From assembly GCA_041687695.1 (NCBI GenBank), contig JAWLBL010000003.1, positions 55,660 to 119,659 on the forward strand: a stretch of 64,000 nucleotides of DNA, given 5' to 3'. This DNA is from Myxococcota bacterium. Its GTDB lineage: Bacteria > Myxococcota_A > UBA9042 > PHBI01 > JAWLBL01. The first letter of the stretch is position 1. Each line of letters opens with the position of its first letter. The position numbers and the translations under genes were made by a program. Under the pieces are notes generated by a model that was not told the DNA's origin, ran no database searches, and worked only from the letters and a program-made list of their open reading frames with translations. Positions 1 through 64,000 of this stretch are shown here, in pieces.

Positions 1-1621
1 CCAACAGGCACGTGCCGCGCTCGATGAGCTCGTCGAGGGGCGGCCTGTGGTCGTCGGGCGAGGTGACCCGCACCTGGCCGAGGGGGCCGCCGAAGAGGGC
101 CGTCGTGAGCGTCGTGGGGTCGCCGGGGCGCTGCATGAACAGGCGCTCGCTCTCGAGCGGACGGGCCATGAAGGCGCAGTCGGGGTAGCGGGCCATCACC
201 TCGAGGAGGTAGCGGCCCTCGATCTGCAGGTTCTGGGCGAGCGGCGAGGGGGCGCCGGGCCTCGCGTCGGCGACGCTGTCGCCGGGGAGCAAGGACTTGC
301 GGGGCGTGACGAACGCCAGCGGGACGAGGGCGAGGACGGCGAGGCGGCGCCAGGCGGGGGGCCAGGCGCGTCGCAGGGCGAGGGCCTCGAGCTCGCGCCA
401 GCCGAAGACGGCCAGGAGCAGGGCGAAGGGGAGCAGGTTCATCAGGTAGCGCGCCATCTCGAAGGCGGCCGTGCCCTGGTGGGCGCCGTCGTGATAGGCG
501 CGGTAGACGACGACGAGGGCGAAGGGGGCGAGGCCGAAGGGGAGGAGCTTGCGCAGGGCGTGGGCGAGGCCGAGCAGGACGAGGGCGACGCCGGGCAGCG
601 GGAGGAACGTGGCGAGGTCGCTCGGGAGGCGGAGGAAGCTCGGGTTGAGGGGGCTGAGGGCGGCGCCCCCGTAGCCGAAGGCGTCGAGGTGGAGGAGCAG
701 ACTGACGGCCGCGAGGGCGAGGCCGACGGCGACGAGGCGGGGCGCGGGGCCCAGGGCGAGGGCCTTCAGGCGCATCCAGAGGGCGTCGGCGGCGGCCTGG
801 ACGCGGGCGTCGCCCCAGCGGAGGCAGGCGAGCTGGGTGAGCGTGAGGCCGAGGCCGAAGGCGGCGAGCTCCAGGCGCGTCGTGGCCAGCAGGGTCGTGA
901 GCAGCAGGAGCGTGGCGGTCGCGAGGGGGCGGGCCCGGTGGTCGGAGGGGTGCTCGAACAGGGCCACGGCGGGGAGGGTGAGCAGGGCGAGGAGGGCGAC
1001 GAGGGGCGACGGGGCGGTCGAGAGGGCGCCGAACAGGGTGGCGTCGTTGAGGCCGAGGCCGAGCGTGAAGAGGGCGGCGAGCCACCAGCGGCCCAGAACG
1101 TGCCAGGACACGCCGAAGAGGCCGATGAGCCAGAGGCCCGTCAGCAGGAGCTGGCCCTGGATGAGCTCGACGACGGCTGGATCGGCGGCGGCGCTGAGGG
1201 CTTCGGTCACCCAGCGCGGCGTCGGGCCGCTGTGGAAGTTGCGGCCGTGGACGAGGTTCAGGGTCTGGAGGGTCGTGCCTTCCTGAAGGAGCGTGACGTG
1301 CTCGGGGCCGAGGGCGAGGCCGGGGATGAAGGCCCAGGCGGCGGCCCAGGCCGCGGCGAGGCCCAGGGTCAGCGCGACGCGGCGGCGGCGCGTCCGGTCG
1401 CCGCGGGCCCACCGGTCGAGGCAGAGGCCGGCGCCGAGGAGGGCCGGGGCGACGCAGGCGGTCAGGGCGAGGTCGACCCACGTGGGGTCGGCGTCGCGAC
1501 CTGTCGTGAGGAAGGTCACGACGCCGCCAAGGGCCGCGACGAGCGGGAGCGCGAGCGGCGCGGGCGGAGGGCCAGGCGGCGAGCCGGATTGGGCGCGTGA
1601 GTGGTCGGCGGCGAGGGTCAC
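1..1621 (-). CDS. Multi-pass membrane protein, GT-C-like (ArnT/PMT-type glycosyltransferase candidate), 3' end runs off the window
   Basis: Not in the ORF track. Manual minus-strand translation from GTG at 1621 (partly read) gives long hydrophobic segments (e.g. LLLTGLWLIGLFGVSWHVLGRWWLAALFTLGLG; ARYLMNLLPFALLLAVFG) and then a soluble tail. It is divergent from sugar-nucleotide genes. The + ORF 47..1600 is its shadow. Confidence 0.6.
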   Translation of the reverse strand, partial: MTLAADHSRAQSGSPPGPPPAPLALPLVAALGGVVTFLTTGRDADPTWVDLALTACVAPALLGAGLCLDRWARGDRTRRRRVALTLGLAAAWAAAWAFIPGLALGPEHVTLLQEGTTLQTLNLVHGRNFHSGPTPRWVTEALSAAADPAVVELIQGQLLLTGLWLIGLFGVSWHVLGRWWLAALFTLGLGLNDATLFGALSTAPSPLVALLALLTLPAVALFEHPSDHRARPLATATLLLLTTLLATTRLELAAFGLGLTLTQLACLRWGDARVQAAADALWMRLKALALGPAPRLVAVGLALAAVSLLLHLDAFGYGGAALSPLNPSFLRLPSDLATFLPLPGVALVLLGLAHALRKLLPFGLAPFALVVVYRAYHDGAHQGTAAFEMARYLMNLLPFALLLAVFGWRELEALALRRAWPPAWRRLAVLALVPLAFVTPRKSLLPGDSVADARPGAPSPLAQNLQIEGRYLLEVMARYPDCAFMARPLESERLFMQRPGDPTTLTTALFGGPLGQVRVTSPDDHRPPLDELIERGTCLL

Positions 1622-1742
1622 GGGGCGAGCATATGCAAGGGGTGCGACGGGGCCAAGGGCAGCCCGGGGGGGCGACGGGGGGCGTGCCGAGGCGGCGGGG
1701 GGCCGTTGCGGGGAGCCTCGAGGGTCCCTAAGCTGGCGGGTC

Positions 1743-3860
1743 ATGGGGGGAAACAACGGGGGGGAGCGGGTCCTCGTCACGGGGGGCGCCGGGTTCATCG
1801 GGGCGGCGCTGACGCGGCGGCTGCTCACCGAAGGGTGCCGGGTCGTGGTGGCCGACGTGGGCGGGTTCGAGCGGCTGGCGGAGGTCGGCGGCGAGGTCGA
1901 GCGGGTCACGGCCGATGTGGGCGACGCGGCGGCGATGGACGCGCTGGTGGCGCAGGTGGATCGGGTGGCGCACCTGGCGGCGGTGGTCGGGGTGGCCGAG
2001 TACGTGACGCGGCCCGACGAGGTGCTGGAGACCAACGTCCTGGGGACGCGCAACGTGCTGCGGGCGTGCGCGCGGCGCGGGCGGCCCGTGCTGGTGGCCA
2101 GCACCAGCGAGGTCTACGGCAAGAGCGGGGTGCTGCTGGAGGAGGCGGGGTCCAGCGTCCTGGGGCCGGCGACCACGCCGCGCTGGAGCTATGCGGTGTC
2201 CAAGGCGGCGGGCGAGGCCTGGGCGGCCGCGCTGGGGCGGCGCGGGCTGGACTTCACGCTGGTGCGCTACTTCAACGTGTACGGGCCGCGCATGGACGCG
2301 CCGGGCGAGGGGCGGGTCATCAGCCGCTTTCTGGGGGCGCTGCAGGCGGGCGAGCCGTTGCCGCTGGTGGACGGCGGACGCGCGGTGCGGGCCTTCTGCT
2401 ACGTCGACGACGCGGTCGAGGCCACGGCGCGGCTGCTGCTCGGCCTGGCGCCGGGGGCGGCGCACCATCGGGCCATCGTCAACGTCGGCCGCGACGAGCC
2501 GGTCACCATCCGTGACCTGGCCGAGCGCATGGTCGCGCTGTCGGGCCACCGCGCGGGCGTGATCGAGCGCTCGGGCGAGGCGGTCTTCGGGGCCGGGTTC
2601 GAGGAGATCCCGCGGCGCTTGCCCGACCTGCGGCGGCTCGAGGCGGCCACCGGCTTCGTCGCGCGCGTGTCGCTGGACGAGGGGCTGCGTCGCGTGCTGG
2701 ACCACTGGGGGCTGCTGGCCGAGGCGGCGTCGGCCCCGCCGCGCCCGACGCTGCCCGCGATCCGGCCCGCGCTGGCGCCGAGCGAGCGGCTGGTCCAGCG
2801 CCTGACCGACGCCCTGGCCAGCGGCCGCGTCAGCAACGACGGCCCGCTGGCGACGACGCTCGAGGCGTCGCTGACCCTGGCGCTGGGCGCGCCCGACGGC
2901 GCCCTGGTCGGGTCGGGCAGCGCGGCCCTTCTCCTGGCGATGCTGGCCTTGCGCCTCGGTCCGGGCGCGGCCCTGGTGCCCTCGTTCACCTTCGCCGCCA
3001 GCGCCTCGGCGGTCGTCCACGCCGGCCTGCGGCCCGTCTTCTGCGACGTCGACCCCCGCACCTGGACGCTGTGCCCCGACGCCGTGGCCGCGGCCCTGGC
3101 GCGCACCCCCGACGTCCGCGCCATCGTGGCCGTCAACGCCTACGGCGTCCCGCCCGACCTCGCGCGCCTGGCCGCCCTGGCGCGCAGCGTGGGCGCTGCG
3201 CTGGTCTACGACGCGGCCCACGGCCTGGGCACCGAGGTCGGCGGCCGGCGCTTCGATCCGGCGCCGGACTTCACCTGCTACAGCCTGCACGCGACCAAGG
3301 TGCTGGCGGCCGTGGAGGGGGGCCTCGTGGTCGGCGCGGACCCGACGCGGATGGCCGAGGTGCGGCGCCTGCGAGGCCACGGGAAGGCCGCCGACCCGCT
3401 CGCCTCGGGGCCGGGCCTCAACGCCCGCATGTCCGAGCTGCACGCCGCGGTCGGCCTCGAGTCGCTCGACCGCCTGCCCGAGCACCTGGCGAGCCGGGGC
3501 GTGGCCGCTGGGCGCCTGCGCGCGGCCGCCTCGGCGACCGGGCGGTTCACGCTGCAGCGCCTGCCCGACGACGTGCGCACCAACCACCAGAACCTGGCCG
3601 TGCTGTGGGCCGCGCCGGACCGCGCGCCGACCGAGGCCGTCGTGGCCGCCTTCGCGCGCCGAGGCGTCGAGGCGCGGCGCTATTTCTGGCCGCCCCTGCA
3701 CCGGATGCCGGCCTGGCGCGCGCCGACCGGGGATCTGAGCGTGACCGACGACATCGCCGAGCGCGTCCTCTGCCTGCCGCTGTACAGCCGCATGCGGCAG
3801 GACGAGGTCGCCGCCGTCGAGGCGGCCATCGCCGAAGTGGCCCGCGAGCTGGCGCCGTGA
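1743..3860 (+). CDS. Fusion: NAD-dependent epimerase/UDP-GlcA decarboxylase-like SDR + DegT/DnrJ/ArnB-type PLP aminotransferase
   Basis: N-half has TGGAGFIG, STSEVYG, RWSYAVSK (YxxxK) and RYFNVYGPR. C-half has PSFTFAAS, PVFCDVD, YDAAHG, SLHATK (PLP Lys), GLNARMSE and LCLPLY. Start placed at ATG 1743. Confidence 0.9.
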   Translation: MGGNNGGERVLVTGGAGFIGAALTRRLLTEGCRVVVADVGGFERLAEVGGEVERVTADVGDAAAMDALVAQVDRVAHLAAVVGVAEYVTRPDEVLETNVLGTRNVLRACARRGRPVLVASTSEVYGKSGVLLEEAGSSVLGPATTPRWSYAVSKAAGEAWAAALGRRGLDFTLVRYFNVYGPRMDAPGEGRVISRFLGALQAGEPLPLVDGGRAVRAFCYVDDAVEATARLLLGLAPGAAHHRAIVNVGRDEPVTIRDLAERMVALSGHRAGVIERSGEAVFGAGFEEIPRRLPDLRRLEAATGFVARVSLDEGLRRVLDHWGLLAEAASAPPRPTLPAIRPALAPSERLVQRLTDALASGRVSNDGPLATTLEASLTLALGAPDGALVGSGSAALLLAMLALRLGPGAALVPSFTFAASASAVVHAGLRPVFCDVDPRTWTLCPDAVAAALARTPDVRAIVAVNAYGVPPDLARLAALARSVGAALVYDAAHGLGTEVGGRRFDPAPDFTCYSLHATKVLAAVEGGLVVGADPTRMAEVRRLRGHGKAADPLASGPGLNARMSELHAAVGLESLDRLPEHLASRGVAAGRLRAAASATGRFTLQRLPDDVRTNHQNLAVLWAAPDRAPTEAVVAAFARRGVEARRYFWPPLHRMPAWRAPTGDLSVTDDIAERVLCLPLYSRMRQDEVAAVEAAIAEVARELAP

Positions 3861-4720
3861 GCGAGGTCGCGCTGTCGGTGGTGGTCCCGGTCTTCAACGA
3901 GGGGCCCATCCTGCAGGCCCTCGTGAGCCGGCTCGAGGCCGCGCTGCGCGACCCGGCCCTCGGGGCCGAGGGCCCGACCGAGCTGATCCTGGTCGACGAC
4001 GCCTCGACCGACGGCAGCGGCGACGCTCTGGCCGCCCTGCAGGCCGAAGGGCGCCTCGCGCACCTGCGGCTGCCTCGCAACCGCGGCCAGTGGGGGGCCA
4101 CCCGCGCCGGGCTGCAGGCGGCCCGCGGCCGGTGTGTGGCCGTGCTGGACGGCGACCTGCAGGACCCGCCCGAGCTCCTGCCCCAGGTCTTCGCCGCCCT
4201 GCGCGGCCGGCCCGACCTCGAGGTCGCCTTCGCGGTGAAGGCCTCGCGCGACGACCCGGCCTGGTTCCTGCTGGGCCACCGGGTCTTCTCGCTGGCGCAG
4301 GCCGCGCTCGGCGCCGCCGCCCCGCCCCGCGGGGCCGGCAGCTACTGCGTGATGCGCCGTCCGCTGGCCCAGGCGGTCGCCCGGGTCCCGCTGCGCCAGG
4401 CCAACCTGGCGGCGCTGGTCGCCGCGGCCCGCGCGCGCGGGGCGACCGTCCCCTACGACAAGGCGGCCCGCTACGACGAGCGCTCGCGCGTCGGCCCCTG
4501 GGGCCTGGCCCGCGAGGCCGTCGGCTCGATGCTGGTCACCGGCGCCTTGGAGCGCCTGGCCCTCGCCGCCGGCGTCACCGCCCTGCTGACCGGCGCCGCC
4601 ACCACGCCCGTCGCCCCGCCGCTGGGGCTCGGCCTGGCGCTGGGAGGCCTGGCGCTGACCGGGACCGGCCTCGCCCTCCGCCACCGCCGCAGCGCGCTCC
4701 GCGCCGCGCTGGTCCGCTAG
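3857..4720 (+). CDS. GT2 polyprenol-phosphate glycosyltransferase (ArnC/GtrB/DPM-like)
   Basis: SVVVPVFNEG, LVDDASTDGS, RNRGQ, DGDLQDPPE and two C-terminal TM helices. GTGA overlap with the upstream stop. Confidence 0.9.
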   Translation: MSEVALSVVVPVFNEGPILQALVSRLEAALRDPALGAEGPTELILVDDASTDGSGDALAALQAEGRLAHLRLPRNRGQWGATRAGLQAARGRCVAVLDGDLQDPPELLPQVFAALRGRPDLEVAFAVKASRDDPAWFLLGHRVFSLAQAALGAAAPPRGAGSYCVMRRPLAQAVARVPLRQANLAALVAAARARGATVPYDKAARYDERSRVGPWGLAREAVGSMLVTGALERLALAAGVTALLTGAATTPVAPPLGLGLALGGLALTGTGLALRHRRSALRAALVR

Positions 4721-6270
4721 AGGATCGGCGTCTTCGGGAAGTCCTCGCGGCCGCGCACGGCGTCCTCGAGGGCGACCATGGCGGCCAGGACCAGGTCCTC
4801 GCGGAAGGGCCTGGCGACGACCTGCACGCCCACCGGCAGCCCGGCCGAGCCGGCCTCGACCAGGGCGGCCTTCTTCTCGAGCCGGTCGCGCGCGTCGGGG
4901 CGCGCGGTCTCGTCGGGGCGCACCCGGGTGACGCCGACCACGCCGGCCGGGAAGTTCAGCAGGTTGTAGCGCATCGAGTACGAGCCGGCCGGGCTGAACT
5001 CGTCGAAGTGGCCGTGGCCCAGGGCCGGCGTGACGTGCGCCGGGCAGAGCACCACGTCCACCCCGGCCTGGTTCCAGGCGGCCAGCACGCGCTGGCGCAG
5101 GCTGGAGCGCTGGCCCGACAGCTGCCAGTAGCGCGTGACGGGCTTTTCGCCCAGGTTCGACAGGATGCCCTGCACGCGCCACTCGCCCTTCATGCCCATC
5201 ACCGTGGCGGCGGCCTGGCGGATCAGCGTCGGCAGGCTGTTGGTGCGCACCAGGCCCTTGAGCTGCTCGATGGGCGGCTCGCCCTGAAGGCGCGCCCGCA
5301 CGGTGGCGCCGCCGTCGCTCGACAGCGCCGCGAAGTAGACCTCCATCAGCTCGCGCTGCGCCGGCGGTGTGAACTCGACCACCGTCGCGCCGGCCGCCTC
5401 GAGCGCCCGGGCCGCCTCGCGCACGCCGCGCGCCTGCGACGCCGCGGCCGCCAGGTAGCCGTCGTCCACGTAGAAGCCGACCCTCAGCCCTCGCACGTCG
5501 ACGCCCGCCGGGTCGGCCGTCGGCAGCGGCGCCGTGTGGGGGTCGTGCTCGGCGTGCAGCGGCGAGTCGATGGCCCGGAACAGCAGCGCCACGTCGCGCG
5601 CCGTCCGCGCCATCGGCCCGCACTGCCCGCGCACGATCTCCTGGCCCATCATCGCCGTGTGCGAGCCGATGTTCGACCAGCGGTCCAGCGTCGGCTTGAG
5701 CCCCGCGATGCCGCAGAAGGCCGCCGGCACGCGGATGGAGCCGCCGATGTCGGTGCCGACCCCCCAGGGGCTCATCCCGGCCGCGATGGCCGCCGACTCG
5801 CCGCCGCTGGACCCGCCGGGGACGCGGTCCAGGTTCCACGGGTTCTTCGTGCAGCCCCAGATGGGGTTGTCGGTCTCGTGGCAGAGCAGCAGCTGGGGCA
5901 CGTTGGTCTTGCCCAGCACGATGGCGCCGGCCTCGCGCAGCAGGCGCACGGTCACCGCGTCCGTCTGCTCGATCTGCTTCAGCCGGTTCTTGATGCCCAG
6001 CGTCACCGGGTGCCCGGCGGTGGCCATCGACTCCTTGATGCTGATCGGCACCCCGTGCAGCGCCGGCAGCGCCTCGCCCCGCGCCCGCCGCGCGTCGGCC
6101 TCCCGCGCCTGGGCCAGCGCCTGCTCGTCGAAGCGGTGCACATAGGCCCCGACCCGCCCGTCCACCGCGTCGATGCGGTCCAGGTAGGCGCGCACCGCCT
6201 CCTCGGACGACACCTCGCCCGACCGGATGTGCCCCGCCAGCTCGCTCGCCGTCAGCTCGTGAATCTTCAT
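4717..6270 (-). CDS. Amidase-signature family enzyme (FAAH-like)
   Basis: GVPISIKE, GKTNVPQ, PGGSSGGE and GTDIGGSIRVP (Ser-cisSer-Lys triad context). Start MKIHEL at 6270. Confidence 0.92.
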   Translation of the reverse strand: MKIHELTASELAGHIRSGEVSSEEAVRAYLDRIDAVDGRVGAYVHRFDEQALAQAREADARRARGEALPALHGVPISIKESMATAGHPVTLGIKNRLKQIEQTDAVTVRLLREAGAIVLGKTNVPQLLLCHETDNPIWGCTKNPWNLDRVPGGSSGGESAAIAAGMSPWGVGTDIGGSIRVPAAFCGIAGLKPTLDRWSNIGSHTAMMGQEIVRGQCGPMARTARDVALLFRAIDSPLHAEHDPHTAPLPTADPAGVDVRGLRVGFYVDDGYLAAAASQARGVREAARALEAAGATVVEFTPPAQRELMEVYFAALSSDGGATVRARLQGEPPIEQLKGLVRTNSLPTLIRQAAATVMGMKGEWRVQGILSNLGEKPVTRYWQLSGQRSSLRQRVLAAWNQAGVDVVLCPAHVTPALGHGHFDEFSPAGSYSMRYNLLNFPAGVVGVTRVRPDETARPDARDRLEKKAALVEAGSAGLPVGVQVVARPFREDLVLAAMVALEDAVRGREDFPKTPIL

Positions 6271-6370
6271 GGCCGCAGCATTCCACGCCGCGCGCCCGCT
6301 GTCAGCTGGATCGGGCCGGATGGAGGTTGGGACGCGATGTGTTAGGTTCGGTGCGCCCTGGAGGTTGTCC

Positions 6371-6940
6371 ATGTACCAGCCCATGACTGTCCCCGCCGCA
6401 TACCGGGTTGGCTGGCGCGAGTGGCTGGCTTTGCCCGAGACCCATCTCTTCTGTGAGATCCTGGATGGCGAGGTTCACATGTCACCGGCTCCCAGCGTTC
6501 TGCATCAGACGGTGGCCGGCGAGTTGTTTGCACGCCTGCGGGAGCACGTCCGTTCCGGCGACCTCGGGCGCGTCTTCATCGCACCGCTCGGGGTGAGGTT
6601 GAGTGAAGAGGACGTGGTCGAGCCCGACGTGGTCGTCGTGCTTCGGCCTCATCTATCCAGGATCGCAGAGGCTGGCTTGCTCGGAGCACCCGATCTGGTC
6701 GTCGAAGTCCTGTCACCGGGAACCGCCGGTCGGGACCTCGGGATCAAGCGTCGCCTCTACGAGCGTTACGGAGTCCCCGAGTACTGGATCGCCGATCCCC
6801 ATGCGCGCGTGGTCGAGGTCTTGTCCCTCACCGGCACGGGGTACAAGCAGGCTGGCCTGTTCCGGCGCGAGGACGCTCTGACCTCGCCGCTGCTGCCCGG
6901 CCTCGAGATCCCGCTGGGCGAGGTCTTCCCCGCCGAGTGA
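6371..6940 (+). CDS. Uma2 family PD-(D/E)xK endonuclease
   Basis: EILDGEVHMSPAPSVLHQ, EPDVVV, PDLVVEVLSPGT and KRRLYERYGVPEYWIAD. GGAGG precedes ATG 6371. Confidence 0.92.
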   Translation: MYQPMTVPAAYRVGWREWLALPETHLFCEILDGEVHMSPAPSVLHQTVAGELFARLREHVRSGDLGRVFIAPLGVRLSEEDVVEPDVVVVLRPHLSRIAEAGLLGAPDLVVEVLSPGTAGRDLGIKRRLYERYGVPEYWIADPHARVVEVLSLTGTGYKQAGLFRREDALTSPLLPGLEIPLGEVFPAE

Positions 6941-7002
6941 GCTTGGAGGCGAGCCGCCCCGAGTGCTAGCTTGGCCGCCTCTCTCTCCCAAAGAGGCGGC
7001 GC

Positions 7003-8655
7003 ATGCGCGTGGTGGCGAAGGGTTGTCGTGTGCTCGGGGTGGTCGCCGGCCTGGGGCTGGCCGCGTGTTCGGGCGATGCCCAGGTCCAGAGCGTCGCGGA
7101 CGTCGACGCCGCCGAGACGCCGGACGAGGGCGACGCGGCCGACGACGCTTCGGATGACGCGCCGGACGCCAAGGAGCCGCTGGCCGAGTACCAGTTCCCG
7201 CCGGGGTTCCTGTTCGGCACCGCCGTGGCCGGCTTCCAGGTCGACATGGGCTGCCCGACCCTGCCCGCCAGCGAGTGCGAGGACCCCAACAGCGACTGGT
7301 ACCAGTTCGTCACCTCGCCGGTGACGCTCGAGTCGGCCCAGACCTACCTGGCCGGCCACCCGCCCAGCGACGGCCCCGGCTTCTGGGAGCTGTTCGAGGC
7401 CGACCTGGACCGCGCCGCGGACGAGCTGAACACCAACGCCTTCCGCTTCAGCCTCGAGTGGAGCCGCATCTTCCCGAACGCGACCGACGCCCTCGACGGC
7501 TACGACGCCCTGAAGGCCGCCGCCGACCCGGACGCCCTGGCCAGGTACCACGCCATCCTGGACGCCGCCCGCGCCCGCGGCCTGGACCCGCTCGTCACCA
7601 TCAACCACTACACGCTGCCCACCTGGATCCACGACGGCCCCGGCTGCCACGCCGATCTGGCCGGCTGCTCGCCCCGCGGCTGGCTCGACAAGGACCGCAC
7701 CGTCACCGAGATCGCCAAGTTCGCCGGCTTCGCCGCCCGCGAGTTCGGCGCCAAGGTCGACCGCTGGGCCACCCTGAACGAGCCCTTCGCGGTCCTCTTG
7801 CCCGGCTACATCTTCCCCAGCGCCGAGCGCACCAACCCGCCGGCCCGCCTGATGGCGTTCGACGAGGCCAAGGTCGTCTTCGCCGCCCTGGTCGAGGCCC
7901 ACGCCCGCATGTACGACGCGGTCAAGGCCGCCGACACCGTCGACGCCGACGCCGACGGGGCCGCCTCGCTGGTCGGCGTCGTCTACGGCGCCGCCGCCAC
8001 CGGCCCCAAGGACCCCACCAGCGCCCTCGACAAGGTCGCCGCCGAGAACGTCTTCTACCTGTGGAACATGGCCTACATGAACGCGGTCGTCCTGGGCCAG
8101 TACGACGGCGAGCTGGACGGCACCGCGGTCCCCCGCGCCGATCTGCAGGGCCGCATGGACTACCTGGGCATCAACTACTACACGCGCACCATGGTCGAGG
8201 GCACCGAGGGCGCGACCCTGCCGGATCTGTCGCCGCTGACGACCTTCAACCCGCTGGGCATCTCGGCCTTCAACGACGACCCGCAGGGCCTGCACGAGCT
8301 GATGATGCGCCTGACCGACGCCTTCCCGGGCGTGCCCATCGTCATCACCGAGAACGGCTCGTTCGCCCCCGAGGACAACGGCCCCGAGTACGTCGTGCAG
8401 CACCTGGCCTGGCTGTGGCGCGCCATCCGCGACGGCGCCGACGTGCGCGGCTACTTCTACTGGACCCTGCTCGACAACTACGAGTGGAACCACGGGATGG
8501 ACATCCGCATGGGGCTGTACGCCGTCGGCGACGCGCAGGACAAGCCCCGCACCGCCCGGGCCCACGCCGCCGTCTACGCCCGCATCGCCGACGAGGGCGC
8601 CATCCCTGCGGATCTGGCCGCGCAGCACGGCCCGCCCGAGGAGCCCGCCGAATGA
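7003..8655 (+). CDS. Glycoside hydrolase family 1 (beta-glucosidase-like) lipoprotein
   Basis: Lipobox LAAC, then FPPGFLFGTA, FRFSLEWSRIFP, TLNEP (acid/base), ITENG (nucleophile) and WTLLDNYEW. Confidence 0.93.
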   Translation: MRVVAKGCRVLGVVAGLGLAACSGDAQVQSVADVDAAETPDEGDAADDASDDAPDAKEPLAEYQFPPGFLFGTAVAGFQVDMGCPTLPASECEDPNSDWYQFVTSPVTLESAQTYLAGHPPSDGPGFWELFEADLDRAADELNTNAFRFSLEWSRIFPNATDALDGYDALKAAADPDALARYHAILDAARARGLDPLVTINHYTLPTWIHDGPGCHADLAGCSPRGWLDKDRTVTEIAKFAGFAAREFGAKVDRWATLNEPFAVLLPGYIFPSAERTNPPARLMAFDEAKVVFAALVEAHARMYDAVKAADTVDADADGAASLVGVVYGAAATGPKDPTSALDKVAAENVFYLWNMAYMNAVVLGQYDGELDGTAVPRADLQGRMDYLGINYYTRTMVEGTEGATLPDLSPLTTFNPLGISAFNDDPQGLHELMMRLTDAFPGVPIVITENGSFAPEDNGPEYVVQHLAWLWRAIRDGADVRGYFYWTLLDNYEWNHGMDIRMGLYAVGDAQDKPRTARAHAAVYARIADEGAIPADLAAQHGPPEEPAE

Positions 8656-9126
8656 ACCCCACCTACAAACCCGAGCAGCGCAAGGTCCCCGGCCACATCT
8701 ACACCCCGGCCGGCTGGATGCTGGGCACCTTCCACGTCCCCAAGCGCGGCCAGTTCGTCGAGTACCTTCGGAACACGACCGGCTTCTTCCCGCTGACCGA
8801 GGTCACCCTGACCGGCAGCACCCAGAAGGTCCCCTTCTTCGCGCTGCAGCGAAGCGCGGTGCTGCTCATCGTGCCCCATCCGTCCGAGTCGCTCGGTCAG
8901 GCCGACGGCAACGGTGGCCCCGCGCTGGTGCAGCGCCCCGTCTCGTGCCTGCTCGACGCCGGCGTGGTCCACGGCACGCTCGAGCTGGGCCGCCAGATGC
9001 GCACCTCGGACTACCTGGTCAGCCACACCGGCTTTCTGGTCCTGCGCCAGGTGACCCTGCTGCTGGCCGGGCCGCAGGGCACGCTGGATCAGCGCTTCCC
9101 GACCTTGCTGGTCAACAGCGCGCGCG

Positions 9127-9155
<29 letters not shown>
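8652..9155 (+). CDS. Small hypothetical protein with two internally similar halves (DUF6812-like)
   Basis: ATGA overlap with the GH1 stop. The halves GTFHV..FFPLTEVTL and GTLEL..FLVLRQVTL resemble each other. Confidence 0.65.
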
Positions 9156-10509
<1,354 letters not shown>

Positions 10510-10693
10510 GGGCGAGGCTCCTCTCCTTCGGCCGCGAGGGGCGGGACCGTCACCCCAGCTGCTGGGGGGGACCTCCTCGGCGGCGGCTGCGAAGGGAGTA
10601 GGGAGAGCGAGCCCATCGAAACAGGTGGCGGGCGGTCGGTCAAACCAGGGGAGGGCCAGGGGTGTAAGCACCCGGAATACGGACGCTACGGCG

Positions 10694-11827
10694 CTAGGAC
10701 AGGGCCATCTCGAAGCCCGGGTGGGGGGTGCCGAGGTCGGGCGCGCCCAGCGGCGCGTCGGGCAGGGTGACGGACAGCAGGGTCATCGGGGTCCGCTGCA
10801 CGAACAAGCCGCGGAAGGCGGGCGCGAGCGCCGAGCCGCGCGGGATCATGGCGCTCATGAAGTGCAGGCGCCGCTCGCGGAGCGTGGCGTACAGGCCCAG
10901 CAGCAGGTCGCGCAGCAGGGCCGGGTCGTCGCCCTCGATCTCGAGGTGGGTCAAGAAGGCGAAGCGGAAGCAGTCGCCCGGGCGGGGCAGGGGCTGGAAG
11001 CCGGCGACCCGGGCGCCCAGATCCCAGGCCAGGCGCTGCCAGCGCACGCCGCCGTGGTAACCCAGGACGCGGGTGCGCTTGAAGGCGCCGGTGTCCCAGG
11101 GCGCGGCGCAGGCGACGATGCGGCCGGCGCGATCGCGGACGAGGTGGAAGTCCGAGAGCCGAAAGCCGGGCCAGGTCGCCAGGCGCCGGGCCAGCAGGTC
11201 GCCCGAGAAGTCGTAGCCGAAGACGCGCTGGCGGTGGCGGCGGTCGAGGAAGGCGACCAGGGCGTCGAGATCGGCCTCGGTGGCGCGGGTGACCGGGCGG
11301 TCGGGGCGGGGCTTGGGCCGCGTGAACTGGACCGAGGTCATGTCGAAGGGGCAGTGGACGCGGGCGACGGGCTGGCCGGCGCGGGCGCCGTCGCGGCCGA
11401 GCAGGGCCGCCATGGCGCGGCGGTTGGAGTCGATGACCACCGTGTAGAACAGCTCGGCGCCGTGGCGGTCGCGGGCGGCCTCGAGCACGGCGCGGTAGCA
11501 CTCGGGGAACACGCGGGCGCCGCGCAGGGCCGCGGAGAAGCGCAGGTCGCAGAGGTAGCCGGCGGGGCGCAGGGCGCCCAGGACGTGGGCCGGGCGCACC
11601 AGCGCGCTGCCGCAGCCGACGACCTGGTCGTCCTGGACCACCGAGAAGGCCTCGGCGGCGGCCTCGACGTGCATGCGGTGGAGCGCGAAGAAGTCGGGGT
11701 CGCGCTCCTGGGTCATGTCGAGCGCGGCCTTCATGTGGATGTCGCGGAAGAGGGCGCACAGGGCCGCGTCGTCCGCGGGCCGGGCGTCGCGGAGGGACCA
11801 GCCGGGGCCCTGGGCGAGGACGGCCAA
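10694..11827 (-). CDS. GNAT-fold acyltransferase-like protein (probably two GNAT domains)
   Basis: LRDARPADDAALCALF and VTRATEADLDALVAFL are two GNAT-like N-terminal motifs. GYLCDLRFSAALRG resembles motif A. Confidence 0.65.
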   Translation of the reverse strand: MAVLAQGPGWSLRDARPADDAALCALFRDIHMKAALDMTQERDPDFFALHRMHVEAAAEAFSVVQDDQVVGCGSALVRPAHVLGALRPAGYLCDLRFSAALRGARVFPECYRAVLEAARDRHGAELFYTVVIDSNRRAMAALLGRDGARAGQPVARVHCPFDMTSVQFTRPKPRPDRPVTRATEADLDALVAFLDRRHRQRVFGYDFSGDLLARRLATWPGFRLSDFHLVRDRAGRIVACAAPWDTGAFKRTRVLGYHGGVRWQRLAWDLGARVAGFQPLPRPGDCFRFAFLTHLEIEGDDPALLRDLLLGLYATLRERRLHFMSAMIPRGSALAPAFRGLFVQRTPMTLLSVTLPDAPLGAPDLGTPHPGFEMALS

Positions 11828-11833
11828 CCCGGC

Positions 11834-13135
11834 TCAGGCCCGGTCGAGCAGGGCGCGGGCGCGGCGGACGGCTCGCGCGCGGGTGGCGCCGAAGGCGTCG
11901 GCGACCTGGGCGGCCGGCGCCTGGCCGTGGGCGGCGGTGGCGGCGGTCTCGAGGCGAGCGGCGGTGGCGGCCGCCTCGGGGGCCTGGGCGACGGCCTCGG
12001 CCAGCGCGTCGCGGACCGGTTGGCCGCCCTCGGCGAGGCAGAAGGCGATGACGCGCCAGGCGAGGTCGGCGTGGCCCTGCTCGTCGCGGGCGATGGCGCC
12101 CAGGGTGGCGGCGACCGCGGGGTCGGCCGCGCGCGCGTGGGAGGCCTGGGCGCGGGCGGCGGCGGCCCCTTCGCCGAGGGCGCCGTCGGTGAAGGACTCG
12201 GCGGCCAGCCGCGCCAGGCGCGCGATGCGGTCGCCGGTCATCGCGGGGGGCAGGGCGGTGGGCCGCGGGGTGACGCGCAGGCCGCCGTAGGCGCCGGCGA
12301 GATCGAAGGAGAGGGCGGCGTGGCGGACCTCGTCGCGGGCCGAGGCGTGGGCGGCGGCGACCAGATCGCGCGGGGCGCCGGCGGCGGCGAGATCGCGGGC
12401 GAGGCCCAGGAAGGAGGCGACGGACTCGTGCTCGTGGCAGCCGGCGTCGAACCAGCGGTCGGCGAGGGCGGCGCGCTCGACCGGGTCGAGGCGCGTCAGG
12501 TCGACCAGGGCCGGGCCGTCGCGGCGGGCGACCAGGTAGTGGGCCTGGGCGGCGGGGTCGTCCATGCGGAGCGGGCGGCCCTCGATGACGGTGGCGCGGA
12601 ACATGCGCTCGAAGCCCAGGGGGCGGACGACCAGGGCCAGGGTCAGCTCGGCGCCGCGGTCGTCGCCGGCGAAGGGCAGGGTGCCGCCGAGGCGCAGCCC
12701 GAAGGCCATGGCGCTGGCCTCGACGGCGCCGTGGACGCCGTGGGAGAGGCCGACCGGGTCGGGCGTGCGGCCGCCGAAGTCGGCCGAGCGGAAGGCGTAG
12801 CCGACCTCGGTGATGACCGGGACCTGGGGCGAGCCCTGCTCGGGCAGGAAGGTGCCGGCGGGGCCGACGGCGAGGCGGAGGTGCTCGAAGCCGACGAGCT
12901 GGGCGGAGGCGCTGCCGCCGAAGGCCGCCGCGTCGGTGGTGAGCGGGGTGGCGACGAGGTCGAGGCCGAAGACGAAGAAGGTGCGCTGGCCGAAGGACAG
13001 GCCCAGGGACAGGCCGTAGTTCCACGGGATGTGGGTGTCCGGGTCGAAGGCGGCGTGGGCGGGCGCGGCGGTGGCGGTCAGGGCGGCGGCGGCCGTGGCG
13101 GCGGCGAGGTGGCGGCGAGGGCGCGAGCGGGTCAT
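11834..13135 (-). CDS. Secreted protein with C-terminal ferritin-like (di-iron carboxylate) domain
   Basis: Signal peptide ending AHA-A. EHESVASF...DEVRH...GALGE...DEQGH gives two ExxH motifs. Confidence 0.75.
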   Translation of the reverse strand: MTRSRPRRHLAAATAAAALTATAAPAHAAFDPDTHIPWNYGLSLGLSFGQRTFFVFGLDLVATPLTTDAAAFGGSASAQLVGFEHLRLAVGPAGTFLPEQGSPQVPVITEVGYAFRSADFGGRTPDPVGLSHGVHGAVEASAMAFGLRLGGTLPFAGDDRGAELTLALVVRPLGFERMFRATVIEGRPLRMDDPAAQAHYLVARRDGPALVDLTRLDPVERAALADRWFDAGCHEHESVASFLGLARDLAAAGAPRDLVAAAHASARDEVRHAALSFDLAGAYGGLRVTPRPTALPPAMTGDRIARLARLAAESFTDGALGEGAAAARAQASHARAADPAVAATLGAIARDEQGHADLAWRVIAFCLAEGGQPVRDALAEAVAQAPEAAATAARLETAATAAHGQAPAAQVADAFGATRARAVRRARALLDRA

Positions 13136-13277
13136 GCGGGGACTCCCGGGGCGTGGGGTGGCCCGCCGCCAGGTTGCATCGGGCGTGCCAGGCGCCGCAA
13201 GGCGCGCCAGGCGGGAGATCCCGGCGCGGAAGGTGTCAAGTAGGTATACGCTTTGGGCGGCCGGGCCGGCGGAGGTG

Positions 13278-14339
13278 TCAGATCCAGAAGGTCATCTCGT
13301 CGACCCGGGGCTCGGGGGGCGGGGTGGCGCCGCCGGCGGCCGCCCAGTCGCGCAGGGCCTCGATGTGCAGGTGCAGGGTGTCGGCGGGGGTCGAGCTGAA
13401 GTCGGGCGCGCCGTGGTGGCGCAGGGCCTCGCCCTGGATGGCCATGATGTCGACGTCCTGCTGGATGACCTTGCGCGTGTACCAGGGCAATAGACGCGAG
13501 GCGAGCGGGGTCAGGGCGCCGAGCTTGTAGGAGATGAGGGTGAAGACGCGGGTCTCGAAGGGGCGGACCGGGGTGCAGGTCGAGGTGATGACGAAGGCGC
13601 GTCCGCCGCGGTCGGGGTCGCCGAAGACGTAGTCGACCCGGGTGTTGTTGGGCATGTAGAACTTGTCGGTGTGCACCATCGGCAGGCGCCCCGGGTTCAG
13701 GATGCGCTCGGTGAAGCCGATGGAGTCGCGCGGCTGGTCGTAGGTGACGAGCACGCTGTCGGCCGTGCGCTCGACGGTGGTGCGGACGCGCTTTTGGCCG
13801 CGGGTGCGGAACCAGCCCTTGTGGACGAAGACGGTGTGCGGGACGTCCATGAAGTTCTCGACGAGGTGGGTGACCTCGTTGGCGAACATCGTCTCCATGT
13901 AGTAGGCGCCCCAGCCCGGCTCGTCGTGATGGGGCATGGGGAACGGGTCCTTGTCGGGCGGAGCGTCGGGGCCGCCCATCCAGACCCAGACCAGGCCGTC
14001 CTGCTCGCGGGTGGGGAAGGCCTCGAGGCGGCGGTCCGTCGGCGGGCAGGCGTCGGGGCCCTCGGAGGGGACGCCGACGCAGCGGCCCTGGGCGTCGTAG
14101 GTCCAGCCGTGGTAGGGGCAGCCGATCTTGCCGTCGAAGAGGTCGCCGCGGCTGAGCAGGGCGTTGCGGTGCAGGCAGCGGTCGCTCAGGGCGACGGCGC
14201 GGCCGGCGGCGTCGCGCCACAGGACCAGCATCTCGTCCATGACGACGCGGCCCAGCGGCCGACGGGCGGTGACCTGGTGGGACTGGGCGGCGGCGTACCA
14301 GTAGTCCTTGAGCAGCCCGCAGCTGCGGCGCATCGTCAC
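13278..14339 (-). CDS. Rieske non-heme iron oxygenase (alpha-subunit type)
   Basis: Rieske ligands DRCLHR...GCPYHGW. Mononuclear Fe site ENFMDVPHTVFVH...QQDVD. Confidence 0.95.
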   Translation of the reverse strand: MTMRRSCGLLKDYWYAAAQSHQVTARRPLGRVVMDEMLVLWRDAAGRAVALSDRCLHRNALLSRGDLFDGKIGCPYHGWTYDAQGRCVGVPSEGPDACPPTDRRLEAFPTREQDGLVWVWMGGPDAPPDKDPFPMPHHDEPGWGAYYMETMFANEVTHLVENFMDVPHTVFVHKGWFRTRGQKRVRTTVERTADSVLVTYDQPRDSIGFTERILNPGRLPMVHTDKFYMPNNTRVDYVFGDPDRGGRAFVITSTCTPVRPFETRVFTLISYKLGALTPLASRLLPWYTRKVIQQDVDIMAIQGEALRHHGAPDFSSTPADTLHLHIEALRDWAAAGGATPPPEPRVDEMTFWI

Positions 14340-16009
14340 GAGGGCCTCCGGGCGTCGAGCTGGGTCGACAGGGACGCGACGCCCAGCGGCTGGGCGCCCG
14401 GGAAGACGGCGTCCCAGTCGAGGCCGGCGTCGAGGGGGGTCGGCTTGACGTCGCCGGCGCGGACGCCGCGCTGGACCTGGCGCGCGACGTAGCGGGCCCA
14501 GCCGTCGGTGACGCGCACGGCGTCGGGGACCCCCAGCTGCCCCAGGCGCCGGCAGTAGTCGTAGTGGGGGTTGTCGCGCAGGCCGGCCTCGAGGCGACCC
14601 AGGGCGTCGCGCACGGCGGCGGCCGGCGCGTCGGTGTCGACGTACAGGCGGTAGCGGGGCGGGGTGGACGCCAGCGGGGCCAGCAGGGCGAAGCGGTGGG
14701 CGAGGCCGGCCTGGTCGGCGGCGCGGGTCAGGGCCTGGCCGACGTGGTGGGCGTTGAGCTTCTCGCCGGCGCGGTCGCTGCCCTTGTCGAGGCGGCCCTC
14801 GAAGCGGACGCGCGGGGTGCGGCCGACCAGGCCGACGCAGCGGACGACGTCTTTGAGGTGATAGCGGTACAGGCCGCCGCCGGTGGTGATGAGCGGGGAG
14901 TAGGCGCCGCCGGGGCGCAGCTCGTGGGCGAGGAGCGGCCGGGCGGCGGGGCGGTCGAGGTCGATGAACTCGAGGAAGTGGCTGGTGACCGCCAGGACGG
15001 CGCCGGAGGCCTGCGGGGACTCGTCGTCTCCATCCCCTGGGGTGGCGTCGGAGCCGGCGCCCCAGGGGATGGAGACGACGCCCTCGGTGGCCAGCAGGCC
15101 CTTGGGCTGCAGCGGGGTGGCGGGGAACCAGCGGCGCAGGTCGGCCAGCTGATCGCGGGCGGGGCCGTCGGCCCAGCAGGAGACGAGGGCGAGGCGCGGC
15201 CAGAGCAGCTCGCCCGTGGGGGGCGCGCCGTCGGGGACGGCGCGGCGCAGGGCGCGGCGGCGGGCGGGGGGCAGGTCGGCCAGCAGGGCGTCCCAGTCGT
15301 CGGCGATGGCCTGCATCAGCAGGGTCAGGAAGCTGGGGCTCCAGACCGAGATGAGGCCCAGGTCGTCGGCGGCCAGCAGCTCGCGGCAGGTGCGGCGGCG
15401 CCAGGCGGTGACGTCGGGCAGGCGGGCGACCTCGGGGGGGACGGCCAGCAGGCGGCGCAGGGCCAGGCGCTCGAGGGGGCCGAAGTACTCGGTGTCGTCG
15501 TCGAAGCCGATGGGCAGGCCGCCGGCGGTGCGCTGGGCGGCGCGGGTGGCGGGCGAGACGGACCAGTAGCTGCGGGTGCCGCGCAGGGCGGGGCGGCGGG
15601 CGTGGAGGTCGTGCAGCCAGGCGCCGGTGGCGGCCGAGAACTCGGCGCGCAGGGCGGCGGTGTAGGGGACGAGCTTGGCGGCGGCGCTCGAGCCGCTCGA
15701 GCGCTCGAACATCAGGGCGGGGGCGCGGGTCAGGACGCGCTGCTCGCCGGCGGCGACGCGGGAGATCCAGGGAGCCAGCGCGTCGTGGTCGGTGACGGGG
15801 ACGCGGTCCTGGAAGGCGGTGACCGAGTCGATGGCGGAGAAATCGTGGCGGCGGCCGTAGTCGGTGTCGGCGTTGGCGGCGACGGTCTGGCGCAGGCGGG
15901 CGGCCTGGGCGGCGGCGGGGGCGCCGAGGGCCTGGCGGAAGCGGCGGGCGGCGGGGGCGAGCGTGGCCTGCCAGACGGACTGGAGGGCGTGCAGGGCGAG
16001 GTCAGCCAA
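14336..16009 (-). CDS. GH3 family acyl-acid amido synthetase (adenylating enzyme)
   Basis: NADTDYGRRHDF, SSGSSAAAKLVP (P-loop), LLATEG, TTGGGLYRYHLKDVV and GEKL. Confidence 0.9.
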   Translation of the reverse strand: MADLALHALQSVWQATLAPAARRFRQALGAPAAAQAARLRQTVAANADTDYGRRHDFSAIDSVTAFQDRVPVTDHDALAPWISRVAAGEQRVLTRAPALMFERSSGSSAAAKLVPYTAALRAEFSAATGAWLHDLHARRPALRGTRSYWSVSPATRAAQRTAGGLPIGFDDDTEYFGPLERLALRRLLAVPPEVARLPDVTAWRRRTCRELLAADDLGLISVWSPSFLTLLMQAIADDWDALLADLPPARRRALRRAVPDGAPPTGELLWPRLALVSCWADGPARDQLADLRRWFPATPLQPKGLLATEGVVSIPWGAGSDATPGDGDDESPQASGAVLAVTSHFLEFIDLDRPAARPLLAHELRPGGAYSPLITTGGGLYRYHLKDVVRCVGLVGRTPRVRFEGRLDKGSDRAGEKLNAHHVGQALTRAADQAGLAHRFALLAPLASTPPRYRLYVDTDAPAAAVRDALGRLEAGLRDNPHYDYCRRLGQLGVPDAVRVTDGWARYVARQVQRGVRAGDVKPTPLDAGLDWDAVFPGAQPLGVASLSTQLDARRPS

Positions 16010-16772
16010 CGGCGAGGGCCTTTCGGGGGCGGGTGAGGCGGCGGCGGGCGAGCTTGGCGAGGTAGCTGGAGGCCAGATCGAGGCCGATGTGGCCGAGGCA
16101 GACCAGCTCGTCGCCGTGGGCGTGGCCTGGGTTGCGCTGGGCGAAGTAGGCGACGTCGGGGGCGGCGAGCAGGGCCGGGTCGATGGGGGCGACGTCGTCG
16201 CGCAGGCGGCCGGCGGGGCTGGAGAAGCGGAGCAGGCCGAGGTCGGGGCGCCAGGCGTCGCCGAAGCGCTCGCGGGCGAGGGCGTCCATGACGGCGGCCT
16301 GCCAGGCGGGCGTGGGGCGGTCGTGGCGGGGCCAGTGCTCGGGGAAGTTGCGGGTGAGCAGGAGGTAGGTCTTGTAGCCCTTGGTGATGAGGAACCAGTA
16401 GACGGGCGTCAGCGGGTGGGCGGCCTTGACGCGCATCGTGTAGGCGAGGAAGGCGCGCTGCAGGGCGGTCTGGCCCCAGTAGGCGCGGTCGATGACGGTG
16501 TCGCCCGAGAAGACGCAGACGACGCGGCGGCCGTGGACGGCGCGGTCGTAGACCTGCAGGGTCGAAAAGCCGGCGAGGCCGGCGGCCGGGTCCTCGAGCA
16601 GGATGACGTGGTCCTTGGCGGCGAGATCGCGCTGGAAGGTGGGGCGGTCGACGTCGGCGTAGTAGCGGGCGAACAGGGCCCAAAGGGCGTCCTGGACGTG
16701 GGGCGTCAGGGCGCGGACGGGGACGGTGCGGGCGCGCAGGCGGCCGAGGGTGGGGCGGGGGTCGGTGGTCAT
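16002..16772 (-). CDS. GNAT-like hypothetical protein adjacent to GH3
   Basis: C-terminal part of ORF 16002..18311, starting MTTDPRP at an ATGA overlap with the radical SAM stop. Contains GFSTL, FSGDTVIDRAYWG and YWFLITKGYKTY. Confidence 0.7.
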   Translation of the reverse strand: MTTDPRPTLGRLRARTVPVRALTPHVQDALWALFARYYADVDRPTFQRDLAAKDHVILLEDPAAGLAGFSTLQVYDRAVHGRRVVCVFSGDTVIDRAYWGQTALQRAFLAYTMRVKAAHPLTPVYWFLITKGYKTYLLLTRNFPEHWPRHDRPTPAWQAAVMDALARERFGDAWRPDLGLLRFSSPAGRLRDDVAPIDPALLAAPDVAYFAQRNPGHAHGDELVCLGHIGLDLASSYLAKLARRRLTRPRKALAVG

Positions 16773-18430
16773 GCGAGGGCCAGGGCGCGGGCGGCGTCGC
16801 GGTCGAGGCGGCGCTGGGTGAAGCGGCGGAGGGCGCCGAAGGTGGCCTTGACCAGCGGGGTCGAGGCGGCGACGTCGCGCTGGAACGCGAGCAGGGCGGG
16901 GCGGTCGGCCATGTCGTAGGTGAGGATGCCGGGGTAGAAGAGGCCGCCCTGCAGCGCGTGGCCGCCGTGCATCATCTGGTCGTCGATGTGGCGCATCCAG
17001 CGGCCGACCTCGGTCGAGGCCATGGTGGCGTGGCGCCAGTAGGGGGCCGAGGAGCGGCCGCCGGTGGTGGTGACGAGGTCGAAGCGGGCGCGGCTGTCGG
17101 GTGAGAGGATGGGGACGTACTCGACGCGGGTGTTGAAGGGGGCGGCGTAGTAGAAGTCGGGCGGGGCGTCGCGGAGGAAGGCGACGGTCTCGCGGACGGT
17201 GGTCGGGGTCTCGCCCGGGAAGCCGACGATGACGGTGACCAGGGTCGTCAGGCCGGCCTCGCGGCAGTGCAGGAGGCCGCGGCGCATGGCCTGGACGGTG
17301 GCGCGCTTGTTCATGTGGTCGAGCATGCGCTGGCTGCCCGACTCGACGCCGATCTGGACCTGGTGGCAGCCGGCGGCCTTCATCAGGCGGACGGTGTCGA
17401 GGTCGTCGAGGTCGTCGGCGCGGGCGTAGCAGATCCAGCGCAGGCGGGTGCCGTCGGCGAGCAGGCGCTCGCAGAGCTCGACGAGGCGCCGCTTGGGCAT
17501 GGTGAAGAGGCTGTCCAAGCAGGTGACGTACTCGGCGCCGTCGTCGGCGAGGGCGCGCCAGTCGGCGGCGATGCGGGCGGCGCTCTTGGTGCGGAACTTG
17601 GTGTCGTCGAACAGGTACGGGTAGTTGCAGAACGAGCAGCGGTAGGGGCAGCCGCGGACCGACTCGTAGTGGACCATGCGGAAGCGGCGGCCGTGGACGG
17701 CGCCGGCGAGGCGCCAGTCGGGCTCGGGCAGGTCGTCGAGGCTGAGCGAGCGCGGGACGCCGCTGTGGAGGACGTCGGTGGCGCCGGCGCGCTCGAGGCG
17801 GCCGCCGTCGGGCGGGGTCAGGCGCTGGTAGCCGCTGCGGATCCAGGCGGCGAGGGCGGGGACGAGGCGCTCGCCGTAGCCGACGGCGAGGACGTCGAGG
17901 CCGGGGCAGCCGGGCCATTCGCGGTGCAGGATGCCGGCCAGGGCGCCGCCCGCGACCACGCGGTTCCAGGGCCGGTCGAGCATGCGCACCATCGGCTCGA
18001 GCTCGCTCAGATCCCGCAGCAGCGTGGTCGAGGCGAAGACGCAGTCGGTCGCGCCCAGCAGGCGCTCGCGGCGCGCCGGGTCGGCGTACAGCTCGGCGTA
18101 GGTGGCGACCTCGAAGCCCAGCCCCTCGTCGCGCAGCAGGGTGCACAGCGAGACCTCGGTCAGCTCGGGCGCGTCCAGGGTCGGGTCCTCGGTGAAGAAG
18201 CGCTCGACCGCCGCCCGATAGGGCGCGCGCCGGAACGCAGCCGACCGCCTCAGGCGTTGGCTCGCCACCAGGTGCTCGGCCGCCAGCACCTTGTACTGCA
18301 CGTCCAGCCACGCCCCGCTCGACGCCCGGAACGCCTCGACCTGCTTCCTCACCGCCTGGACGAGCGAGCGCTCCTTGACGCTGAGCAGTCCCCCGGTCAC
18401 CACCAGGACCCTGGGTTGTCGCTGAATCAA
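16769..18430 (-). CDS. B12-binding-type radical SAM protein (class B methyltransferase-like)
   Basis: SVRGCPYRCSFC (CxxxCxxC), VVAGGALA, GYGE, DSLF, IGVESGSQRMLDHMNK and IVGFPGET. Start is uncertain (TTG 18430 chosen). Confidence 0.9.
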   Translation of the reverse strand: MIQRQPRVLVVTGGLLSVKERSLVQAVRKQVEAFRASSGAWLDVQYKVLAAEHLVASQRLRRSAAFRRAPYRAAVERFFTEDPTLDAPELTEVSLCTLLRDEGLGFEVATYAELYADPARRERLLGATDCVFASTTLLRDLSELEPMVRMLDRPWNRVVAGGALAGILHREWPGCPGLDVLAVGYGERLVPALAAWIRSGYQRLTPPDGGRLERAGATDVLHSGVPRSLSLDDLPEPDWRLAGAVHGRRFRMVHYESVRGCPYRCSFCNYPYLFDDTKFRTKSAARIAADWRALADDGAEYVTCLDSLFTMPKRRLVELCERLLADGTRLRWICYARADDLDDLDTVRLMKAAGCHQVQIGVESGSQRMLDHMNKRATVQAMRRGLLHCREAGLTTLVTVIVGFPGETPTTVRETVAFLRDAPPDFYYAAPFNTRVEYVPILSPDSRARFDLVTTTGGRSSAPYWRHATMASTEVGRWMRHIDDQMMHGGHALQGGLFYPGILTYDMADRPALLAFQRDVAASTPLVKATFGALRRFTQRRLDRDAARALALA

Positions 18431-18504
18431 ATCACGCTCCGCGCACGCTCGCTTTCGAGAGCCGCCATGATAGAGATTGGTCGCGTCCCTAGGAAGCCCC
18501 ACCC

Positions 18505-19533
18505 GTGAACGCCGCTCCCGCCCCGATCCCTCCGCCCGCCGACGCCCTCGAGGCCGCCCTCGACGCCGCCCAGGACGCCGACGTCGCCGCCGGCCCTCGC
18601 CTGAGCCGCGCCTCCGTCCCCCGCGACCTCCTCGGCAAGGCCAGCGTCCCCGCCCTGCTGCGCTGGGCCGCCCTCGACTGGCTCCTCATCGCCGTCTGCT
18701 GGCTCAGCCTCGCCCTCACGCCGCCCTGGCTCTACCCCGCCTGGGTCTTCCTCGTCGCCGGCCGCCTCCACGCCCTCGGCGTCCTCCTCCACGACGCCTG
18801 CCACCTGCGCCTGCCCCGCAAGACCCCCGCCGCCCGCCTCCTCGAGCTCCTCGCCGGCTACCCCATCGCGTCCACCCTCGACGCCATGCGCTACCACCAC
18901 CTGCGCCACCACCGCGACAGCGGCATGCCCACCGACCCCTACTTCAAGGCCTCCGTCCGCGACAGCCGCCCCATGTTCCTCCTCATGTGGCTCCGCAGCC
19001 TCCTCCTCGTCCCCTGGTGGACCCTCCGCGCCCCCTTCGGCCTGCTCGCCCTCGCCGCGCCCCCCCTCCGCAACTTCTACGGCCGCGCCTTCCTCCAGGA
19101 CCGCTCCGGCGACGACCTCACCCACCACCCCGAGCTCCTCGCCTGCGCCCGCGCCGAGCTCGGCCAATTCGCCTTCCAGGCCGCCGTCCTCGCCGCCGCC
19201 CTCGCCTGGCCCGGCCCCGTCACCTTCGGCTACCTCGTCCCCGCCGTCGTCACCGGCCTCCTCGCCGGCTACCGCATCCTGCTCGAGCACGACTACACCC
19301 CCGCCGCCGACCGCAAGATGACCACCATCCTGGCCACCACCCAGGACCACCACCTCGCCCCCTGGGGCCGCCTCTTCTTCGCCCCCCACCACGTCGGCCA
19401 CCACGTCGTCCACCACCTCCACCCCCAGGTCGCCTTCTGGCACCTCCCCCGCCTGCGCGCCTGGTACCGCCAGCACCACCCCTCCCTGTACCCGCCCGAG
19501 TACCCCAAGAACCTCCGCCGCGAGGCCGCGTGA
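18505..19533 (+). CDS. Membrane fatty-acid desaturase family protein 1
   Basis: Three His boxes HDACH, HHLRHH and HHVVHH, plus hydrophobic segments. Confidence 0.93.
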   Translation: MNAAPAPIPPPADALEAALDAAQDADVAAGPRLSRASVPRDLLGKASVPALLRWAALDWLLIAVCWLSLALTPPWLYPAWVFLVAGRLHALGVLLHDACHLRLPRKTPAARLLELLAGYPIASTLDAMRYHHLRHHRDSGMPTDPYFKASVRDSRPMFLLMWLRSLLLVPWWTLRAPFGLLALAAPPLRNFYGRAFLQDRSGDDLTHHPELLACARAELGQFAFQAAVLAAALAWPGPVTFGYLVPAVVTGLLAGYRILLEHDYTPAADRKMTTILATTQDHHLAPWGRLFFAPHHVGHHVVHHLHPQVAFWHLPRLRAWYRQHHPSLYPPEYPKNLRREAA

Positions 19534-20879
19534 TCCGCAGGATCCTCGCCACCCTGCTCCGCCGCGCCCACCGCCGCCTCGAGGCCGCCGACGCCGCCCC
19601 CCGCGCCGCCCAGGCCGCCGTCCACCGCCGCCTCGCCCGCGCCCTGGCCGGCACCCAGGCCGCCGCCCTCCACCCCGCCGCCGCCTGGGCCGACCTCGAC
19701 GCCTGGCGCGACCATGTCCGCCTCACCACCCACGCCGACTACGCCCCCCTCATCGCCCAGGCCCTCGCCGCCCCCCTCCCCGGCGCCTTCGAGCGCCGCC
19801 CCACCGCCGCCTTCGCCACGTCTACCAGCGGCGCCAAGCACACCCCCTACACCCGCGCCCACTTCGCCAGCCTCCGCGCCTTCCAATCCGCCGTCCTGGG
19901 CCAGGCCCTGGTCGGCCGCGATCTGACCGCCCTCCTCGACGGCCGCGCCCTGGTCGTCCAAGGCAGCCTCGAGCTCGCCCGCACCCCCGGCGGCGCCCTG
20001 ACCGGCTACTCGACCGCCCTCATGGTCGCCACCGCCCCCTGGATGTTGCGCCGCAGCATGAGCCCTCCGCTCGAGGTCCTGCGCGCCCCCGACCCGGCCA
20101 CCCGCCTGTCCGGCGTCCGCGACGCTCTCGTCACCGCCCGCCCCACCGCCCTGTCCGGCATCCCCGAGTACGTCGTCGGCGCCCTGCGCCACCTGCTCGC
20201 CGGCCCCGACGCCGAAGCCGTCCGCGACGCGCTGGCCGCCGTGCGCCTGTACGCCTGGTCCGGCACCCCGCTGGGCCCGCTGCGCGCCTTCCTGCAGGCC
20301 CACCTCGCCCCCGGCGCCGCCCTCTTCGACGCCGTCAGCGCCACCGAGGGCCCGCTGGGCGTGCAGGCCGAGGCCCCCGGCGTCTACCGCCTGGCCCTGC
20401 CGCACGTCCTGCTGCTGTTCGTCGCAACCGACGACCCCGACCACCGCGCCCTCGCCCACCAGCTGACGCCCGGCCGCGACTACGCCGTGCACCTGGGCAG
20501 CTTCTCGGGCCTTTCGGGCTACGCCACCGGCGACCGCGTCCACGTCCTGTCGACCGACCCGGTGCGCTTTGCCCTCCTGCCCCGCCAGCTCGACGTAGAG
20601 GCCGCCTGGCGTGCCCTCGGCCCCGAGACGACCGACTTCCGGCTCTTCCGCGACGCCACGGCCGGCCTCACGGCCCTGATCGAGCGCCCCAGCGCCCCCG
20701 ACGCCGCCGCGCTGGCCACCCTGGCCGCGCTGGCCGGCGCCTCGACGGCCACCGCGCACCTGCTGCCCCCCGGCCACCTCACCCGCGCCGCCTTCACCTT
20801 CAACCCCCTGGGCCTGGTCAAGCTCCCCTGGCTCTCCTCGCGTCCCGACCTCGCGGCGCGTATCCTGGCCCTGCCATGA
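19530..20879 (+). CDS. Second, divergent GH3 family protein
   Basis: Starts at a GTGA overlap. Contains LTTHADYAPLI, TSTSGAKHTPYT, LSGIPEY, VSATEG and GLSGYATGDRV. Confidence 0.75.
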   Translation: MIRRILATLLRRAHRRLEAADAAPRAAQAAVHRRLARALAGTQAAALHPAAAWADLDAWRDHVRLTTHADYAPLIAQALAAPLPGAFERRPTAAFATSTSGAKHTPYTRAHFASLRAFQSAVLGQALVGRDLTALLDGRALVVQGSLELARTPGGALTGYSTALMVATAPWMLRRSMSPPLEVLRAPDPATRLSGVRDALVTARPTALSGIPEYVVGALRHLLAGPDAEAVRDALAAVRLYAWSGTPLGPLRAFLQAHLAPGAALFDAVSATEGPLGVQAEAPGVYRLALPHVLLLFVATDDPDHRALAHQLTPGRDYAVHLGSFSGLSGYATGDRVHVLSTDPVRFALLPRQLDVEAAWRALGPETTDFRLFRDATAGLTALIERPSAPDAAALATLAALAGASTATAHLLPPGHLTRAAFTFNPLGLVKLPWLSSRPDLAARILALP

Positions 20880-21871
20880 CGACCGCCTCCCCCACCGCCC
20901 TGCGCGCCCAGGCCCGCGAGGGCGCCTACCCCGTCCCCGGGCGCCTCAACCTGGCCCTCACCCTGGCGCAGGTCGGCGGCTCGGTGGCCCTGCTCTGGCT
21001 GGCCTCGCACGCGACCAGCGCCCTCGTCCTCGCCCTGGCGGTGGCCGCCTTCGCCTTCCTGATGCAGATGGGCTTCTCGCTCATCCACGAGGCCGAGCAC
21101 GACAAGCTCCACCCCAGCCGCCTCGTCAACGACGCCCAGGGCGTCCTGCTGGCGGCCCTGTTCCCCGGCAGCTACCAGTTCATGAAGGTGGCCCACCTGG
21201 CCCACCACCGAAAGAACCGCGCCGACGCCGAGCTGGTCGACTACTGGCGCCCCGGTGAGCGGCCCTGGCTCAAGGGGCTGCAGTACTACCTGCTCATCTG
21301 CGGCCTGGTCTGGGTGGGCGTCCCGCTGCTCACCGTCGTCATCGCCCTGACGCCCGAGGCGTTGCTGCGCCGCAACAATCGGCCGGCCGGGGCCGCGCCC
21401 GCGGACGAGACCAAGGCCTCGTCGGCCCAGCTCTACCTGGCTTTTTTGCGCGAGGCCCGTCCCTGGCGCGTCCGCGCCGAGCTGGCCTTCACCCTGGCCC
21501 TGTGGTGGGCCCTGTTCGCCGGGCTGGGGCTGACCTGGTCGGCGGTCGGCTGGTGTTACGCCGCCTTCGCCTTCAGCTGGGCCAGCCAGCAGTACATCTA
21601 CCACATCCGCACCCCGCGCCATCTCGTCGAGGGGGCGCTGAACCTGCGCCTGCACGCGCCGCTGCGCCTGCTGTACCTGAACTTCAACTACCACCTGACC
21701 CATCACCGCGCCCCCAAGGTGCCGTGGCTGCACCTGCCCGCCGCGACCGGCGAGCCGCCGTCCCAGCCGTACTGGCGCACCTACCTGAGGCTGTGGGCCC
21801 CGCCGCAGCCCGTGGCGATGGCCCACCCGGTCGAGCACCAGACCAAGGGGCCGCTGCCGCCGCGCGCGTGA
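20876..21871 (+). CDS. Membrane fatty-acid desaturase family protein 2
   Basis: His boxes HEAEH, HLAHH and NYHLTHH. ATGA overlap with the upstream gene. Confidence 0.93.
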   Translation: MTTASPTALRAQAREGAYPVPGRLNLALTLAQVGGSVALLWLASHATSALVLALAVAAFAFLMQMGFSLIHEAEHDKLHPSRLVNDAQGVLLAALFPGSYQFMKVAHLAHHRKNRADAELVDYWRPGERPWLKGLQYYLLICGLVWVGVPLLTVVIALTPEALLRRNNRPAGAAPADETKASSAQLYLAFLREARPWRVRAELAFTLALWWALFAGLGLTWSAVGWCYAAFAFSWASQQYIYHIRTPRHLVEGALNLRLHAPLRLLYLNFNYHLTHHRAPKVPWLHLPAATGEPPSQPYWRTYLRLWAPPQPVAMAHPVEHQTKGPLPPRA

Positions 21872-21887
21872 GCCGCAGGCGGGGCGT

Positions 21888-22059
21888 CCGAGGCCGAGAG
21901 CGTGGCCGTGGCGGACCGGAGGCCGTGGCCGTGGCCGTGAGCCGTGGCCGAGGCCGTGAGCCGTGGCCGAGGCGGTGGCCGTGGCCGCGAGCCGAGGCCG
22001 TGAGCCGTGGCGGAGGCGGTGGCCGTGGGCGTGCCGTGAGCCGTGGCCGAGCCTGGCCG
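21888..22059. repeat. Degenerate (GCCGTG/GCCGAG)n hexamer tract
   Basis: Repeated gccgtg, gccgag and gccgtgagccgtggcc units fill the gap between two convergent genes. Confidence 0.85.
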
Positions 22060-22968
22060 TCAGGTCGCTGCGCTGGCCTGGGCGCGTAGCCAGGCGGCGA
22101 CGGCGCGCCACAGGGGTTGGCTGGCGGTCGAGGTGACGAGGCCCATGTGGTCGGGCGGGCGCTGGGCCAGCTCGGGGAGGTCGCCGCCGGGGCCGAGGCG
22201 CCAGCCGTGGCGGTGGGGCAGGCGGGCGCCGAAGGCCAGGGCCGCGGCGGGGCGGGCGAGCAGGCGGTCGCCGTCGCTGGAGACGTGCAGGACCGGGCAG
22301 CGCACGGCCTCGAGGCCGGCGTGGTAGTCGAAGCCGTCGCGGGCGTGCCAGCGGCCGGTGAAGGCGAAGCCGCACAGGTCGCGCCAGTACTCGGGGGCCT
22401 CGTCGGCCGGGCCGATGCGCAGCCGGCGCGCCGGCAGGTGCCCCGCGGCGCGGACCAGGCCGGTCGACAGGCGCAGGACGGAGGCCTTGGCCGCCCACAG
22501 GAGCGGCGAGGGCTCGAAGCGGCGCGCCCAGAGGCCGACGCCCACCGCCGCGAAGGCCGCCACCGGCGCGTCGGGGTGCCGCCCCAGCCAGGCCAGCGCG
22601 GTGTGGCCGAACAGGCTGTGGCCCAGCAGCGTCACCGGGCCGGCGTCCAGGCCTCGCGCCAGCTCCAGGTAGATCGCCGTGTCCGCCACGAGGTCGTCGT
22701 AGCCCCAGCGTCCGCCCTCGCGCGGGGTCGGCCCGCTGGCGCCGTGGCCGCGCAGATCGGGCACCAGCACCCGCAGCCCGGCGTCCACCAGCGCGCCCGC
22801 CAGGCTGGGCCGGTCGGGGTGCGCCAGGGTCCGCCGGTCGGCCATCATCGCGTGCCCGGCCACCACCACGCCCGCCGGGGTCCCTGCGGGCGCGTAGTCC
22901 AGCACGCTCAGCCGCCAGCCGTCGGCGGCGCGCAGCGTGTGAGTGGCCGGCTTCGGCAGCGTCGTCAC
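22060..22968 (-). CDS. Alpha/beta hydrolase
   Basis: LRAADGWRL, PDLRGHGAS, nucleophile elbow GHSLFG, SDGDRL and DHMG. GTG start overlaps the CapA stop. Confidence 0.85.
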   Translation of the reverse strand: MTTLPKPATHTLRAADGWRLSVLDYAPAGTPAGVVVAGHAMMADRRTLAHPDRPSLAGALVDAGLRVLVPDLRGHGASGPTPREGGRWGYDDLVADTAIYLELARGLDAGPVTLLGHSLFGHTALAWLGRHPDAPVAAFAAVGVGLWARRFEPSPLLWAAKASVLRLSTGLVRAAGHLPARRLRIGPADEAPEYWRDLCGFAFTGRWHARDGFDYHAGLEAVRCPVLHVSSDGDRLLARPAAALAFGARLPHRHGWRLGPGGDLPELAQRPPDHMGLVTSTASQPLWRAVAAWLRAQASAAT

Positions 22969-23885
22969 GCCGCGCCGCCCGCCGCGAAGCGCACTCGGCA
23001 CACCCGTGGGCCTCCGCGGTCCAGCCGCAGCTCGCGCAGCGCCACCCGCGCCAGCGCCGGCGCGCCGTCGACCTCGGTCAGCGACAGCTCGAGCAGCGCG
23101 CCCTCGCCCATGTCGCGCAGCTTCACCTCGGTCGCGAAGTTCCCCAGCGACCAGGCCACCACCCGCCCGTCGTCCAGCCGCTCGAGCGGCTGCGGCAGGT
23201 GGCTGTGGTGCCCCGCGATCAGCGCGTAGCCCGACGGCACCCGCGCGCGCTGCCCCGCCCGGGCCCGCCGCTCGAGCTCGTGCCCCCAGTGCGGGAACGC
23301 CAGGTGCACCCCCGGCTCGGCCGGAGCGCCGGGGTCGCGCCGCGCCACCATGGGCGCCGGGCCGTTGGCCCACTCGGTCCACGCGGTGACCGTCACGCCA
23401 GGCCGGAGCGTCACCCGAGGCCGCGCGGTGGCCCCGACGTGCGCGAAGCCGCCGGCCTCGAGCCGCCGCAGCGTCGCCTCGAAGGCCTGGGGCCCGTAGT
23501 CCGGCGCGTGGTTGTTGGCGACGCCCAGCACCCAGCGCGAAGGCGGCGCCAGGGCGGCCAGCCGGTCGAGCACGCTGGGCAGGTGCTTTTGCAGGAACGG
23601 GAACCACGGCGCGTCGGTGAAGACGCCCTCGAGGTTGGCGACCACGTGGTCGGCCCGGCCGATGGCCGCCGCCACGTCGGGCGCGACCTCGAGCCGCCGC
23701 CACATCAGCGGCATCACGTCGCCCAGCACCACCACCCGCGCGGTCACCGGCGCCTCGGCGGCCAGCACCACCTCGGCGTCCAGCGCGCCCGCCTTCAGCT
23801 CGGGCGTCGGCGCGCCGGCCCACATCCGCCACGCGAAGCCCGCCAGCTCACGCGCCGGGTACGGGCTCCGGGGCAGGCGGATCAC
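22965..23885 (-). CDS. CapA/PGA_cap metallophosphoesterase family protein
   Basis: GDVM, NLEG, ANNHAPDYG, PHWGHE, GHHSHLPQ and WSLGNF. Confidence 0.85.
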   Translation of the reverse strand: MIRLPRSPYPARELAGFAWRMWAGAPTPELKAGALDAEVVLAAEAPVTARVVVLGDVMPLMWRRLEVAPDVAAAIGRADHVVANLEGVFTDAPWFPFLQKHLPSVLDRLAALAPPSRWVLGVANNHAPDYGPQAFEATLRRLEAGGFAHVGATARPRVTLRPGVTVTAWTEWANGPAPMVARRDPGAPAEPGVHLAFPHWGHELERRARAGQRARVPSGYALIAGHHSHLPQPLERLDDGRVVAWSLGNFATEVKLRDMGEGALLELSLTEVDGAPALARVALRELRLDRGGPRVCRVRFAAGGAA

Positions 23886-25435
23886 TTGCCGGCGTTGGAG
23901 GCCGCGTCGCCCGCCTGCGCCGTCGGGGCGGCGTCGGGCGCGGAGGGCGCCTTGGGCTTGAACTTGTCGGGGTTGGCCTTGTACTCGGCCCGCCACTCGC
24001 CGAAGTACTTCTCGACGTTCGCGGCGTACTCGTCGCCCGACTCCTCGAGCAGCACCACGATCTGCTGCACCTTGGCGTCCAGCTCGATGGCGTCCAGCTG
24101 ACCGGCGGCGTGCTCGGCCTGCGCCTTGGCGACAAGATCCAGGCCCTGCGACGCGTTGGCGGCGAGGCGGCCCAGCGTCAGCTCCTCGCCCAGGAAGTCG
24201 TTCACCGAGACGTCTTCGGGCTTGCCGACCAGCTTGGCCAGCTCGTCGAGCTGCGGCTTGGCCTCGGCGCCCGCGGTGGCCTTGAGGCAGATGATGCTGA
24301 TGGCCCGCACGATGCGGTTGGGGTCGGCGACGCGCTTGGCGAAGGTGGGCGCCGCGGCCTTGGCGTGCCCGTGCTTGCGGAGATCCAGGCACAGGTCGAG
24401 CGCCGACTTGGCGGGGTCCTCCTCGGCCTGGTCGTAGATCTTGTCGTCGGCGAACGCGGTCAGCACCTCGTCCAGCTTGGCCGGCCCCTCGATCTGCACC
24501 AGGCTGACCGCCGCCAGCCAGCGGTCCTGCGGGTTGCTGCCCTTCATGACGTCGAGCAGCTCGGCCGACAGCGCGGCCGGCTTGGCCTTGACCGCCGGGT
24601 CCTCGCCCATCTCGATGGCCGCGTTGAAGGCCGCGGCGCGGATCTCGCCGTCGAGCTGGTCGTTGCGGTACAGCCGCATCAGGTAGGCGGCGGCCGCCGG
24701 GGTCTTCATGTTGCGCACCAGCTCGACGTGGTGCAGCTGCACGCCGATGCGCTCGTGGGTGAGCTCGAGGCCGCGCAGCAGCAGCTCGAGGGCCTGCGGG
24801 TCGCCGCCCTTGGCCAGGTACTCGGCCATGCGGTCGACGATGAAGCCGTGGCTGACCAGGATGGCCGCGCCCTGCCAGCCGTACTTGCCGAGGTCCGCGA
24901 TCTGGCCCGAGGTGATGCGCTGGCCGATCTTGTCCTGCACCTCGGCCTGCGGCGTCTCCCAGGTGATGTCGCCGAAGGTCCACGCCGCCACGCGCTGCTG
25001 GACCTGGTCCTTCTGCTCGGCCGTCAGGTAACGGTCGAGCATCATCATCAGCGCGTCCTTGGCGTCGTACTGGGCCTCGCTGCGCTTGTCGACGTGGTCG
25101 ACCAGCTCACGGAGCAGGCCCGCGACCACCGCGTCACGCTGGTCGCTCATGTCGTCGAGCATGTTGCGCACGCGCATCGGCTGCCCGCGCTCGACGACGA
25201 CCTCGAGCCCGCGGATGCGCGTCTCGAGCGGCTGCTTCGGGTCGGTGACCACCTCGGTCATCCGCTCGAGGCCGATCTCGTTGTGCGTCCACAGCTGCAG
25301 GTCTTCTTCCGTGACCGGCCCGTTGCACGCGGGCGACAGCGCCGCAGCGGACAGCATCGAGAGGCCCACGACCGCCCGGCCCACGCGGGCCGCGCGAGCG
25401 GGCAGGCGGGTCAGCGGGTTCCAGCGCAGCGACAT
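23882..25435 (-). CDS. Alpha-helical (HEAT/ARM-like) hypothetical lipoprotein
   Basis: Lipobox LSPAC, long amphipathic helical sequence and strong coding-type codon bias. Confidence 0.7.
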   Translation of the reverse strand: MSLRWNPLTRLPARAARVGRAVVGLSMLSAAALSPACNGPVTEEDLQLWTHNEIGLERMTEVVTDPKQPLETRIRGLEVVVERGQPMRVRNMLDDMSDQRDAVVAGLLRELVDHVDKRSEAQYDAKDALMMMLDRYLTAEQKDQVQQRVAAWTFGDITWETPQAEVQDKIGQRITSGQIADLGKYGWQGAAILVSHGFIVDRMAEYLAKGGDPQALELLLRGLELTHERIGVQLHHVELVRNMKTPAAAAYLMRLYRNDQLDGEIRAAAFNAAIEMGEDPAVKAKPAALSAELLDVMKGSNPQDRWLAAVSLVQIEGPAKLDEVLTAFADDKIYDQAEEDPAKSALDLCLDLRKHGHAKAAAPTFAKRVADPNRIVRAISIICLKATAGAEAKPQLDELAKLVGKPEDVSVNDFLGEELTLGRLAANASQGLDLVAKAQAEHAAGQLDAIELDAKVQQIVVLLEESGDEYAANVEKYFGEWRAEYKANPDKFKPKAPSAPDAAPTAQAGDAASNAGK

Positions 25436-25492
25436 CGTCTCTCCTCTTCGGACACCCGCGTCGACGCCTGCGGACGGGGGCCACGGAGGCGG

Positions 25493-25521
25493 ATGATCCG
25501 GCGCGCACTTCGGGGTGTCAA
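25493..25521 (-). promoter_or_regulatory. Possible sigma70-type promoter for the 25435 operon
   Basis: Minus strand TTGACA-17 bp-GATCAT. The -10 is imperfect. Confidence 0.35.
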
Positions 25522-25663
25522 GCGAGCGACGAGGCCCCGGCTACACTTTCGAGCCGTCCAAGTCGTTCCCTTCTCACCACTTTTCAAGCGGGGCCCGCTG
25601 CTCGTATGGTGGGGCCGGCTCGTCGGGACGCCCCCACAACCCCTGCCGAGCCGGGAGCGCAGG

Positions 25664-26266
25664 ATGGCCGTGAGGGAAGGCGACAGCGCGTCGAGCCGCC
25701 AACAGGCGCAGGAGCGCGAGCTGGCCGCGCTCGCCGCGGGCATCGAGGAGCTGAGGACCGCGTTCGAGCGCTACTTCATGGGCCTCGACCGCCTGCCGCC
25801 CCACAAGCAGCGCGAGCAGCTCGAGCGCGCCCTGCGCAACTCGGGCCTGGTGCGCGCCAAGAAGACCGCCCTGCGCTTCCAGTTCCAGAACCTGCAGCAG
25901 CGCATGACCAGCTACTGCGGCTACTGGGATCGCGTGCTGCGCATGATCGAGGAGGGCACCTTCCGCCGCGAGCGCGGCCAGGCGCCGCCCGCGCCGCCCG
26001 CGTCCGCCGCCGGCTCCAAGGCCCCGGCCGCCGAGCCCGCCCCGAGCGGCAAGGGGATGGACACGCTGTTCCAGGAGTGGACCCAGGCCCGCCGCGAGGC
26101 CGGCGTCGACCCGCACGGGTCGGTCACCTACGACCAGTTCCTGGCGCGCATGCAGGTCATGCGGGACCGCCACGTCCAGCAGTTCGGCTGCGCCGACGTC
26201 GAGTACGGCGTGCGCGTCAAGGAGGGCAAGGTCTCGCTCGTGGCGCGGCCCATCGGCAAGCGCTGA
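25664..26266 (+). CDS. MXAN_5187 C-terminal-domain-like protein
   Basis: LRTAFERYFMGLDRLPP...RFQFQNLQQRMTSYCGYWDR...EEG, and a C-terminal LFQEW...VEYGVRVKEGKVSLVARP. Confidence 0.75.
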   Translation: MAVREGDSASSRQQAQERELAALAAGIEELRTAFERYFMGLDRLPPHKQREQLERALRNSGLVRAKKTALRFQFQNLQQRMTSYCGYWDRVLRMIEEGTFRRERGQAPPAPPASAAGSKAPAAEPAPSGKGMDTLFQEWTQARREAGVDPHGSVTYDQFLARMQVMRDRHVQQFGCADVEYGVRVKEGKVSLVARPIGKR

Positions 26267-26275
26267 GGGGCCGGC

Positions 26276-26752
26276 TCAGGGCGAGGCGGCCGCCGTCGGC
26301 GCGGTCGCGAACTCGGGCCAGGTCGCCGGGGCCTCGTCCTCGTCGGGGACGGGCAGCGCGACCTCCTCCTCGCCGGTCAGCCGCCACGCGCCCTCGACGT
26401 AGGTCCAGCTCTGCCGGCGCCGCATGCGCTCGACCACCATGGCGGCGGCGCGGGTGTAGGCGATGTCGACCTCGACGATGGCCCGCTCGTCGCCGACCTC
26501 GATGGGGACCAGCTCGAAGTCCAGGATGTGCACCGACCGGGCGAGGCGCTCCATGGCCTGCACCCAGGCCTGGCGGCGCTCGGGCGGCAGGGCGCGGGCG
26601 GCGATCTCGTAGCGCTGCCAGCGGACGCCGTTGTGGTAGGCGAGCGTCGCGTCCTGCAGCTTCTCGCGCGGCGAGGTGTAGGCGTTGCAGGCGGCGGCCC
26701 CGGCGCCGAGGAGGGCGGCGAGGGCGAGCGGGACGAGCGGCAGGCGGATCAT
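26276..26752 (-). CDS. Hypothetical lipoprotein
   Basis: MIRLPLVPLALAALLGAGAAAC lipobox. ATGA overlap with the flippase stop. Confidence 0.75.
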   Translation of the reverse strand: MIRLPLVPLALAALLGAGAAACNAYTSPREKLQDATLAYHNGVRWQRYEIAARALPPERRQAWVQAMERLARSVHILDFELVPIEVGDERAIVEVDIAYTRAAAMVVERMRRRQSWTYVEGAWRLTGEEEVALPVPDEDEAPATWPEFATAPTAAASP

Positions 26753-28374
26753 CGGGGGCCTCGGCGACGCAGCACGGTCTGGACGTCCGCGCGGGTGATC
26801 TCGCCGGACAGGGCGAGGACGCCCAGCAGGATGAGGCCGGCGGCGAAGGCGCGCACGAAAATCGCCGGGACGGGGGGCAGGCCGAGGGCCAGCGCGTCGG
26901 GGGCGAGGCGGGCGGCGGCCAGGGCGACCGCGACGGCGGCGGCGACGCGCAGGAGCGAGGCGAGGGGCAGGGTGGCGCCGAAGCGGCGCAGGAGGATGAC
27001 CGCGGCGATGACGAGGCCGGTGGCGACGGCGGTCAGGGTGGAGAGGCCGGCGCCGGCCAGCACCGGGGCGCCGGGGGCGAGCAGGCGGGCGGCGGCGAGC
27101 AGCAGGGCGAGCTGCAGGACCAGGGTGAGGGCGCTGACGGCGAGCGCGTCGCGCGGGTGGCCGCCGGCGGTGAGCAGGGCGGTCGAGACCGACAGGAGGG
27201 CGAAGCAGCCCATGGCGGCGAGCAGCGGGTCGATGGCGACGCTGGCCAGCTGGTAGGCCGGGCCGAACAGGAGCAGGGCGAAGGGGGCGCCGGCGGCGGC
27301 GATGCCGGTCGAGACCAGGGCGACCAGCAGCAGGGCGGTGCGGAAGGCCTGGCGGATGGTGCGGGCGGTGGCGGCGCGGTCGGCGGCCGCGGTGGCGCGC
27401 GAGAGCATGGGGAAGACGACGAAGGTGAGGGCGACGACGCCCTGGTAGGAGACGAGGGCGAGGTTCTTGGTGGCGCGGAACAGGCCGGCCAGGCCCGAGG
27501 TGGTCTCGGTGACGAGCGAGAGCTCGAGGGCCGAGGGGGGCAGGCCGGTGGCGGTCGAGAGCCAGGCGAGGCCGGCCTGGGCGGGCGGGGTGCCGAGCAG
27601 GGCCAGGGTCGGGCCGTGGGTGGCGCCCTTGAGGGCGAGGACGTCGGCCTGCAGCAGGAGGTTGACCAGCAGGCTGGTGCCCATGACGTGGGCGACGAAG
27701 GCGCCGAGGGCGACCGGGGGGCCCGCGCGGGCGGCGCGGCGGGCGGGGCGGGTGAGCAGGCCGGCGGCGACGGCGACGGCGGCGGCGGCGAGGACGAAGC
27801 CGGTGAAGGCGCCGAGGATGTCGAAGCCGGCGAGGACCAGGCCGACGATGAGCGCGACCTTGAGGGTCGAGAACATCATGTCGAGCAGGGCCTGGGCGGC
27901 GAAGCGGCGCGAGCCGTTCAGGAAGCCGACGTGGGCGCCGTACAGGGCGTAGAGGAAGGGGACGCCGGCGGCGACGCGCAGGTAGGGGGCCAGGGTGGGG
28001 TCGTTGAAGGCGAGGGAGGCGATGGGCTCGGCCAGGGCGATGAGCGCGGCCGTGGCGATGGCGCCCATGAGGCCCAGGCGCCACAACCCCTGGCGCAGGG
28101 CCCAGCCGGCGTGGTCCGGGGCCTCGCTGACGCGCTTGGAGACGGCCTGCAGGGCGGCGGTGACCATCATCATGTTGACGACGGTGACGAAGCTGTTGAC
28201 GACGCCGTAGTCGCCGAAGCGGGCGGGGTCGCCGAGCAGGCGCGGCAGGCCGATGTTCAGGAAGGTCCCGCAGACCAGGAACCAGACCTTGGCGCCCGTG
28301 ATGAGCAGGAACCCGCGGCGCGCGAGGGAGGCCTCGGTGGGCGGCGCGGCGGCGGGCGCGGGGGCGGACGTCAT
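26749..28374 (-). CDS. MOP-superfamily (Wzx/MurJ/SpoVB-like) flippase
   Basis: LARRGFLLITGAKVWFLV, LPRLLGDPARFGDYG and many TM helices. Start MTSAP at 28374. Confidence 0.85.
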   Translation of the reverse strand: MTSAPAPAAAPPTEASLARRGFLLITGAKVWFLVCGTFLNIGLPRLLGDPARFGDYGVVNSFVTVVNMMMVTAALQAVSKRVSEAPDHAGWALRQGLWRLGLMGAIATAALIALAEPIASLAFNDPTLAPYLRVAAGVPFLYALYGAHVGFLNGSRRFAAQALLDMMFSTLKVALIVGLVLAGFDILGAFTGFVLAAAAVAVAAGLLTRPARRAARAGPPVALGAFVAHVMGTSLLVNLLLQADVLALKGATHGPTLALLGTPPAQAGLAWLSTATGLPPSALELSLVTETTSGLAGLFRATKNLALVSYQGVVALTFVVFPMLSRATAAADRAATARTIRQAFRTALLLVALVSTGIAAAGAPFALLLFGPAYQLASVAIDPLLAAMGCFALLSVSTALLTAGGHPRDALAVSALTLVLQLALLLAAARLLAPGAPVLAGAGLSTLTAVATGLVIAAVILLRRFGATLPLASLLRVAAAVAVALAAARLAPDALALGLPPVPAIFVRAFAAGLILLGVLALSGEITRADVQTVLRRRGPR

Positions 28375-28428
28375 CGCGCGTGTGATACCCGGGATCGGGG
28401 CGGGGAGCCAGAAGAGGGTGGGGCATAC

Positions 28429-28591
28429 GCCGTGGCCGAGGCGGTGACTGAGGCCGTGGCTGAGGCGGTGACTGAGGCCGTGGCTGAGGCGGTGGCGGTG
28501 GCCGTGGCGGTGGCCGTGGCCGTGGCCGTGACCGTGGCCGTGACCGTGGCTGAGGCCGAGGCCGAGGCGGTGGCCGTTACCGTGGCGGTGC
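28429..28591. repeat. Degenerate (GCCGTG/GCGGTG/GCTGAG)n hexamer tract
   Basis: In-phase hexamer array including a duplicated 24-mer gaggcggtgactgaggccgtggct. Same family and orientation as 21888-22059. Confidence 0.85.
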
Positions 28592-28747
28592 CACTGGACT
28601 GCACGAGCTCGCTCGTGCTCCGGCGTCGCGCAGCTCGCTGCGCGCGGGGTGGGGCGTCCGCTTGGGCCGGGCGAGGTGGGGTGGTATGCTGCCGCGTTCA
28701 CGAGGGCCCGGGCCGCGGATGGCGAACGACGAGGCGGAGCCGAGAGG

Positions 28748-29836
28748 ATGAGCGCGCAGACCGAAGACGATTGGTTCGGCGGCGAAGGCGGCTGGGAGGC
28801 CGAGGCCGGTGAGGCGGCCGCCTCCCAGGCGCCGGCGGGCTCGCCCCGTGGCCTGAAGATCGCGGCCGCGGTGCTGGCCGTGACCTCGATCGCGACGATC
28901 GCCCTGGGGTGGCGGCTGGGCGCGATCGACGCGCTGCTGGGCGGCGGCCAGGTGCAGGCGGCCCCGCGGCTGGCCCCGGCGGCGCCGCGGCCGGTGACGG
29001 TCTCCGAGATCCTGGCGCGGCGCGGGCACGCCCCGGTCGAGCAGCGGCTCGAGGAGCAGCTGGCCGGCCTGTGGACCCTGGAGCCCGTCGCCGCCGACGT
29101 GATCGTGCTGCCCGAGGTCGACGTCGCCGAAGCCGACACGCCGACCGCCGTCATCGCGGCCGAGGCCGACGCGCCGACCGCCGTCATCGCGGCCGAGCCC
29201 GCCGTCGTGGCGCCTGCGGCCCCGGCGCCGCGGCCCGCCCCGCAGGTCGCGGCGGCCCAGGCCCCCGCCGCGCCCGCGACCCGCGCCGTCGCCAAGCCGG
29301 CGCCCGCGGTGACGCCCGCTCCCGCGCGGGCGGCCGTCGCCGATCGGCCCGCCACGCCCGAGCCCAAGCGGGGCCCGGTCATCGCCCCGGGCGCGCCCGC
29401 GCCGGCGGCGCCCCCCAAGCCCGAGGCCGCCGCCAAGGCCGTCGCGCCAGCGCCCGAGGCGCCCGCCAAGCCGGCCGACCCGGGCGCGACCAGCGCCAAG
29501 CTGAAGCAGGCCCAGGCGCGCCTGGGCAGCGGCGACGCCAAGCGCGCGATCAAGGACTTCGAGGAGGTCCTGCGCGCCGAGCCGGGCAACCTGACGGCCC
29601 GCAAGGGGCTGGCGCAGGCGATGAGCCGGATCGGGCGGACCGGCGAGGCGGCGCGGCACCTCGAGGCCTACCTGGCGCGGCGGCCGGGCGACGCCGAGGG
29701 GCTGCTGATGGGCGCGGGGCTGGCCGAGGATCTGGGCAACCGCGGGCAGGCGCGGCGCTACTACGAGCAGTACCTGCAGCGGCACCCGACCGGGCGCTTC
29801 GCGGCGCAGGTGCAGCGCAAGCTCCAGCAGCTCTGA
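28748..29836 (+). CDS. Single-TM protein with Pro/Ala-rich linker and C-terminal TPR
   Basis: TM IAAAVLAVTSIATIALGW, an AP-rich linker, and TPRs ending ARRYYEQYLQRHPTGRFA. Confidence 0.8.
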   Translation: MSAQTEDDWFGGEGGWEAEAGEAAASQAPAGSPRGLKIAAAVLAVTSIATIALGWRLGAIDALLGGGQVQAAPRLAPAAPRPVTVSEILARRGHAPVEQRLEEQLAGLWTLEPVAADVIVLPEVDVAEADTPTAVIAAEADAPTAVIAAEPAVVAPAAPAPRPAPQVAAAQAPAAPATRAVAKPAPAVTPAPARAAVADRPATPEPKRGPVIAPGAPAPAAPPKPEAAAKAVAPAPEAPAKPADPGATSAKLKQAQARLGSGDAKRAIKDFEEVLRAEPGNLTARKGLAQAMSRIGRTGEAARHLEAYLARRPGDAEGLLMGAGLAEDLGNRGQARRYYEQYLQRHPTGRFAAQVQRKLQQL

Positions 29837-29848
29837 GGCCCTGAAGGA

Positions 29849-30172
29849 TCAGCGCGCCCCGTCGCGTTCGGCGCGGGTCATGACGACGAACCCGCCGGCT
29901 CGGGGCAGGACGACGGCGTCGTGGCGCCAGGCGACCGCGCGCAGGGCGGCTTCGGCGGTGATGCGCTGGAGGTAGAGGGTCACCTGGCCGCGCACGCCGG
30001 GGGTGACGACGACGCTGGTGCCGGCCTGCTCGGCCAAAAAGAGCAGGACGGTGCGCACGTCGGCGTCGCGGATGGCGAGATCGACCAGCGGGGCGCGGCG
30101 GGCGGCCAGGGCCGTCGAAGCGGTGGCGGCGAGCAGGGCCAGGGCGAGCCCGATGCTGAGAGCGCGGCGCAT
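29849..30172 (-). CDS. Small secreted stand-alone secretin N0/STN-like domain protein
   Basis: Signal peptide (ALA-A), then VDLAIRDADVRTVLLFLAEQAGTSVVVTPGVRGQVTLYL. Confidence 0.7.
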   Translation of the reverse strand: MRRALSIGLALALLAATASTALAARRAPLVDLAIRDADVRTVLLFLAEQAGTSVVVTPGVRGQVTLYLQRITAEAALRAVAWRHDAVVLPRAGGFVVMTRAERDGAR

Positions 30173-30204
30173 GGGGCCACGGTAGCCAGCGCTCGGCTGC
30201 GCGA

Positions 30205-31533
30205 TCAAGCGGCGAAGAAGCGCAGGTACAGGTAGCCCAGGGCGAAGACGGTCAGGAAGACGATGCCGACGCGGCTGAGGGCGAGCAGGCCGCGGCTGGG
30301 GCGCAGGGGGGCGGCGACCTCGGGGCCGGTGACGGCGCGGTGGTTGAGGATGGCCAGGACCGGGGCGGTCAAAAAGGACAGGGTGGTGGCGAGATCGACG
30401 AAGGCCTTCAGCTCGGTCAGCAGCAGGCCCAGGATGGCCAGGGCGCCGGCGCTGACGACGACCAGGGAGATCCAGTAGACCGGGCGCCTGGCGGCGTCGT
30501 CGGGGGCGCCCGGGGACTCCGGGCCGCTCAGGCGCTCGACGAGGGCGGTCAGGGCGCGGGGCCAGCCGTCGAGGACGGTGAGGGTGGTCGAGAGCATGAC
30601 GACCAGGGCGGAGGCGGCGATGAGCGGGCCGCTCCAGGCGCCGAGGGTCTGGGTGTAGAGGCTGACGACCTGGTTGGCGAAGGCGGGGGCGCTGTCGGCC
30701 AGGGTGACGCCGGGGCCGTGCATGACGGCGGCGCCGAGCAGGACGAAGCAGACGGCGAGGAGGGCGGCGCCGAAGTAGCCGATGTCGAAGTCGAGGCGGG
30801 CCTGGCGGACCGTCGGGGCGTGGCCCGAGTCGCGGCGGCGGGCCAGGGTCCACAGGGAGTGCCAGACCGAGATGTCGATGGCCGAGGGCATCCAGCCGAC
30901 CAGGGCGGCGATGAAGAAGACGGTGGCCGGGTTCCAGGCGTCGGGCGGGGGCCACAGGGGCAGGGCGCTCCAGTCGAGGCGCGGCAGGGCCAGGGCGGTG
31001 GCGGCCAGGGTCGAGACGGTCAGGACGACGACGACGACCTTCATGACGCGGTCGAGCCAGCGGTAGTGGCCGATGGCGAGCAGGGCCGCGCAGGCGGCGG
31101 TGATGGCGGCCGAGACGGGGACGAGCAGGTCGGCGCCGAGGCCCAGCAGGTTCAAGGTCAGGGCGGCGGTCACGACGGTGACGGCGGCCTGGACCGAGAG
31201 CATGGTGCCGACGGTGACCAGGGCGTACAGGGCGAGCGCCCAGCGGCCCTGGCGGCGGTAGCCCTCGACCAGGCTGGTGCCGGTGGCGGCGGCGTAGTGC
31301 GGGCCGAAGGCGAAGGCCGGGTACTTGAGGACGTTGGCGACGACGACGAAGGCCAGCAGCCCCAGGCCGTAGGAGGCGCCGGCGCGGGTGGACTGCACGA
31401 GGTGCGAGACGCCGACCGCGGCCCCGGCGAAGAGCAGGCCCGGTCCGAGGGCCTTCCAGAAGGCGTCACGGTCGGCGGGGCGCGAAGAGGCGGGGCGCGA
31501 TGGGGCGGGGCGCGGGTCGATTCTGGGGGGCAT
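30205..31533 (-). CDS. NRAMP/MntH-like divalent cation transporter
   Basis: ALGPGLLFAGAAVGVSHLVQSTRAGA, LKYPAF, GWMPSAIDISVWHSLW and many TMs. Confidence 0.85.
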   Translation of the reverse strand: MPPRIDPRPAPSRPASSRPADRDAFWKALGPGLLFAGAAVGVSHLVQSTRAGASYGLGLLAFVVVANVLKYPAFAFGPHYAAATGTSLVEGYRRQGRWALALYALVTVGTMLSVQAAVTVVTAALTLNLLGLGADLLVPVSAAITAACAALLAIGHYRWLDRVMKVVVVVLTVSTLAATALALPRLDWSALPLWPPPDAWNPATVFFIAALVGWMPSAIDISVWHSLWTLARRRDSGHAPTVRQARLDFDIGYFGAALLAVCFVLLGAAVMHGPGVTLADSAPAFANQVVSLYTQTLGAWSGPLIAASALVVMLSTTLTVLDGWPRALTALVERLSGPESPGAPDDAARRPVYWISLVVVSAGALAILGLLLTELKAFVDLATTLSFLTAPVLAILNHRAVTGPEVAAPLRPSRGLLALSRVGIVFLTVFALGYLYLRFFAA

Positions 31534-31689
31534 GGCGGCCATCGTACGCCGGTCCGCGGGGGCCGCAAGGGCACGCCTGCGGGGCGGCCTAGAGGGGCGG
31601 TCGGCGAGGCGGCGGAACCGCGAAGTGGCGGCGCCGGCGCGCTCGTGCGAGCTTGGGCCGGCCCGACCCTGGCCCGAGAGAGAGACGCG

Positions 31690-32796
31690 ATGTCCAAGCC
31701 CTTCCCCGGCCCCGCGCTCGAAGACGCGCCGCTCGCCGACCGCACCACGCTGGGGGTCGGCGGTCCCGCGCGGTGGCTGGCCGCGGCGCACGGGCCGGCC
31801 GAGCTGACCGCCTGGCTGGCGTGGGCCCGAGCCCAGGGCGTCCCGACCCTGGTGCTGGGCGGCGGCAGCAACCTGCTGGTCTCGGACGCCGGCTTCGACG
31901 GGCTGGTGCTGTCGGTCGAGGACGACGCGCTCGACCTCGAGCGCGTGGGCGACGTAGTGGTCGCGCGCGTCGGCGCCGGGGTGGGCTGGGACGACCTGGT
32001 GGCGCGCGTGGTGGCCGAGGGGCTGGCCGGCCTCGAGTGCCTGAGCGGCATCCCGGGCCGGGTGGGGGCGGCGCCGATCCAGAACATCGGCGCCTATGGG
32101 CAGGAGGTCTGCGAGGTCGTGCAGGCGGTGCACGTCGTCGACCGCGCCACGGGCGAGCGGACGCGCATCGCGGCGGCCGAGTGCGGCTTCGGCTATCGCT
32201 GGAGCGCCTTCAAGGGGGCCTGGAAGGACCGCTTCGTGGTGGCGCAGGTCGACCTCGCGCTGCGGCCGGGCGGGGCGCCGGCGCTGCGCTATCCCGAGCT
32301 GCAGCGCGCCCTGGGGTGGGCCGAAGGCGCCGCGTCGCCGCCGCTGGGCGAGGTCCGCGCGGCGGTGATCGGCGTCCGGCGCGGCAAGTCGATGGTGCTC
32401 GACCCGGCCGACGACAACCGCCGCAGCGCCGGCTCCTTCTTCATGAACCCCATCGTGACGCTGGCGCAGGCCGAGGCGGTGCGCCGCGCGGTCGCCGAGG
32501 CGGGGCTGGACCCGGCGACCCTGCCCGCCTACCCGTGCGATCCGGGCGAGGTGAAGCTGTCGGCGGCGTGGCTCATCGAACGCGCCGGGTTCCCCCGTGG
32601 CTTCACGCACGGTCCGGCGGGGCTGTCGACCAGGCACACGCTGGCCCTGGTCAACCGCGGGCAGGCGCGGGCGGCGGATCTGGTCGCCCTGGCGGCGCTC
32701 ATCCGCGCGGGGGTGCGCGAGCGCTTCGGCGTCACGCTGCACCCCGAGCCGGTCTTCGTCGGGTTCGACCGCGAGGTCGACGCCCTGCTGGGCTGA
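31690..32796 (+). CDS. murB: UDP-N-acetylenolpyruvoylglucosamine reductase
   Basis: LGGGSNLL, GIPGRVGAAPIQNIGAYGQE, FGYRWS, SAGSFFMNP, HTLALVN and LHPEP. Confidence 0.96.
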   Translation: MSKPFPGPALEDAPLADRTTLGVGGPARWLAAAHGPAELTAWLAWARAQGVPTLVLGGGSNLLVSDAGFDGLVLSVEDDALDLERVGDVVVARVGAGVGWDDLVARVVAEGLAGLECLSGIPGRVGAAPIQNIGAYGQEVCEVVQAVHVVDRATGERTRIAAAECGFGYRWSAFKGAWKDRFVVAQVDLALRPGGAPALRYPELQRALGWAEGAASPPLGEVRAAVIGVRRGKSMVLDPADDNRRSAGSFFMNPIVTLAQAEAVRRAVAEAGLDPATLPAYPCDPGEVKLSAAWLIERAGFPRGFTHGPAGLSTRHTLALVNRGQARAADLVALAALIRAGVRERFGVTLHPEPVFVGFDREVDALLG

Positions 32797-33687
32797 TCAG
32801 AAGGACACGGCCGGCAGCGCGAACAGGGTCGCGTCGGGGGCGAGGCCGGCCAGCGGGTCGTGCCGCGGCGTCCGCGGGTCGTGCGCGCGCGGCTGCTCCC
32901 AGCGCTCGCGGGCGCGTCGGTTGTAGGCGCTGGTGGCGAGGGGGGCCGCGACCAGCCCGAACAGGCGCGCGGCGACGATGAGCGTCAAGCCGGTGGTGGC
33001 GCGTACGTCGCCGCCGTCGAAGTCGGTGAGTCCCTGCACCAGGAACAGGAAGCCCAGGGCGTAGCCGCCGAGCTCGGCCACGGCCAGGCCGTGGGCCTCG
33101 GCGTAGAAGAGGCCGCCCGTGGGCACGAAGAACTGGATGCCCAGGGCCAGCGCCACCGACTTCTGGTCCGGGGCCCAGGGGGCGACGGGGCGGGCCATCA
33201 GCACGTCGGAGGTGGTGGGGCGGGGCGCGACGGCCGGCGGCGCGTCGCCGGCGGGCAGGGCGCGCAGCAGCCCCGGGACGGCGGCCTCGACGCTGGCGCG
33301 CAGGCCGCGCAGGTCGGCGGCGCGCAGGGTCTCGGTGCGGGTCGGGGCGCCGGCTGGGGCGCCGTAGAGCGCCAGCAGGGCGATGTAGCCCTGGCGGCCG
33401 CGGACCACGTTGGTCGTGAGCAGCCAGCGCGCGCCGGAGGCGGCCATCAGGTCGCGCCGGCAGGGGTCGTCGCAGTCGGAGGCGTCCTGGACCGAGGCGG
33501 CGGCGAACAGGGCGTCGAGCACGGCGCCGCGGATGGCGGCCTCGAAGCCGCGCCGCTCGAGGGGGGCGAGGCCGGCCTCGTCGACCAGGGGGGCGACGGC
33601 GACCGTGCGATCGGCCGGGGCCGCCCAGGCCGCGGGCGCGAGGCCGACGAGCAGGAGCACGAGCGAGGCGGTGAGGAGTCGGAGCAT
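32797..33687 (-). CDS. Secreted/membrane hypothetical protein
   Basis: Signal peptide (AWA-A), a CDDPC domain and C-terminal hydrophobic segments. Confidence 0.65.
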   Translation of the reverse strand: MLRLLTASLVLLLVGLAPAAWAAPADRTVAVAPLVDEAGLAPLERRGFEAAIRGAVLDALFAAASVQDASDCDDPCRRDLMAASGARWLLTTNVVRGRQGYIALLALYGAPAGAPTRTETLRAADLRGLRASVEAAVPGLLRALPAGDAPPAVAPRPTTSDVLMARPVAPWAPDQKSVALALGIQFFVPTGGLFYAEAHGLAVAELGGYALGFLFLVQGLTDFDGGDVRATTGLTLIVAARLFGLVAAPLATSAYNRRARERWEQPRAHDPRTPRHDPLAGLAPDATLFALPAVSF

Positions 33688-33845
33688 GAGGGGGGCGCCT
33701 TCGGGCGAATGGTCCTCGTTAGCATAGCTCGGCGCGGGCCTGAATTGACACCCTGCGCGGCCCCGACGCAGATTGTCGGCGAACCGCCGCGCCCGCCCTG
33801 CCGGGGCCACGAGCGCGCGACCGGTCGGGAGGCCCAGCGTTGACG

Positions 33846-36011
33846 ATGCCGATGACCCACCCCGCGTCGAGCCAGGACGGCTTCGCCACCCTGAACGCGC
33901 GCTACATCGATCTCACCATCCACCGCTGGGAGGTGCTGCTCGAGCTGCACATCGGCGAGCGCTGGGGCACCCTGGGCGGCGAGGACGGCGCGCCCACGGC
34001 CGAGCAGCTGGGCGCGAGCCTCGAGGAGGTCGACCGCGAGCTGGATCGGATTCGACGCGAAGGCCGCGCGGCCGGCCGGGCCTTCCCGCTCGACCAGGTC
34101 GTCGTCAGCTACGGCCTGGACCCCATCGAGACGCAGATCCTGCAGCTGGCCGTGATGCCGCACCTCGATCTGGCGTTCCGCTCGCGCATCGCCCGCTACA
34201 ACAACAACATCCTGTACGACTTCGTCGACGTCGACTTCATCCTCAACCTGCTCTTCCCCTCGCGCCACGAGCGCCTGCAGGCCCGCGCCTACTTCGCGGC
34301 CGACGCCCCGCTCATCGCCCAGCGCCTGCTCTCCTTCGCCCCCGCCAAGGACCCCAAGGGCACCGGCCTGCTCGCGCAGGAGCTGCGCCCCCCCGAGCGC
34401 CTGGCCGACTACCTCCTGTGCCGCCGCGCGCTCGACCCGGCGCTCAAGGCCTACGCCGAGCTGCTCGACCCGCCCACGCGCCTCGAGGAGGTCGCCCTGT
34501 CGCCCGACGATCGCGACGATCTGGTCGGCATCCTGCGCCACTTCGACGCGACCCTGAGCAAGCTCGGCCGCCACGAGCCCGGCCAGACCGGCCCCTTCCC
34601 GGTCGGCGAGGGGCTGGCCGTCGCCTTCGTCGGCCCGTCCGGCACCGGCAAGACCATGCTGGCCGAGGCGCTCTCCAATGCCCTGTCGCGCCCGCTCATC
34701 AAGGTCGACGCGGGCCGCCTCGCCAGCGTCTCGGACCGCTTCGGGCAGCTGGCCGAGGATCTGTTCAACGAGGCGCGGGTGCAGGGCGCGGTCCTGCTGT
34801 TCGACCGCTGCGAGCCGCTGCTGGCCAAGGGCAGCCCCAAGCTGCCGACCCTGCTCGCGCAGCTCGAGCGCTTCGGCGGCCTGGTCGTCCTGACGACCAA
34901 CCGGCCCGACGAGCTGGACACCGGCGTCGAGCGCTACGTCGCCTGGCAGCTCAACCTGGACATGCCCGGGGTCGACCAGCGCCTGCACATCTGGCAGGGG
35001 CACGTCCCGCCCGACGTGTCGTTGGCGGACGACGTGGACCTGGACGACATGGCGACCCGGTTCGAGATCACCGGCGGCCAGATCCGCAGCAGCTGGCTGG
35101 TCGCCCGCAAGCGCGCCCTGGCCTCGCGCGAGGCGCCCGGCGTGGTCACGCAGCCGATGCTCAAGGCCGCGGCCAGCGGGCAGCTGCGCGCGAACATGGA
35201 GGACTACTCGGTGCGCTCCAAGGTCAGCCTGACCCTGGACGACCTGATCCTGCCCGAAAAGGAGCTGGTCCTCATCCGCGAGGTGCTGGCCGCCTGCCAG
35301 AACCGCGTGTTCGTCATGAGCAAGTGGGGCTTCGGCAAGCGCCTGGTCACCGGCAAGGGCATCTGCGTGCTCTTCAAGGGCGACCCGGGCACCGGCAAGA
35401 CGCTGTGCGCCGAGATCCTGGCCTCCGAGCTGGGGATGAAGCTCTACCAGATCTCGATCCCGAAGATCGTCAGCAAGTACATCGGCGAGACCGAGAAGAA
35501 CATCGCCAAGATCTTCAGCACCGCGCGCGCCAACCACTCGATGCTGCTCTTCGACGAGGCCGACAGCCTCTTCACCAAGCGCGTGTCGGTCGAGAACGCC
35601 ATCGACCGCTTCTCGAACATGGAGACCAACCTGCTCCTGCAGGAGATCGAGCGCTTCGAGGGCATCACCATCCTGACGACCAACCTCGACAAGAACATCG
35701 ACGACGCCTTCGCGCGCCGCATCCAGTTCAAGATCGACTTCCCCTTCCCCGACCCGGACCACCGGACGCTCATCTGGAAGAGCCTGGTCCCCAAGGAGTG
35801 CCCCATCGAGCCGGGCGTGGACTTCGAGGAGCTGGGGTATTCGTTCGAGCTGTCGGGCGGCTTCATCAAGAACGCCGTGGTGCGCGCGGCGTACCGGGCG
35901 GCCTCGCGGGGCGACAAGATCACCTTCGCGGACATCGAGTTCGCCGCCGAGCAGGAGTGCAAGAGCGCGGGCAAGCTGTTCCGGGCGACCGGCGCGCGCG
36001 AGGAGTGGTAG
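33846..36011 (+). CDS. Double-AAA+ ATPase with N-terminal winged-helix-like region (Afp15/Pvc15-related type)
   Basis: Walker A GPSGTGKT and GDPGTGKT. Second module has VSKYIGETEKN, LLFDEADSLF, NMETNLLLQEIE and TTNLDKNIDDAFARRI. Confidence 0.9.
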   Translation: MPMTHPASSQDGFATLNARYIDLTIHRWEVLLELHIGERWGTLGGEDGAPTAEQLGASLEEVDRELDRIRREGRAAGRAFPLDQVVVSYGLDPIETQILQLAVMPHLDLAFRSRIARYNNNILYDFVDVDFILNLLFPSRHERLQARAYFAADAPLIAQRLLSFAPAKDPKGTGLLAQELRPPERLADYLLCRRALDPALKAYAELLDPPTRLEEVALSPDDRDDLVGILRHFDATLSKLGRHEPGQTGPFPVGEGLAVAFVGPSGTGKTMLAEALSNALSRPLIKVDAGRLASVSDRFGQLAEDLFNEARVQGAVLLFDRCEPLLAKGSPKLPTLLAQLERFGGLVVLTTNRPDELDTGVERYVAWQLNLDMPGVDQRLHIWQGHVPPDVSLADDVDLDDMATRFEITGGQIRSSWLVARKRALASREAPGVVTQPMLKAAASGQLRANMEDYSVRSKVSLTLDDLILPEKELVLIREVLAACQNRVFVMSKWGFGKRLVTGKGICVLFKGDPGTGKTLCAEILASELGMKLYQISIPKIVSKYIGETEKNIAKIFSTARANHSMLLFDEADSLFTKRVSVENAIDRFSNMETNLLLQEIERFEGITILTTNLDKNIDDAFARRIQFKIDFPFPDPDHRTLIWKSLVPKECPIEPGVDFEELGYSFELSGGFIKNAVVRAAYRAASRGDKITFADIEFAAEQECKSAGKLFRATGAREEW

Positions 36012-36150
36012 CCGCCCGCGCCGAGGCGCTTTGACGCCTTGGACGGGGTCCATAGGGTTGTCGTCGGGGGCTCCGCGCCGGCGGCCCGGGTGCGCCCGGG
36101 GCACAGGAGTCACGCGGAGTCATCCGAGCCGATGACACCGGAGATGACCC

Positions 36151-36963
36151 ATGGACACGCACCAGTTCCTGAGCGAAGTGCGCGACACGGCGCACCTCGG
36201 CTCGAAGGACGAGGCCGAGCGAGTGGTCTGCGCGACCCTGATGACGCTGGGTGAGCGCCTGTACGGCGGCGAGCCCAGGCACCTGGCGTCGCAGCTGCCG
36301 CACGAGCTGCAGCGCTTCATCGTGGGCGAGGGCAACGAGCCCAGCGGCCGCACGGGGCGGCCCATCCCCAGCCGACAGGCGCAGAGCGGTCAGCGTCGCC
36401 CCAGCGGCGAGCCGGGGCCCGGCCTGCGGCGGACCGGGCCGCTCGGGCCGGACACCAGCGACATCCACGTCGACCCGAAGCGCTCGCACGACCAGCGGCG
36501 CCTCGAGGAGGACCTGACCGGGGTGCCCGGGCGCATCGGGCCCGACCCGAACGAGCGCCGCCGGCGCGACATGCGCGCGCGCACCCACATCGCGGGCGGC
36601 GGCTCCGAGCAGCGCGCGTCGGGCGGCGGCGGGGGCCAGCCCATGAACGTCGACACCGAGCGGCGGGGGCGCGCCGGGGGCGGAGGCGGCCGCATGAGCG
36701 AGACGCAGCGCCGCGCCCAGGGCGAGATGGGGCACCCGAGCAGCAAGCTCAACCTGGACGAGTTCCTGGACTCGGTCGCGCGCCGCGAGGGGCGCGAGGA
36801 CGTCGGCCGCGAGGAGGTCGAGCGCCACGTCCGCGCGGTCTTCACGACCCTGGCGCACGCCGTGGCGCCGGGCGAGCTGCGCGACGTGCACTCGCAGCTG
36901 CCCAAGTCCTTCGACCGCCTGCTCGAAGGCTGGCCCGCGAGGCCGGGGCAGGAGCGGCAGTGA
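36151..36963 (+). CDS. DUF2267 family protein split by a long disordered insert
   Basis: N-part FLSEVR...LGERLYGGEPRHLASQLP. C-part LDEFLDSVARREG...RAVFTTL...GELRDVHSQLP. Confidence 0.8.
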   Translation: MDTHQFLSEVRDTAHLGSKDEAERVVCATLMTLGERLYGGEPRHLASQLPHELQRFIVGEGNEPSGRTGRPIPSRQAQSGQRRPSGEPGPGLRRTGPLGPDTSDIHVDPKRSHDQRRLEEDLTGVPGRIGPDPNERRRRDMRARTHIAGGGSEQRASGGGGGQPMNVDTERRGRAGGGGGRMSETQRRAQGEMGHPSSKLNLDEFLDSVARREGREDVGREEVERHVRAVFTTLAHAVAPGELRDVHSQLPKSFDRLLEGWPARPGQERQ

Positions 36964-37002
36964 GACCGAGCGGCCGCGAGCCTTCGTCCCGACGGGCGGG
37001 GG

Positions 37003-37917
37003 CTACGCGGCCGCCTTCACCGTGGCCTGGGGCCGCAGCCGGCGGCGCAGCAGCCCCACGATCGGCCAGCTGACCACCAGCCCGCCGACCATCGCCGCCA
37101 GGGCCGCCCCGAACACCGTCTTGACCATCAGGCCCGGCGCGTACCAGTAGGCGAAGGCCGCCGAGAAGACCCCCGAGCCGAACGCGATCCAGGTCAAGGC
37201 CGCGCCCCGCGGGCGTCGGCGCGCGTCGACGACCGCCGCGAACAGCGCCAGCAGGCCGGCGGCGATCATGAAGCCCTTGCCCGCCGGGGGCGCCTCGCGG
37301 ACCTCGACGTGGACGGGCCAGTCCACCGCGTCGGCGCGTTCGCTGCTGACGGCGAGCGCCGCGCCACGCCCCAGATCGGCCCGCACCGGCCAGACGATCT
37401 CCGTGTTGCGCACGGCCTTGGCGCCGCCGCGCCCGCCGACCAGCCGGTCGACCAGCTCGCCCTTGTGCTCGAAGTGCTGCGTGGCGCCCTCGGGGCCGGG
37501 TGTGTCGAGCGACACGGTCACCTGTGCCCGCTCGCCCGCGGGCTCGCCGTGCACGTACACGACGACCCGCTCGCGGGCCGCGCCGCGGGGCGGGACCGAC
37601 AGACGCGCGCTCGGCCCGCTCAGGTCACCGGCGGCGAGCCGCCCGCGGTCGCTCAACATGGCGGCCGGCCCCCAGGCCGCGACGGCGACCGCCGCCAGGG
37701 CCAGCGCCGCCGCCAGAAGGCGCCCCTTGTCGCGCGGCCGCCAGTGCTCGCGGACGGCCAACGCGCCGGAGACCAGCACCAGCCCGACCAGCAGCGGCCA
37801 GCCGAGCGCGGCGTCGGGCAGCCACCCGGCCCACCAGGCGACGCCCAGGCCGACCACCAGCGCGACGACCAGCAGCGGTCGAATCCACGACTCCCAGGCG
37901 CTCTCGAACGGATCCAT
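37003..37917 (-). CDS. Hypothetical membrane protein
   Basis: Three N-terminal and three C-terminal hydrophobic helices around a beta-rich loop. Confidence 0.7.
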   Translation of the reverse strand: MDPFESAWESWIRPLLVVALVVGLGVAWWAGWLPDAALGWPLLVGLVLVSGALAVREHWRPRDKGRLLAAALALAAVAVAAWGPAAMLSDRGRLAAGDLSGPSARLSVPPRGAARERVVVYVHGEPAGERAQVTVSLDTPGPEGATQHFEHKGELVDRLVGGRGGAKAVRNTEIVWPVRADLGRGAALAVSSERADAVDWPVHVEVREAPPAGKGFMIAAGLLALFAAVVDARRRPRGAALTWIAFGSGVFSAAFAYWYAPGLMVKTVFGAALAAMVGGLVVSWPIVGLLRRRLRPQATVKAAA

Positions 37918-38067
37918 CGGCCCTCGACACTGCGGGGATCGGGCGGGGCGCACGAACGGAGCCGAGCAACCCGGCGGCGCGTGCCGCCATTCCCACGGGC
38001 GCCGATGATTGACACGACCGGCCCCGGCTGGGTAGTCCGCTGACCTTCACCTCGAGAGGACACCAGC

Positions 38068-39141
38068 ATGGGTTCGATGCGATGGCTGCGGACGATGGCG
38101 TTTGGCCTGGGCGTGCTCGCGGTTGCGGCGTGCGGCGGCGACGGCGGCGGCGGTGAGCCGGACACCCTCGGCGACGGCGGCGGCGACGAGGGGCCCGAGA
38201 CGGTCGTCACGGACGGCCGGGTCGTCATCAACGAGGTCGCGCCGGCCGGATCGCCGGTCGACTGGATCGAGCTGCTCAACACGGACGACGAGTCCGCCGA
38301 CCTGTCGGGCTGGACGCTGACCGACGACGACCCGCTGCACGTCCTGACCTTCGCGGCCGGGACGACCCTCGGGCCGGGCGAGCGCCTGCTGCTCGAGCGC
38401 GACGCCCAGGGCTCCTTCGACTTCGGCCTGGGCGCCACCGACGCGGTGCTGCTGTACGACGCCGGCGGGACGCTGGTCGACTCCATCGCCTGGTCGGACG
38501 GCGCCGCCCCCGCCGGCACCAGCTACGGCCGCATCCCGGACGGGACCGGCGCCTTCACCACCCTGTTCGTGCCGACGCCGGGCGAGGCCAACACCGCCGG
38601 GCCCACGCCGGAGTGCGGCAACGGGAGCCTCGAAACCACCGAGGTCTGCGACGGCGACCTGGTCGGGCCCAGCTGCACCCAGGTCGGCTTCGTCTCGGGC
38701 GACGTGACCTGCGCGTCCGACTGCAGCGCCGTCGACTACTCGGGCTGCGTCCTGGCCGACTCGCCGGTCGTCATCAACGAGGTGACCTCGACCGGCGACG
38801 ACAGCATCGAGCTGTTCAACACCTCGGACGAGGCCGTCAGCCTGGGCGGCTGGGTGCTGACCGACGGCTCGGTCCTGAGCGACGGCGACCCCTTCCTCTT
38901 CCTGCCGGGCACCACGCTGCCCGCCAAGTCCTTCCTGGTGCTGGTCCGGGGGCAGAACCACGTCTTCGGGGTCGGCGCCGCGGACACGCTGGTCCTGCGC
39001 AACGCGGCCGAGCAGATCGTCCAGGTCGTCTCTTGGAGCGAGGGCGACGCCGCGGTCTCCTACTGCCGGGTCCCCAACGGGACCGGGGCGCTGCAGCCTT
39101 GCGCCACGGCCAGCTTCGGGGCAGAAAACCCCGCCAACTGA
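38068..39141 (+). CDS. Lipoprotein with two lamin-tail domains and a Cys-rich linker
   Basis: Lipobox VAAC. Two VVINEV...IEL.NT....L.GW.LTD units flank a CGNG...EVCDG myxobacterial Cys repeat. Confidence 0.88.
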   Translation: MGSMRWLRTMAFGLGVLAVAACGGDGGGGEPDTLGDGGGDEGPETVVTDGRVVINEVAPAGSPVDWIELLNTDDESADLSGWTLTDDDPLHVLTFAAGTTLGPGERLLLERDAQGSFDFGLGATDAVLLYDAGGTLVDSIAWSDGAAPAGTSYGRIPDGTGAFTTLFVPTPGEANTAGPTPECGNGSLETTEVCDGDLVGPSCTQVGFVSGDVTCASDCSAVDYSGCVLADSPVVINEVTSTGDDSIELFNTSDEAVSLGGWVLTDGSVLSDGDPFLFLPGTTLPAKSFLVLVRGQNHVFGVGAADTLVLRNAAEQIVQVVSWSEGDAAVSYCRVPNGTGALQPCATASFGAENPAN

Positions 39142-39155
39142 CCGGAGCGCCCGCC

Positions 39156-39827
39156 ATGTCCGCCCAACCCGACGATTCGAGCCCCGCCGCCGGGATCCAG
39201 GTCGAGCCCAGCCACTACGAGGGGCTCGACTACGATCGCAGCGAGCGCTTCGTCAGCTACTGGCATCAGATCCAGCAGGTGCTGAAGCGCTCGCCCGACA
39301 GCGGCGCGGGCGGCGTGCTCGAGGTGGGCGTCGGCAACGGCTTCGTGCATCGCTACCTGCGCGAGCGCGGGGTGGCCGTTCACACGCTGGACTTCGACGC
39401 GCGGCTCGAGCCCGACACGGTCGGCTCGGTGCTCGCGCTGCCCTTCGAGGATCGGCGCTTCGATCTGGCGGCCTGCTTCGAGACCCTCGAGCACCTGCCC
39501 TGGGACGCCTTCGAGCCGGCCGTCCGAGAGCTGCGCCGCGTCGCCCGGCGGTATGTGCTGCTGAGCCTGCCCGACGCCTCGCCGTGCGTGCGGTTGGGCT
39601 TCGCGACCAACAACGCGGGCCTGAAGACGCGCCGCCTGGTGCAGCTGCCCAACCCCTTCCCCAAGGCGCACCGCTTCGACGGCCAGCACTACTGGGAGAT
39701 CGGCAAGCGCGACTTCCCGCTGTCGCGCATCGTCCGCGCGGTCGAGGGCTGCGGCCTGGTGGTCGAAGAGAACTTCCGCGTCTTCGAGCTGCCCTACCAC
39801 CGCTTCATCAGCTGCCGCGTCGCCTGA
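39156..39827 (+). CDS. Class I SAM-dependent methyltransferase (surface-polysaccharide-locus type)
   Basis: VLEVGVGNG, LPFEDRRFD, FETLEHLP and HYWEIGK. Confidence 0.88.
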   Translation: MSAQPDDSSPAAGIQVEPSHYEGLDYDRSERFVSYWHQIQQVLKRSPDSGAGGVLEVGVGNGFVHRYLRERGVAVHTLDFDARLEPDTVGSVLALPFEDRRFDLAACFETLEHLPWDAFEPAVRELRRVARRYVLLSLPDASPCVRLGFATNNAGLKTRRLVQLPNPFPKAHRFDGQHYWEIGKRDFPLSRIVRAVEGCGLVVEENFRVFELPYHRFISCRVA

Positions 39828-39833
39828 CGCGTC

Positions 39834-41345
39834 TCAGCCCGCCTTGCGCAGGGCTTTGAGCAGCGCCAGATCGCGCAAGTACGCGAGATCCTGGGGCGAC
39901 AGCACGCGAGTGGCGGTCGCCAGCGCGATGTACAGCGCCGCGTAGGCGACGGCCAGGACGCCCAGCTCGGCGGCCGGGTCCAGGTCCAGCTGCTCGGCCA
40001 GCAGGCCGGCCGGGACGGCGGCGGCGAGGCCGACGACCAGGTTCACCAGATAGGGCCGCCAGGGGAAGACGGTGCGCCAGGTCGTGCCGCTGAGGCGGCG
40101 GATGTGGTGCAGGTAGTAGCCCACCGCCACGACCTGGGCGAGGACGCTGCCCACCGGCGGTCCCAGCACGCCCAGCGGCCACACGAGGGCCACCGAGAGC
40201 GCCAGGTTGACGACGAAGGCCAGGACGCTGGCGCGGAAGACCAGGCGCGGCTGGCCGAAGACCTGGATCATGATGCCGTAGGCCGTCACGCGCAGCGGCA
40301 GGAGCAGGAGGTAGATGCGCAGCGGGTCGGCGGCGCCCAGGTAGTCGCGGGTGAAGAGCCAGGCGACGAAGGTCTCGGCGGTCGCCAGGAAGAAGACCGC
40401 GATGGGCAGGACCATCAGCGAGACCTTGCGGATGGAGGCGTGCCACAGGTCCATGACCTGGGCGCGGCCGGCGTCGCCGGGGACGGTGGCCAGGATCTTC
40501 ACGAGGCGCGGCATCAGCACGCTGGCCACCGTGTACGGGAGCATGGTGACCAGCGGGATCTCGCGGGCGCCCATCGAGTACTCGGCGAAGACCTCGGCGG
40601 CGAAGAACAGGCCGATGAGGACCTTGTCGGCCTGGCCGTTGAGGTAGCCGGTGACCTGGGACAGGCCCAGGGGGACGGCGTAGGCGAGCTGGGCGCGGAC
40701 GCCGCCCGACATGGGCTCGGCCCGGTGGCCGCGATACAGCAGCTCGAGGCCTACGACGGCGGTGGCGAAGCGGACCGCGGCGGTCAGGGCCAGGACCATC
40801 AGCGTGGTCTCGAGCGAGGCGCCCAGGGCCGCGGGGATGCACAGGCTGCCGAGATAGCTGAGCGAGGCCATCAGCTCGGCCGCCGAGGCCAGGGCGTGGC
40901 GCTCGTTGGCGATGAGGACGTGCTTGAGCACGCCGCCCGGGAAGTCGAACAGCATGTACAGGGCGACCCAGCCGGCGAGCGGGGCCATGCCGGGCTTGCC
41001 CTCGGTGAAGACGCCGAAGCCGACGATGAGGAGGAGCAGCAGGCCTGCGGCGAGCGCGCCTAGGCCGGTCAGCATGGCGGTCGTGCGGCGGACCAGCCAG
41101 CGCCGCGCGCCGTCCGTCAGGTTGGGGACGAAGTACAGGATGGACTGCGGCAGCCCCAACGTGCCGATGCCGTTGAAGGCGGCCGCCAGGGTGACGAGCA
41201 GCATCAGGACGCCGACCTGCTCCTTGTCCATGAGGCGGGTCAGGATGACCGCGGTCAGCAGCTGGGCGACGCCGGAGAGCAGGCGGCTGAAGACCACGAT
41301 CCCGACCTGGGCCGAGAAGCGCTTTGCCTCGGACTGTGCGGTCAT
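39834..41345 (-). CDS. Oligosaccharide flippase (Wzx-like)
   Basis: LGLPQSILYF, QLAYAVPLGLS, ADKVLIG and FAEYSMGAREIP, with many TMs. Confidence 0.88.
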   Translation of the reverse strand: MTAQSEAKRFSAQVGIVVFSRLLSGVAQLLTAVILTRLMDKEQVGVLMLLVTLAAAFNGIGTLGLPQSILYFVPNLTDGARRWLVRRTTAMLTGLGALAAGLLLLLIVGFGVFTEGKPGMAPLAGWVALYMLFDFPGGVLKHVLIANERHALASAAELMASLSYLGSLCIPAALGASLETTLMVLALTAAVRFATAVVGLELLYRGHRAEPMSGGVRAQLAYAVPLGLSQVTGYLNGQADKVLIGLFFAAEVFAEYSMGAREIPLVTMLPYTVASVLMPRLVKILATVPGDAGRAQVMDLWHASIRKVSLMVLPIAVFFLATAETFVAWLFTRDYLGAADPLRIYLLLLPLRVTAYGIMIQVFGQPRLVFRASVLAFVVNLALSVALVWPLGVLGPPVGSVLAQVVAVGYYLHHIRRLSGTTWRTVFPWRPYLVNLVVGLAAAVPAGLLAEQLDLDPAAELGVLAVAYAALYIALATATRVLSPQDLAYLRDLALLKALRKAG

Positions 41346-41503
41346 CCACACCTCGACGCGGGCCGGGTCGGTGCCCGGCCGGCGCCTCACGATAGGCGGA
41401 AGCGCGCGAGACGCAAGGACTTCGTGGTCAGCGGGCCCGCGCGGCGCGGTCTCGGCGCAGCGTGCGCTCGTGCCTCTGGAGCCAGGCGCGGCAGGTCTCT
41501 TCG

Positions 41504-43516
41504 TCAGCGAGGTCGGTCGGGGGCGCCGGACGCGGTCCGCTCGGCCAGGGCGCTCCAGTGGCCGCCTTGGAGGAGCCTGGCCTTGATCACGACGGAGCCC
41601 GGCGGCAGCGGGACGGGGCCCGTGAAGCGCCGGGCGCCCTCGGCGACCGCGCCGCCGGGCGCCCTCGGGTCGCCGCCGTCCAGGGTGTACCAGACCTCGC
41701 CGGCCTGCCCGTCCGCGCTGACGACGAGCCGCGCCTCGGAGCCCTGGCCGCTCACGAGGGGCGTGGGCGGGTCCACGGGTGGGTAGAAGCCCACCGCCCG
41801 CAGCGCCGCGACGAGGCGCTCGCCGTTGCCGGCCATGCGGTCGTGGACGCGGCGGACCTCGGGCAGCCAGCTGCCCTGCATGGTCCGGGTCGGCTCGCCC
41901 AGCTCGGCGCGCGCGTCGCCCCAGCGCGCCGACTCGGCGAGGACGGCGAGGTACAGGTGGTCGTTGATGAGCTGCCAGCGCGCCTGGGAGCGGGCGTCGG
42001 TCAGGGCGCCGTCGCCCGTCAGGTGGCGATGGACCCGGTCGGCGAACAGCGTCATGAACTCGGGGCTGCGTCGCAGGGCGTGCCACAGGGTCGGGATGAT
42101 CCACCGCGTCCAGTTGCCCGGTAGGAAGGGCGGAGGCACCCAGGCCCCGTCGCTGCCGCCGCCGCCGGGCTGATCGTAGGGGCCCGAGCTGCACTCCGCG
42201 TCCCAGCTCTCCTCGGCGTCCCACACGAAGAAGCGGACCGGGCCCGGCGGGTCGAGCCGATGGGCGGCGTAGAAGTTGTTGCCGGGCCAGTCCCAGGTGC
42301 CGGCGTAGAAGTTGAGGATCAGGTAGTCGGCGAAGTCCTCGAGATCCAGGTAGCGCCTCCACTGGTCGAGCACCTCGGGCCGGCTGGCGTCCCGCTCGAC
42401 CAGGGACTGCGTCAGGGTGTTCCAGGCGCTGGTGTCGCCCTCGCGTAAGCCGTTGTGGTTCGCGACGAACCAGTCGTCCTCGTCCCCGCCGAAGTAGGAC
42501 GCCATGAACCACTGGTCCGGGCGCTCGACGGCGTTGTAGACGCCCCAATACAGGCCATTGAGGTACAGGTGCACGAAGGTGCCCCTCGCCGCGTAGCCGC
42601 TCATCGCCAGCTGAGAGGCGCGGACCCACTGGTCGCGCGTGAAGGTCGAGTCGTCGGGGTTCCAGCGCGTCGTCCAGTTGCGGTTCTTGCCGGCGCGCAG
42701 GATGAGGCGATCGAGCGTGTCGTCGGCGCCCTGGCCCATCGCGGGGTCGCGTTCGAGCAGCGGCGTGCGGAGCTTTCCGGCGCCGTACTCGCCGCGGAAC
42801 ATCAGCCGCAGCGAGCGCTTGAGGGTGACCCACGTGTGCACGCGCAGGCCGGCGTCGACCTGCCGGTGGTCGCCGGGCGCGTCCGGGAACAGCACCTCGA
42901 CCGCGGCGCGCGCCTCGTGCTCGGTCGGATCCTCGAGGCCGCCGCTGGTGTACAGGCCCCCGAGGCCGAAGAGCTCGGCGGTGGGCAAGGTCACGGCGAT
43001 GGTCGGCAGCGCCTCGAGGCTGCGCGTCATCAGCTCGGCGACGACCGGATCGCTCGTGATGGCGGGGTCCATCGCGGCGTCGAGGGGCAGCTCGGCGTCG
43101 CGGTCCTGGCGGACGCGGAGCACGGCGGGCAGGGCGGCGGGGGTCGCGGGCTGCTGCACGACCCGCTCGGGGAAGATGAAGGTGTGCGTCACGACCGGGC
43201 TCTCGGCGTGCCCGGGCAGGCGCGCGACGGCCCGGACCACCGTGGTCGCGGCGATGGTGAGGCTCACGGGGACGCCAGGGGCGGCGTCGGCCGGCACCTC
43301 GGGGATGGAGCCGTCGGTGGTGACCGCGAGGGAGGCCTCGGGCGAGGGCGGTTGGACGACCAGCGGGAGCGCTTGGGTGTGGAGGCCGCGCGTGTGGCTG
43401 AAGTGCGGCGCCGTCGTGACGGGGCGCGCGTCCTCGGTCGCCGGCGGGGGCGAGGCCTCGCAGGCGAGCAGGCTGCACACGCAGGCCGTCCAGGCGAGCA
43501 GGGAGGCAGACCGCAT
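41504..43516 (-). CDS. CotH kinase family lipoprotein with FN3/chitobiase-like terminal domains
   Basis: Lipobox LLAC, TTDGSIP, KRSLRLMFR, FVHLYLNGLYWGVYNAVER, DWPGNN, VWDAE and YTLDGGDP. Confidence 0.88.
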   Translation of the reverse strand: MRSASLLAWTACVCSLLACEASPPPATEDARPVTTAPHFSHTRGLHTQALPLVVQPPSPEASLAVTTDGSIPEVPADAAPGVPVSLTIAATTVVRAVARLPGHAESPVVTHTFIFPERVVQQPATPAALPAVLRVRQDRDAELPLDAAMDPAITSDPVVAELMTRSLEALPTIAVTLPTAELFGLGGLYTSGGLEDPTEHEARAAVEVLFPDAPGDHRQVDAGLRVHTWVTLKRSLRLMFRGEYGAGKLRTPLLERDPAMGQGADDTLDRLILRAGKNRNWTTRWNPDDSTFTRDQWVRASQLAMSGYAARGTFVHLYLNGLYWGVYNAVERPDQWFMASYFGGDEDDWFVANHNGLREGDTSAWNTLTQSLVERDASRPEVLDQWRRYLDLEDFADYLILNFYAGTWDWPGNNFYAAHRLDPPGPVRFFVWDAEESWDAECSSGPYDQPGGGGSDGAWVPPPFLPGNWTRWIIPTLWHALRRSPEFMTLFADRVHRHLTGDGALTDARSQARWQLINDHLYLAVLAESARWGDARAELGEPTRTMQGSWLPEVRRVHDRMAGNGERLVAALRAVGFYPPVDPPTPLVSGQGSEARLVVSADGQAGEVWYTLDGGDPRAPGGAVAEGARRFTGPVPLPPGSVVIKARLLQGGHWSALAERTASGAPDRPR

Positions 43517-43698
43517 CGGGGGTTCTCGTCGAGCCGGGGAGCGCCACCCATCGTCGTGCGCGTGGAGCGGGGGGCCGTCCACTCGGTGCCGGATGCGGTG
43601 GCTGGTCTCGACGGTAGCACGGCGGCCGCGCCGATGGCACGGACGCGGCTGTCAGGCTGCGCTCGGGCCACCGGTGCTCCGGGCCTGCGGGGACCCGG

Positions 43699-45600
43699 TC
43701 AGTGGGCCGGGCGCTCGCGCTTTTGGAACCAGGCGCGGTAGGTCTCCATGCGCTTGCGCTGGGCCTCCGGGGCGCGGTGGTCGCAGGTCGCGCGCTCTTC
43801 GGAGCCCTCGGCGGCGCCCCAGCGCACCTCGACGCAATCGTTGGGGTTGTAGGCCAGCTCGAAGGCGACGCCGCGCTGCATGACCTCGCCCAAGGTCAGC
43901 GTCCAGGGGCTGCCGTCGCTGCGGGTGTAGGTGATCTTGCGCGCCCCGACCTCGTCGGCCAGCAGCCGCTCGAGGCGCGCCCGCAGGTCGGCGGCCGTCT
44001 GGCCCGGCGGGATGACGAAGCGCTCGGGGAGGCGCTCGACGCGGGCCGGGAAGTCGCGGACCGTGTCCATCGCGATGAGCAGGCGCAGGTCCCGCGAGGG
44101 GGTCGAGTAGTCCTCCCAGGGGCCGGAGGTGATGAAGATGGCCGGCCCGTCCGGCATGTCCATCGCGCGGCCGCGGTTGGCGCGCTTCCACTGCTCGCCG
44201 TTGTCGACCGACTCGACGCGGCGGCGGATCTGCTGGTCGAGCGCGTCGATGGTGGCGACCAGCGCCTTGTCCGGGGTCATCGGCTCGGGGTTGATGAGGG
44301 CGTCCATGCGGTCGTAGAAGCCGTCCTTGCCGAACGACCACTGCTCGGTCGAGTAGTCGCCGTAATCGATGGAGCGGGCGATCTCGTCGTTGGACAGCGC
44401 GACCACGCCGTCGGCCGTCGCGCGCACGGGGCGGAAGCGCTTCCAGCCGGCGCCCTTGACGGCCTCGTCCTCGGGGAAGAGGAACGAGCCCTTCCAGAAG
44501 ATGCGGCGGCCGATGATGCCGTCGGGCTGGGCGTCGGCGGCGATGAGCCAGCCGGACTCGCCGTCCTTTTGGGGGATCCACTGGCTGATCATCAGCGTGT
44601 GGCCGTAGGGGTCGGCGAAGATGGTGCCGGGGCGCAGGCCGCGCCGGTCGAGGCGCACCGGGTAGAAGTCCGAGCGCTCGTCGTCGGGGGCGGTGCGTAG
44701 GCTGGACGAGTGCACCGTGCCGCCGACGTTGCGCCGCGCGAAGCGCTCGAAGGCGGCCACCGCGTCGACCGGATCGGGCGGCGTCAGGGCGTCCTCCGGG
44801 ACCTCGAGGCTCTGGTGGTTGCTCAGCGGCTCGCCGCAGGTGGGCGCGCGCTCGGCGTTGCCGCGCCGGCAGCCGCGGTAGGCGAAGGGCAGGCCCAGCT
44901 TCCACGCGAAGTAGGCCCGCAGGAAGTACGGGAAGTCGGCGCAGTCGGGCTTCAAGGCCAGGCCCTGCTTGCCGGCGCCGTCCTCGCCCATGCCCAGGTG
45001 ATCGTGCAGCAGGTTGCGGTCCCGCTCGCGCAGCACCTCGTGCAAGTTCTTCCAGCTGAGGTCCTGGTCGGGCGCGCCCGCGAAGAGGCGCTCGACCCAC
45101 AGGCTGTACAGGTTCTCGGTGTCGCGCTCCCACTTGATGCGCGAGCGCCAGATGGGGTCCTCGCCCGGGGTGACGGCCTTTTCGCGCGAGGGGCCGCGGC
45201 CGACGCGAGCGTCCTGGCAGGCCAGCACCTGGTCGCCGGCCACCAGCGCGAGGCGCCAGCGGCCGGGGGTGGGTTTGTCGACCTGGGCCACGAAGCCGTA
45301 GGGCGGCCCGCCGAAGCGCTGCGTGGGCGCGGGGTGCAGGCGGTCGTCGGGGTCGAGGACGACGATGCGCGCGTCGGCCGGGGGGACCGGCTCGCTGACG
45401 ACCAGCGCGCGCAGCGGGGCGCGGGCGTGGGGGCGCTTGGGGGAGTTGAAGATGGCGACGTCCAGCGAGTCGGCGCACTCGTCCAGGGCGGCGACGCGCG
45501 CGGCGAGGGCCGTGTCGTCGGTGGTCGCGCGGGCCGGGCTGGCGGCGGCGGTGGCCACGAGCAGCGGCGCGAGCATGAGGGCGGGGAGCGGGGCGTGCAT
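43699..45600 (-). CDS. Secreted hypothetical protein with candidate papain-like Cys/His dyad
   Basis: Signal peptide (ARA-T), then PDCADFPYFLRAYFAWK...LRPGTIFADPYGHTLMI. Confidence 0.7.
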   Translation of the reverse strand: MHAPLPALMLAPLLVATAAASPARATTDDTALAARVAALDECADSLDVAIFNSPKRPHARAPLRALVVSEPVPPADARIVVLDPDDRLHPAPTQRFGGPPYGFVAQVDKPTPGRWRLALVAGDQVLACQDARVGRGPSREKAVTPGEDPIWRSRIKWERDTENLYSLWVERLFAGAPDQDLSWKNLHEVLRERDRNLLHDHLGMGEDGAGKQGLALKPDCADFPYFLRAYFAWKLGLPFAYRGCRRGNAERAPTCGEPLSNHQSLEVPEDALTPPDPVDAVAAFERFARRNVGGTVHSSSLRTAPDDERSDFYPVRLDRRGLRPGTIFADPYGHTLMISQWIPQKDGESGWLIAADAQPDGIIGRRIFWKGSFLFPEDEAVKGAGWKRFRPVRATADGVVALSNDEIARSIDYGDYSTEQWSFGKDGFYDRMDALINPEPMTPDKALVATIDALDQQIRRRVESVDNGEQWKRANRGRAMDMPDGPAIFITSGPWEDYSTPSRDLRLLIAMDTVRDFPARVERLPERFVIPPGQTAADLRARLERLLADEVGARKITYTRSDGSPWTLTLGEVMQRGVAFELAYNPNDCVEVRWGAAEGSEERATCDHRAPEAQRKRMETYRAWFQKRERPAH

Positions 45601-45623
45601 GGCGCGTCCTGTGGGGACGGAGG

Positions 45624-46982
45624 TCAGGGGGCGAAGACGGCGATGTGGCTGATGCGCTCGAGGAAGGCGGCGCGCTCGGTGCCGCGGCCGAGCTCCAGAT
45701 CGGTCACGGCGACGCGCGACAGGCGCACCACGGTGTGGCCGCCGCCCTCGCAGGGGCGCACGTAGTCGCTGATGGCCGACACGGCGAAGGGGCGCCCCTG
45801 GTCCTCGCCCAGGTAGAGCATGATGTGGCCGGGCATGTAGAGCAGCACGACGCCGCGGCGGGCGCCCTCGCGGATGGCGGCGAGCTTGGCCGCCTCGGGC
45901 TGGCCGCGGACGTCGACGACGAGGCTGCCCGAGCGGGCCTGGGCGCTGGAGTGGCGCTGCAGGCGCAGGCCGAAGGTCGCGAAGAGGTCGAGCACCAGGC
46001 GCGAGCAGTCGCGCAGGCCGTTGGCGTCGCCCCAGCCGTAGCCGTCGCCGAGGCGGGCGAGCGCCAGCTTCCAGACGTTGCGGCGCGTCAGCGGCAGCCA
46101 GCCGGCGTGCACCGGGGCGTCGGCGGGCAGGGTCCCCTCGCGCAGGCCGGCCTCGGTCGGCAAGGTGACGCGGTATCCGCCGTCTTCGGTCCGGCCCAGC
46201 AGCGGCAGGTGGCCGCCCATGCGCAAGGCGGGGCCGCCCGGGACCTGCCACCCGTCGTCCGTGACGACCAGCGCCGTGGTCGGGTCGCGGAAGGCGCGGG
46301 CCGCCTCGGGCGTCAGCGGCGGGGTCGTGCGCGGGGCGCGCAGCCAGCCGACCGCGTGGCCCGAGTGGACGTAGACCCAGCCGTCGGGCCCCTGGCGCAG
46401 GACGCGCACCAGCTCCGTCGGCTGCAGGCTCGAGCAGCGGTTGCGGTCGAAGGCGGGGTCGATGGGCGGCTTGTAGAACGGGGCGTCGGTCGGCACGCAG
46501 CGGAGATCGGCCGCGGCCACGATGACGCGCAGCTCGTCTAGCGGCGTCGAGGCGTCGGAGACCGAGCGCGACGCCGCGAAGGCGCCGGCATGGGGCTCGA
46601 CGTACTCGCCGGCGTCGAAGCGCTCGCGCAGCCAGTCGAAGCGCTCGCGCAGCTGCGCGTCGACGGCACCGGCGTCGGGGCCGGGCGCACGCAGCAGATC
46701 GCGGAAGCCGTGGTCGCTGGCGCCGTTGCGGGCGTTGAGCGCGGCTATCTCGGCCGGCCCCAGCAGCACACGGTCGGCCTCGTCGGCGCCCAGACGGGCC
46801 ACCCAGGTGTCCACGAGCCGGTGCGTCTCGGTGACCCCCGGCGCCTCGGCCCCGGCGGCCACCTCGGGCTGGCAGCGGGCCGCGGGGGCGCTGGCCGACG
46901 CGCGCGGGCCGGCGCACGAGAGCGCCGAGGCGACGATCACAGCCATCGCGGAGAGGCAGAGCTTGGAGCCGCGCCAGAGCAT
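45624..46982 (-). CDS. NlpC/P60 peptidoglycan endopeptidase with SH3-like domain, lipoprotein
   Basis: Lipobox ALSC, then LGDGYGWG, RDCSRLV and MPGHIMLYLG. Confidence 0.9.
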   Translation of the reverse strand: MLWRGSKLCLSAMAVIVASALSCAGPRASASAPAARCQPEVAAGAEAPGVTETHRLVDTWVARLGADEADRVLLGPAEIAALNARNGASDHGFRDLLRAPGPDAGAVDAQLRERFDWLRERFDAGEYVEPHAGAFAASRSVSDASTPLDELRVIVAAADLRCVPTDAPFYKPPIDPAFDRNRCSSLQPTELVRVLRQGPDGWVYVHSGHAVGWLRAPRTTPPLTPEAARAFRDPTTALVVTDDGWQVPGGPALRMGGHLPLLGRTEDGGYRVTLPTEAGLREGTLPADAPVHAGWLPLTRRNVWKLALARLGDGYGWGDANGLRDCSRLVLDLFATFGLRLQRHSSAQARSGSLVVDVRGQPEAAKLAAIREGARRGVVLLYMPGHIMLYLGEDQGRPFAVSAISDYVRPCEGGGHTVVRLSRVAVTDLELGRGTERAAFLERISHIAVFAP

Positions 46983-47059
46983 CGCTGCCATTGTGCCGGA
47001 GGGCGCCGGGGTGGCAAGGATGGGCGCAGCGGACGTAAGCGCGCGAAATGGTGTCGATT

Positions 47060-48331
47060 TCACTTCATGAACTTCGACCCTGGCGTCAGGTCGCAGTGGA
47101 AGTGGTCGGCGTGGGCGGCGTTGTACTCGGGCGTCAGGATGATGTTGAAGACCGCGTCGCCGAACAGGGTCTCGACGAACCACTTGAGGAAGCTGCCGCC
47201 CTCGGTGACCGGGAAGGCGACCCCCTTCTCCCAGTCGCCGAGGACCTTGAAGACGGTCCCGTCGCCCTTGACCAGCCCGCTGATGTCGATGGCGTTGGCG
47301 AAGGCGTGCTCGCTGAGCTTGCTGGTGCCCGAGATGGTGCGGCAGTTGTAGACGCCCAGGTGGATGACGCTCTGGTAGGTCTGCTCCTGCAGCAGGGCGG
47401 CGGTGTGCTCCATGCTGAGGGCGAGGCCGCACGAGGCGTACATGGCCTTGGGCGCCGCGGTGGCGGTGGCGTAGCGGTAGGCGACGCCGTGGATGACGCC
47501 GTCGACCCAGACCGGGTCGGGGACGTCGCAGACCAGGTTGGGGTGGCCCGAGGGCGCGCTCTTCTTGTTGACGCCGGGGGTCCAGCCGACCCCCTGGGCG
47601 ATGAGGGCCTGGTGGCAGGCGGTCAGCGGGAAGGCCTGGTCCTCGCCCGGGATGCAGGCGTAGACGACGGTGGCCGGGTCGGTGTGGCGGGGCAGGGCGA
47701 CGCACTGATAGCCGGGGCGGCAGCCGGTGGGGCTGGCTCCGTAGTCGCAGCGCGCGAGGCACACGCCGCCGGAGCCGTCCAGCTGCGGCTCGACGTCGCC
47801 CGCGTCCGCGCAGAAGGTGGTCACGGCGCCGGCCTGGTCGGGGCAGAACTTGGTGCAGGGCAGCGAGCAGTGCCCCTGGGGGAAGCCTTCGCCGTCCTCG
47901 AGGCAGACGCCGCCGTCGTAGGCGCACTCGGCGCTGGACTGGCAGGCGCCGCCGATGAAGCCGGCGTTGAGGCCCGAGGGCTCGACCGGTCCCACCGGGC
48001 CCTCGCCGGGCGCCTCGCCTTCGGGATCGGGGTCGCCGGCCGGCTCCTCGGGGGCGACGGTGACCTCGGGGGCGACGGTGACGTCGGGGTCGGACGGTCC
48101 GTCGTCGTGCTCGACCGCGTCCGCGGGGTCGGTCAAGCCAATGTCCGCCACCGGGTCGGCTGCGTCGGCGGTCGACGACGCGTCGGCGGTGTCGCCTTGG
48201 GCCTTGGCGGTCTGGAACTGCCGGACTTGGTGGGCCTCGGTGAGCGAGCCGGCGTCGTCGCACGCGCCGGCGGCCAGCGCGAGCGCCGTGGCGAGGGCGA
48301 ACGGACCCAGGGCGGAGGGGCGGAGCGCCAT
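47060..48331 (-). CDS. Cys-rich lipoprotein with extensin-like C-terminal (M15-peptidase-like) domain
   Basis: Lipobox AGAC, an acidic linker and a Cys-rich module, then GVYNCR, LSEHAFANAIDI and HADHFHCD. Confidence 0.85.
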   Translation of the reverse strand: MALRPSALGPFALATALALAAGACDDAGSLTEAHQVRQFQTAKAQGDTADASSTADAADPVADIGLTDPADAVEHDDGPSDPDVTVAPEVTVAPEEPAGDPDPEGEAPGEGPVGPVEPSGLNAGFIGGACQSSAECAYDGGVCLEDGEGFPQGHCSLPCTKFCPDQAGAVTTFCADAGDVEPQLDGSGGVCLARCDYGASPTGCRPGYQCVALPRHTDPATVVYACIPGEDQAFPLTACHQALIAQGVGWTPGVNKKSAPSGHPNLVCDVPDPVWVDGVIHGVAYRYATATAAPKAMYASCGLALSMEHTAALLQEQTYQSVIHLGVYNCRTISGTSKLSEHAFANAIDISGLVKGDGTVFKVLGDWEKGVAFPVTEGGSFLKWFVETLFGDAVFNIILTPEYNAAHADHFHCDLTPGSKFMK

Positions 48332-48474
48332 GGTCGTGACCTGCTTGGCTGGGGTTTGGAGGGCGGGGAGCATAGCACAACCCCGCCGCACCCCAACAGG
48401 CCGACCGATCGCCGGGCTCGAAGCGGCGGCCGAGAGGCCGGTGGCGTCGGTGACTTCGACTCACCCAGTGGCGG

Positions 48475-48504
48475 TTGACAGCGTCGCCGGCCCGCGGATA
48501 CAGC
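48475..48504 (+). promoter_or_regulatory. Possible promoter for the lipoprotein pair
   Basis: TTGACA at 48475 and a weak -10 (TACAGC) shortly before ATG 48514. Confidence 0.25.
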
Positions 48505-48513
48505 CCGTGGACC

Positions 48514-49029
48514 ATGATCCCGCTCCCGCGCCCCCGCCGGTTCGCCGCGACGCTCTTGGCCGTGCTGCTCGCCTTGCCCGCCTGCACGCGCACATTCCTG
48601 TACCGGCACGACAACCTGCCGCGCCTGACCGGGTCCCGCGCCCACATCCCCGAGCAGCCGGACGACGCGCCCGAGGCCTGGCCGGTCGACACCGTGCTCC
48701 TCCTCCACCGCCAGCGCGGCCGCGTCCCGCCGACCCCCGACGAGTGGCGCCGCTTTCAGGCCGGCCAGCTCGCCGACGTCGACGGCGCCGCCCTCGAGGT
48801 CTCGACCACCCCCCACGTCCTGCGCAACCACACCCTGCTCGGCGGCGCCATCGGCCTGGGCTTCGGGCTCGCCCTGGCCCTGCTCGTCGTCCCTGGCGAC
48901 CTCGAAGACGCGCTCGGCTTCCCGGCCGTCGCCATGATCGAGGGCGCCCTCCTCAGCGCCGCCGTCGGCGCCGTCGCCATGAGCGGCGAAGAGGACCGCC
49001 GCCTCGACGGCGCGGGGCCCCGCCCATGA
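48514..49029 (+). CDS. Lipoprotein with C-terminal glycine-zipper hydrophobic hairpin (paralog A)
   Basis: LPAC-TRTFLYR and LLGGAIGLGFGLALAL. Confidence 0.7.
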   Translation: MIPLPRPRRFAATLLAVLLALPACTRTFLYRHDNLPRLTGSRAHIPEQPDDAPEAWPVDTVLLLHRQRGRVPPTPDEWRRFQAGQLADVDGAALEVSTTPHVLRNHTLLGGAIGLGFGLALALLVVPGDLEDALGFPAVAMIEGALLSAAVGAVAMSGEEDRRLDGAGPRP

Positions 49030-49532
49030 CGCCCCGTCGACTGCGCGCCGCCGCCCTGGGGCTCGCCGCGCTGACCTGCGCGCCCGCCTGCCAGCGCACC
49101 TACCTCTACCGCCCCGCCGACTTGCCGCCCATCCGCAACGGCCACCTCATCGTGACCGAGCCGGACGGCGACCGCCTCGCGCTGCCGATCTCGCGCCTCG
49201 CCGTCGCCCGCGCCGGCCGCCCCTTCGCCGTCCCGCCCTCCGCCGACGATCTCCTGGCCCTGCGCGACGGCCTGCCCACGTCCATCCACACCGTCCAGCT
49301 CGACGTCGACGCCTCGGGCGAGGTCTGGACCGACTACGCCCTGGTCGGCGCGGGCCTCGGCGCCTCCCTCGGCGCCCTGCTGGGCCTGACCCTCGACGCC
49401 CGGGGCGATCGCCTCGGGCCCTTCACCCTCCTCATCGGCCTCACGGGCGCGCTCGACGGGCTGCTCCTCGGCAGCCTCGTCGGCGCCATCGCCGTGAGCG
49501 GCACCGAAGATCACCGCTTCGGCGCCCCGTGA
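49026..49532 (+). CDS. Lipoprotein with C-terminal glycine-zipper hydrophobic hairpin (paralog B)
   Basis: APAC-QRTYLYR and VGAGLGASLGALLG. ATGA overlap with paralog A. Confidence 0.7.
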   Translation: MTPRRLRAAALGLAALTCAPACQRTYLYRPADLPPIRNGHLIVTEPDGDRLALPISRLAVARAGRPFAVPPSADDLLALRDGLPTSIHTVQLDVDASGEVWTDYALVGAGLGASLGALLGLTLDARGDRLGPFTLLIGLTGALDGLLLGSLVGAIAVSGTEDHRFGAP

Positions 49533-49539
49533 ACCCCGG

Positions 49540-50163
49540 CTACTCGTAGCTGAAGTTCTCGTTGCCCCGGTCGGGCTCGCCGGTCTCGATCTGTCCGAAC
49601 GTGGGCTCGCTCGGCAGCCGCTCGACGAACATGGCCTGCGGCCCCTCGTCGCCGACCTCCTCCTTGTAGACGACGCGGTCGCCCACCTGCAGCGCGTCGA
49701 AGCCCCCCTCGCCGCGCACCGCGTTCTCGTGGAAGTAGACCTCGCGGCCCGACGCGCTCTCGATGAAGCCGTAGCGGCCGTCGTGCAGCAGCTTGCGCAC
49801 CACGGCGTGCATCTGCGTGTCGTGCTGCTTGGCCTCGCCGCGCTGCATGCGCCCGAACTCGCGCAGCTGCCGCTCCATCGCCGAGAACGCGTCCCGGATG
49901 GCCGCGTTGATGTCCTCGTGGTTGCGGTTGGGCGCCGGGTCGCGCCCGACGACCAGCTCGGCCCCCGGCACGGTGACGTCGATGCGGATGCGCAACGCGT
50001 TGCCGTGCTGCTTGCTCCGGTGCGGCGCCTCGACGGCGACCCGGCACCCGATGATGCCGTCGTAGAACTGCTCGAGCTTGCGAGCGCGCTCGCGGATGCG
50101 CTGCTCGACCGCCGGAGACGGCTCGCACTGGTGCCACGAGATTTCCAGAGGGATCTGCATCAT
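49540..50163 (-). CDS. HPF/RaiA ribosome hibernation factor fused to cold-shock domain
   Basis: MQIPLEISW...KLEQFYDGIIGCRV...AIRDAF, then YGFIESASGREVYFHENAV. GGAGG upstream. Confidence 0.92.
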   Translation of the reverse strand: MMQIPLEISWHQCEPSPAVEQRIRERARKLEQFYDGIIGCRVAVEAPHRSKQHGNALRIRIDVTVPGAELVVGRDPAPNRNHEDINAAIRDAFSAMERQLREFGRMQRGEAKQHDTQMHAVVRKLLHDGRYGFIESASGREVYFHENAVRGEGGFDALQVGDRVVYKEEVGDEGPQAMFVERLPSEPTFGQIETGEPDRGNENFSYE

Positions 50164-50291
50164 CGACCTCCTTCGGTAACCCTCGGCGGCGCGGCGCAGG
50201 CGCGCGACGACCACCGAGCCAACCGTAATCACGGAGGTTCCACCGATGACCCCGGCCCCGAACGCGGCCCGCGGCCCCGCCCCGGGCGCGC

Positions 50292-53048
50292 TCAGCCCCG
50301 GACCTGGTCCCAGCGCAGCCGCGTCCGCCCGTACAGCCGCACCCGCCGCAGCAGCACGTCCAACACCAGCAGCACCAACGCCAGATACAGCGGCAGGTGC
50401 CACTGCGGCGTGCGCTCGTCCACCGTCGCCCCGCCCGCGTCGAACAGGTGCGCCGGGCTGGGGTCCACGCGCCCCCCGGTCCGCTCCGCCAGATGCCGCA
50501 GCACCGCCGTGTCCGGCGCGCCGCCCGCGTGCTCGGTCGGGTAGGGCCAGGCCACCGTCGCGAAGCTGCGGTGCCGCGCGTCCGGGTCGGCCTTGGGCGC
50601 GTGCTCGCCCCGGACGGTGTACGGCCCGAACTGCGCCAGCTTCAGCTCGCCCTCGTAGCGCCCGGCGGCGGTCTGCCGCAGCGGCACCTGCGTCTCGGCG
50701 CCGTCGGGCGCGATCACCGTCACCCGGCTGTCGAGCCCATCGATGAAGCGGTCCTGCTCGTCGACCGCGTCGACCCCCACCACCAGCCGCCCGCGGTCCA
50801 CCTCGGCGACCATCTGGTAGGTCGGGTCCTCGGTCTCGCTGCGCATCGTGTCGCGGATGACCTGCCGCCACAGCTGCGCGTACCCCGGCCACGACAGCCA
50901 GTAGTGCGCCCACTTGTTCTTCACGTCGCTGGTCCACACCAGCACCTTGCCCAGCCCCAGCCGCCACCGCGCCAGCACCGGCTCGCCCAGGTGCGACGTC
51001 ATGATGACCTCGGCGCGCGGCTTGGCCCGCGTCGACGTGTAGCCCAGCAGCGGCGGCACGCGGTCCATCTGCAGGCCCTTGAACATCTGCAGCCCCCGGA
51101 AGCGCTTGCCGACCGTCGGCCGGAAGCGGTCCTCGACCAGGGCCCGCCGGCTGACCTCGCTCGTCTCCTTGAGGAACAGCTTCGGGATGTTGTCGGCCCG
51201 GTCGGTGTAGTAGTAGCGGCCGCCGCCCTCCTCGGCGATCTGCATCAGCAGCGCCGTGTCGCTGCCGGTGCCCGCGGCCACGGTCGAGATGGTGATGCGG
51301 TCCTGGTAGCTGCGCGCGACCAGCTCGAGGATGCCGGTCCGGTTGGCCTCGCCGTCGCTCAGCAGGATGATGTGCTTGATCTTGGCCTGCGTGGCCGCGA
51401 GCTGCTCGTAGGCCTGGTCCAGCGCCGGAAAGATCGCGGTCCCACCACCCGGCGAGATGGCGCGGATGGCGTCGGTGATGCGCAGCCGGTTGGACGCGCG
51501 CTGCAGCCGCACCACCGGCGTCGGCACCGTGTCGAAGGCGATGACGCCCAGCTTGTCCGAGGGCTGAAGCGCCTCCAGCGTCGCCCGCGCCGCCTCCTTG
51601 GCCAGCTCCATGCGGTTCTGCTGCGCCATCGACCCCGACCGGTCGATGACCAGCATCAGCGCGAGGCCGGGGATGTCCTCCTTCTTCTGCACGTCGAGCA
51701 GCACCGGCAGCACCTTTCGCTCGAGGTGCGTCCCGCCGTAGCCGCCCGGCCCGAAGGCGTTCTCGCCGCCGGCGAAGATGAGCCCCCCGCCCCCGCGCGC
51801 GTAGCCCTCGAGCACCCGCATCTGCTGGGCCGACAGGTTCTCGTAGCCCATCTCGCCCTGCCGCGGCACGTCGCTGATGAAGATGAGGTCGAACGCGTTG
51901 GCGTCCGCCAGCGTCGACGGCACGCCCCGCGCCCCGCGCAGCTCCACGGCGAAGTCCTCGGCCAGCGCCGTCACCAGGTTCTGCCGGAAGCGCTGCTCGC
52001 CCTCGACGTACAGCACCTTCGGCTTGTCGGGCACCCGCAGCGGCAGCTCGAAGCGGTTGTTGCTGGCGAACCGGTCCAAGGCCGGGTCCACGGGCGCGCA
52101 GGCGACGGCCACCCGCTTGTCGCCGCCCTCCTTGACCTTCACCTCCAGCGCCACGTCCGCGTCGCCCACCGCCAGGTCCAGCTCGCGCGTCGCCTCGATG
52201 AGCCCGTCCACCGTCAGCTCGCACTGGCCGGCCATGGCCCGCGTCGCCCGCACCTTGGCCGTCACCGTGAACGGGATGTTCGGCCGCGGCGCCTCCGGCA
52301 GCTCCAGCCCCACGACCATCAGCTCGGGCGGCCGCGGCAGCTCCCCCAGGTCCACCCAGTGCAGCGGGATCCCGAAGCGCGCCGCCGTCTCGGCCTCGGC
52401 CTCCGCCGAGCCCTGCGTCTCCAGCCCGTCGCTCATCACGACCACCCGCGCCAGCGCGTCGTCCGGCAGCAGGCTGAAGGCCAGGTGCAGCGCCCGCTGC
52501 AGATCCGTCGCCGCCCCCGCCTCACCCTCGAAGCGCGCCAGCGGCGGCACCCCCGGCGCGGGCGCCTCCCCCGGCGAACCGCCCGCCTTGACGCCCAGCG
52601 CCACCTCCCGCGCCTGCCCCGCGAACGTCACCAGGCGCACCACGTGCTCGCCGCGCCGCCGCCACGCCTGCTCGACCCGCTCGCGCGCCGCCGCCAACGC
52701 CTCGTCCGGCATCGACTCGCTGACGTCCACCACGAACACCGTCGCCGTGCGCACCGGCCGCGGCTCGACCTTCTCGACCCCCACCAGCGCCAGCGCCAGC
52801 GCCGCCACGAACCCGCCGCGCAGCACCAGCGACAGCGCCTGCTGCACCCGCGGCAGGTCGCTCAGCGTGTGCGCCCGCACCACGATGAACAGCGGCACCA
52901 CCATCAGCGCCCACAGGTACCGCGGGTCGGTCACCACCCACCCGGCCGCCTCGGCCCCCGCCAGCAGCCCCGGCCCCCAGGTCGCGGCCGCCTGCCACCC
53001 GCCCACCGCCAGCCCCAGCGCCAGCAGGTATTGCAGCGACCGCGCCAT
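50292..53048 (-). CDS. Large membrane protein with two VWA domains and a GATase-like domain
   Basis: MIDAS motifs VVDVSES and IDRSGSM, LLSDGE, AGGENAFGPGGY and ARWRLGLGKV. Confidence 0.88.
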   Translation of the reverse strand: MARSLQYLLALGLAVGGWQAAATWGPGLLAGAEAAGWVVTDPRYLWALMVVPLFIVVRAHTLSDLPRVQQALSLVLRGGFVAALALALVGVEKVEPRPVRTATVFVVDVSESMPDEALAAARERVEQAWRRRGEHVVRLVTFAGQAREVALGVKAGGSPGEAPAPGVPPLARFEGEAGAATDLQRALHLAFSLLPDDALARVVVMSDGLETQGSAEAEAETAARFGIPLHWVDLGELPRPPELMVVGLELPEAPRPNIPFTVTAKVRATRAMAGQCELTVDGLIEATRELDLAVGDADVALEVKVKEGGDKRVAVACAPVDPALDRFASNNRFELPLRVPDKPKVLYVEGEQRFRQNLVTALAEDFAVELRGARGVPSTLADANAFDLIFISDVPRQGEMGYENLSAQQMRVLEGYARGGGGLIFAGGENAFGPGGYGGTHLERKVLPVLLDVQKKEDIPGLALMLVIDRSGSMAQQNRMELAKEAARATLEALQPSDKLGVIAFDTVPTPVVRLQRASNRLRITDAIRAISPGGGTAIFPALDQAYEQLAATQAKIKHIILLSDGEANRTGILELVARSYQDRITISTVAAGTGSDTALLMQIAEEGGGRYYYTDRADNIPKLFLKETSEVSRRALVEDRFRPTVGKRFRGLQMFKGLQMDRVPPLLGYTSTRAKPRAEVIMTSHLGEPVLARWRLGLGKVLVWTSDVKNKWAHYWLSWPGYAQLWRQVIRDTMRSETEDPTYQMVAEVDRGRLVVGVDAVDEQDRFIDGLDSRVTVIAPDGAETQVPLRQTAAGRYEGELKLAQFGPYTVRGEHAPKADPDARHRSFATVAWPYPTEHAGGAPDTAVLRHLAERTGGRVDPSPAHLFDAGGATVDERTPQWHLPLYLALVLLVLDVLLRRVRLYGRTRLRWDQVRG

Positions 53049-55018
53049 CACACCGTCACCCGCCGGTTCCAGGTGACCCACTCCAGCGTCACCAGCGCCA
53101 GCGCCGCCAGCAGCAGCACCCGCCACAGGTGCTCCAGCCACGGGTTCACCGGCCGCGACCACGACGGCGGCGGCGTCCAGGCCGGGTACTCGCCGCGCGG
53201 CGCGATGCGGCTCTCCTCGGGGCTCATCAGGTTGACCGCCACCGGGACCCGCGCCTCGGCCGCCTCGCCCCGCAGCTCCCACACCCCGATGCGCTCCACC
53301 GAGAAGTGCGCCCGGTCGGCCACCTTGCGCGCCGCCCCCGCGGCCTCGCCCCCGGGCCCCAGCAGCGCCAGCCGCGTCCCCGCGTGCGGGAACGGCACCG
53401 CCAGCTCGACCCCGGCCCGGTTCGGCTTCAGCAGCCCGTCCTGCTCCTGGTAGAACCAGTTCAGGACGTTCACCACCAGCAGCGGGAACGCGTAGTTCAG
53501 AGGCAGCAGGCTCTTTCGCACGTCGAAGGCCACCATCGCGAAGGCCCGCCGCCCCCCGGCGTCCACCCGCGTCAGCACCAGCGGGCTGCCATCCTTCGCC
53601 GCCGCCACCACCTGGTCGCCCCGCTCGCGCCTCACCTTCGCCGCCTCGGCGATCGCCAGATCCACCAGCTTCAGGTGCCGCGCGATGGGGTGCTTGGCGT
53701 CCACCCGCCCGATCTCCGGCGCCTCCAGCCGCCCGCTCACGTCGAACGGCCCGTCCGGCCGCGGGTCCAGCACGAAGTACGCCCCGGGCCGCGCCATGTC
53801 GACCGACACCCCGTCCACCACGGTCACGTCGAAGCCCTCGGGCCCCCGGTAGTCCTCGGGCGCGACCACCGTGAAGTCGACGTTCTCGCGCACGAACAGG
53901 CTCGCGTGCAGGAACAGGTTCCCCTCGGTCACCAGCTGCACCTTCAGGACCCGCCGCTCGGGCACCAGGGCGAAGGCCACGTCGTCGCGCGCGAACACGT
54001 CGTGGGCCGCCTCGTCCGACGCCAGCTCGACCCGCGCCGCCAGCCGGCTGCCCGCGAACTTCACGTCGCCGATGACGTCCTCGAGCACGCCGCCCGCCGG
54101 CAGCTCCAGCGCGTGCGTGCCGACCAGCCGCCGGTCGTCCAGGAAGTCCTCGGGGCCGCGCCCCTCGTCGTTGGCGTACAGGAACAGGTTGGCCTTCAGC
54201 GGCCGGTCGCTCTCGTTTTTGACCGCGAAGAAGATGGCGTAGGTCAGGCTGTCGTCCAGGTAGGGCCGCACGTTGAAGCTCTGGAGCCCGACGTTGACCC
54301 GCTCGGCCGAGGGGGCCTCGCCCACCGGGACCACCTTCAGGGCCAGCGCCTGGGCGCGCTCGGCGGCGATGGGCGCGAAGGCGCGGTCGGTCACGAAGAC
54401 CACCTCGGCCTCGGCGCGGCCGGCGATGGCGGTCTCGGCCAGGCGCAGCGCGTCCTCGACCTGCGTCGGCGTGTCGGCCGGCGCGGCCACGGCGTCCACG
54501 GCGGCGTGCAGCCTCTTGCGGTCCGCGGTCCACAGGGCCAGCGGCCGCACGCGCGCGTCGACCTGCACGACCATGGCGCGGTGGTTCGGGTTGTCGCCCA
54601 GCTGGTCGATGACCCGGTGCGCCGCCTCGCGCGCCCGCTCGAGGCGCGTCAGGCCTCCCTCGAGCGCGGCCATCGAGGCCGAGGCGTCCATCAGGATGAG
54701 CGTGTGCCGCTCGGGCGGCGGCCTGGGCGGCTCGTACCCGCAGCCGGCCGCGGCCGAGCCGTCGCCCAGCGTGGGGTTGCCCAGGGCCAGCACGACAAGC
54801 GCCAGGATCGCCAGCTGCAGCAGCAGGCTGAGGACGCGCTTGAGCGCCCGGAACAGCGCCGAGGCCTGCCGCTCGCTGGTCACCCGCGCCCACAGCGGCC
54901 CGAAGGGCACCTCGACCTGCCGCCGCCGCAGCTTGAGCAGGTACAGGACCACCAGCGCCCCGCCGAACAGGCCGAACAGGGACAGCAGATCGCCCATGGG
55001 CAGGCCGGTGAAGGTCAC
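53048..55018 (-). CDS. BatA-like N-terminal + VWA domain membrane protein
   Basis: LYLLKLRRRQVEVPFGPLW, LLLQLAILALVVLAL, MDASASM and a C-terminal LEW motif. Confidence 0.88.
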   Translation of the reverse strand: MTFTGLPMGDLLSLFGLFGGALVVLYLLKLRRRQVEVPFGPLWARVTSERQASALFRALKRVLSLLLQLAILALVVLALGNPTLGDGSAAAGCGYEPPRPPPERHTLILMDASASMAALEGGLTRLERAREAAHRVIDQLGDNPNHRAMVVQVDARVRPLALWTADRKRLHAAVDAVAAPADTPTQVEDALRLAETAIAGRAEAEVVFVTDRAFAPIAAERAQALALKVVPVGEAPSAERVNVGLQSFNVRPYLDDSLTYAIFFAVKNESDRPLKANLFLYANDEGRGPEDFLDDRRLVGTHALELPAGGVLEDVIGDVKFAGSRLAARVELASDEAAHDVFARDDVAFALVPERRVLKVQLVTEGNLFLHASLFVRENVDFTVVAPEDYRGPEGFDVTVVDGVSVDMARPGAYFVLDPRPDGPFDVSGRLEAPEIGRVDAKHPIARHLKLVDLAIAEAAKVRRERGDQVVAAAKDGSPLVLTRVDAGGRRAFAMVAFDVRKSLLPLNYAFPLLVVNVLNWFYQEQDGLLKPNRAGVELAVPFPHAGTRLALLGPGGEAAGAARKVADRAHFSVERIGVWELRGEAAEARVPVAVNLMSPEESRIAPRGEYPAWTPPPSWSRPVNPWLEHLWRVLLLAALALVTLEWVTWNRRVTV

Positions 55019-55965
55019 CGCAGCAGCCCTCCCGCGCGGAACATCTTCAGGACCAGCTCCTCGAAGGGCTGCTGGGCCGACGTCCGGAAGTACGGCACCT
55101 GCCGCGCCTTGCAGAAGGTCTCCAGCTCGCCGCACCAGCCCTCGAAGGCCTGCCGGTAGCGCTCGAGCACCCGCGGCGTCACCGTGACCTCGCGCTCGGC
55201 GCCGGTCTCGCAGTCGACCAGCACCAGATCCCCGCGCAGCTTCGGGTCCAGCTCGCGCTCGTCGGTCAGGTGCAGCACGAACGGCTCGAATCGGTGATGG
55301 CGCAGCAGGTTCAGCCCCGCCTCGTAGCCGTCTGGCGCGTAGAAGTCGCTCAGCACGATGGCCAGCCCGCGCCGCCGCGTCGCGTGCACGAAGGCCTTGA
55401 AGGCGTCCTCCATGCGCGTCTGGCCCCCCGGCTCCAGCCCGGCCAGCAGCTCGAACAGCCTGAAGATCTGCGCCTTGCCGCGCGCCGGCGCCGTGCGCGT
55501 GCCCAGCGCCTCCGAGAAGGCCACCACGCTGACCCGCTCCATGCTGGACAGCGTCACGTACGCCAGCGCCGCCGCCAGCCGCCGCGCCTGGTCCAGCTTG
55601 GCCTGGTCCGGCGCCGCCATGGACGCCGACGCGTCGACCAGCAGGTAGACGTACAGGTCCTCCTCTTCCTCGTACTGGCGCAGCAGCAGCTTCCCCAGCC
55701 GCGCGTACACGTTCCAGTCGATGTTGCGGAAGTCGTCGCCCGGCGCGTACGAGCGGTGGTCGGCGAACTCCAGCCCCGCCCCCAGCTTCTTCGAGCGCCG
55801 CTCGCCGCGCGTCTGGCCCGCGTAGGCCTTCTTCGCGACGATGTCCAGGTACTCCAGCTTGGCCATGAAGGCCTCGTCGAACAGCGCCGCCTGCCGGGCC
55901 GCGCGGTCCGGGCGCCCCGGCGCGCGCCCCCGCGCCTTCGCCTTGCCGAACAGGCCGAAGGGCAT
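55015..55965 (-). CDS. DUF58 protein (VWA-like, MoxR-associated)
   Basis: EFADHRSYAPGDDFRNIDWNVYAR, LLVDASASM and LSDFY. Confidence 0.93.
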   Translation of the reverse strand: MPFGLFGKAKARGRAPGRPDRAARQAALFDEAFMAKLEYLDIVAKKAYAGQTRGERRSKKLGAGLEFADHRSYAPGDDFRNIDWNVYARLGKLLLRQYEEEEDLYVYLLVDASASMAAPDQAKLDQARRLAAALAYVTLSSMERVSVVAFSEALGTRTAPARGKAQIFRLFELLAGLEPGGQTRMEDAFKAFVHATRRRGLAIVLSDFYAPDGYEAGLNLLRHHRFEPFVLHLTDERELDPKLRGDLVLVDCETGAEREVTVTPRVLERYRQAFEGWCGELETFCKARQVPYFRTSAQQPFEELVLKMFRAGGLLR

Positions 55966-55968
55966 CGG

Positions 55969-56961
55969 CTAGGCCTTGTCCGAGGTGGCCTTCAGGATGG
56001 CGTCCAGCAGCGCGTCGGTCGACACCCCCTCGGCCTCGCCCTCGAAGTTGCGGATGATGCGGTGCCGCAGGGCCGGCCGCGCCACGTGCCGGATGTCGTC
56101 TCCCGACACCGCGAAGCGCCCACCCAGCACCGCCCGCACCTTGGCCGCCACCACGATGGCCTGCGCGCCGCGCGGCGAGGCGCCGAAGCGCACGTACCGC
56201 TTGACCGCGTCGGGCGCCTCCTTGCGGTCCGGGTGCGTCGCCTGCACCAGCCGGATCGCGTAGTCCTGCACGTGCCGCGCCACCGCCACGTCCATCGCCA
56301 GGTGACGCAGCGACATCACCCCCTCGCGGTCCAGCACGGGCTTGACCTCGGGCTCCTGCCAGCCGGTCGTGCGGTCCAGGATCGTGTGCAGGTCCTCGTG
56401 GCTGGGGAAGTCCACGTGCAGCTTGAACAGGAACCGGTCCAGCTGCGCCTCGGGCAGCGGGTAGGTCCCGTCCATCTCCAGCGGGTTCTGCGTCGCCAGC
56501 ACGAAGAACGGCTCGTCCAGCTGGTGCGTCGTCCGCCCGATGGTCACCGAGCGCTCCTGCATCGCCTCGAGCATGGCCGACTGCGTCCGCGGCGTCGCCC
56601 GGTTGATCTCGTCGGCCAGCACGATGTTCGCGAAGATCGGGCCCTTCTGGAAATCCAGCACCGTGTGCCCGCGCTCGTCCTGCACCGCCACCTTGGTGCC
56701 CGTGATGTCCGACGGCATCAGATCCGGCGTGAACTGGATGCGCGAGAACTCCAGCGCCAGCGCCCGCGCCAGCGTCCGCACCAGCCGCGTCTTGCCCAGC
56801 CCCGGCACGCCCTCGAGCAGTGCGTGCCCGCCCGCCAGCAGCGCCGTCACCACGCCCTCGACGATGTCCTGCTGCCCGACGATGACCTTGCCGATCTCCG
56901 CCTTCAGCCGCGCCGTCCGCTCCGCGAAGGCCTCCACCCGCTGCCGAACCTGCTCCTCCAC
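55969..56961 (-). CDS. moxR: MoxR family AAA+ ATPase
   Basis: HALLEGVPGLGKT, RIQFTPDLMPSDITG, LADEINRATPRTQSAMLEAMQE and GTYPLPEAQLDRF. Confidence 0.96.
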   Translation of the reverse strand: MEEQVRQRVEAFAERTARLKAEIGKVIVGQQDIVEGVVTALLAGGHALLEGVPGLGKTRLVRTLARALALEFSRIQFTPDLMPSDITGTKVAVQDERGHTVLDFQKGPIFANIVLADEINRATPRTQSAMLEAMQERSVTIGRTTHQLDEPFFVLATQNPLEMDGTYPLPEAQLDRFLFKLHVDFPSHEDLHTILDRTTGWQEPEVKPVLDREGVMSLRHLAMDVAVARHVQDYAIRLVQATHPDRKEAPDAVKRYVRFGASPRGAQAIVVAAKVRAVLGGRFAVSGDDIRHVARPALRHRIIRNFEGEAEGVSTDALLDAILKATSDKA

Positions 56962-56981
56962 ACGCCCTCCGCTCGCGCCCC

Positions 56982-58976
56982 TCAGCGCGGCCGAATCAAG
57001 TCGAAGTACCGCCGCACGTACTGCCGCTGCCCGGCCGGGATGCGCTGCTCCTCGAGCCGCTCCTCGACCACCCCGCTGTAGTCCTGATGGACCTCGCGCC
57101 ACTGCCGCGTCGCGAACCCCTTCTTCGCCGCCGTGAACACCACCCGGCTCTGGCTCGCCCCCGCGCCCTCGCGCCCGGCCACGAACCCGTCCTTGGTCTT
57201 CACGTCGTTGTCCGTCTTGTCGCCCAGCACCCGCGGGTCGTGCCCGGTCCCGACCCCGGACCCCGGCTGCTCGCCGTCGCCCCCGTCGCCGCCGCTCGCC
57301 GGCCGCGCCCCGCCCGGCCGCCCCCCCGGCGCCGCCCCCGGCCCCAGCAGCAGCATGTCGCCGCCCTTGCCCTTGCCCTCGCTCAGCATGGTGATCGGGT
57401 CCTGGCCGCCCCCCTCCTCGCAGGCGCCGCCGTCCTGCCCTTGCGACCCGCTCTGGCCCTTCTGGCCGGCCTTCTGCCCGCCGCTCTTGCCCTCCGGGCC
57501 GTCCTGCCCGCCCTTGGCCACCTGCTCGAACCGCTTCATCTTCCCGCCGGGCCCGTCCTCGCCGCTCTGCCCGTCGCCGCCCTGCTGCCCGGCCCGCCGC
57601 AGCATCTCCTTGATGTCGACCATCCGGCCCTCGGCCGCCCGCATCTGCTGCCGCCCCTGCTGCTGCTCGGCCATCCGCCGCAGCATCTCGGCCGCCTTGC
57701 GCATCGCCTCGGCCGTCTGCGCGTCCAGGCCCTGCCCGCGCTGGCTCAGCTGCTCGGCCGACCGCCCGGTCTCGCGCTGCAGCCGCTCCAGCGTCCGCCG
57801 CGCCTCGCTCTGCGCCGCCTGCTCGCGCTCGAGCCGCTCCAGCTCCCGCCGGTTCTTGTCCAGCCGGCTCCGGTCCCGCGGGCTCAGCCGCTCGCCCAGC
57901 CGCTGCTCCTTCTTCTTGAGCCGGCTCTGGTCCTTCTTCAGGCGCTCCTGCTCGCGCTGCCGCTCGCTCTCGAGCGACCGCGACAGCTGCTCCATCTCCC
58001 GCGCCAGCGCCTTGCGCTCCTTGTCGCTCATCGGCTCGCGGCCCTTGGCCTCGACCTTGTCGGCCAGCCGCTCCAGCTCCCGCGCCGCGTCCTTCCACGC
58101 CTGCTCCCGCAGCGCCTGCAGCGCCCCGTCCAGCGGCTTGTCGCCCCGCCGCTTGCCCAGCTGCTGCTCGGCGGCTCGGCTCACCTGCGCGGCGGTCTCC
58201 TCGAAGCCCTCGCCGACCTCCTCGGCCCACTCCTGCCGCGCCTTGTCCAGCGCCGCCATCTTCGCGTGGGCCTCCCGCGCGCTCAGCTTGCCCTCCTGCA
58301 GCGCCCGGATGAGGTCGTTCAGCTCGGCCAGAAAGCCCTTGGCCCGCGGATCGCTGGTCACGGCCAGCACCTCGGCCAGCTTCTCGGCCTCCTCCTCCAG
58401 CCGCTCCTTGTCCTCTTCGACCAGCTGCGGCCGCGCCCGCGCCGCCATCGGCGCCATCGTCAGCGGCCGCAGCGCCCGCCCCTCGTCCTCGCCGACCGTC
58501 CAGGTCATCGCGACCGCGCCACCCAGCGACAGCCCCGAGACCGCCAGCCAGCCCAGATAGGCCGGCACCAGCCACGGCGCCGCCAGCTTGGGGCTGGCCA
58601 GCGTCACCACCTTCGCCGCGTCCTCGATGGCGGCTCTCTGAAACGCCGTCGGGCTCGCCTCGCGCGAAAAAGCCAGCGCCGACCCCAGCCGGTCGTGCAG
58701 CCCGCCCGCCGCGTCCAGCCGCGCGGCCGCCTCGATGTCGTCGACCCGCCGCAACAGCCCGCTGATGAAGGCCAGCCCCGCCAACCCCGCGGCCCCCATC
58801 GCGATGGGCCCGAACCGCGCGACCTCCAGCAGCTGCGTCTTGACCAGCACCGCGGCCACGGCGACCACCGCCAGCCCGACGGCCCCGGCGACCACCAGCC
58901 GCTGCGTCCCGGTCTGCAGCCGAAGCCGCCAGCGCACGCGCGCCGCCAGCCTTCGAATCTGCTGCAAGTGCTGCAT
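56982..58976 (-). CDS. Membrane-anchored coiled-coil protein (MoxR-operon type)
   Basis: N-terminal TMs, LHDRLGSAL, a long Q/E/K/R coiled coil, a Gly-rich tail and IPAGQRQYVRRYF. Confidence 0.8.
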   Translation of the reverse strand: MQHLQQIRRLAARVRWRLRLQTGTQRLVVAGAVGLAVVAVAAVLVKTQLLEVARFGPIAMGAAGLAGLAFISGLLRRVDDIEAAARLDAAGGLHDRLGSALAFSREASPTAFQRAAIEDAAKVVTLASPKLAAPWLVPAYLGWLAVSGLSLGGAVAMTWTVGEDEGRALRPLTMAPMAARARPQLVEEDKERLEEEAEKLAEVLAVTSDPRAKGFLAELNDLIRALQEGKLSAREAHAKMAALDKARQEWAEEVGEGFEETAAQVSRAAEQQLGKRRGDKPLDGALQALREQAWKDAARELERLADKVEAKGREPMSDKERKALAREMEQLSRSLESERQREQERLKKDQSRLKKKEQRLGERLSPRDRSRLDKNRRELERLEREQAAQSEARRTLERLQRETGRSAEQLSQRGQGLDAQTAEAMRKAAEMLRRMAEQQQGRQQMRAAEGRMVDIKEMLRRAGQQGGDGQSGEDGPGGKMKRFEQVAKGGQDGPEGKSGGQKAGQKGQSGSQGQDGGACEEGGGQDPITMLSEGKGKGGDMLLLGPGAAPGGRPGGARPASGGDGGDGEQPGSGVGTGHDPRVLGDKTDNDVKTKDGFVAGREGAGASQSRVVFTAAKKGFATRQWREVHQDYSGVVEERLEEQRIPAGQRQYVRRYFDLIRPR

Positions 58977-59115
58977 GCTCAGCCTCCGGACCGGCGCTCG
59001 CCGCCCAGTCCCCGCGCGTGGTCTCGGCCCAACGGACAGCCGCCGGCCCCGATTCCGCTCGCCACGATAGCAGGGCCCACGCCCCGAGAGCAGGAACGGG
59101 CCACCCCGCCCTCCG

Positions 59116-60258
59116 TCACGTCCCGACCTTCCCCGCCACGAACCCCGCCCCCAGCTCCTCCCGCGCCACGAACAAGTTGTGCGCCTGACAGACCACCCGA
59201 AGGTTCTCCACCGAGTGCGCCCCACCCCTCGCAAACGCCTCTACGTGATGCAGCTCCAGCCGCCTCGTCTCTCCACACCGCCCCCCCGGCCCCACGAAGG
59301 TGCACCGCAACCCATCCCGCGCCACCACGGCCCGCCGGATCGCGACCGGAATCGCCCGCCCGCGCCCACCGGCCTGCCCGGCCGTCTCTCCAGCCTGCTC
59401 GACCGACTCGCCGGCCTGCCCGACCGACGCTCCACCCTGCTCGACCGACTCGCCGGCCTGCTCGACCGACGCTCCGGCCTGCTCGACCGACTGCGGCGCC
59501 TTCCCCGCGCCCTTCCTGGCCTTCGGCCTGGCCCCCACCCCGAACCGCTGCTTCTTCTTCGCGGCCAGGAACACGTCCAGAGCCAGCTCCAGCAGCGTCT
59601 CGTAGTCCCCGGCCGCGACCTGATGCCCGGCGATCGCCATCGCCTCCTCCAGCTTGGCGGCGACCCGGGCCCCGATGGTGACCTGGACCCGATAACGAGC
59701 CTCCGAGAGCGGCTCGATCCGATGTTTGGGCCTGGGCCGCTCCAGCGACAGCTCCGTCGTCCCGGCCGACTCGACCCGCTTCGCCGCCCCGACCTCTCCG
59801 CCCCGGGGCGGAGGCGGCAACTTCACGACGCGCGCCGGCACGTCCGGCCGCGGGGACCACCTCGCCACCAGCTCGACCAATTCGCGCTTGCTCTTCCCGG
59901 CTGCCTCGGCCAGCCGCTCCGTGACGTTCCGCTCGCTCAAGTGCGGCCCGATGACTCGCAGGCCGCTCAGGCTGAGCCGCCCGTCGGCCAGCATCGCCCC
60001 CATCTCCGGCCACCGCCGCACCCACTCCACGGCCTTGACGTAGTTGTAGGCCTTGTCCTCGGCGAACCCCCACCGCGTCCGGCACCACTCGAAGAGCGAC
60101 GGGCTCCCGTCCCGCAAGTGCAGCTCCCGCCCGGCCACCTCGGCCAACAGTACGACCAGGTTGGCGGTCGTTCGTCGCTCCAGCGCCACCAGCTCACCGA
60201 ACCGCTCGACCAGCCCCTCGTCGGACAACTTCCCCAGCACTTCCAAGCCCTTGCTCAT
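59116..60258 (-). CDS. DUF222-like HNH endonuclease (probable selfish element gene)
   Basis: RAIPVAIRRAVVARDGLRC...RC...LELHH...GG...ENLRVVCQAHN. N-terminal LSDEGL...SLFEWC region. Confidence 0.88.
   Translation of the reverse strand: MSKGLEVLGKLSDEGLVERFGELVALERRTTANLVVLLAEVAGRELHLRDGSPSLFEWCRTRWGFAEDKAYNYVKAVEWVRRWPEMGAMLADGRLSLSGLRVIGPHLSERNVTERLAEAAGKSKRELVELVARWSPRPDVPARVVKLPPPPRGGEVGAAKRVESAGTTELSLERPRPKHRIEPLSEARYRVQVTIGARVAAKLEEAMAIAGHQVAAGDYETLLELALDVFLAAKKKQRFGVGARPKARKGAGKAPQSVEQAGASVEQAGESVEQGGASVGQAGESVEQAGETAGQAGGRGRAIPVAIRRAVVARDGLRCTFVGPGGRCGETRRLELHHVEAFARGGAHSVENLRVVCQAHNLFVAREELGAGFVAGKVGT
59370..59492. repeat. Intragenic 21-bp tandem repeat (~6 units) in HNH gene
   Basis: tgctcgaccgactcgccggcc-like units encode SVEQAG(A/E) heptads. 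Confidence 0.85.
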
Positions 60259-60285
60259 CCCGCAGCCCTCCCATTGACTGACGGC

Positions 60286-60294
60286 AGTATAGCA
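60286..60294 (-). promoter_or_regulatory. Extended -10 element for HNH gene
   Basis: Minus strand TGCTATACT (TGn-TATACT) 28 bp upstream of the ATG, followed by GGAGG. Confidence 0.5.
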
Positions 60295-60505
60295 CGGGGG
60301 GTCTCGCCCCTTCGCAGCGACCCCTGGACGGCCGTTCAGGCCCTCCGGACACCCCGCGACGACCCTTCCCCCTGATCAGCGCCGCCAGGACCCAACAGAG
60401 GCCCCTCCCAGCCCCCGTCCGACCCCGACCCCCGATCGGCCGCGGAAGGCCCCGAAAATCCGTCAACCACTATTTGCCTCTCCGCCCCCTCGCGATGTCG
60501 ATTTT

Positions 60506-60640
60506 CGCCCCGGGACGACGACCCGCCCCGGGACGTCGACCCGCTCTGGGAGTTCCGCCCCGGGGGCGGCGACCCGCTCGGGGAGTTCCGCCCCGGGGCG
60601 GCGACCCGCTCGGGGAGTTCCGCCCCGGGACGGCGGCCCG
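60506..60640. repeat. Tandem repeat, 3 x 32-33 bp plus shorter related units
   Basis: cgacccgctc(t/g)gggagttccgccccggg starts at 60537, 60570 and 60602. Confidence 0.88.
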
Positions 60641-60944
60641 GTCTGCTGCCCGCACCCTCTGACCCAGAAGCCTGGGCCTCCCTGCCTCGAAAGCGCCGGA
60701 ACCGTCGCGTCGGCGCAGCCGACGCCTCATCGCGGGGCTCGGGGGCGCAGCCCCCGTGGCGCGGTCCATAGCGCCGGCGTGGCCGGCGCGGTCCATAGCG
60801 GCCTGCGGCCGCGAACGGCACCGCGGCGTCTTGACCTCTCATAACCTCAGGCTATCACCCCCCCACGTGCCGCACCCCCGCCCACCTGCCGCACCCCCAC
60901 CCACCGCAGCGCCCCACCCCCAGTGCCCGCGCCGGGACGCGAAG

Positions 60945-61080
60945 CGGCCCGGAAGGCTCCCTTCCGGGCCGATATCAGCCCCCCAGCCGCAGCGAAGGCC
61001 GGGGTCAAGGGCTTTGTCGTCCGCGAGGAATTGGCCGGCCGCCAGGCCGGCCAAGGGGGACAAAGCCCTTGAGGCCGGCC
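60945..61080. repeat. Perfect and nested inverted repeats
   Basis: 12-bp stem cggcccggaagg/ccttccgggccg (60945-60971). 14-bp arms tcaagggctttgtc (61005-61018) and gacaaagcccttga (61059-61072) enclose ttggccggcc-gcca-ggccggccaa. Confidence 0.85.
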
Positions 61081-61148
61081 GAAGCGGAGGCTACCGACCC
61101 ACCCCCGCCTCCAGGCCTTCCCCCCCTCCAGGCCAGCCGCCCTCCGGC

Positions 61149-61648
61149 GATCCCAGGCCGCCGCCGCCCAGCATCACCGCCCTCCGGCCGGCTGGAAGAG
61201 GATGTCGCAAGCGGCCAACCGGAGTGCTCCACCTTGGTGGAGCCCCCATCCGGCGCAGCTTGCTGCGCCGGGTTTGGCGGCCAGATCCCGGCGGCAAGCC
61301 GCCGGGGCCGGGGCTCCGGCAAGCCGGAGCACTCCAAGGCCGCCTTCGGCGGCGTCATTGAGACACCCTCTGGCAGCCGCTGATCCCAGGCCGCCGCCGC
61401 CCAGCATCACCGCCCTCCGGCCGGCTGGAAGAGGATGTCGCAAGCGGCCAACCGGAGTGCTCCACCTTGGTGGAGCCCCCATCCGGCGCAGCTTGCTGCG
61501 CCGGGTTTGGCGGCCAGATCCCGGCGGCAAGCCGCCGGGGCCGGGGCTCCGGCAAGCCGGAGCACTCCAAGGCCGCCTTCGGCGGCGTCATCGAGACACC
61601 CTCTGGCAGCCGCTGATCCCAGCCCGCCGCCGCCCAGCCTCACCGCCC
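61149..61648. mobile_element. 233-bp tandem duplication of a MITE/REP-like palindromic element (2 full copies + partial third)
   Basis: Units start at 61149, 61382 and 61615. Each full unit holds a 191-bp core with 18/22 terminal inverted repeats and five internal hairpins. Confidence 0.7.
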
Positions 61649-61656
61649 CGCCCGAC

Positions 61657-64000
61657 CTACGGCGCCCCCGGCGGGCCGACGTCGAGCTCGAGCACCCGCT
61701 GGCCGCCGTAGAGCCACTGGTAGCGGGCCACCGAGCGGGTGACGCGCTTGGCGTAGCCGCGGGCCTCGTCGTAGGGGATGCGCTCGACGAACTCGTCCAG
61801 CTCGACGTCGCCGAAGGAGCGGCGCCACTTGTTCACCGCGCCGCCGCCCGCGTTGTAGCCGGCGCTGGCGAGGGGGAAGCTGGGGTGCTGGCGGAAGAGG
61901 TTGCCCAGGTACTTGGCGCCCAGCAGGATGGCGTTCTCGGGCTTCTTCAGGTTCTCGCGGGTCGGCTCGATGCCGGTGCCCTTGGACAGGAACTCGGCCG
62001 TGGGCAGGATGATCTGCATCAGGCCGATGGCGTTGGCCCAGGACTCGATGTTCGGGTTGAAGCCGGACTCCTCGCGCATGATGGCCCACAGCCACCAGGG
62101 CGAGATGTTGCGCTGGTCGGCGTTGGCCAGCACCAGATCGGCGTAGGGACGCGGGTGGGCCAGCTCCCACAGGCGGCGGTGGTGGTCCAGGGGCCAGTAG
62201 GCGCCGAAGCGGGGCTCCTCGGCGCGCGAGAGGGCGGTCGCCAGATCGTGGGCGCCGGCCAGGTCGTACAGGGCGATCTCGGTCCACACCCAGTCGCGGC
62301 GGGCGCCCTCGGCGGCGGCGCCGGCGCGGGGGGCGGCCTGCAGCTCGCGGCGGGCGCTGGTGCCCAGGCCCATGCGGGCCAGCTCGACCGCCTTGCGGAA
62401 GTGCTCGTCGCGCCACAGCGGCGCCGGGATGCGGGCCAGCGGGTCGGGCGGCAGGTCGGCCGAACGCATCGCCGCCTCGACCGCCTGGCGCGCCTCGGCC
62501 GGCGAGTCTTGGGCCAGCCGCGCGTGGGCAAGCAGGGTGTACCAGCTCAGCGGATACTCGCTGATGACCTGGCGCCACTGGCCCTTGGCCTCGTCCATGC
62601 GGCCCAGCTTCGCCAGCAGCCGCCCGCGCCAGTAGCGGGTGCGGCCCTCGGCCCGGTAGGAGACCTCGCGCGGCCGCAGCTCCAGCACGGTGGCCGTCAT
62701 CTCCAGCGCCTGCTCCGTCTGCCCCGCCTCGATGCGCGGCCAGATGAGCTGCCAGGACACGTCGTCGATCATGTCGCCGTCGGGCCAGCGGCGGATGGTC
62801 TCGACCAGCTGCTTGTCCGCCGCCGCGTCGTCGCCCCGCTTGCGGTAGACCTCGGCCAGCATCAGCGAGACGTCGTCGACCGTCGACCGCTCGGGGAACA
62901 GCTCGAGGTGCTTCTTGAGCAGCTCCTCGGCCTTGTCGAGCTGGCCGGCGCGCAGGCGGTTGCGCCCGCCCACGAAGGTGGCCAGCGCCAGCGGCTCGCC
63001 CTTGCACTCGAGCGCCCGCTCGAACCAGGGCCAGCCCTCGCTCGCCTTCTTCATCTTCTCGTAGGTGCGCCCGACCAGGATGAAGGCCTCGCACTCGCCG
63101 TACGACCCGTCCGGCAGGCGCTCGATGGCGGCCTTCAGCTCGGTCAGCGCGCTCTGGTGCTGCTGGGCGTCGTAGAAGGCCTTGCCGACCGCCAGCTGCT
63201 GCTCGGGCGAAAAGCCCGCGTCCTTGCCCAGGGCCGAACGCGCCGCCTTGCCGTCCGCCGTGGTCGCAAAGCGCACCGCCACCTCGCGCCGCGCCGCGCG
63301 GGCCCCCTCGGCGTCGCCCTTGGCCTCGAGCAGCGTCGCCAGCTGCGTGTAGGCGGGGATGCTGGCCCCCGGCGAGCGCTGGGTCGCGCCCCGCAGCACC
63401 GCGATGGCCTCGTCCTGTTTGTCCAGGCTCACCAGCGCCCGCGCGCGCAGCTCGCTGGCCCGCGCGTCCAGCCGCGAGTCGTTGGGGATGGTGGCCAGCA
63501 CCCGCGCCGCGTCGGCGTGCCGCTCGGCGCCCACGTAGGACGACCCGGCGTAGAACAGCGCGTAGTCGCTCATCAGCGGCCACTCGGCGGCCATCGCCTC
63601 GAGCTGCTCGGCGGCCGGCAGGAACTGGCCCGCGTCGTGGCGGGCGAGCAGGCCCATGAAGCGCGCCGGGCGGGCGCGCGGATCGTCGGGGCTGCCGGCG
63701 ACGAAGGCCTCGAACCGGTCGGCGGCCTGGGCGTTGCGGCCGGCCTGGAAGTCGGCCAGCGCCTCGGACAGGGGCGGGGCCTGGAAGTAGGGCTGCAGAT
63801 CGTGCACCGCCGGAGGGGCCGCCTCGGCGCTGGGCGTCGGCTGCACGGCGTCGGTGACCGCCGAGGGCGCGCGCGGCTCGGGGCGGGCGCCGGGGCGGTC
63901 GGCCTCGGTGGTCGCGGGCACGCGCGAGTCGGGGCCGGGATCGGGGGCCGAGCAGGCCGATACGGCCAGGGACAGCGCGAGGAAGCAGGGCAGGAGCTTT
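61657..64000 (-). CDS. slt: Soluble-lytic-transglycosylase (Slt70-like) TPR lipoprotein, start just outside window
   Basis: AIMREESGF, AIGLMQII, GAKYL, AGYNAG and EFVERIPYDEARGYAKRV. The frame stays open to the edge and reads KLLPCFLALSLAVSAC (lipobox). Confidence 0.92.
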   Translation of the reverse strand, partial: KLLPCFLALSLAVSACSAPDPGPDSRVPATTEADRPGARPEPRAPSAVTDAVQPTPSAEAAPPAVHDLQPYFQAPPLSEALADFQAGRNAQAADRFEAFVAGSPDDPRARPARFMGLLARHDAGQFLPAAEQLEAMAAEWPLMSDYALFYAGSSYVGAERHADAARVLATIPNDSRLDARASELRARALVSLDKQDEAIAVLRGATQRSPGASIPAYTQLATLLEAKGDAEGARAARREVAVRFATTADGKAARSALGKDAGFSPEQQLAVGKAFYDAQQHQSALTELKAAIERLPDGSYGECEAFILVGRTYEKMKKASEGWPWFERALECKGEPLALATFVGGRNRLRAGQLDKAEELLKKHLELFPERSTVDDVSLMLAEVYRKRGDDAAADKQLVETIRRWPDGDMIDDVSWQLIWPRIEAGQTEQALEMTATVLELRPREVSYRAEGRTRYWRGRLLAKLGRMDEAKGQWRQVISEYPLSWYTLLAHARLAQDSPAEARQAVEAAMRSADLPPDPLARIPAPLWRDEHFRKAVELARMGLGTSARRELQAAPRAGAAAEGARRDWVWTEIALYDLAGAHDLATALSRAEEPRFGAYWPLDHHRRLWELAHPRPYADLVLANADQRNISPWWLWAIMREESGFNPNIESWANAIGLMQIILPTAEFLSKGTGIEPTRENLKKPENAILLGAKYLGNLFRQHPSFPLASAGYNAGGGAVNKWRRSFGDVELDEFVERIPYDEARGYAKRVTRSVARYQWLYGGQRVLELDVGPPGAP

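Follow-up and report, generated by a model that had tools for sequence, protein, structure and literature searches.

A GH3/GNAT gene cluster shared across bacterial phyla that may direct PKS/NRPS-independent synthesis of a fatty-acyl amide

What does a bacterium make with adjoining genes for GH3 enzymes, GNAT-fold proteins, a Rieske oxygenase, membrane desaturases and a radical SAM enzyme, with no PKS or NRPS among them? The question is raised by a locus in a Myxococcota bacterium, analysed here within a 64,000-nt stretch of contig JAWLBL010000003.1 (the window). All ten ORFs (A to J) of the original prediction were present where it had placed them, with coding-type third-position GC of 0.9-1.0, and the families that it named (GH3, GNAT, desaturase, Rieske, radical SAM) are supported by Pfam or fold, some matches being below cut-off. 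The features are listed below, with K lying beyond the range considered originally.

10694..11827, minus strand: A, tandem-GNAT, N-myristoyltransferase (NMT)-like acyltransferase, 377 aa; core gene, assigned by fold and co-occurrence
11834..13135, minus strand: B, ferritin-like, with a signal-peptide-like N-terminus; weak Pfam matches below cut-off
13278..14333, minus strand: C, Rieske non-heme iron oxygenase, 351 aa (alternative GTG start 14339); PF00355 and VanA_C
14336..16009, minus strand: D, predicted GH3 acyl-adenylate/amide synthetase, 557 aa; core gene, assigned by Pfam and motifs
16002..16772, minus strand: E, 256 aa, one GNAT-fold domain, family unnamed; core gene and best marker, assigned by fold
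16769..18430, minus strand: F, class-B-type radical SAM enzyme, 553 aa from TTG at 18430; PF04055
18431..18504, no strand: divergent intergenic region between F and G, 74 nt
18505..19533, plus strand: G, His-box membrane di-iron enzyme (desaturase or hydroxylase), 342 aa; PF00487
19530..20879, plus strand: H, second, rare, divergent GH3, 449 aa; PF03321, E 4.9e-8
20876..21871, plus strand: I, His-box membrane desaturase-family enzyme, 331 aa; PF00487
21901..22060, no strand: hexamer array of about 26 copies, between convergent I and J
22060..22968, minus strand: J, alpha/beta hydrolase, 302 aa, Ser-Asp-His present; family scan
22965..23885, minus strand: K, CapA/PGA_cap metallophosphoesterase, 306 aa; PF09587, motifs intact

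The left arm had been described as overlapping from the radical SAM gene to the Rieske gene. This holds for F/E (4 nt) and E/D (8 nt); D and C either overlap by 4 nt or are separated by 2 nt, according to which C start is used. The predicted overlaps of the right arm (4 nt at both G/H and H/I) and a divergent gap of about 75 bp or less were confirmed, and the divergent G/F arrangement is repeated in locus L006. A promoter/terminator scan of the gap found no sigma-70 consensus and nothing beyond chance. A family scan of the cluster ORFs detected no PKS, NRPS, carrier protein or Rieske reductase, in agreement with the original description of the cluster as PKS/NRPS-free. The hexamer array is not cluster-specific, since a second, similar array is found at 28429-28590. 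No RNA sequencing runs are listed for the DNA; one run is listed, with a share of 0.06.

To define the conserved part of the cluster, 80 loci were fetched around E homologues. D is present at 60 of these (immediately after E at 46) and A at 49. In the reverse view, starting from A, 20 loci were fetched; E, D, C or G is present at 13 of them, and the seven without a partner are the weakest ones. Loci whose fetched DNA holds E but neither D nor A are those of Aquabacterium/Burkholderiales (L072, L074-76, L078 and L079) and also L169, L095 and L096. Homologues co-occur in records of Myxococcota, Bdellovibrionota, Planctomycetota and Gamma/Betaproteobacteria, which bears out the expectation of conserved synteny, and the co-occurrence of E, D, A, C, G and I across phyla is far above chance. 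The pathway core is GNAT E, GH3 D and tandem GNAT A. A nine-gene set (A, C, D, E, F, G, H, I, K) recurs in two other genomes, G408 and G409, spread over three contigs in the latter. We concluded that the gene cluster is a real, widely shared pathway. It is apparently unstudied: literature searches returned no description of it, consistent with the original view that it matches no characterised pathway.

The idea of one conserved cluster thus stands for nine genes, with changes at its edges. The ferritin-like gene B, formerly counted in, occurs at none of the 80 E loci and none of the 20 A loci; C is directly followed by A at 16 of 23 loci with both genes, and also in G408 and G409, and G408 has 17 scattered B paralogues. 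B is judged to be an insertion outside the pathway. The hydrolase J had been taken to close the cluster, but it is the last gene of a coupled run (HEAT, CapA-type, hydrolase) with 4-nt overlaps, was found at 0/80 E loci, and is present in one of five cluster-bearing genomes, there apart from the cluster. J is probably a passenger; it is possible that it serves as a non-orthologous acyltransferase. K, absent from the earlier outline, belongs to the cluster and travels with G-H-I, which it adjoins in G408 and G409; neither K nor an H orthologue was found in G410, G018 and G239.

D contains the GH3 N, middle and C Pfam domains, all above cut-off, and keeps the three nucleotide motifs (at 104-112, 306-309 and 379-387) as defined after the available text of PMC12493201. 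D shares fold and motifs with plant GH3 proteins (profile E 1e-34 to 1e-26) and stands in a bacterial operon context. The D-family profile gave 123 bits for GH3.15 and GH3.12 and 112 for JAR1; with no preference for JAR1 or the jasmonate clade, the jasmonoyl-type signal once proposed is not supported, and no lipoxygenase or cyclase was found among the cluster ORFs. The second GH3, H, keeps the second nucleotide motif, keeps the third in part, has a shortened first motif and shows no detectable GH3_C. H may not adenylate, since the shortened first motif is not conserved among its three copies. It is rare: a protein search returned two matches including itself, 0/400 other genomes carry it, and an alignment search of metagenomes found nothing. 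The copies in G408 and G409 are full-length, 48-51% identical and always in G-H-I order.

A had been called GNAT-like, which its PF00583 match (E 2e-5) supports; its NMT-like architecture had not been recognised. In its predicted structure A resembles N-myristoyltransferase: comparison with yeast NMT gave Z 22.8 and rmsd 3.9 over 316 aligned residues (model 1-377 on chain 70-455), a tandem GNAT fold from end to end with the C-terminal tail aligned too, and among the Foldseek matches listed there were NMTs only. The tandem GNAT MAB_4324 ties with NMT in the fold comparison (Z 22.1). There is no NMT Pfam match, and the profile E value of about 0.6 means that the sequence similarity is not significant. 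An acidic residue, 373 in A, is exactly four residues from the C-terminus in 35/35 homologues, so the position of the tail is fixed in the family. A differs from eukaryotic NMT in its identity of about 10%, its lipid-type operon and the absence of any sign of a protein substrate.

E has no Pfam or NCBIfam match and is predicted to adopt a GNAT fold (pLDDT 93.5; best Z 12.8, many GNATs tied). A predicted D and E complex scored 0.12 against a mark of 0.32 and was counted neither for nor against. The E family comprises 2,468 representatives (50% identity) at E <= 0.001. Among the best 150 of these, E is fused with desaturases (G-type included), PAP2, MMPL (twice), MFS, UnbU-UnbV and the lipoprotein N-acyltransferase domain Lnb_N; P0130, for example, is PAP2::I-type desaturase::E and P0266 is E::G-type desaturase. 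The fusions are single predicted proteins, some of which read-through errors may account for. The protein atlas names only GNAT or hypothetical clusters.

The remaining genes encode putative tailoring enzymes. C, with orthologues at 33/80 E loci, has intact Rieske and mononuclear-iron motifs, and its closest solved relatives are DdmC and SxtT, over the N-terminal half only. G (13/80 E loci) has intact His boxes and no match among solved sequences; I is found at 15/80. Acyl-chain desaturation by G and I is unproven because the best NCBIfam model for G is the arginine (amino-acid) hydroxylase GntB, far below cut-off at 60 bits versus 380. F carries CxxxCxxC at 261 and PF04055 above cut-off. Like PhpK, AprD4, TsrM and CysS, F has a possible B12-binding-like domain before the radical SAM domain, but it is far below every equivalog cut-off and has N- and C-terminal extensions of its own. 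Methylation by F is likewise unproven, since the B12-binding domain PF02310 is below cut-off (21.1 versus 32.1 bits; below cut-off in two of five orthologues and not seen in three) and the best solved relative, AprD4, is non-methylating. The genome of the window encodes B12-dependent mutases. The best NCBIfam model is the PhpK family TIGR04479 (165.6 bits versus 600, below cut-off); the idea of P-methylation or a phosphonolipid has this one match as its basis. F orthologues were found at 5/80 E loci and in 5/400 other genomes. A is also present in all five of these, compared with 28/400 overall; three of the five belong to a single genus. In three genomes, all from one genus, F stands alone. 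The 56 metagenome loci with F homologues held only distant radical SAM enzymes (23-36% identity) and were dropped.

A tree of A (38 rows, type labels taken from neighbouring genes) splits by tailoring set into a Rieske/desaturase clade that includes the window (support 100/100), a multi-radical-SAM clade (95/93) and an efflux-pump clade (100/98). The tree leaves out L013 (frameshifted), L016, L063, L065, L066, L070, L071 and L073, and seven further loci with no A ORF recovered; L050, whose short contig shows no C, was assigned to the Rieske type on the strength of its G-A pair. By contrast, the D and E trees (FastTree only, four radical-SAM rows) scatter the radical-SAM type, with four changes for four rows. 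Lipid-type neighbours include MMPL in 7 + 5 loci, fatty-acid hydroxylases, more desaturases, PAP2 and LolA-like proteins, while unrelated alpha/beta hydrolases recur in subsets of loci only.

We put the chance at about 50% that E-D-A with its tailoring enzymes carries out PKS/NRPS-independent synthesis of a fatty-acyl amide lipid at the inner membrane face, which is then tailored. In the best reading the product is probably a membrane-associated or exported fatty-acyl amide, so that the modified acyl amide of the original prediction is retained as most likely, while nothing speaks for its jasmonate analogue. The reading is supported by E-D-A co-occurrence, folds, intact motifs, and links to lipid transporters and membrane oxidases. 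The nearest known chemistry is that of OlsH, a bacterial GH3 that uses fatty acid, ATP and ornithine to form N-acyl ornithine, according to the available text of PMC12493201. OlsH/OlsI of Singulisphaera acidiphila, as described there, shares with the cluster a GH3 with three nucleotide motifs, the absence of PKS/NRPS, a nearby alpha/beta hydrolase and a probable amide-lipid product. The chemistry may be OlsH-like; the cluster is not an OlsH/OlsI member. With an OlsH equivalog cut-off of 620 bits, D reaches 44.6 and H 55.1, and so the substrates of D need not be a fatty acid and an amino acid. The conserved partners are two GNAT-fold proteins in place of the OlsI hydrolase and OlsG methyltransferase, and the window has extensive oxidative and radical tailoring, unlike OlsH/OlsI. 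Membership was also rejected on locus recurrence, J giving no conserved alpha/beta-hydrolase O-acyltransferase operon. Weighing against the fatty-acyl amide reading are the cluster's lack of its own transporter, reductase or carrier protein, the distance of D from OlsH, the partly solitary E, F and weakest A loci, and the purely structural likeness of A to NMT, with another tandem GNAT tied in Z.

The cluster could instead make a diffusible secondary metabolite or signal: the Rieske and desaturase-like enzymes would cyclise or oxidise an N-acyl amino acid, giving an oxazole, oxazolone or enamide type of product that is then exported. We regard this as possible, though on balance unlikely. A desaturase-like oxazole synthase has reportedly been found, to judge by a title, and literature searches gave no gene-level description for pimprinine or indolyloxazole. 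AurF-like and P450 enzymes are present in other cluster versions, and janustatin desaturase homologues hydroxylate and aromatise heterocycles (PMC11755721, available part). EmrAB lies beside E-D-A in 10 Pseudomonas loci, and in Acinetobacter baumannii the EmrAB pump genes amfAB (A1S_1772-1773) are directly followed by a minimal version of the cluster: E and D, then an outer-membrane channel gene, then A, in a locus that also has an amidase and a LuxR-family regulator and no tailoring genes. The published work, in the available part of PMC10812440, concerned the pump only and states that AmfAB does not export antibiotics. Literature searches with the A. baumannii locus tags returned expression mentions only. 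Against a metabolite, however, the efflux type forms a separate A clade, apart from the window; the window type is found alongside MMPL, PAP2 and fatty-acid hydroxylases, the window itself having no exporter; and the cluster has no resistance or regulator gene.

Modification of a peptide or protein, in which A would N-acylate an N-terminus like NMT and the radical SAM and oxidase enzymes would act on a ribosomal peptide, appears improbable. It would suit the NMT-like fold of A with its C-terminal tail, the E::Lnb_N fusion and the B12 radical SAM paralogues, which number as many as five in one version. However, none of 2,933 small-ORF candidates in 86 loci is conserved across genera; the shared ones are shadow frames within Pseudomonas or Aquabacterium. 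No precursor peptide was found near the clusters and no peptidase or peptide exporter among the recurrent neighbours scanned, and the membrane desaturases and PAP2 point to lipids. Many carrier organisms are predators, and the cluster might remodel or degrade foreign prey- or host-derived lipids or amides, with D activating, C and the di-iron enzymes oxidising and the GNATs detoxifying. Catabolic demethylases among the closest solved relatives of C and amidases adjoining some versions would fit, but the recurrent set has no beta-oxidation, uptake or reductase genes, and the presence of B12 radical SAM enzymes and exporters is in keeping with synthesis. Degradation is judged even less probable than peptide modification. 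A chance neighbourhood of unrelated genes, which holds for B and probably J, is refuted for nine of the eleven genes by locus co-occurrence, the G408/G409 gene sets and the fusions, and is very improbable as a general account.

Returning to the fatty-acyl amide, we can sketch an order of steps and substrates, which in its detail is doubtful. D would adenylate a fatty acid with ATP and, like OlsH, couple it to an amine such as an amino acid. With its C-terminal carboxylate as base, as in NMT, A would place a second acyl group, drawn from acyl-CoA or acyl-ACP, on a free amine, and it may recognise the tailored portion of the molecule, since the A tree alone follows the tailoring set. E might carry out a further acyl transfer beside an exporter. 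In the window G, I and C would add double bonds or hydroxyls, C using a reductase encoded elsewhere; F would add a methyl group or make some other radical modification; and H and K, a rare pair, could provide a second ligation and remove phosphate from an intermediate.

Tentatively, and against the odds in our estimate, E-D-A may be the core of a class of bacterial lipids or signals not described before: di-acyl amides whose synthesis takes a GH3 ligase together with a genuine bacterial counterpart of NMT that acts on a small-molecule amine, and which three swappable tailoring cassettes diversify; the plain form would be AmfAB cargo and the nine-gene form the most elaborate member. The 2,468 E-family representatives indicate a widespread orphan pathway that lacks every core synthase that rule-based cluster finders look for. 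Cultured carriers in the records include Pseudomonas benzenivorans DSM 8628, Pseudomonas segetis, Pleionea sediminis and Paraglaciecola sp. The pathway offers a candidate bacterial enzyme with NMT architecture, a candidate second function, in addition to that of OlsH, for GH3 proteins of bacteria, and, for the efflux pump AmfAB with its unexplained role, a candidate endogenous substrate.

The original prediction placed ten genes making a modified acyl-amide in one cluster at 10694-22968. All ten ORFs were confirmed as real genes, with the following coordinates.

Genes of the cluster region
A, 10694-11827, minus: tandem GNAT
B, 11834-13135, minus: ferritin-like protein
C, 13278-14333, minus: Rieske oxygenase
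D, 14336-16009, minus: GH3
E, 16002-16772, minus: single GNAT
F, 16769-18430, minus: B12-type radical SAM enzyme
G, 18505-19533, plus: His-box membrane di-iron/desaturase family
H, 19530-20879, plus: second, divergent GH3
I, 20876-21871, plus: same family as G
J, 22060-22968, minus: alpha/beta hydrolase
K, 22965-23885, minus: CapA-type metallophosphoesterase, added to the predicted ten

The predicted family calls were borne out by Pfam, except that E had no match and that B, like the B12-binding part of F, fell under the cut-off; none of the 12 proteins scanned reached an NCBIfam equivalog cut-off. In the 7.97-Mb genome each cluster gene is single-copy at high identity and there are only two GH3 genes. 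The nearest named homologues come mostly from Myxococcota and Deltaproteobacteria records, which suggests that the host is of Myxococcota type.

Scanning of GTDB genomes with the E alignment confirmed 97 relatives, the best 80 of which were returned as loci with up to 10 kb of DNA fetched on each side (at least 15 kb in 55/80). In these best 80 of 97, homologues co-occur: D is found in 60/80 and A in 49/80, C in 33/80, I in 15/80, G in 13/80, F in 5/80, and H and K in 1/80 each; D directly follows E in 46/80. With A as second anchor, 28 of 400 other genomes in the phylum gave a match. Twenty loci were fetched around A matches, some duplicating E-anchored ones; nine contain E and 13 contain E, D, C or G. 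The cluster is real and conserved. Since the seven weakest A-anchored loci (7/20) stand alone, as does E in several Burkholderiales and Azospirillum loci, E-D-A is a core but not an obligate unit. One E homologue (56%; L018:2419-3138) comes from a short contig that is classed as archaeal (Thermoplasmatota), which could be misbinning. D and A are frameshifted in locus L013, and D has an in-frame stop in genome G408 (L191); both may be assembly errors.

Two predicted members, B and J, do not recur with the cluster, with 0/80 occurrences each in the fetched DNA of the best 80 of 97 E loci. B has a signal-peptide-like N-terminus by sequence, lies between C and A, and is a member of a dispersed paralogue family. 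Because C and A are usually adjacent elsewhere (16/23 loci holding both, and genomes G408 and G409) and the B family is dispersed, B is judged to be an insertion. J was found in 1/5 cluster-bearing genomes, there beside unrelated genes, and is probably a passenger. H is rare, with two matches including itself in a protein search and none in 400 genomes. Full-length copies are present in G408 and G409, in the order G-H-I with K adjoining, and both genomes additionally carry F-E, D, C and A (over three contigs in G409); three genomes lacking an H orthologue yielded no K either. The window's version is therefore a subtype of nine genes, present in three genomes. Five other sampled genomes have an F orthologue, and all five have A; F is unlinked in three of them, all from one genus.

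The window holds several further features. A HEAT-repeat gene (23882-25521) forms a coupled run with K and J, and upstream of it is the one sigma-70-like site of the region; no such gene was seen next to K in G408 or G409. To the left lie an amidase (4717-6384), a family 1 glycoside hydrolase (7003-8655) and a Ser/Thr kinase (9127-10671). Amidase genes, possibly orthologous, border the cluster in L009, L020 and L166 as well. Hexamers repeated about 27 times form intergenic arrays at 21901-22060 and 28429-28590, and a strict hexamer pattern gives three arrays in the genome. Around ORF 59116-60258 we observed 21- and 32-base arrays (59369-59492; 60523-60640) and a 233-base near-perfect tandem duplication (61149-61648).

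Recurrent neighbours in the best 80 of 97 E loci form three sets. The first combines a Rieske enzyme with desaturases and often includes MMPL, fatty-acid hydroxylases, PAP2 or a UnbU-UnbV fusion; the second has between two and five other B12 radical SAM enzymes; the third has EmrAB. The A tree splits these sets across phyla (support 100/100, 95/93 and 100/98), with the window in the Rieske clade, which spans four phyla; this is a correlation, as kin share labels. The radical-SAM type is not separated in the D and E trees. Because the A tree, unlike the D and E trees, follows the neighbour sets, we infer that it is the tailored portion of the molecule that A meets. A scan of 18 longer proteins among the best 150 of 2,468 E-family representatives showed E fused to MMPL (2), MFS, PAP2::I-type desaturase, G-type desaturase, UnbU-UnbV, cupin or an Lnb N-terminal domain. 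These fusions tie the two arms of the window cluster into what would be one pathway, and would place it at the membrane beside lipid exporters. The NQR2/UnbU + FG-GAP + ASPIC/UnbV protein, fused to E in representative P0239, occurs in 16/80 loci of the best 80 of 97 (L008, L009, L011, L014, L019-L022, L033, L038, L048, L053, L061, L062, L077 and L080); no such gene is in the window's cluster. The names UnbU and UnbV resemble those of genes in enediyne cassettes.

E has a single-GNAT fold without a specific nearest relative. The best structural matches of the tandem-GNAT A are N-myristoyltransferases (NMTs), with an alignment that spans the whole of A (Z 22.8, rmsd 3.9); the tandem GNAT MAB_4324 ties with them (Z 22.1), and sequence similarity between A and NMT is not significant. 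NMT uses its own C-terminal carboxylate as catalytic base. In 35/35 aligned homologues of A, the distance from an acidic residue to the C-terminus is exactly four residues; this fixed tail suggests that A may likewise use its C-terminal carboxylate as base. Metal or catalytic motifs are kept in C, G, I, F, J and K. The best solved relative of F is the apramycin enzyme AprD4, a dehydratase per the model name, and methylation is a candidate, unproven role for F. Two genomes encode FAD/NAD/2Fe-2S reductases close to F or to G-H-I (L091:17399-18589 and L202:16374-17996), which are candidates for the missing electron donor. All three GH3 motifs, by the definitions given for OlsH in PMC12493201, are present in D; H retains motif 2 and a portion of motif 3, with motif 1 shortened and variable.

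E was found in 12 records of a plasmid collection. The Rieske type is present in Burkholderia arboris and the radical-SAM type on a Citrobacter plasmid. A cultured species, Acinetobacter baumannii, has a minimal version whose genes run LuxR-family regulator, amidase, EmrA, EmrB, E, D, outer-membrane channel, A. Two primers given in PMC10812440 for the amfAB deletion match this locus, one within E, which identifies it as amfAB. That paper reports that the AmfAB pump exports no antibiotic and aids growth at low pH, and describes the operon as lacking an outer-membrane channel; in contrast, an efflux channel gene (PF02321) follows amfAB, E and D in L166:5105-12784 and overlaps its neighbours. A1S_1769 is given as tolC-like in PMC11784087.

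We propose, with a probability of about 0.5, that the cluster makes a fatty-acyl amide lipid. In this scheme, whose substrates and step order we infer throughout, D would form an acyl-adenylate and then an amide, like OlsH; A would transfer an acyl group onto a free amine, and E would carry out another transfer close to the export step. Oxidation would come from G, I and C and a radical modification from F, while H and K would add one more ligation and a dephosphorylation. An exported metabolite or signal is a less probable product, and fits the efflux (EmrAB) type best. Peptide or protein acylation is improbable, with no conserved precursor found near the clusters, and remodelling of foreign lipids slightly more so. 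A chance neighbourhood is very hard to credit.

The mode of working is like that of OlsH/OlsI, the GH3-dependent ornithine-lipid pathway of Singulisphaera acidiphila, but the window cluster falls outside that system on score and on partner gene. According to a 2026 review (PMC12971839), OlsHI is demonstrated in one planctomycete only and other GH3 substrates are expected. In our estimate the cluster is about as likely as not to be a new GH3-dependent route to amide lipids that includes an NMT-like enzyme. No description of the gene set was found in the open-access literature searched. New here are the revised extent of the cluster, the nine-gene form that includes H and K, the split of the A tree, the E fusions, and the recognition of amfAB as the site of a minimal E-D-A version.
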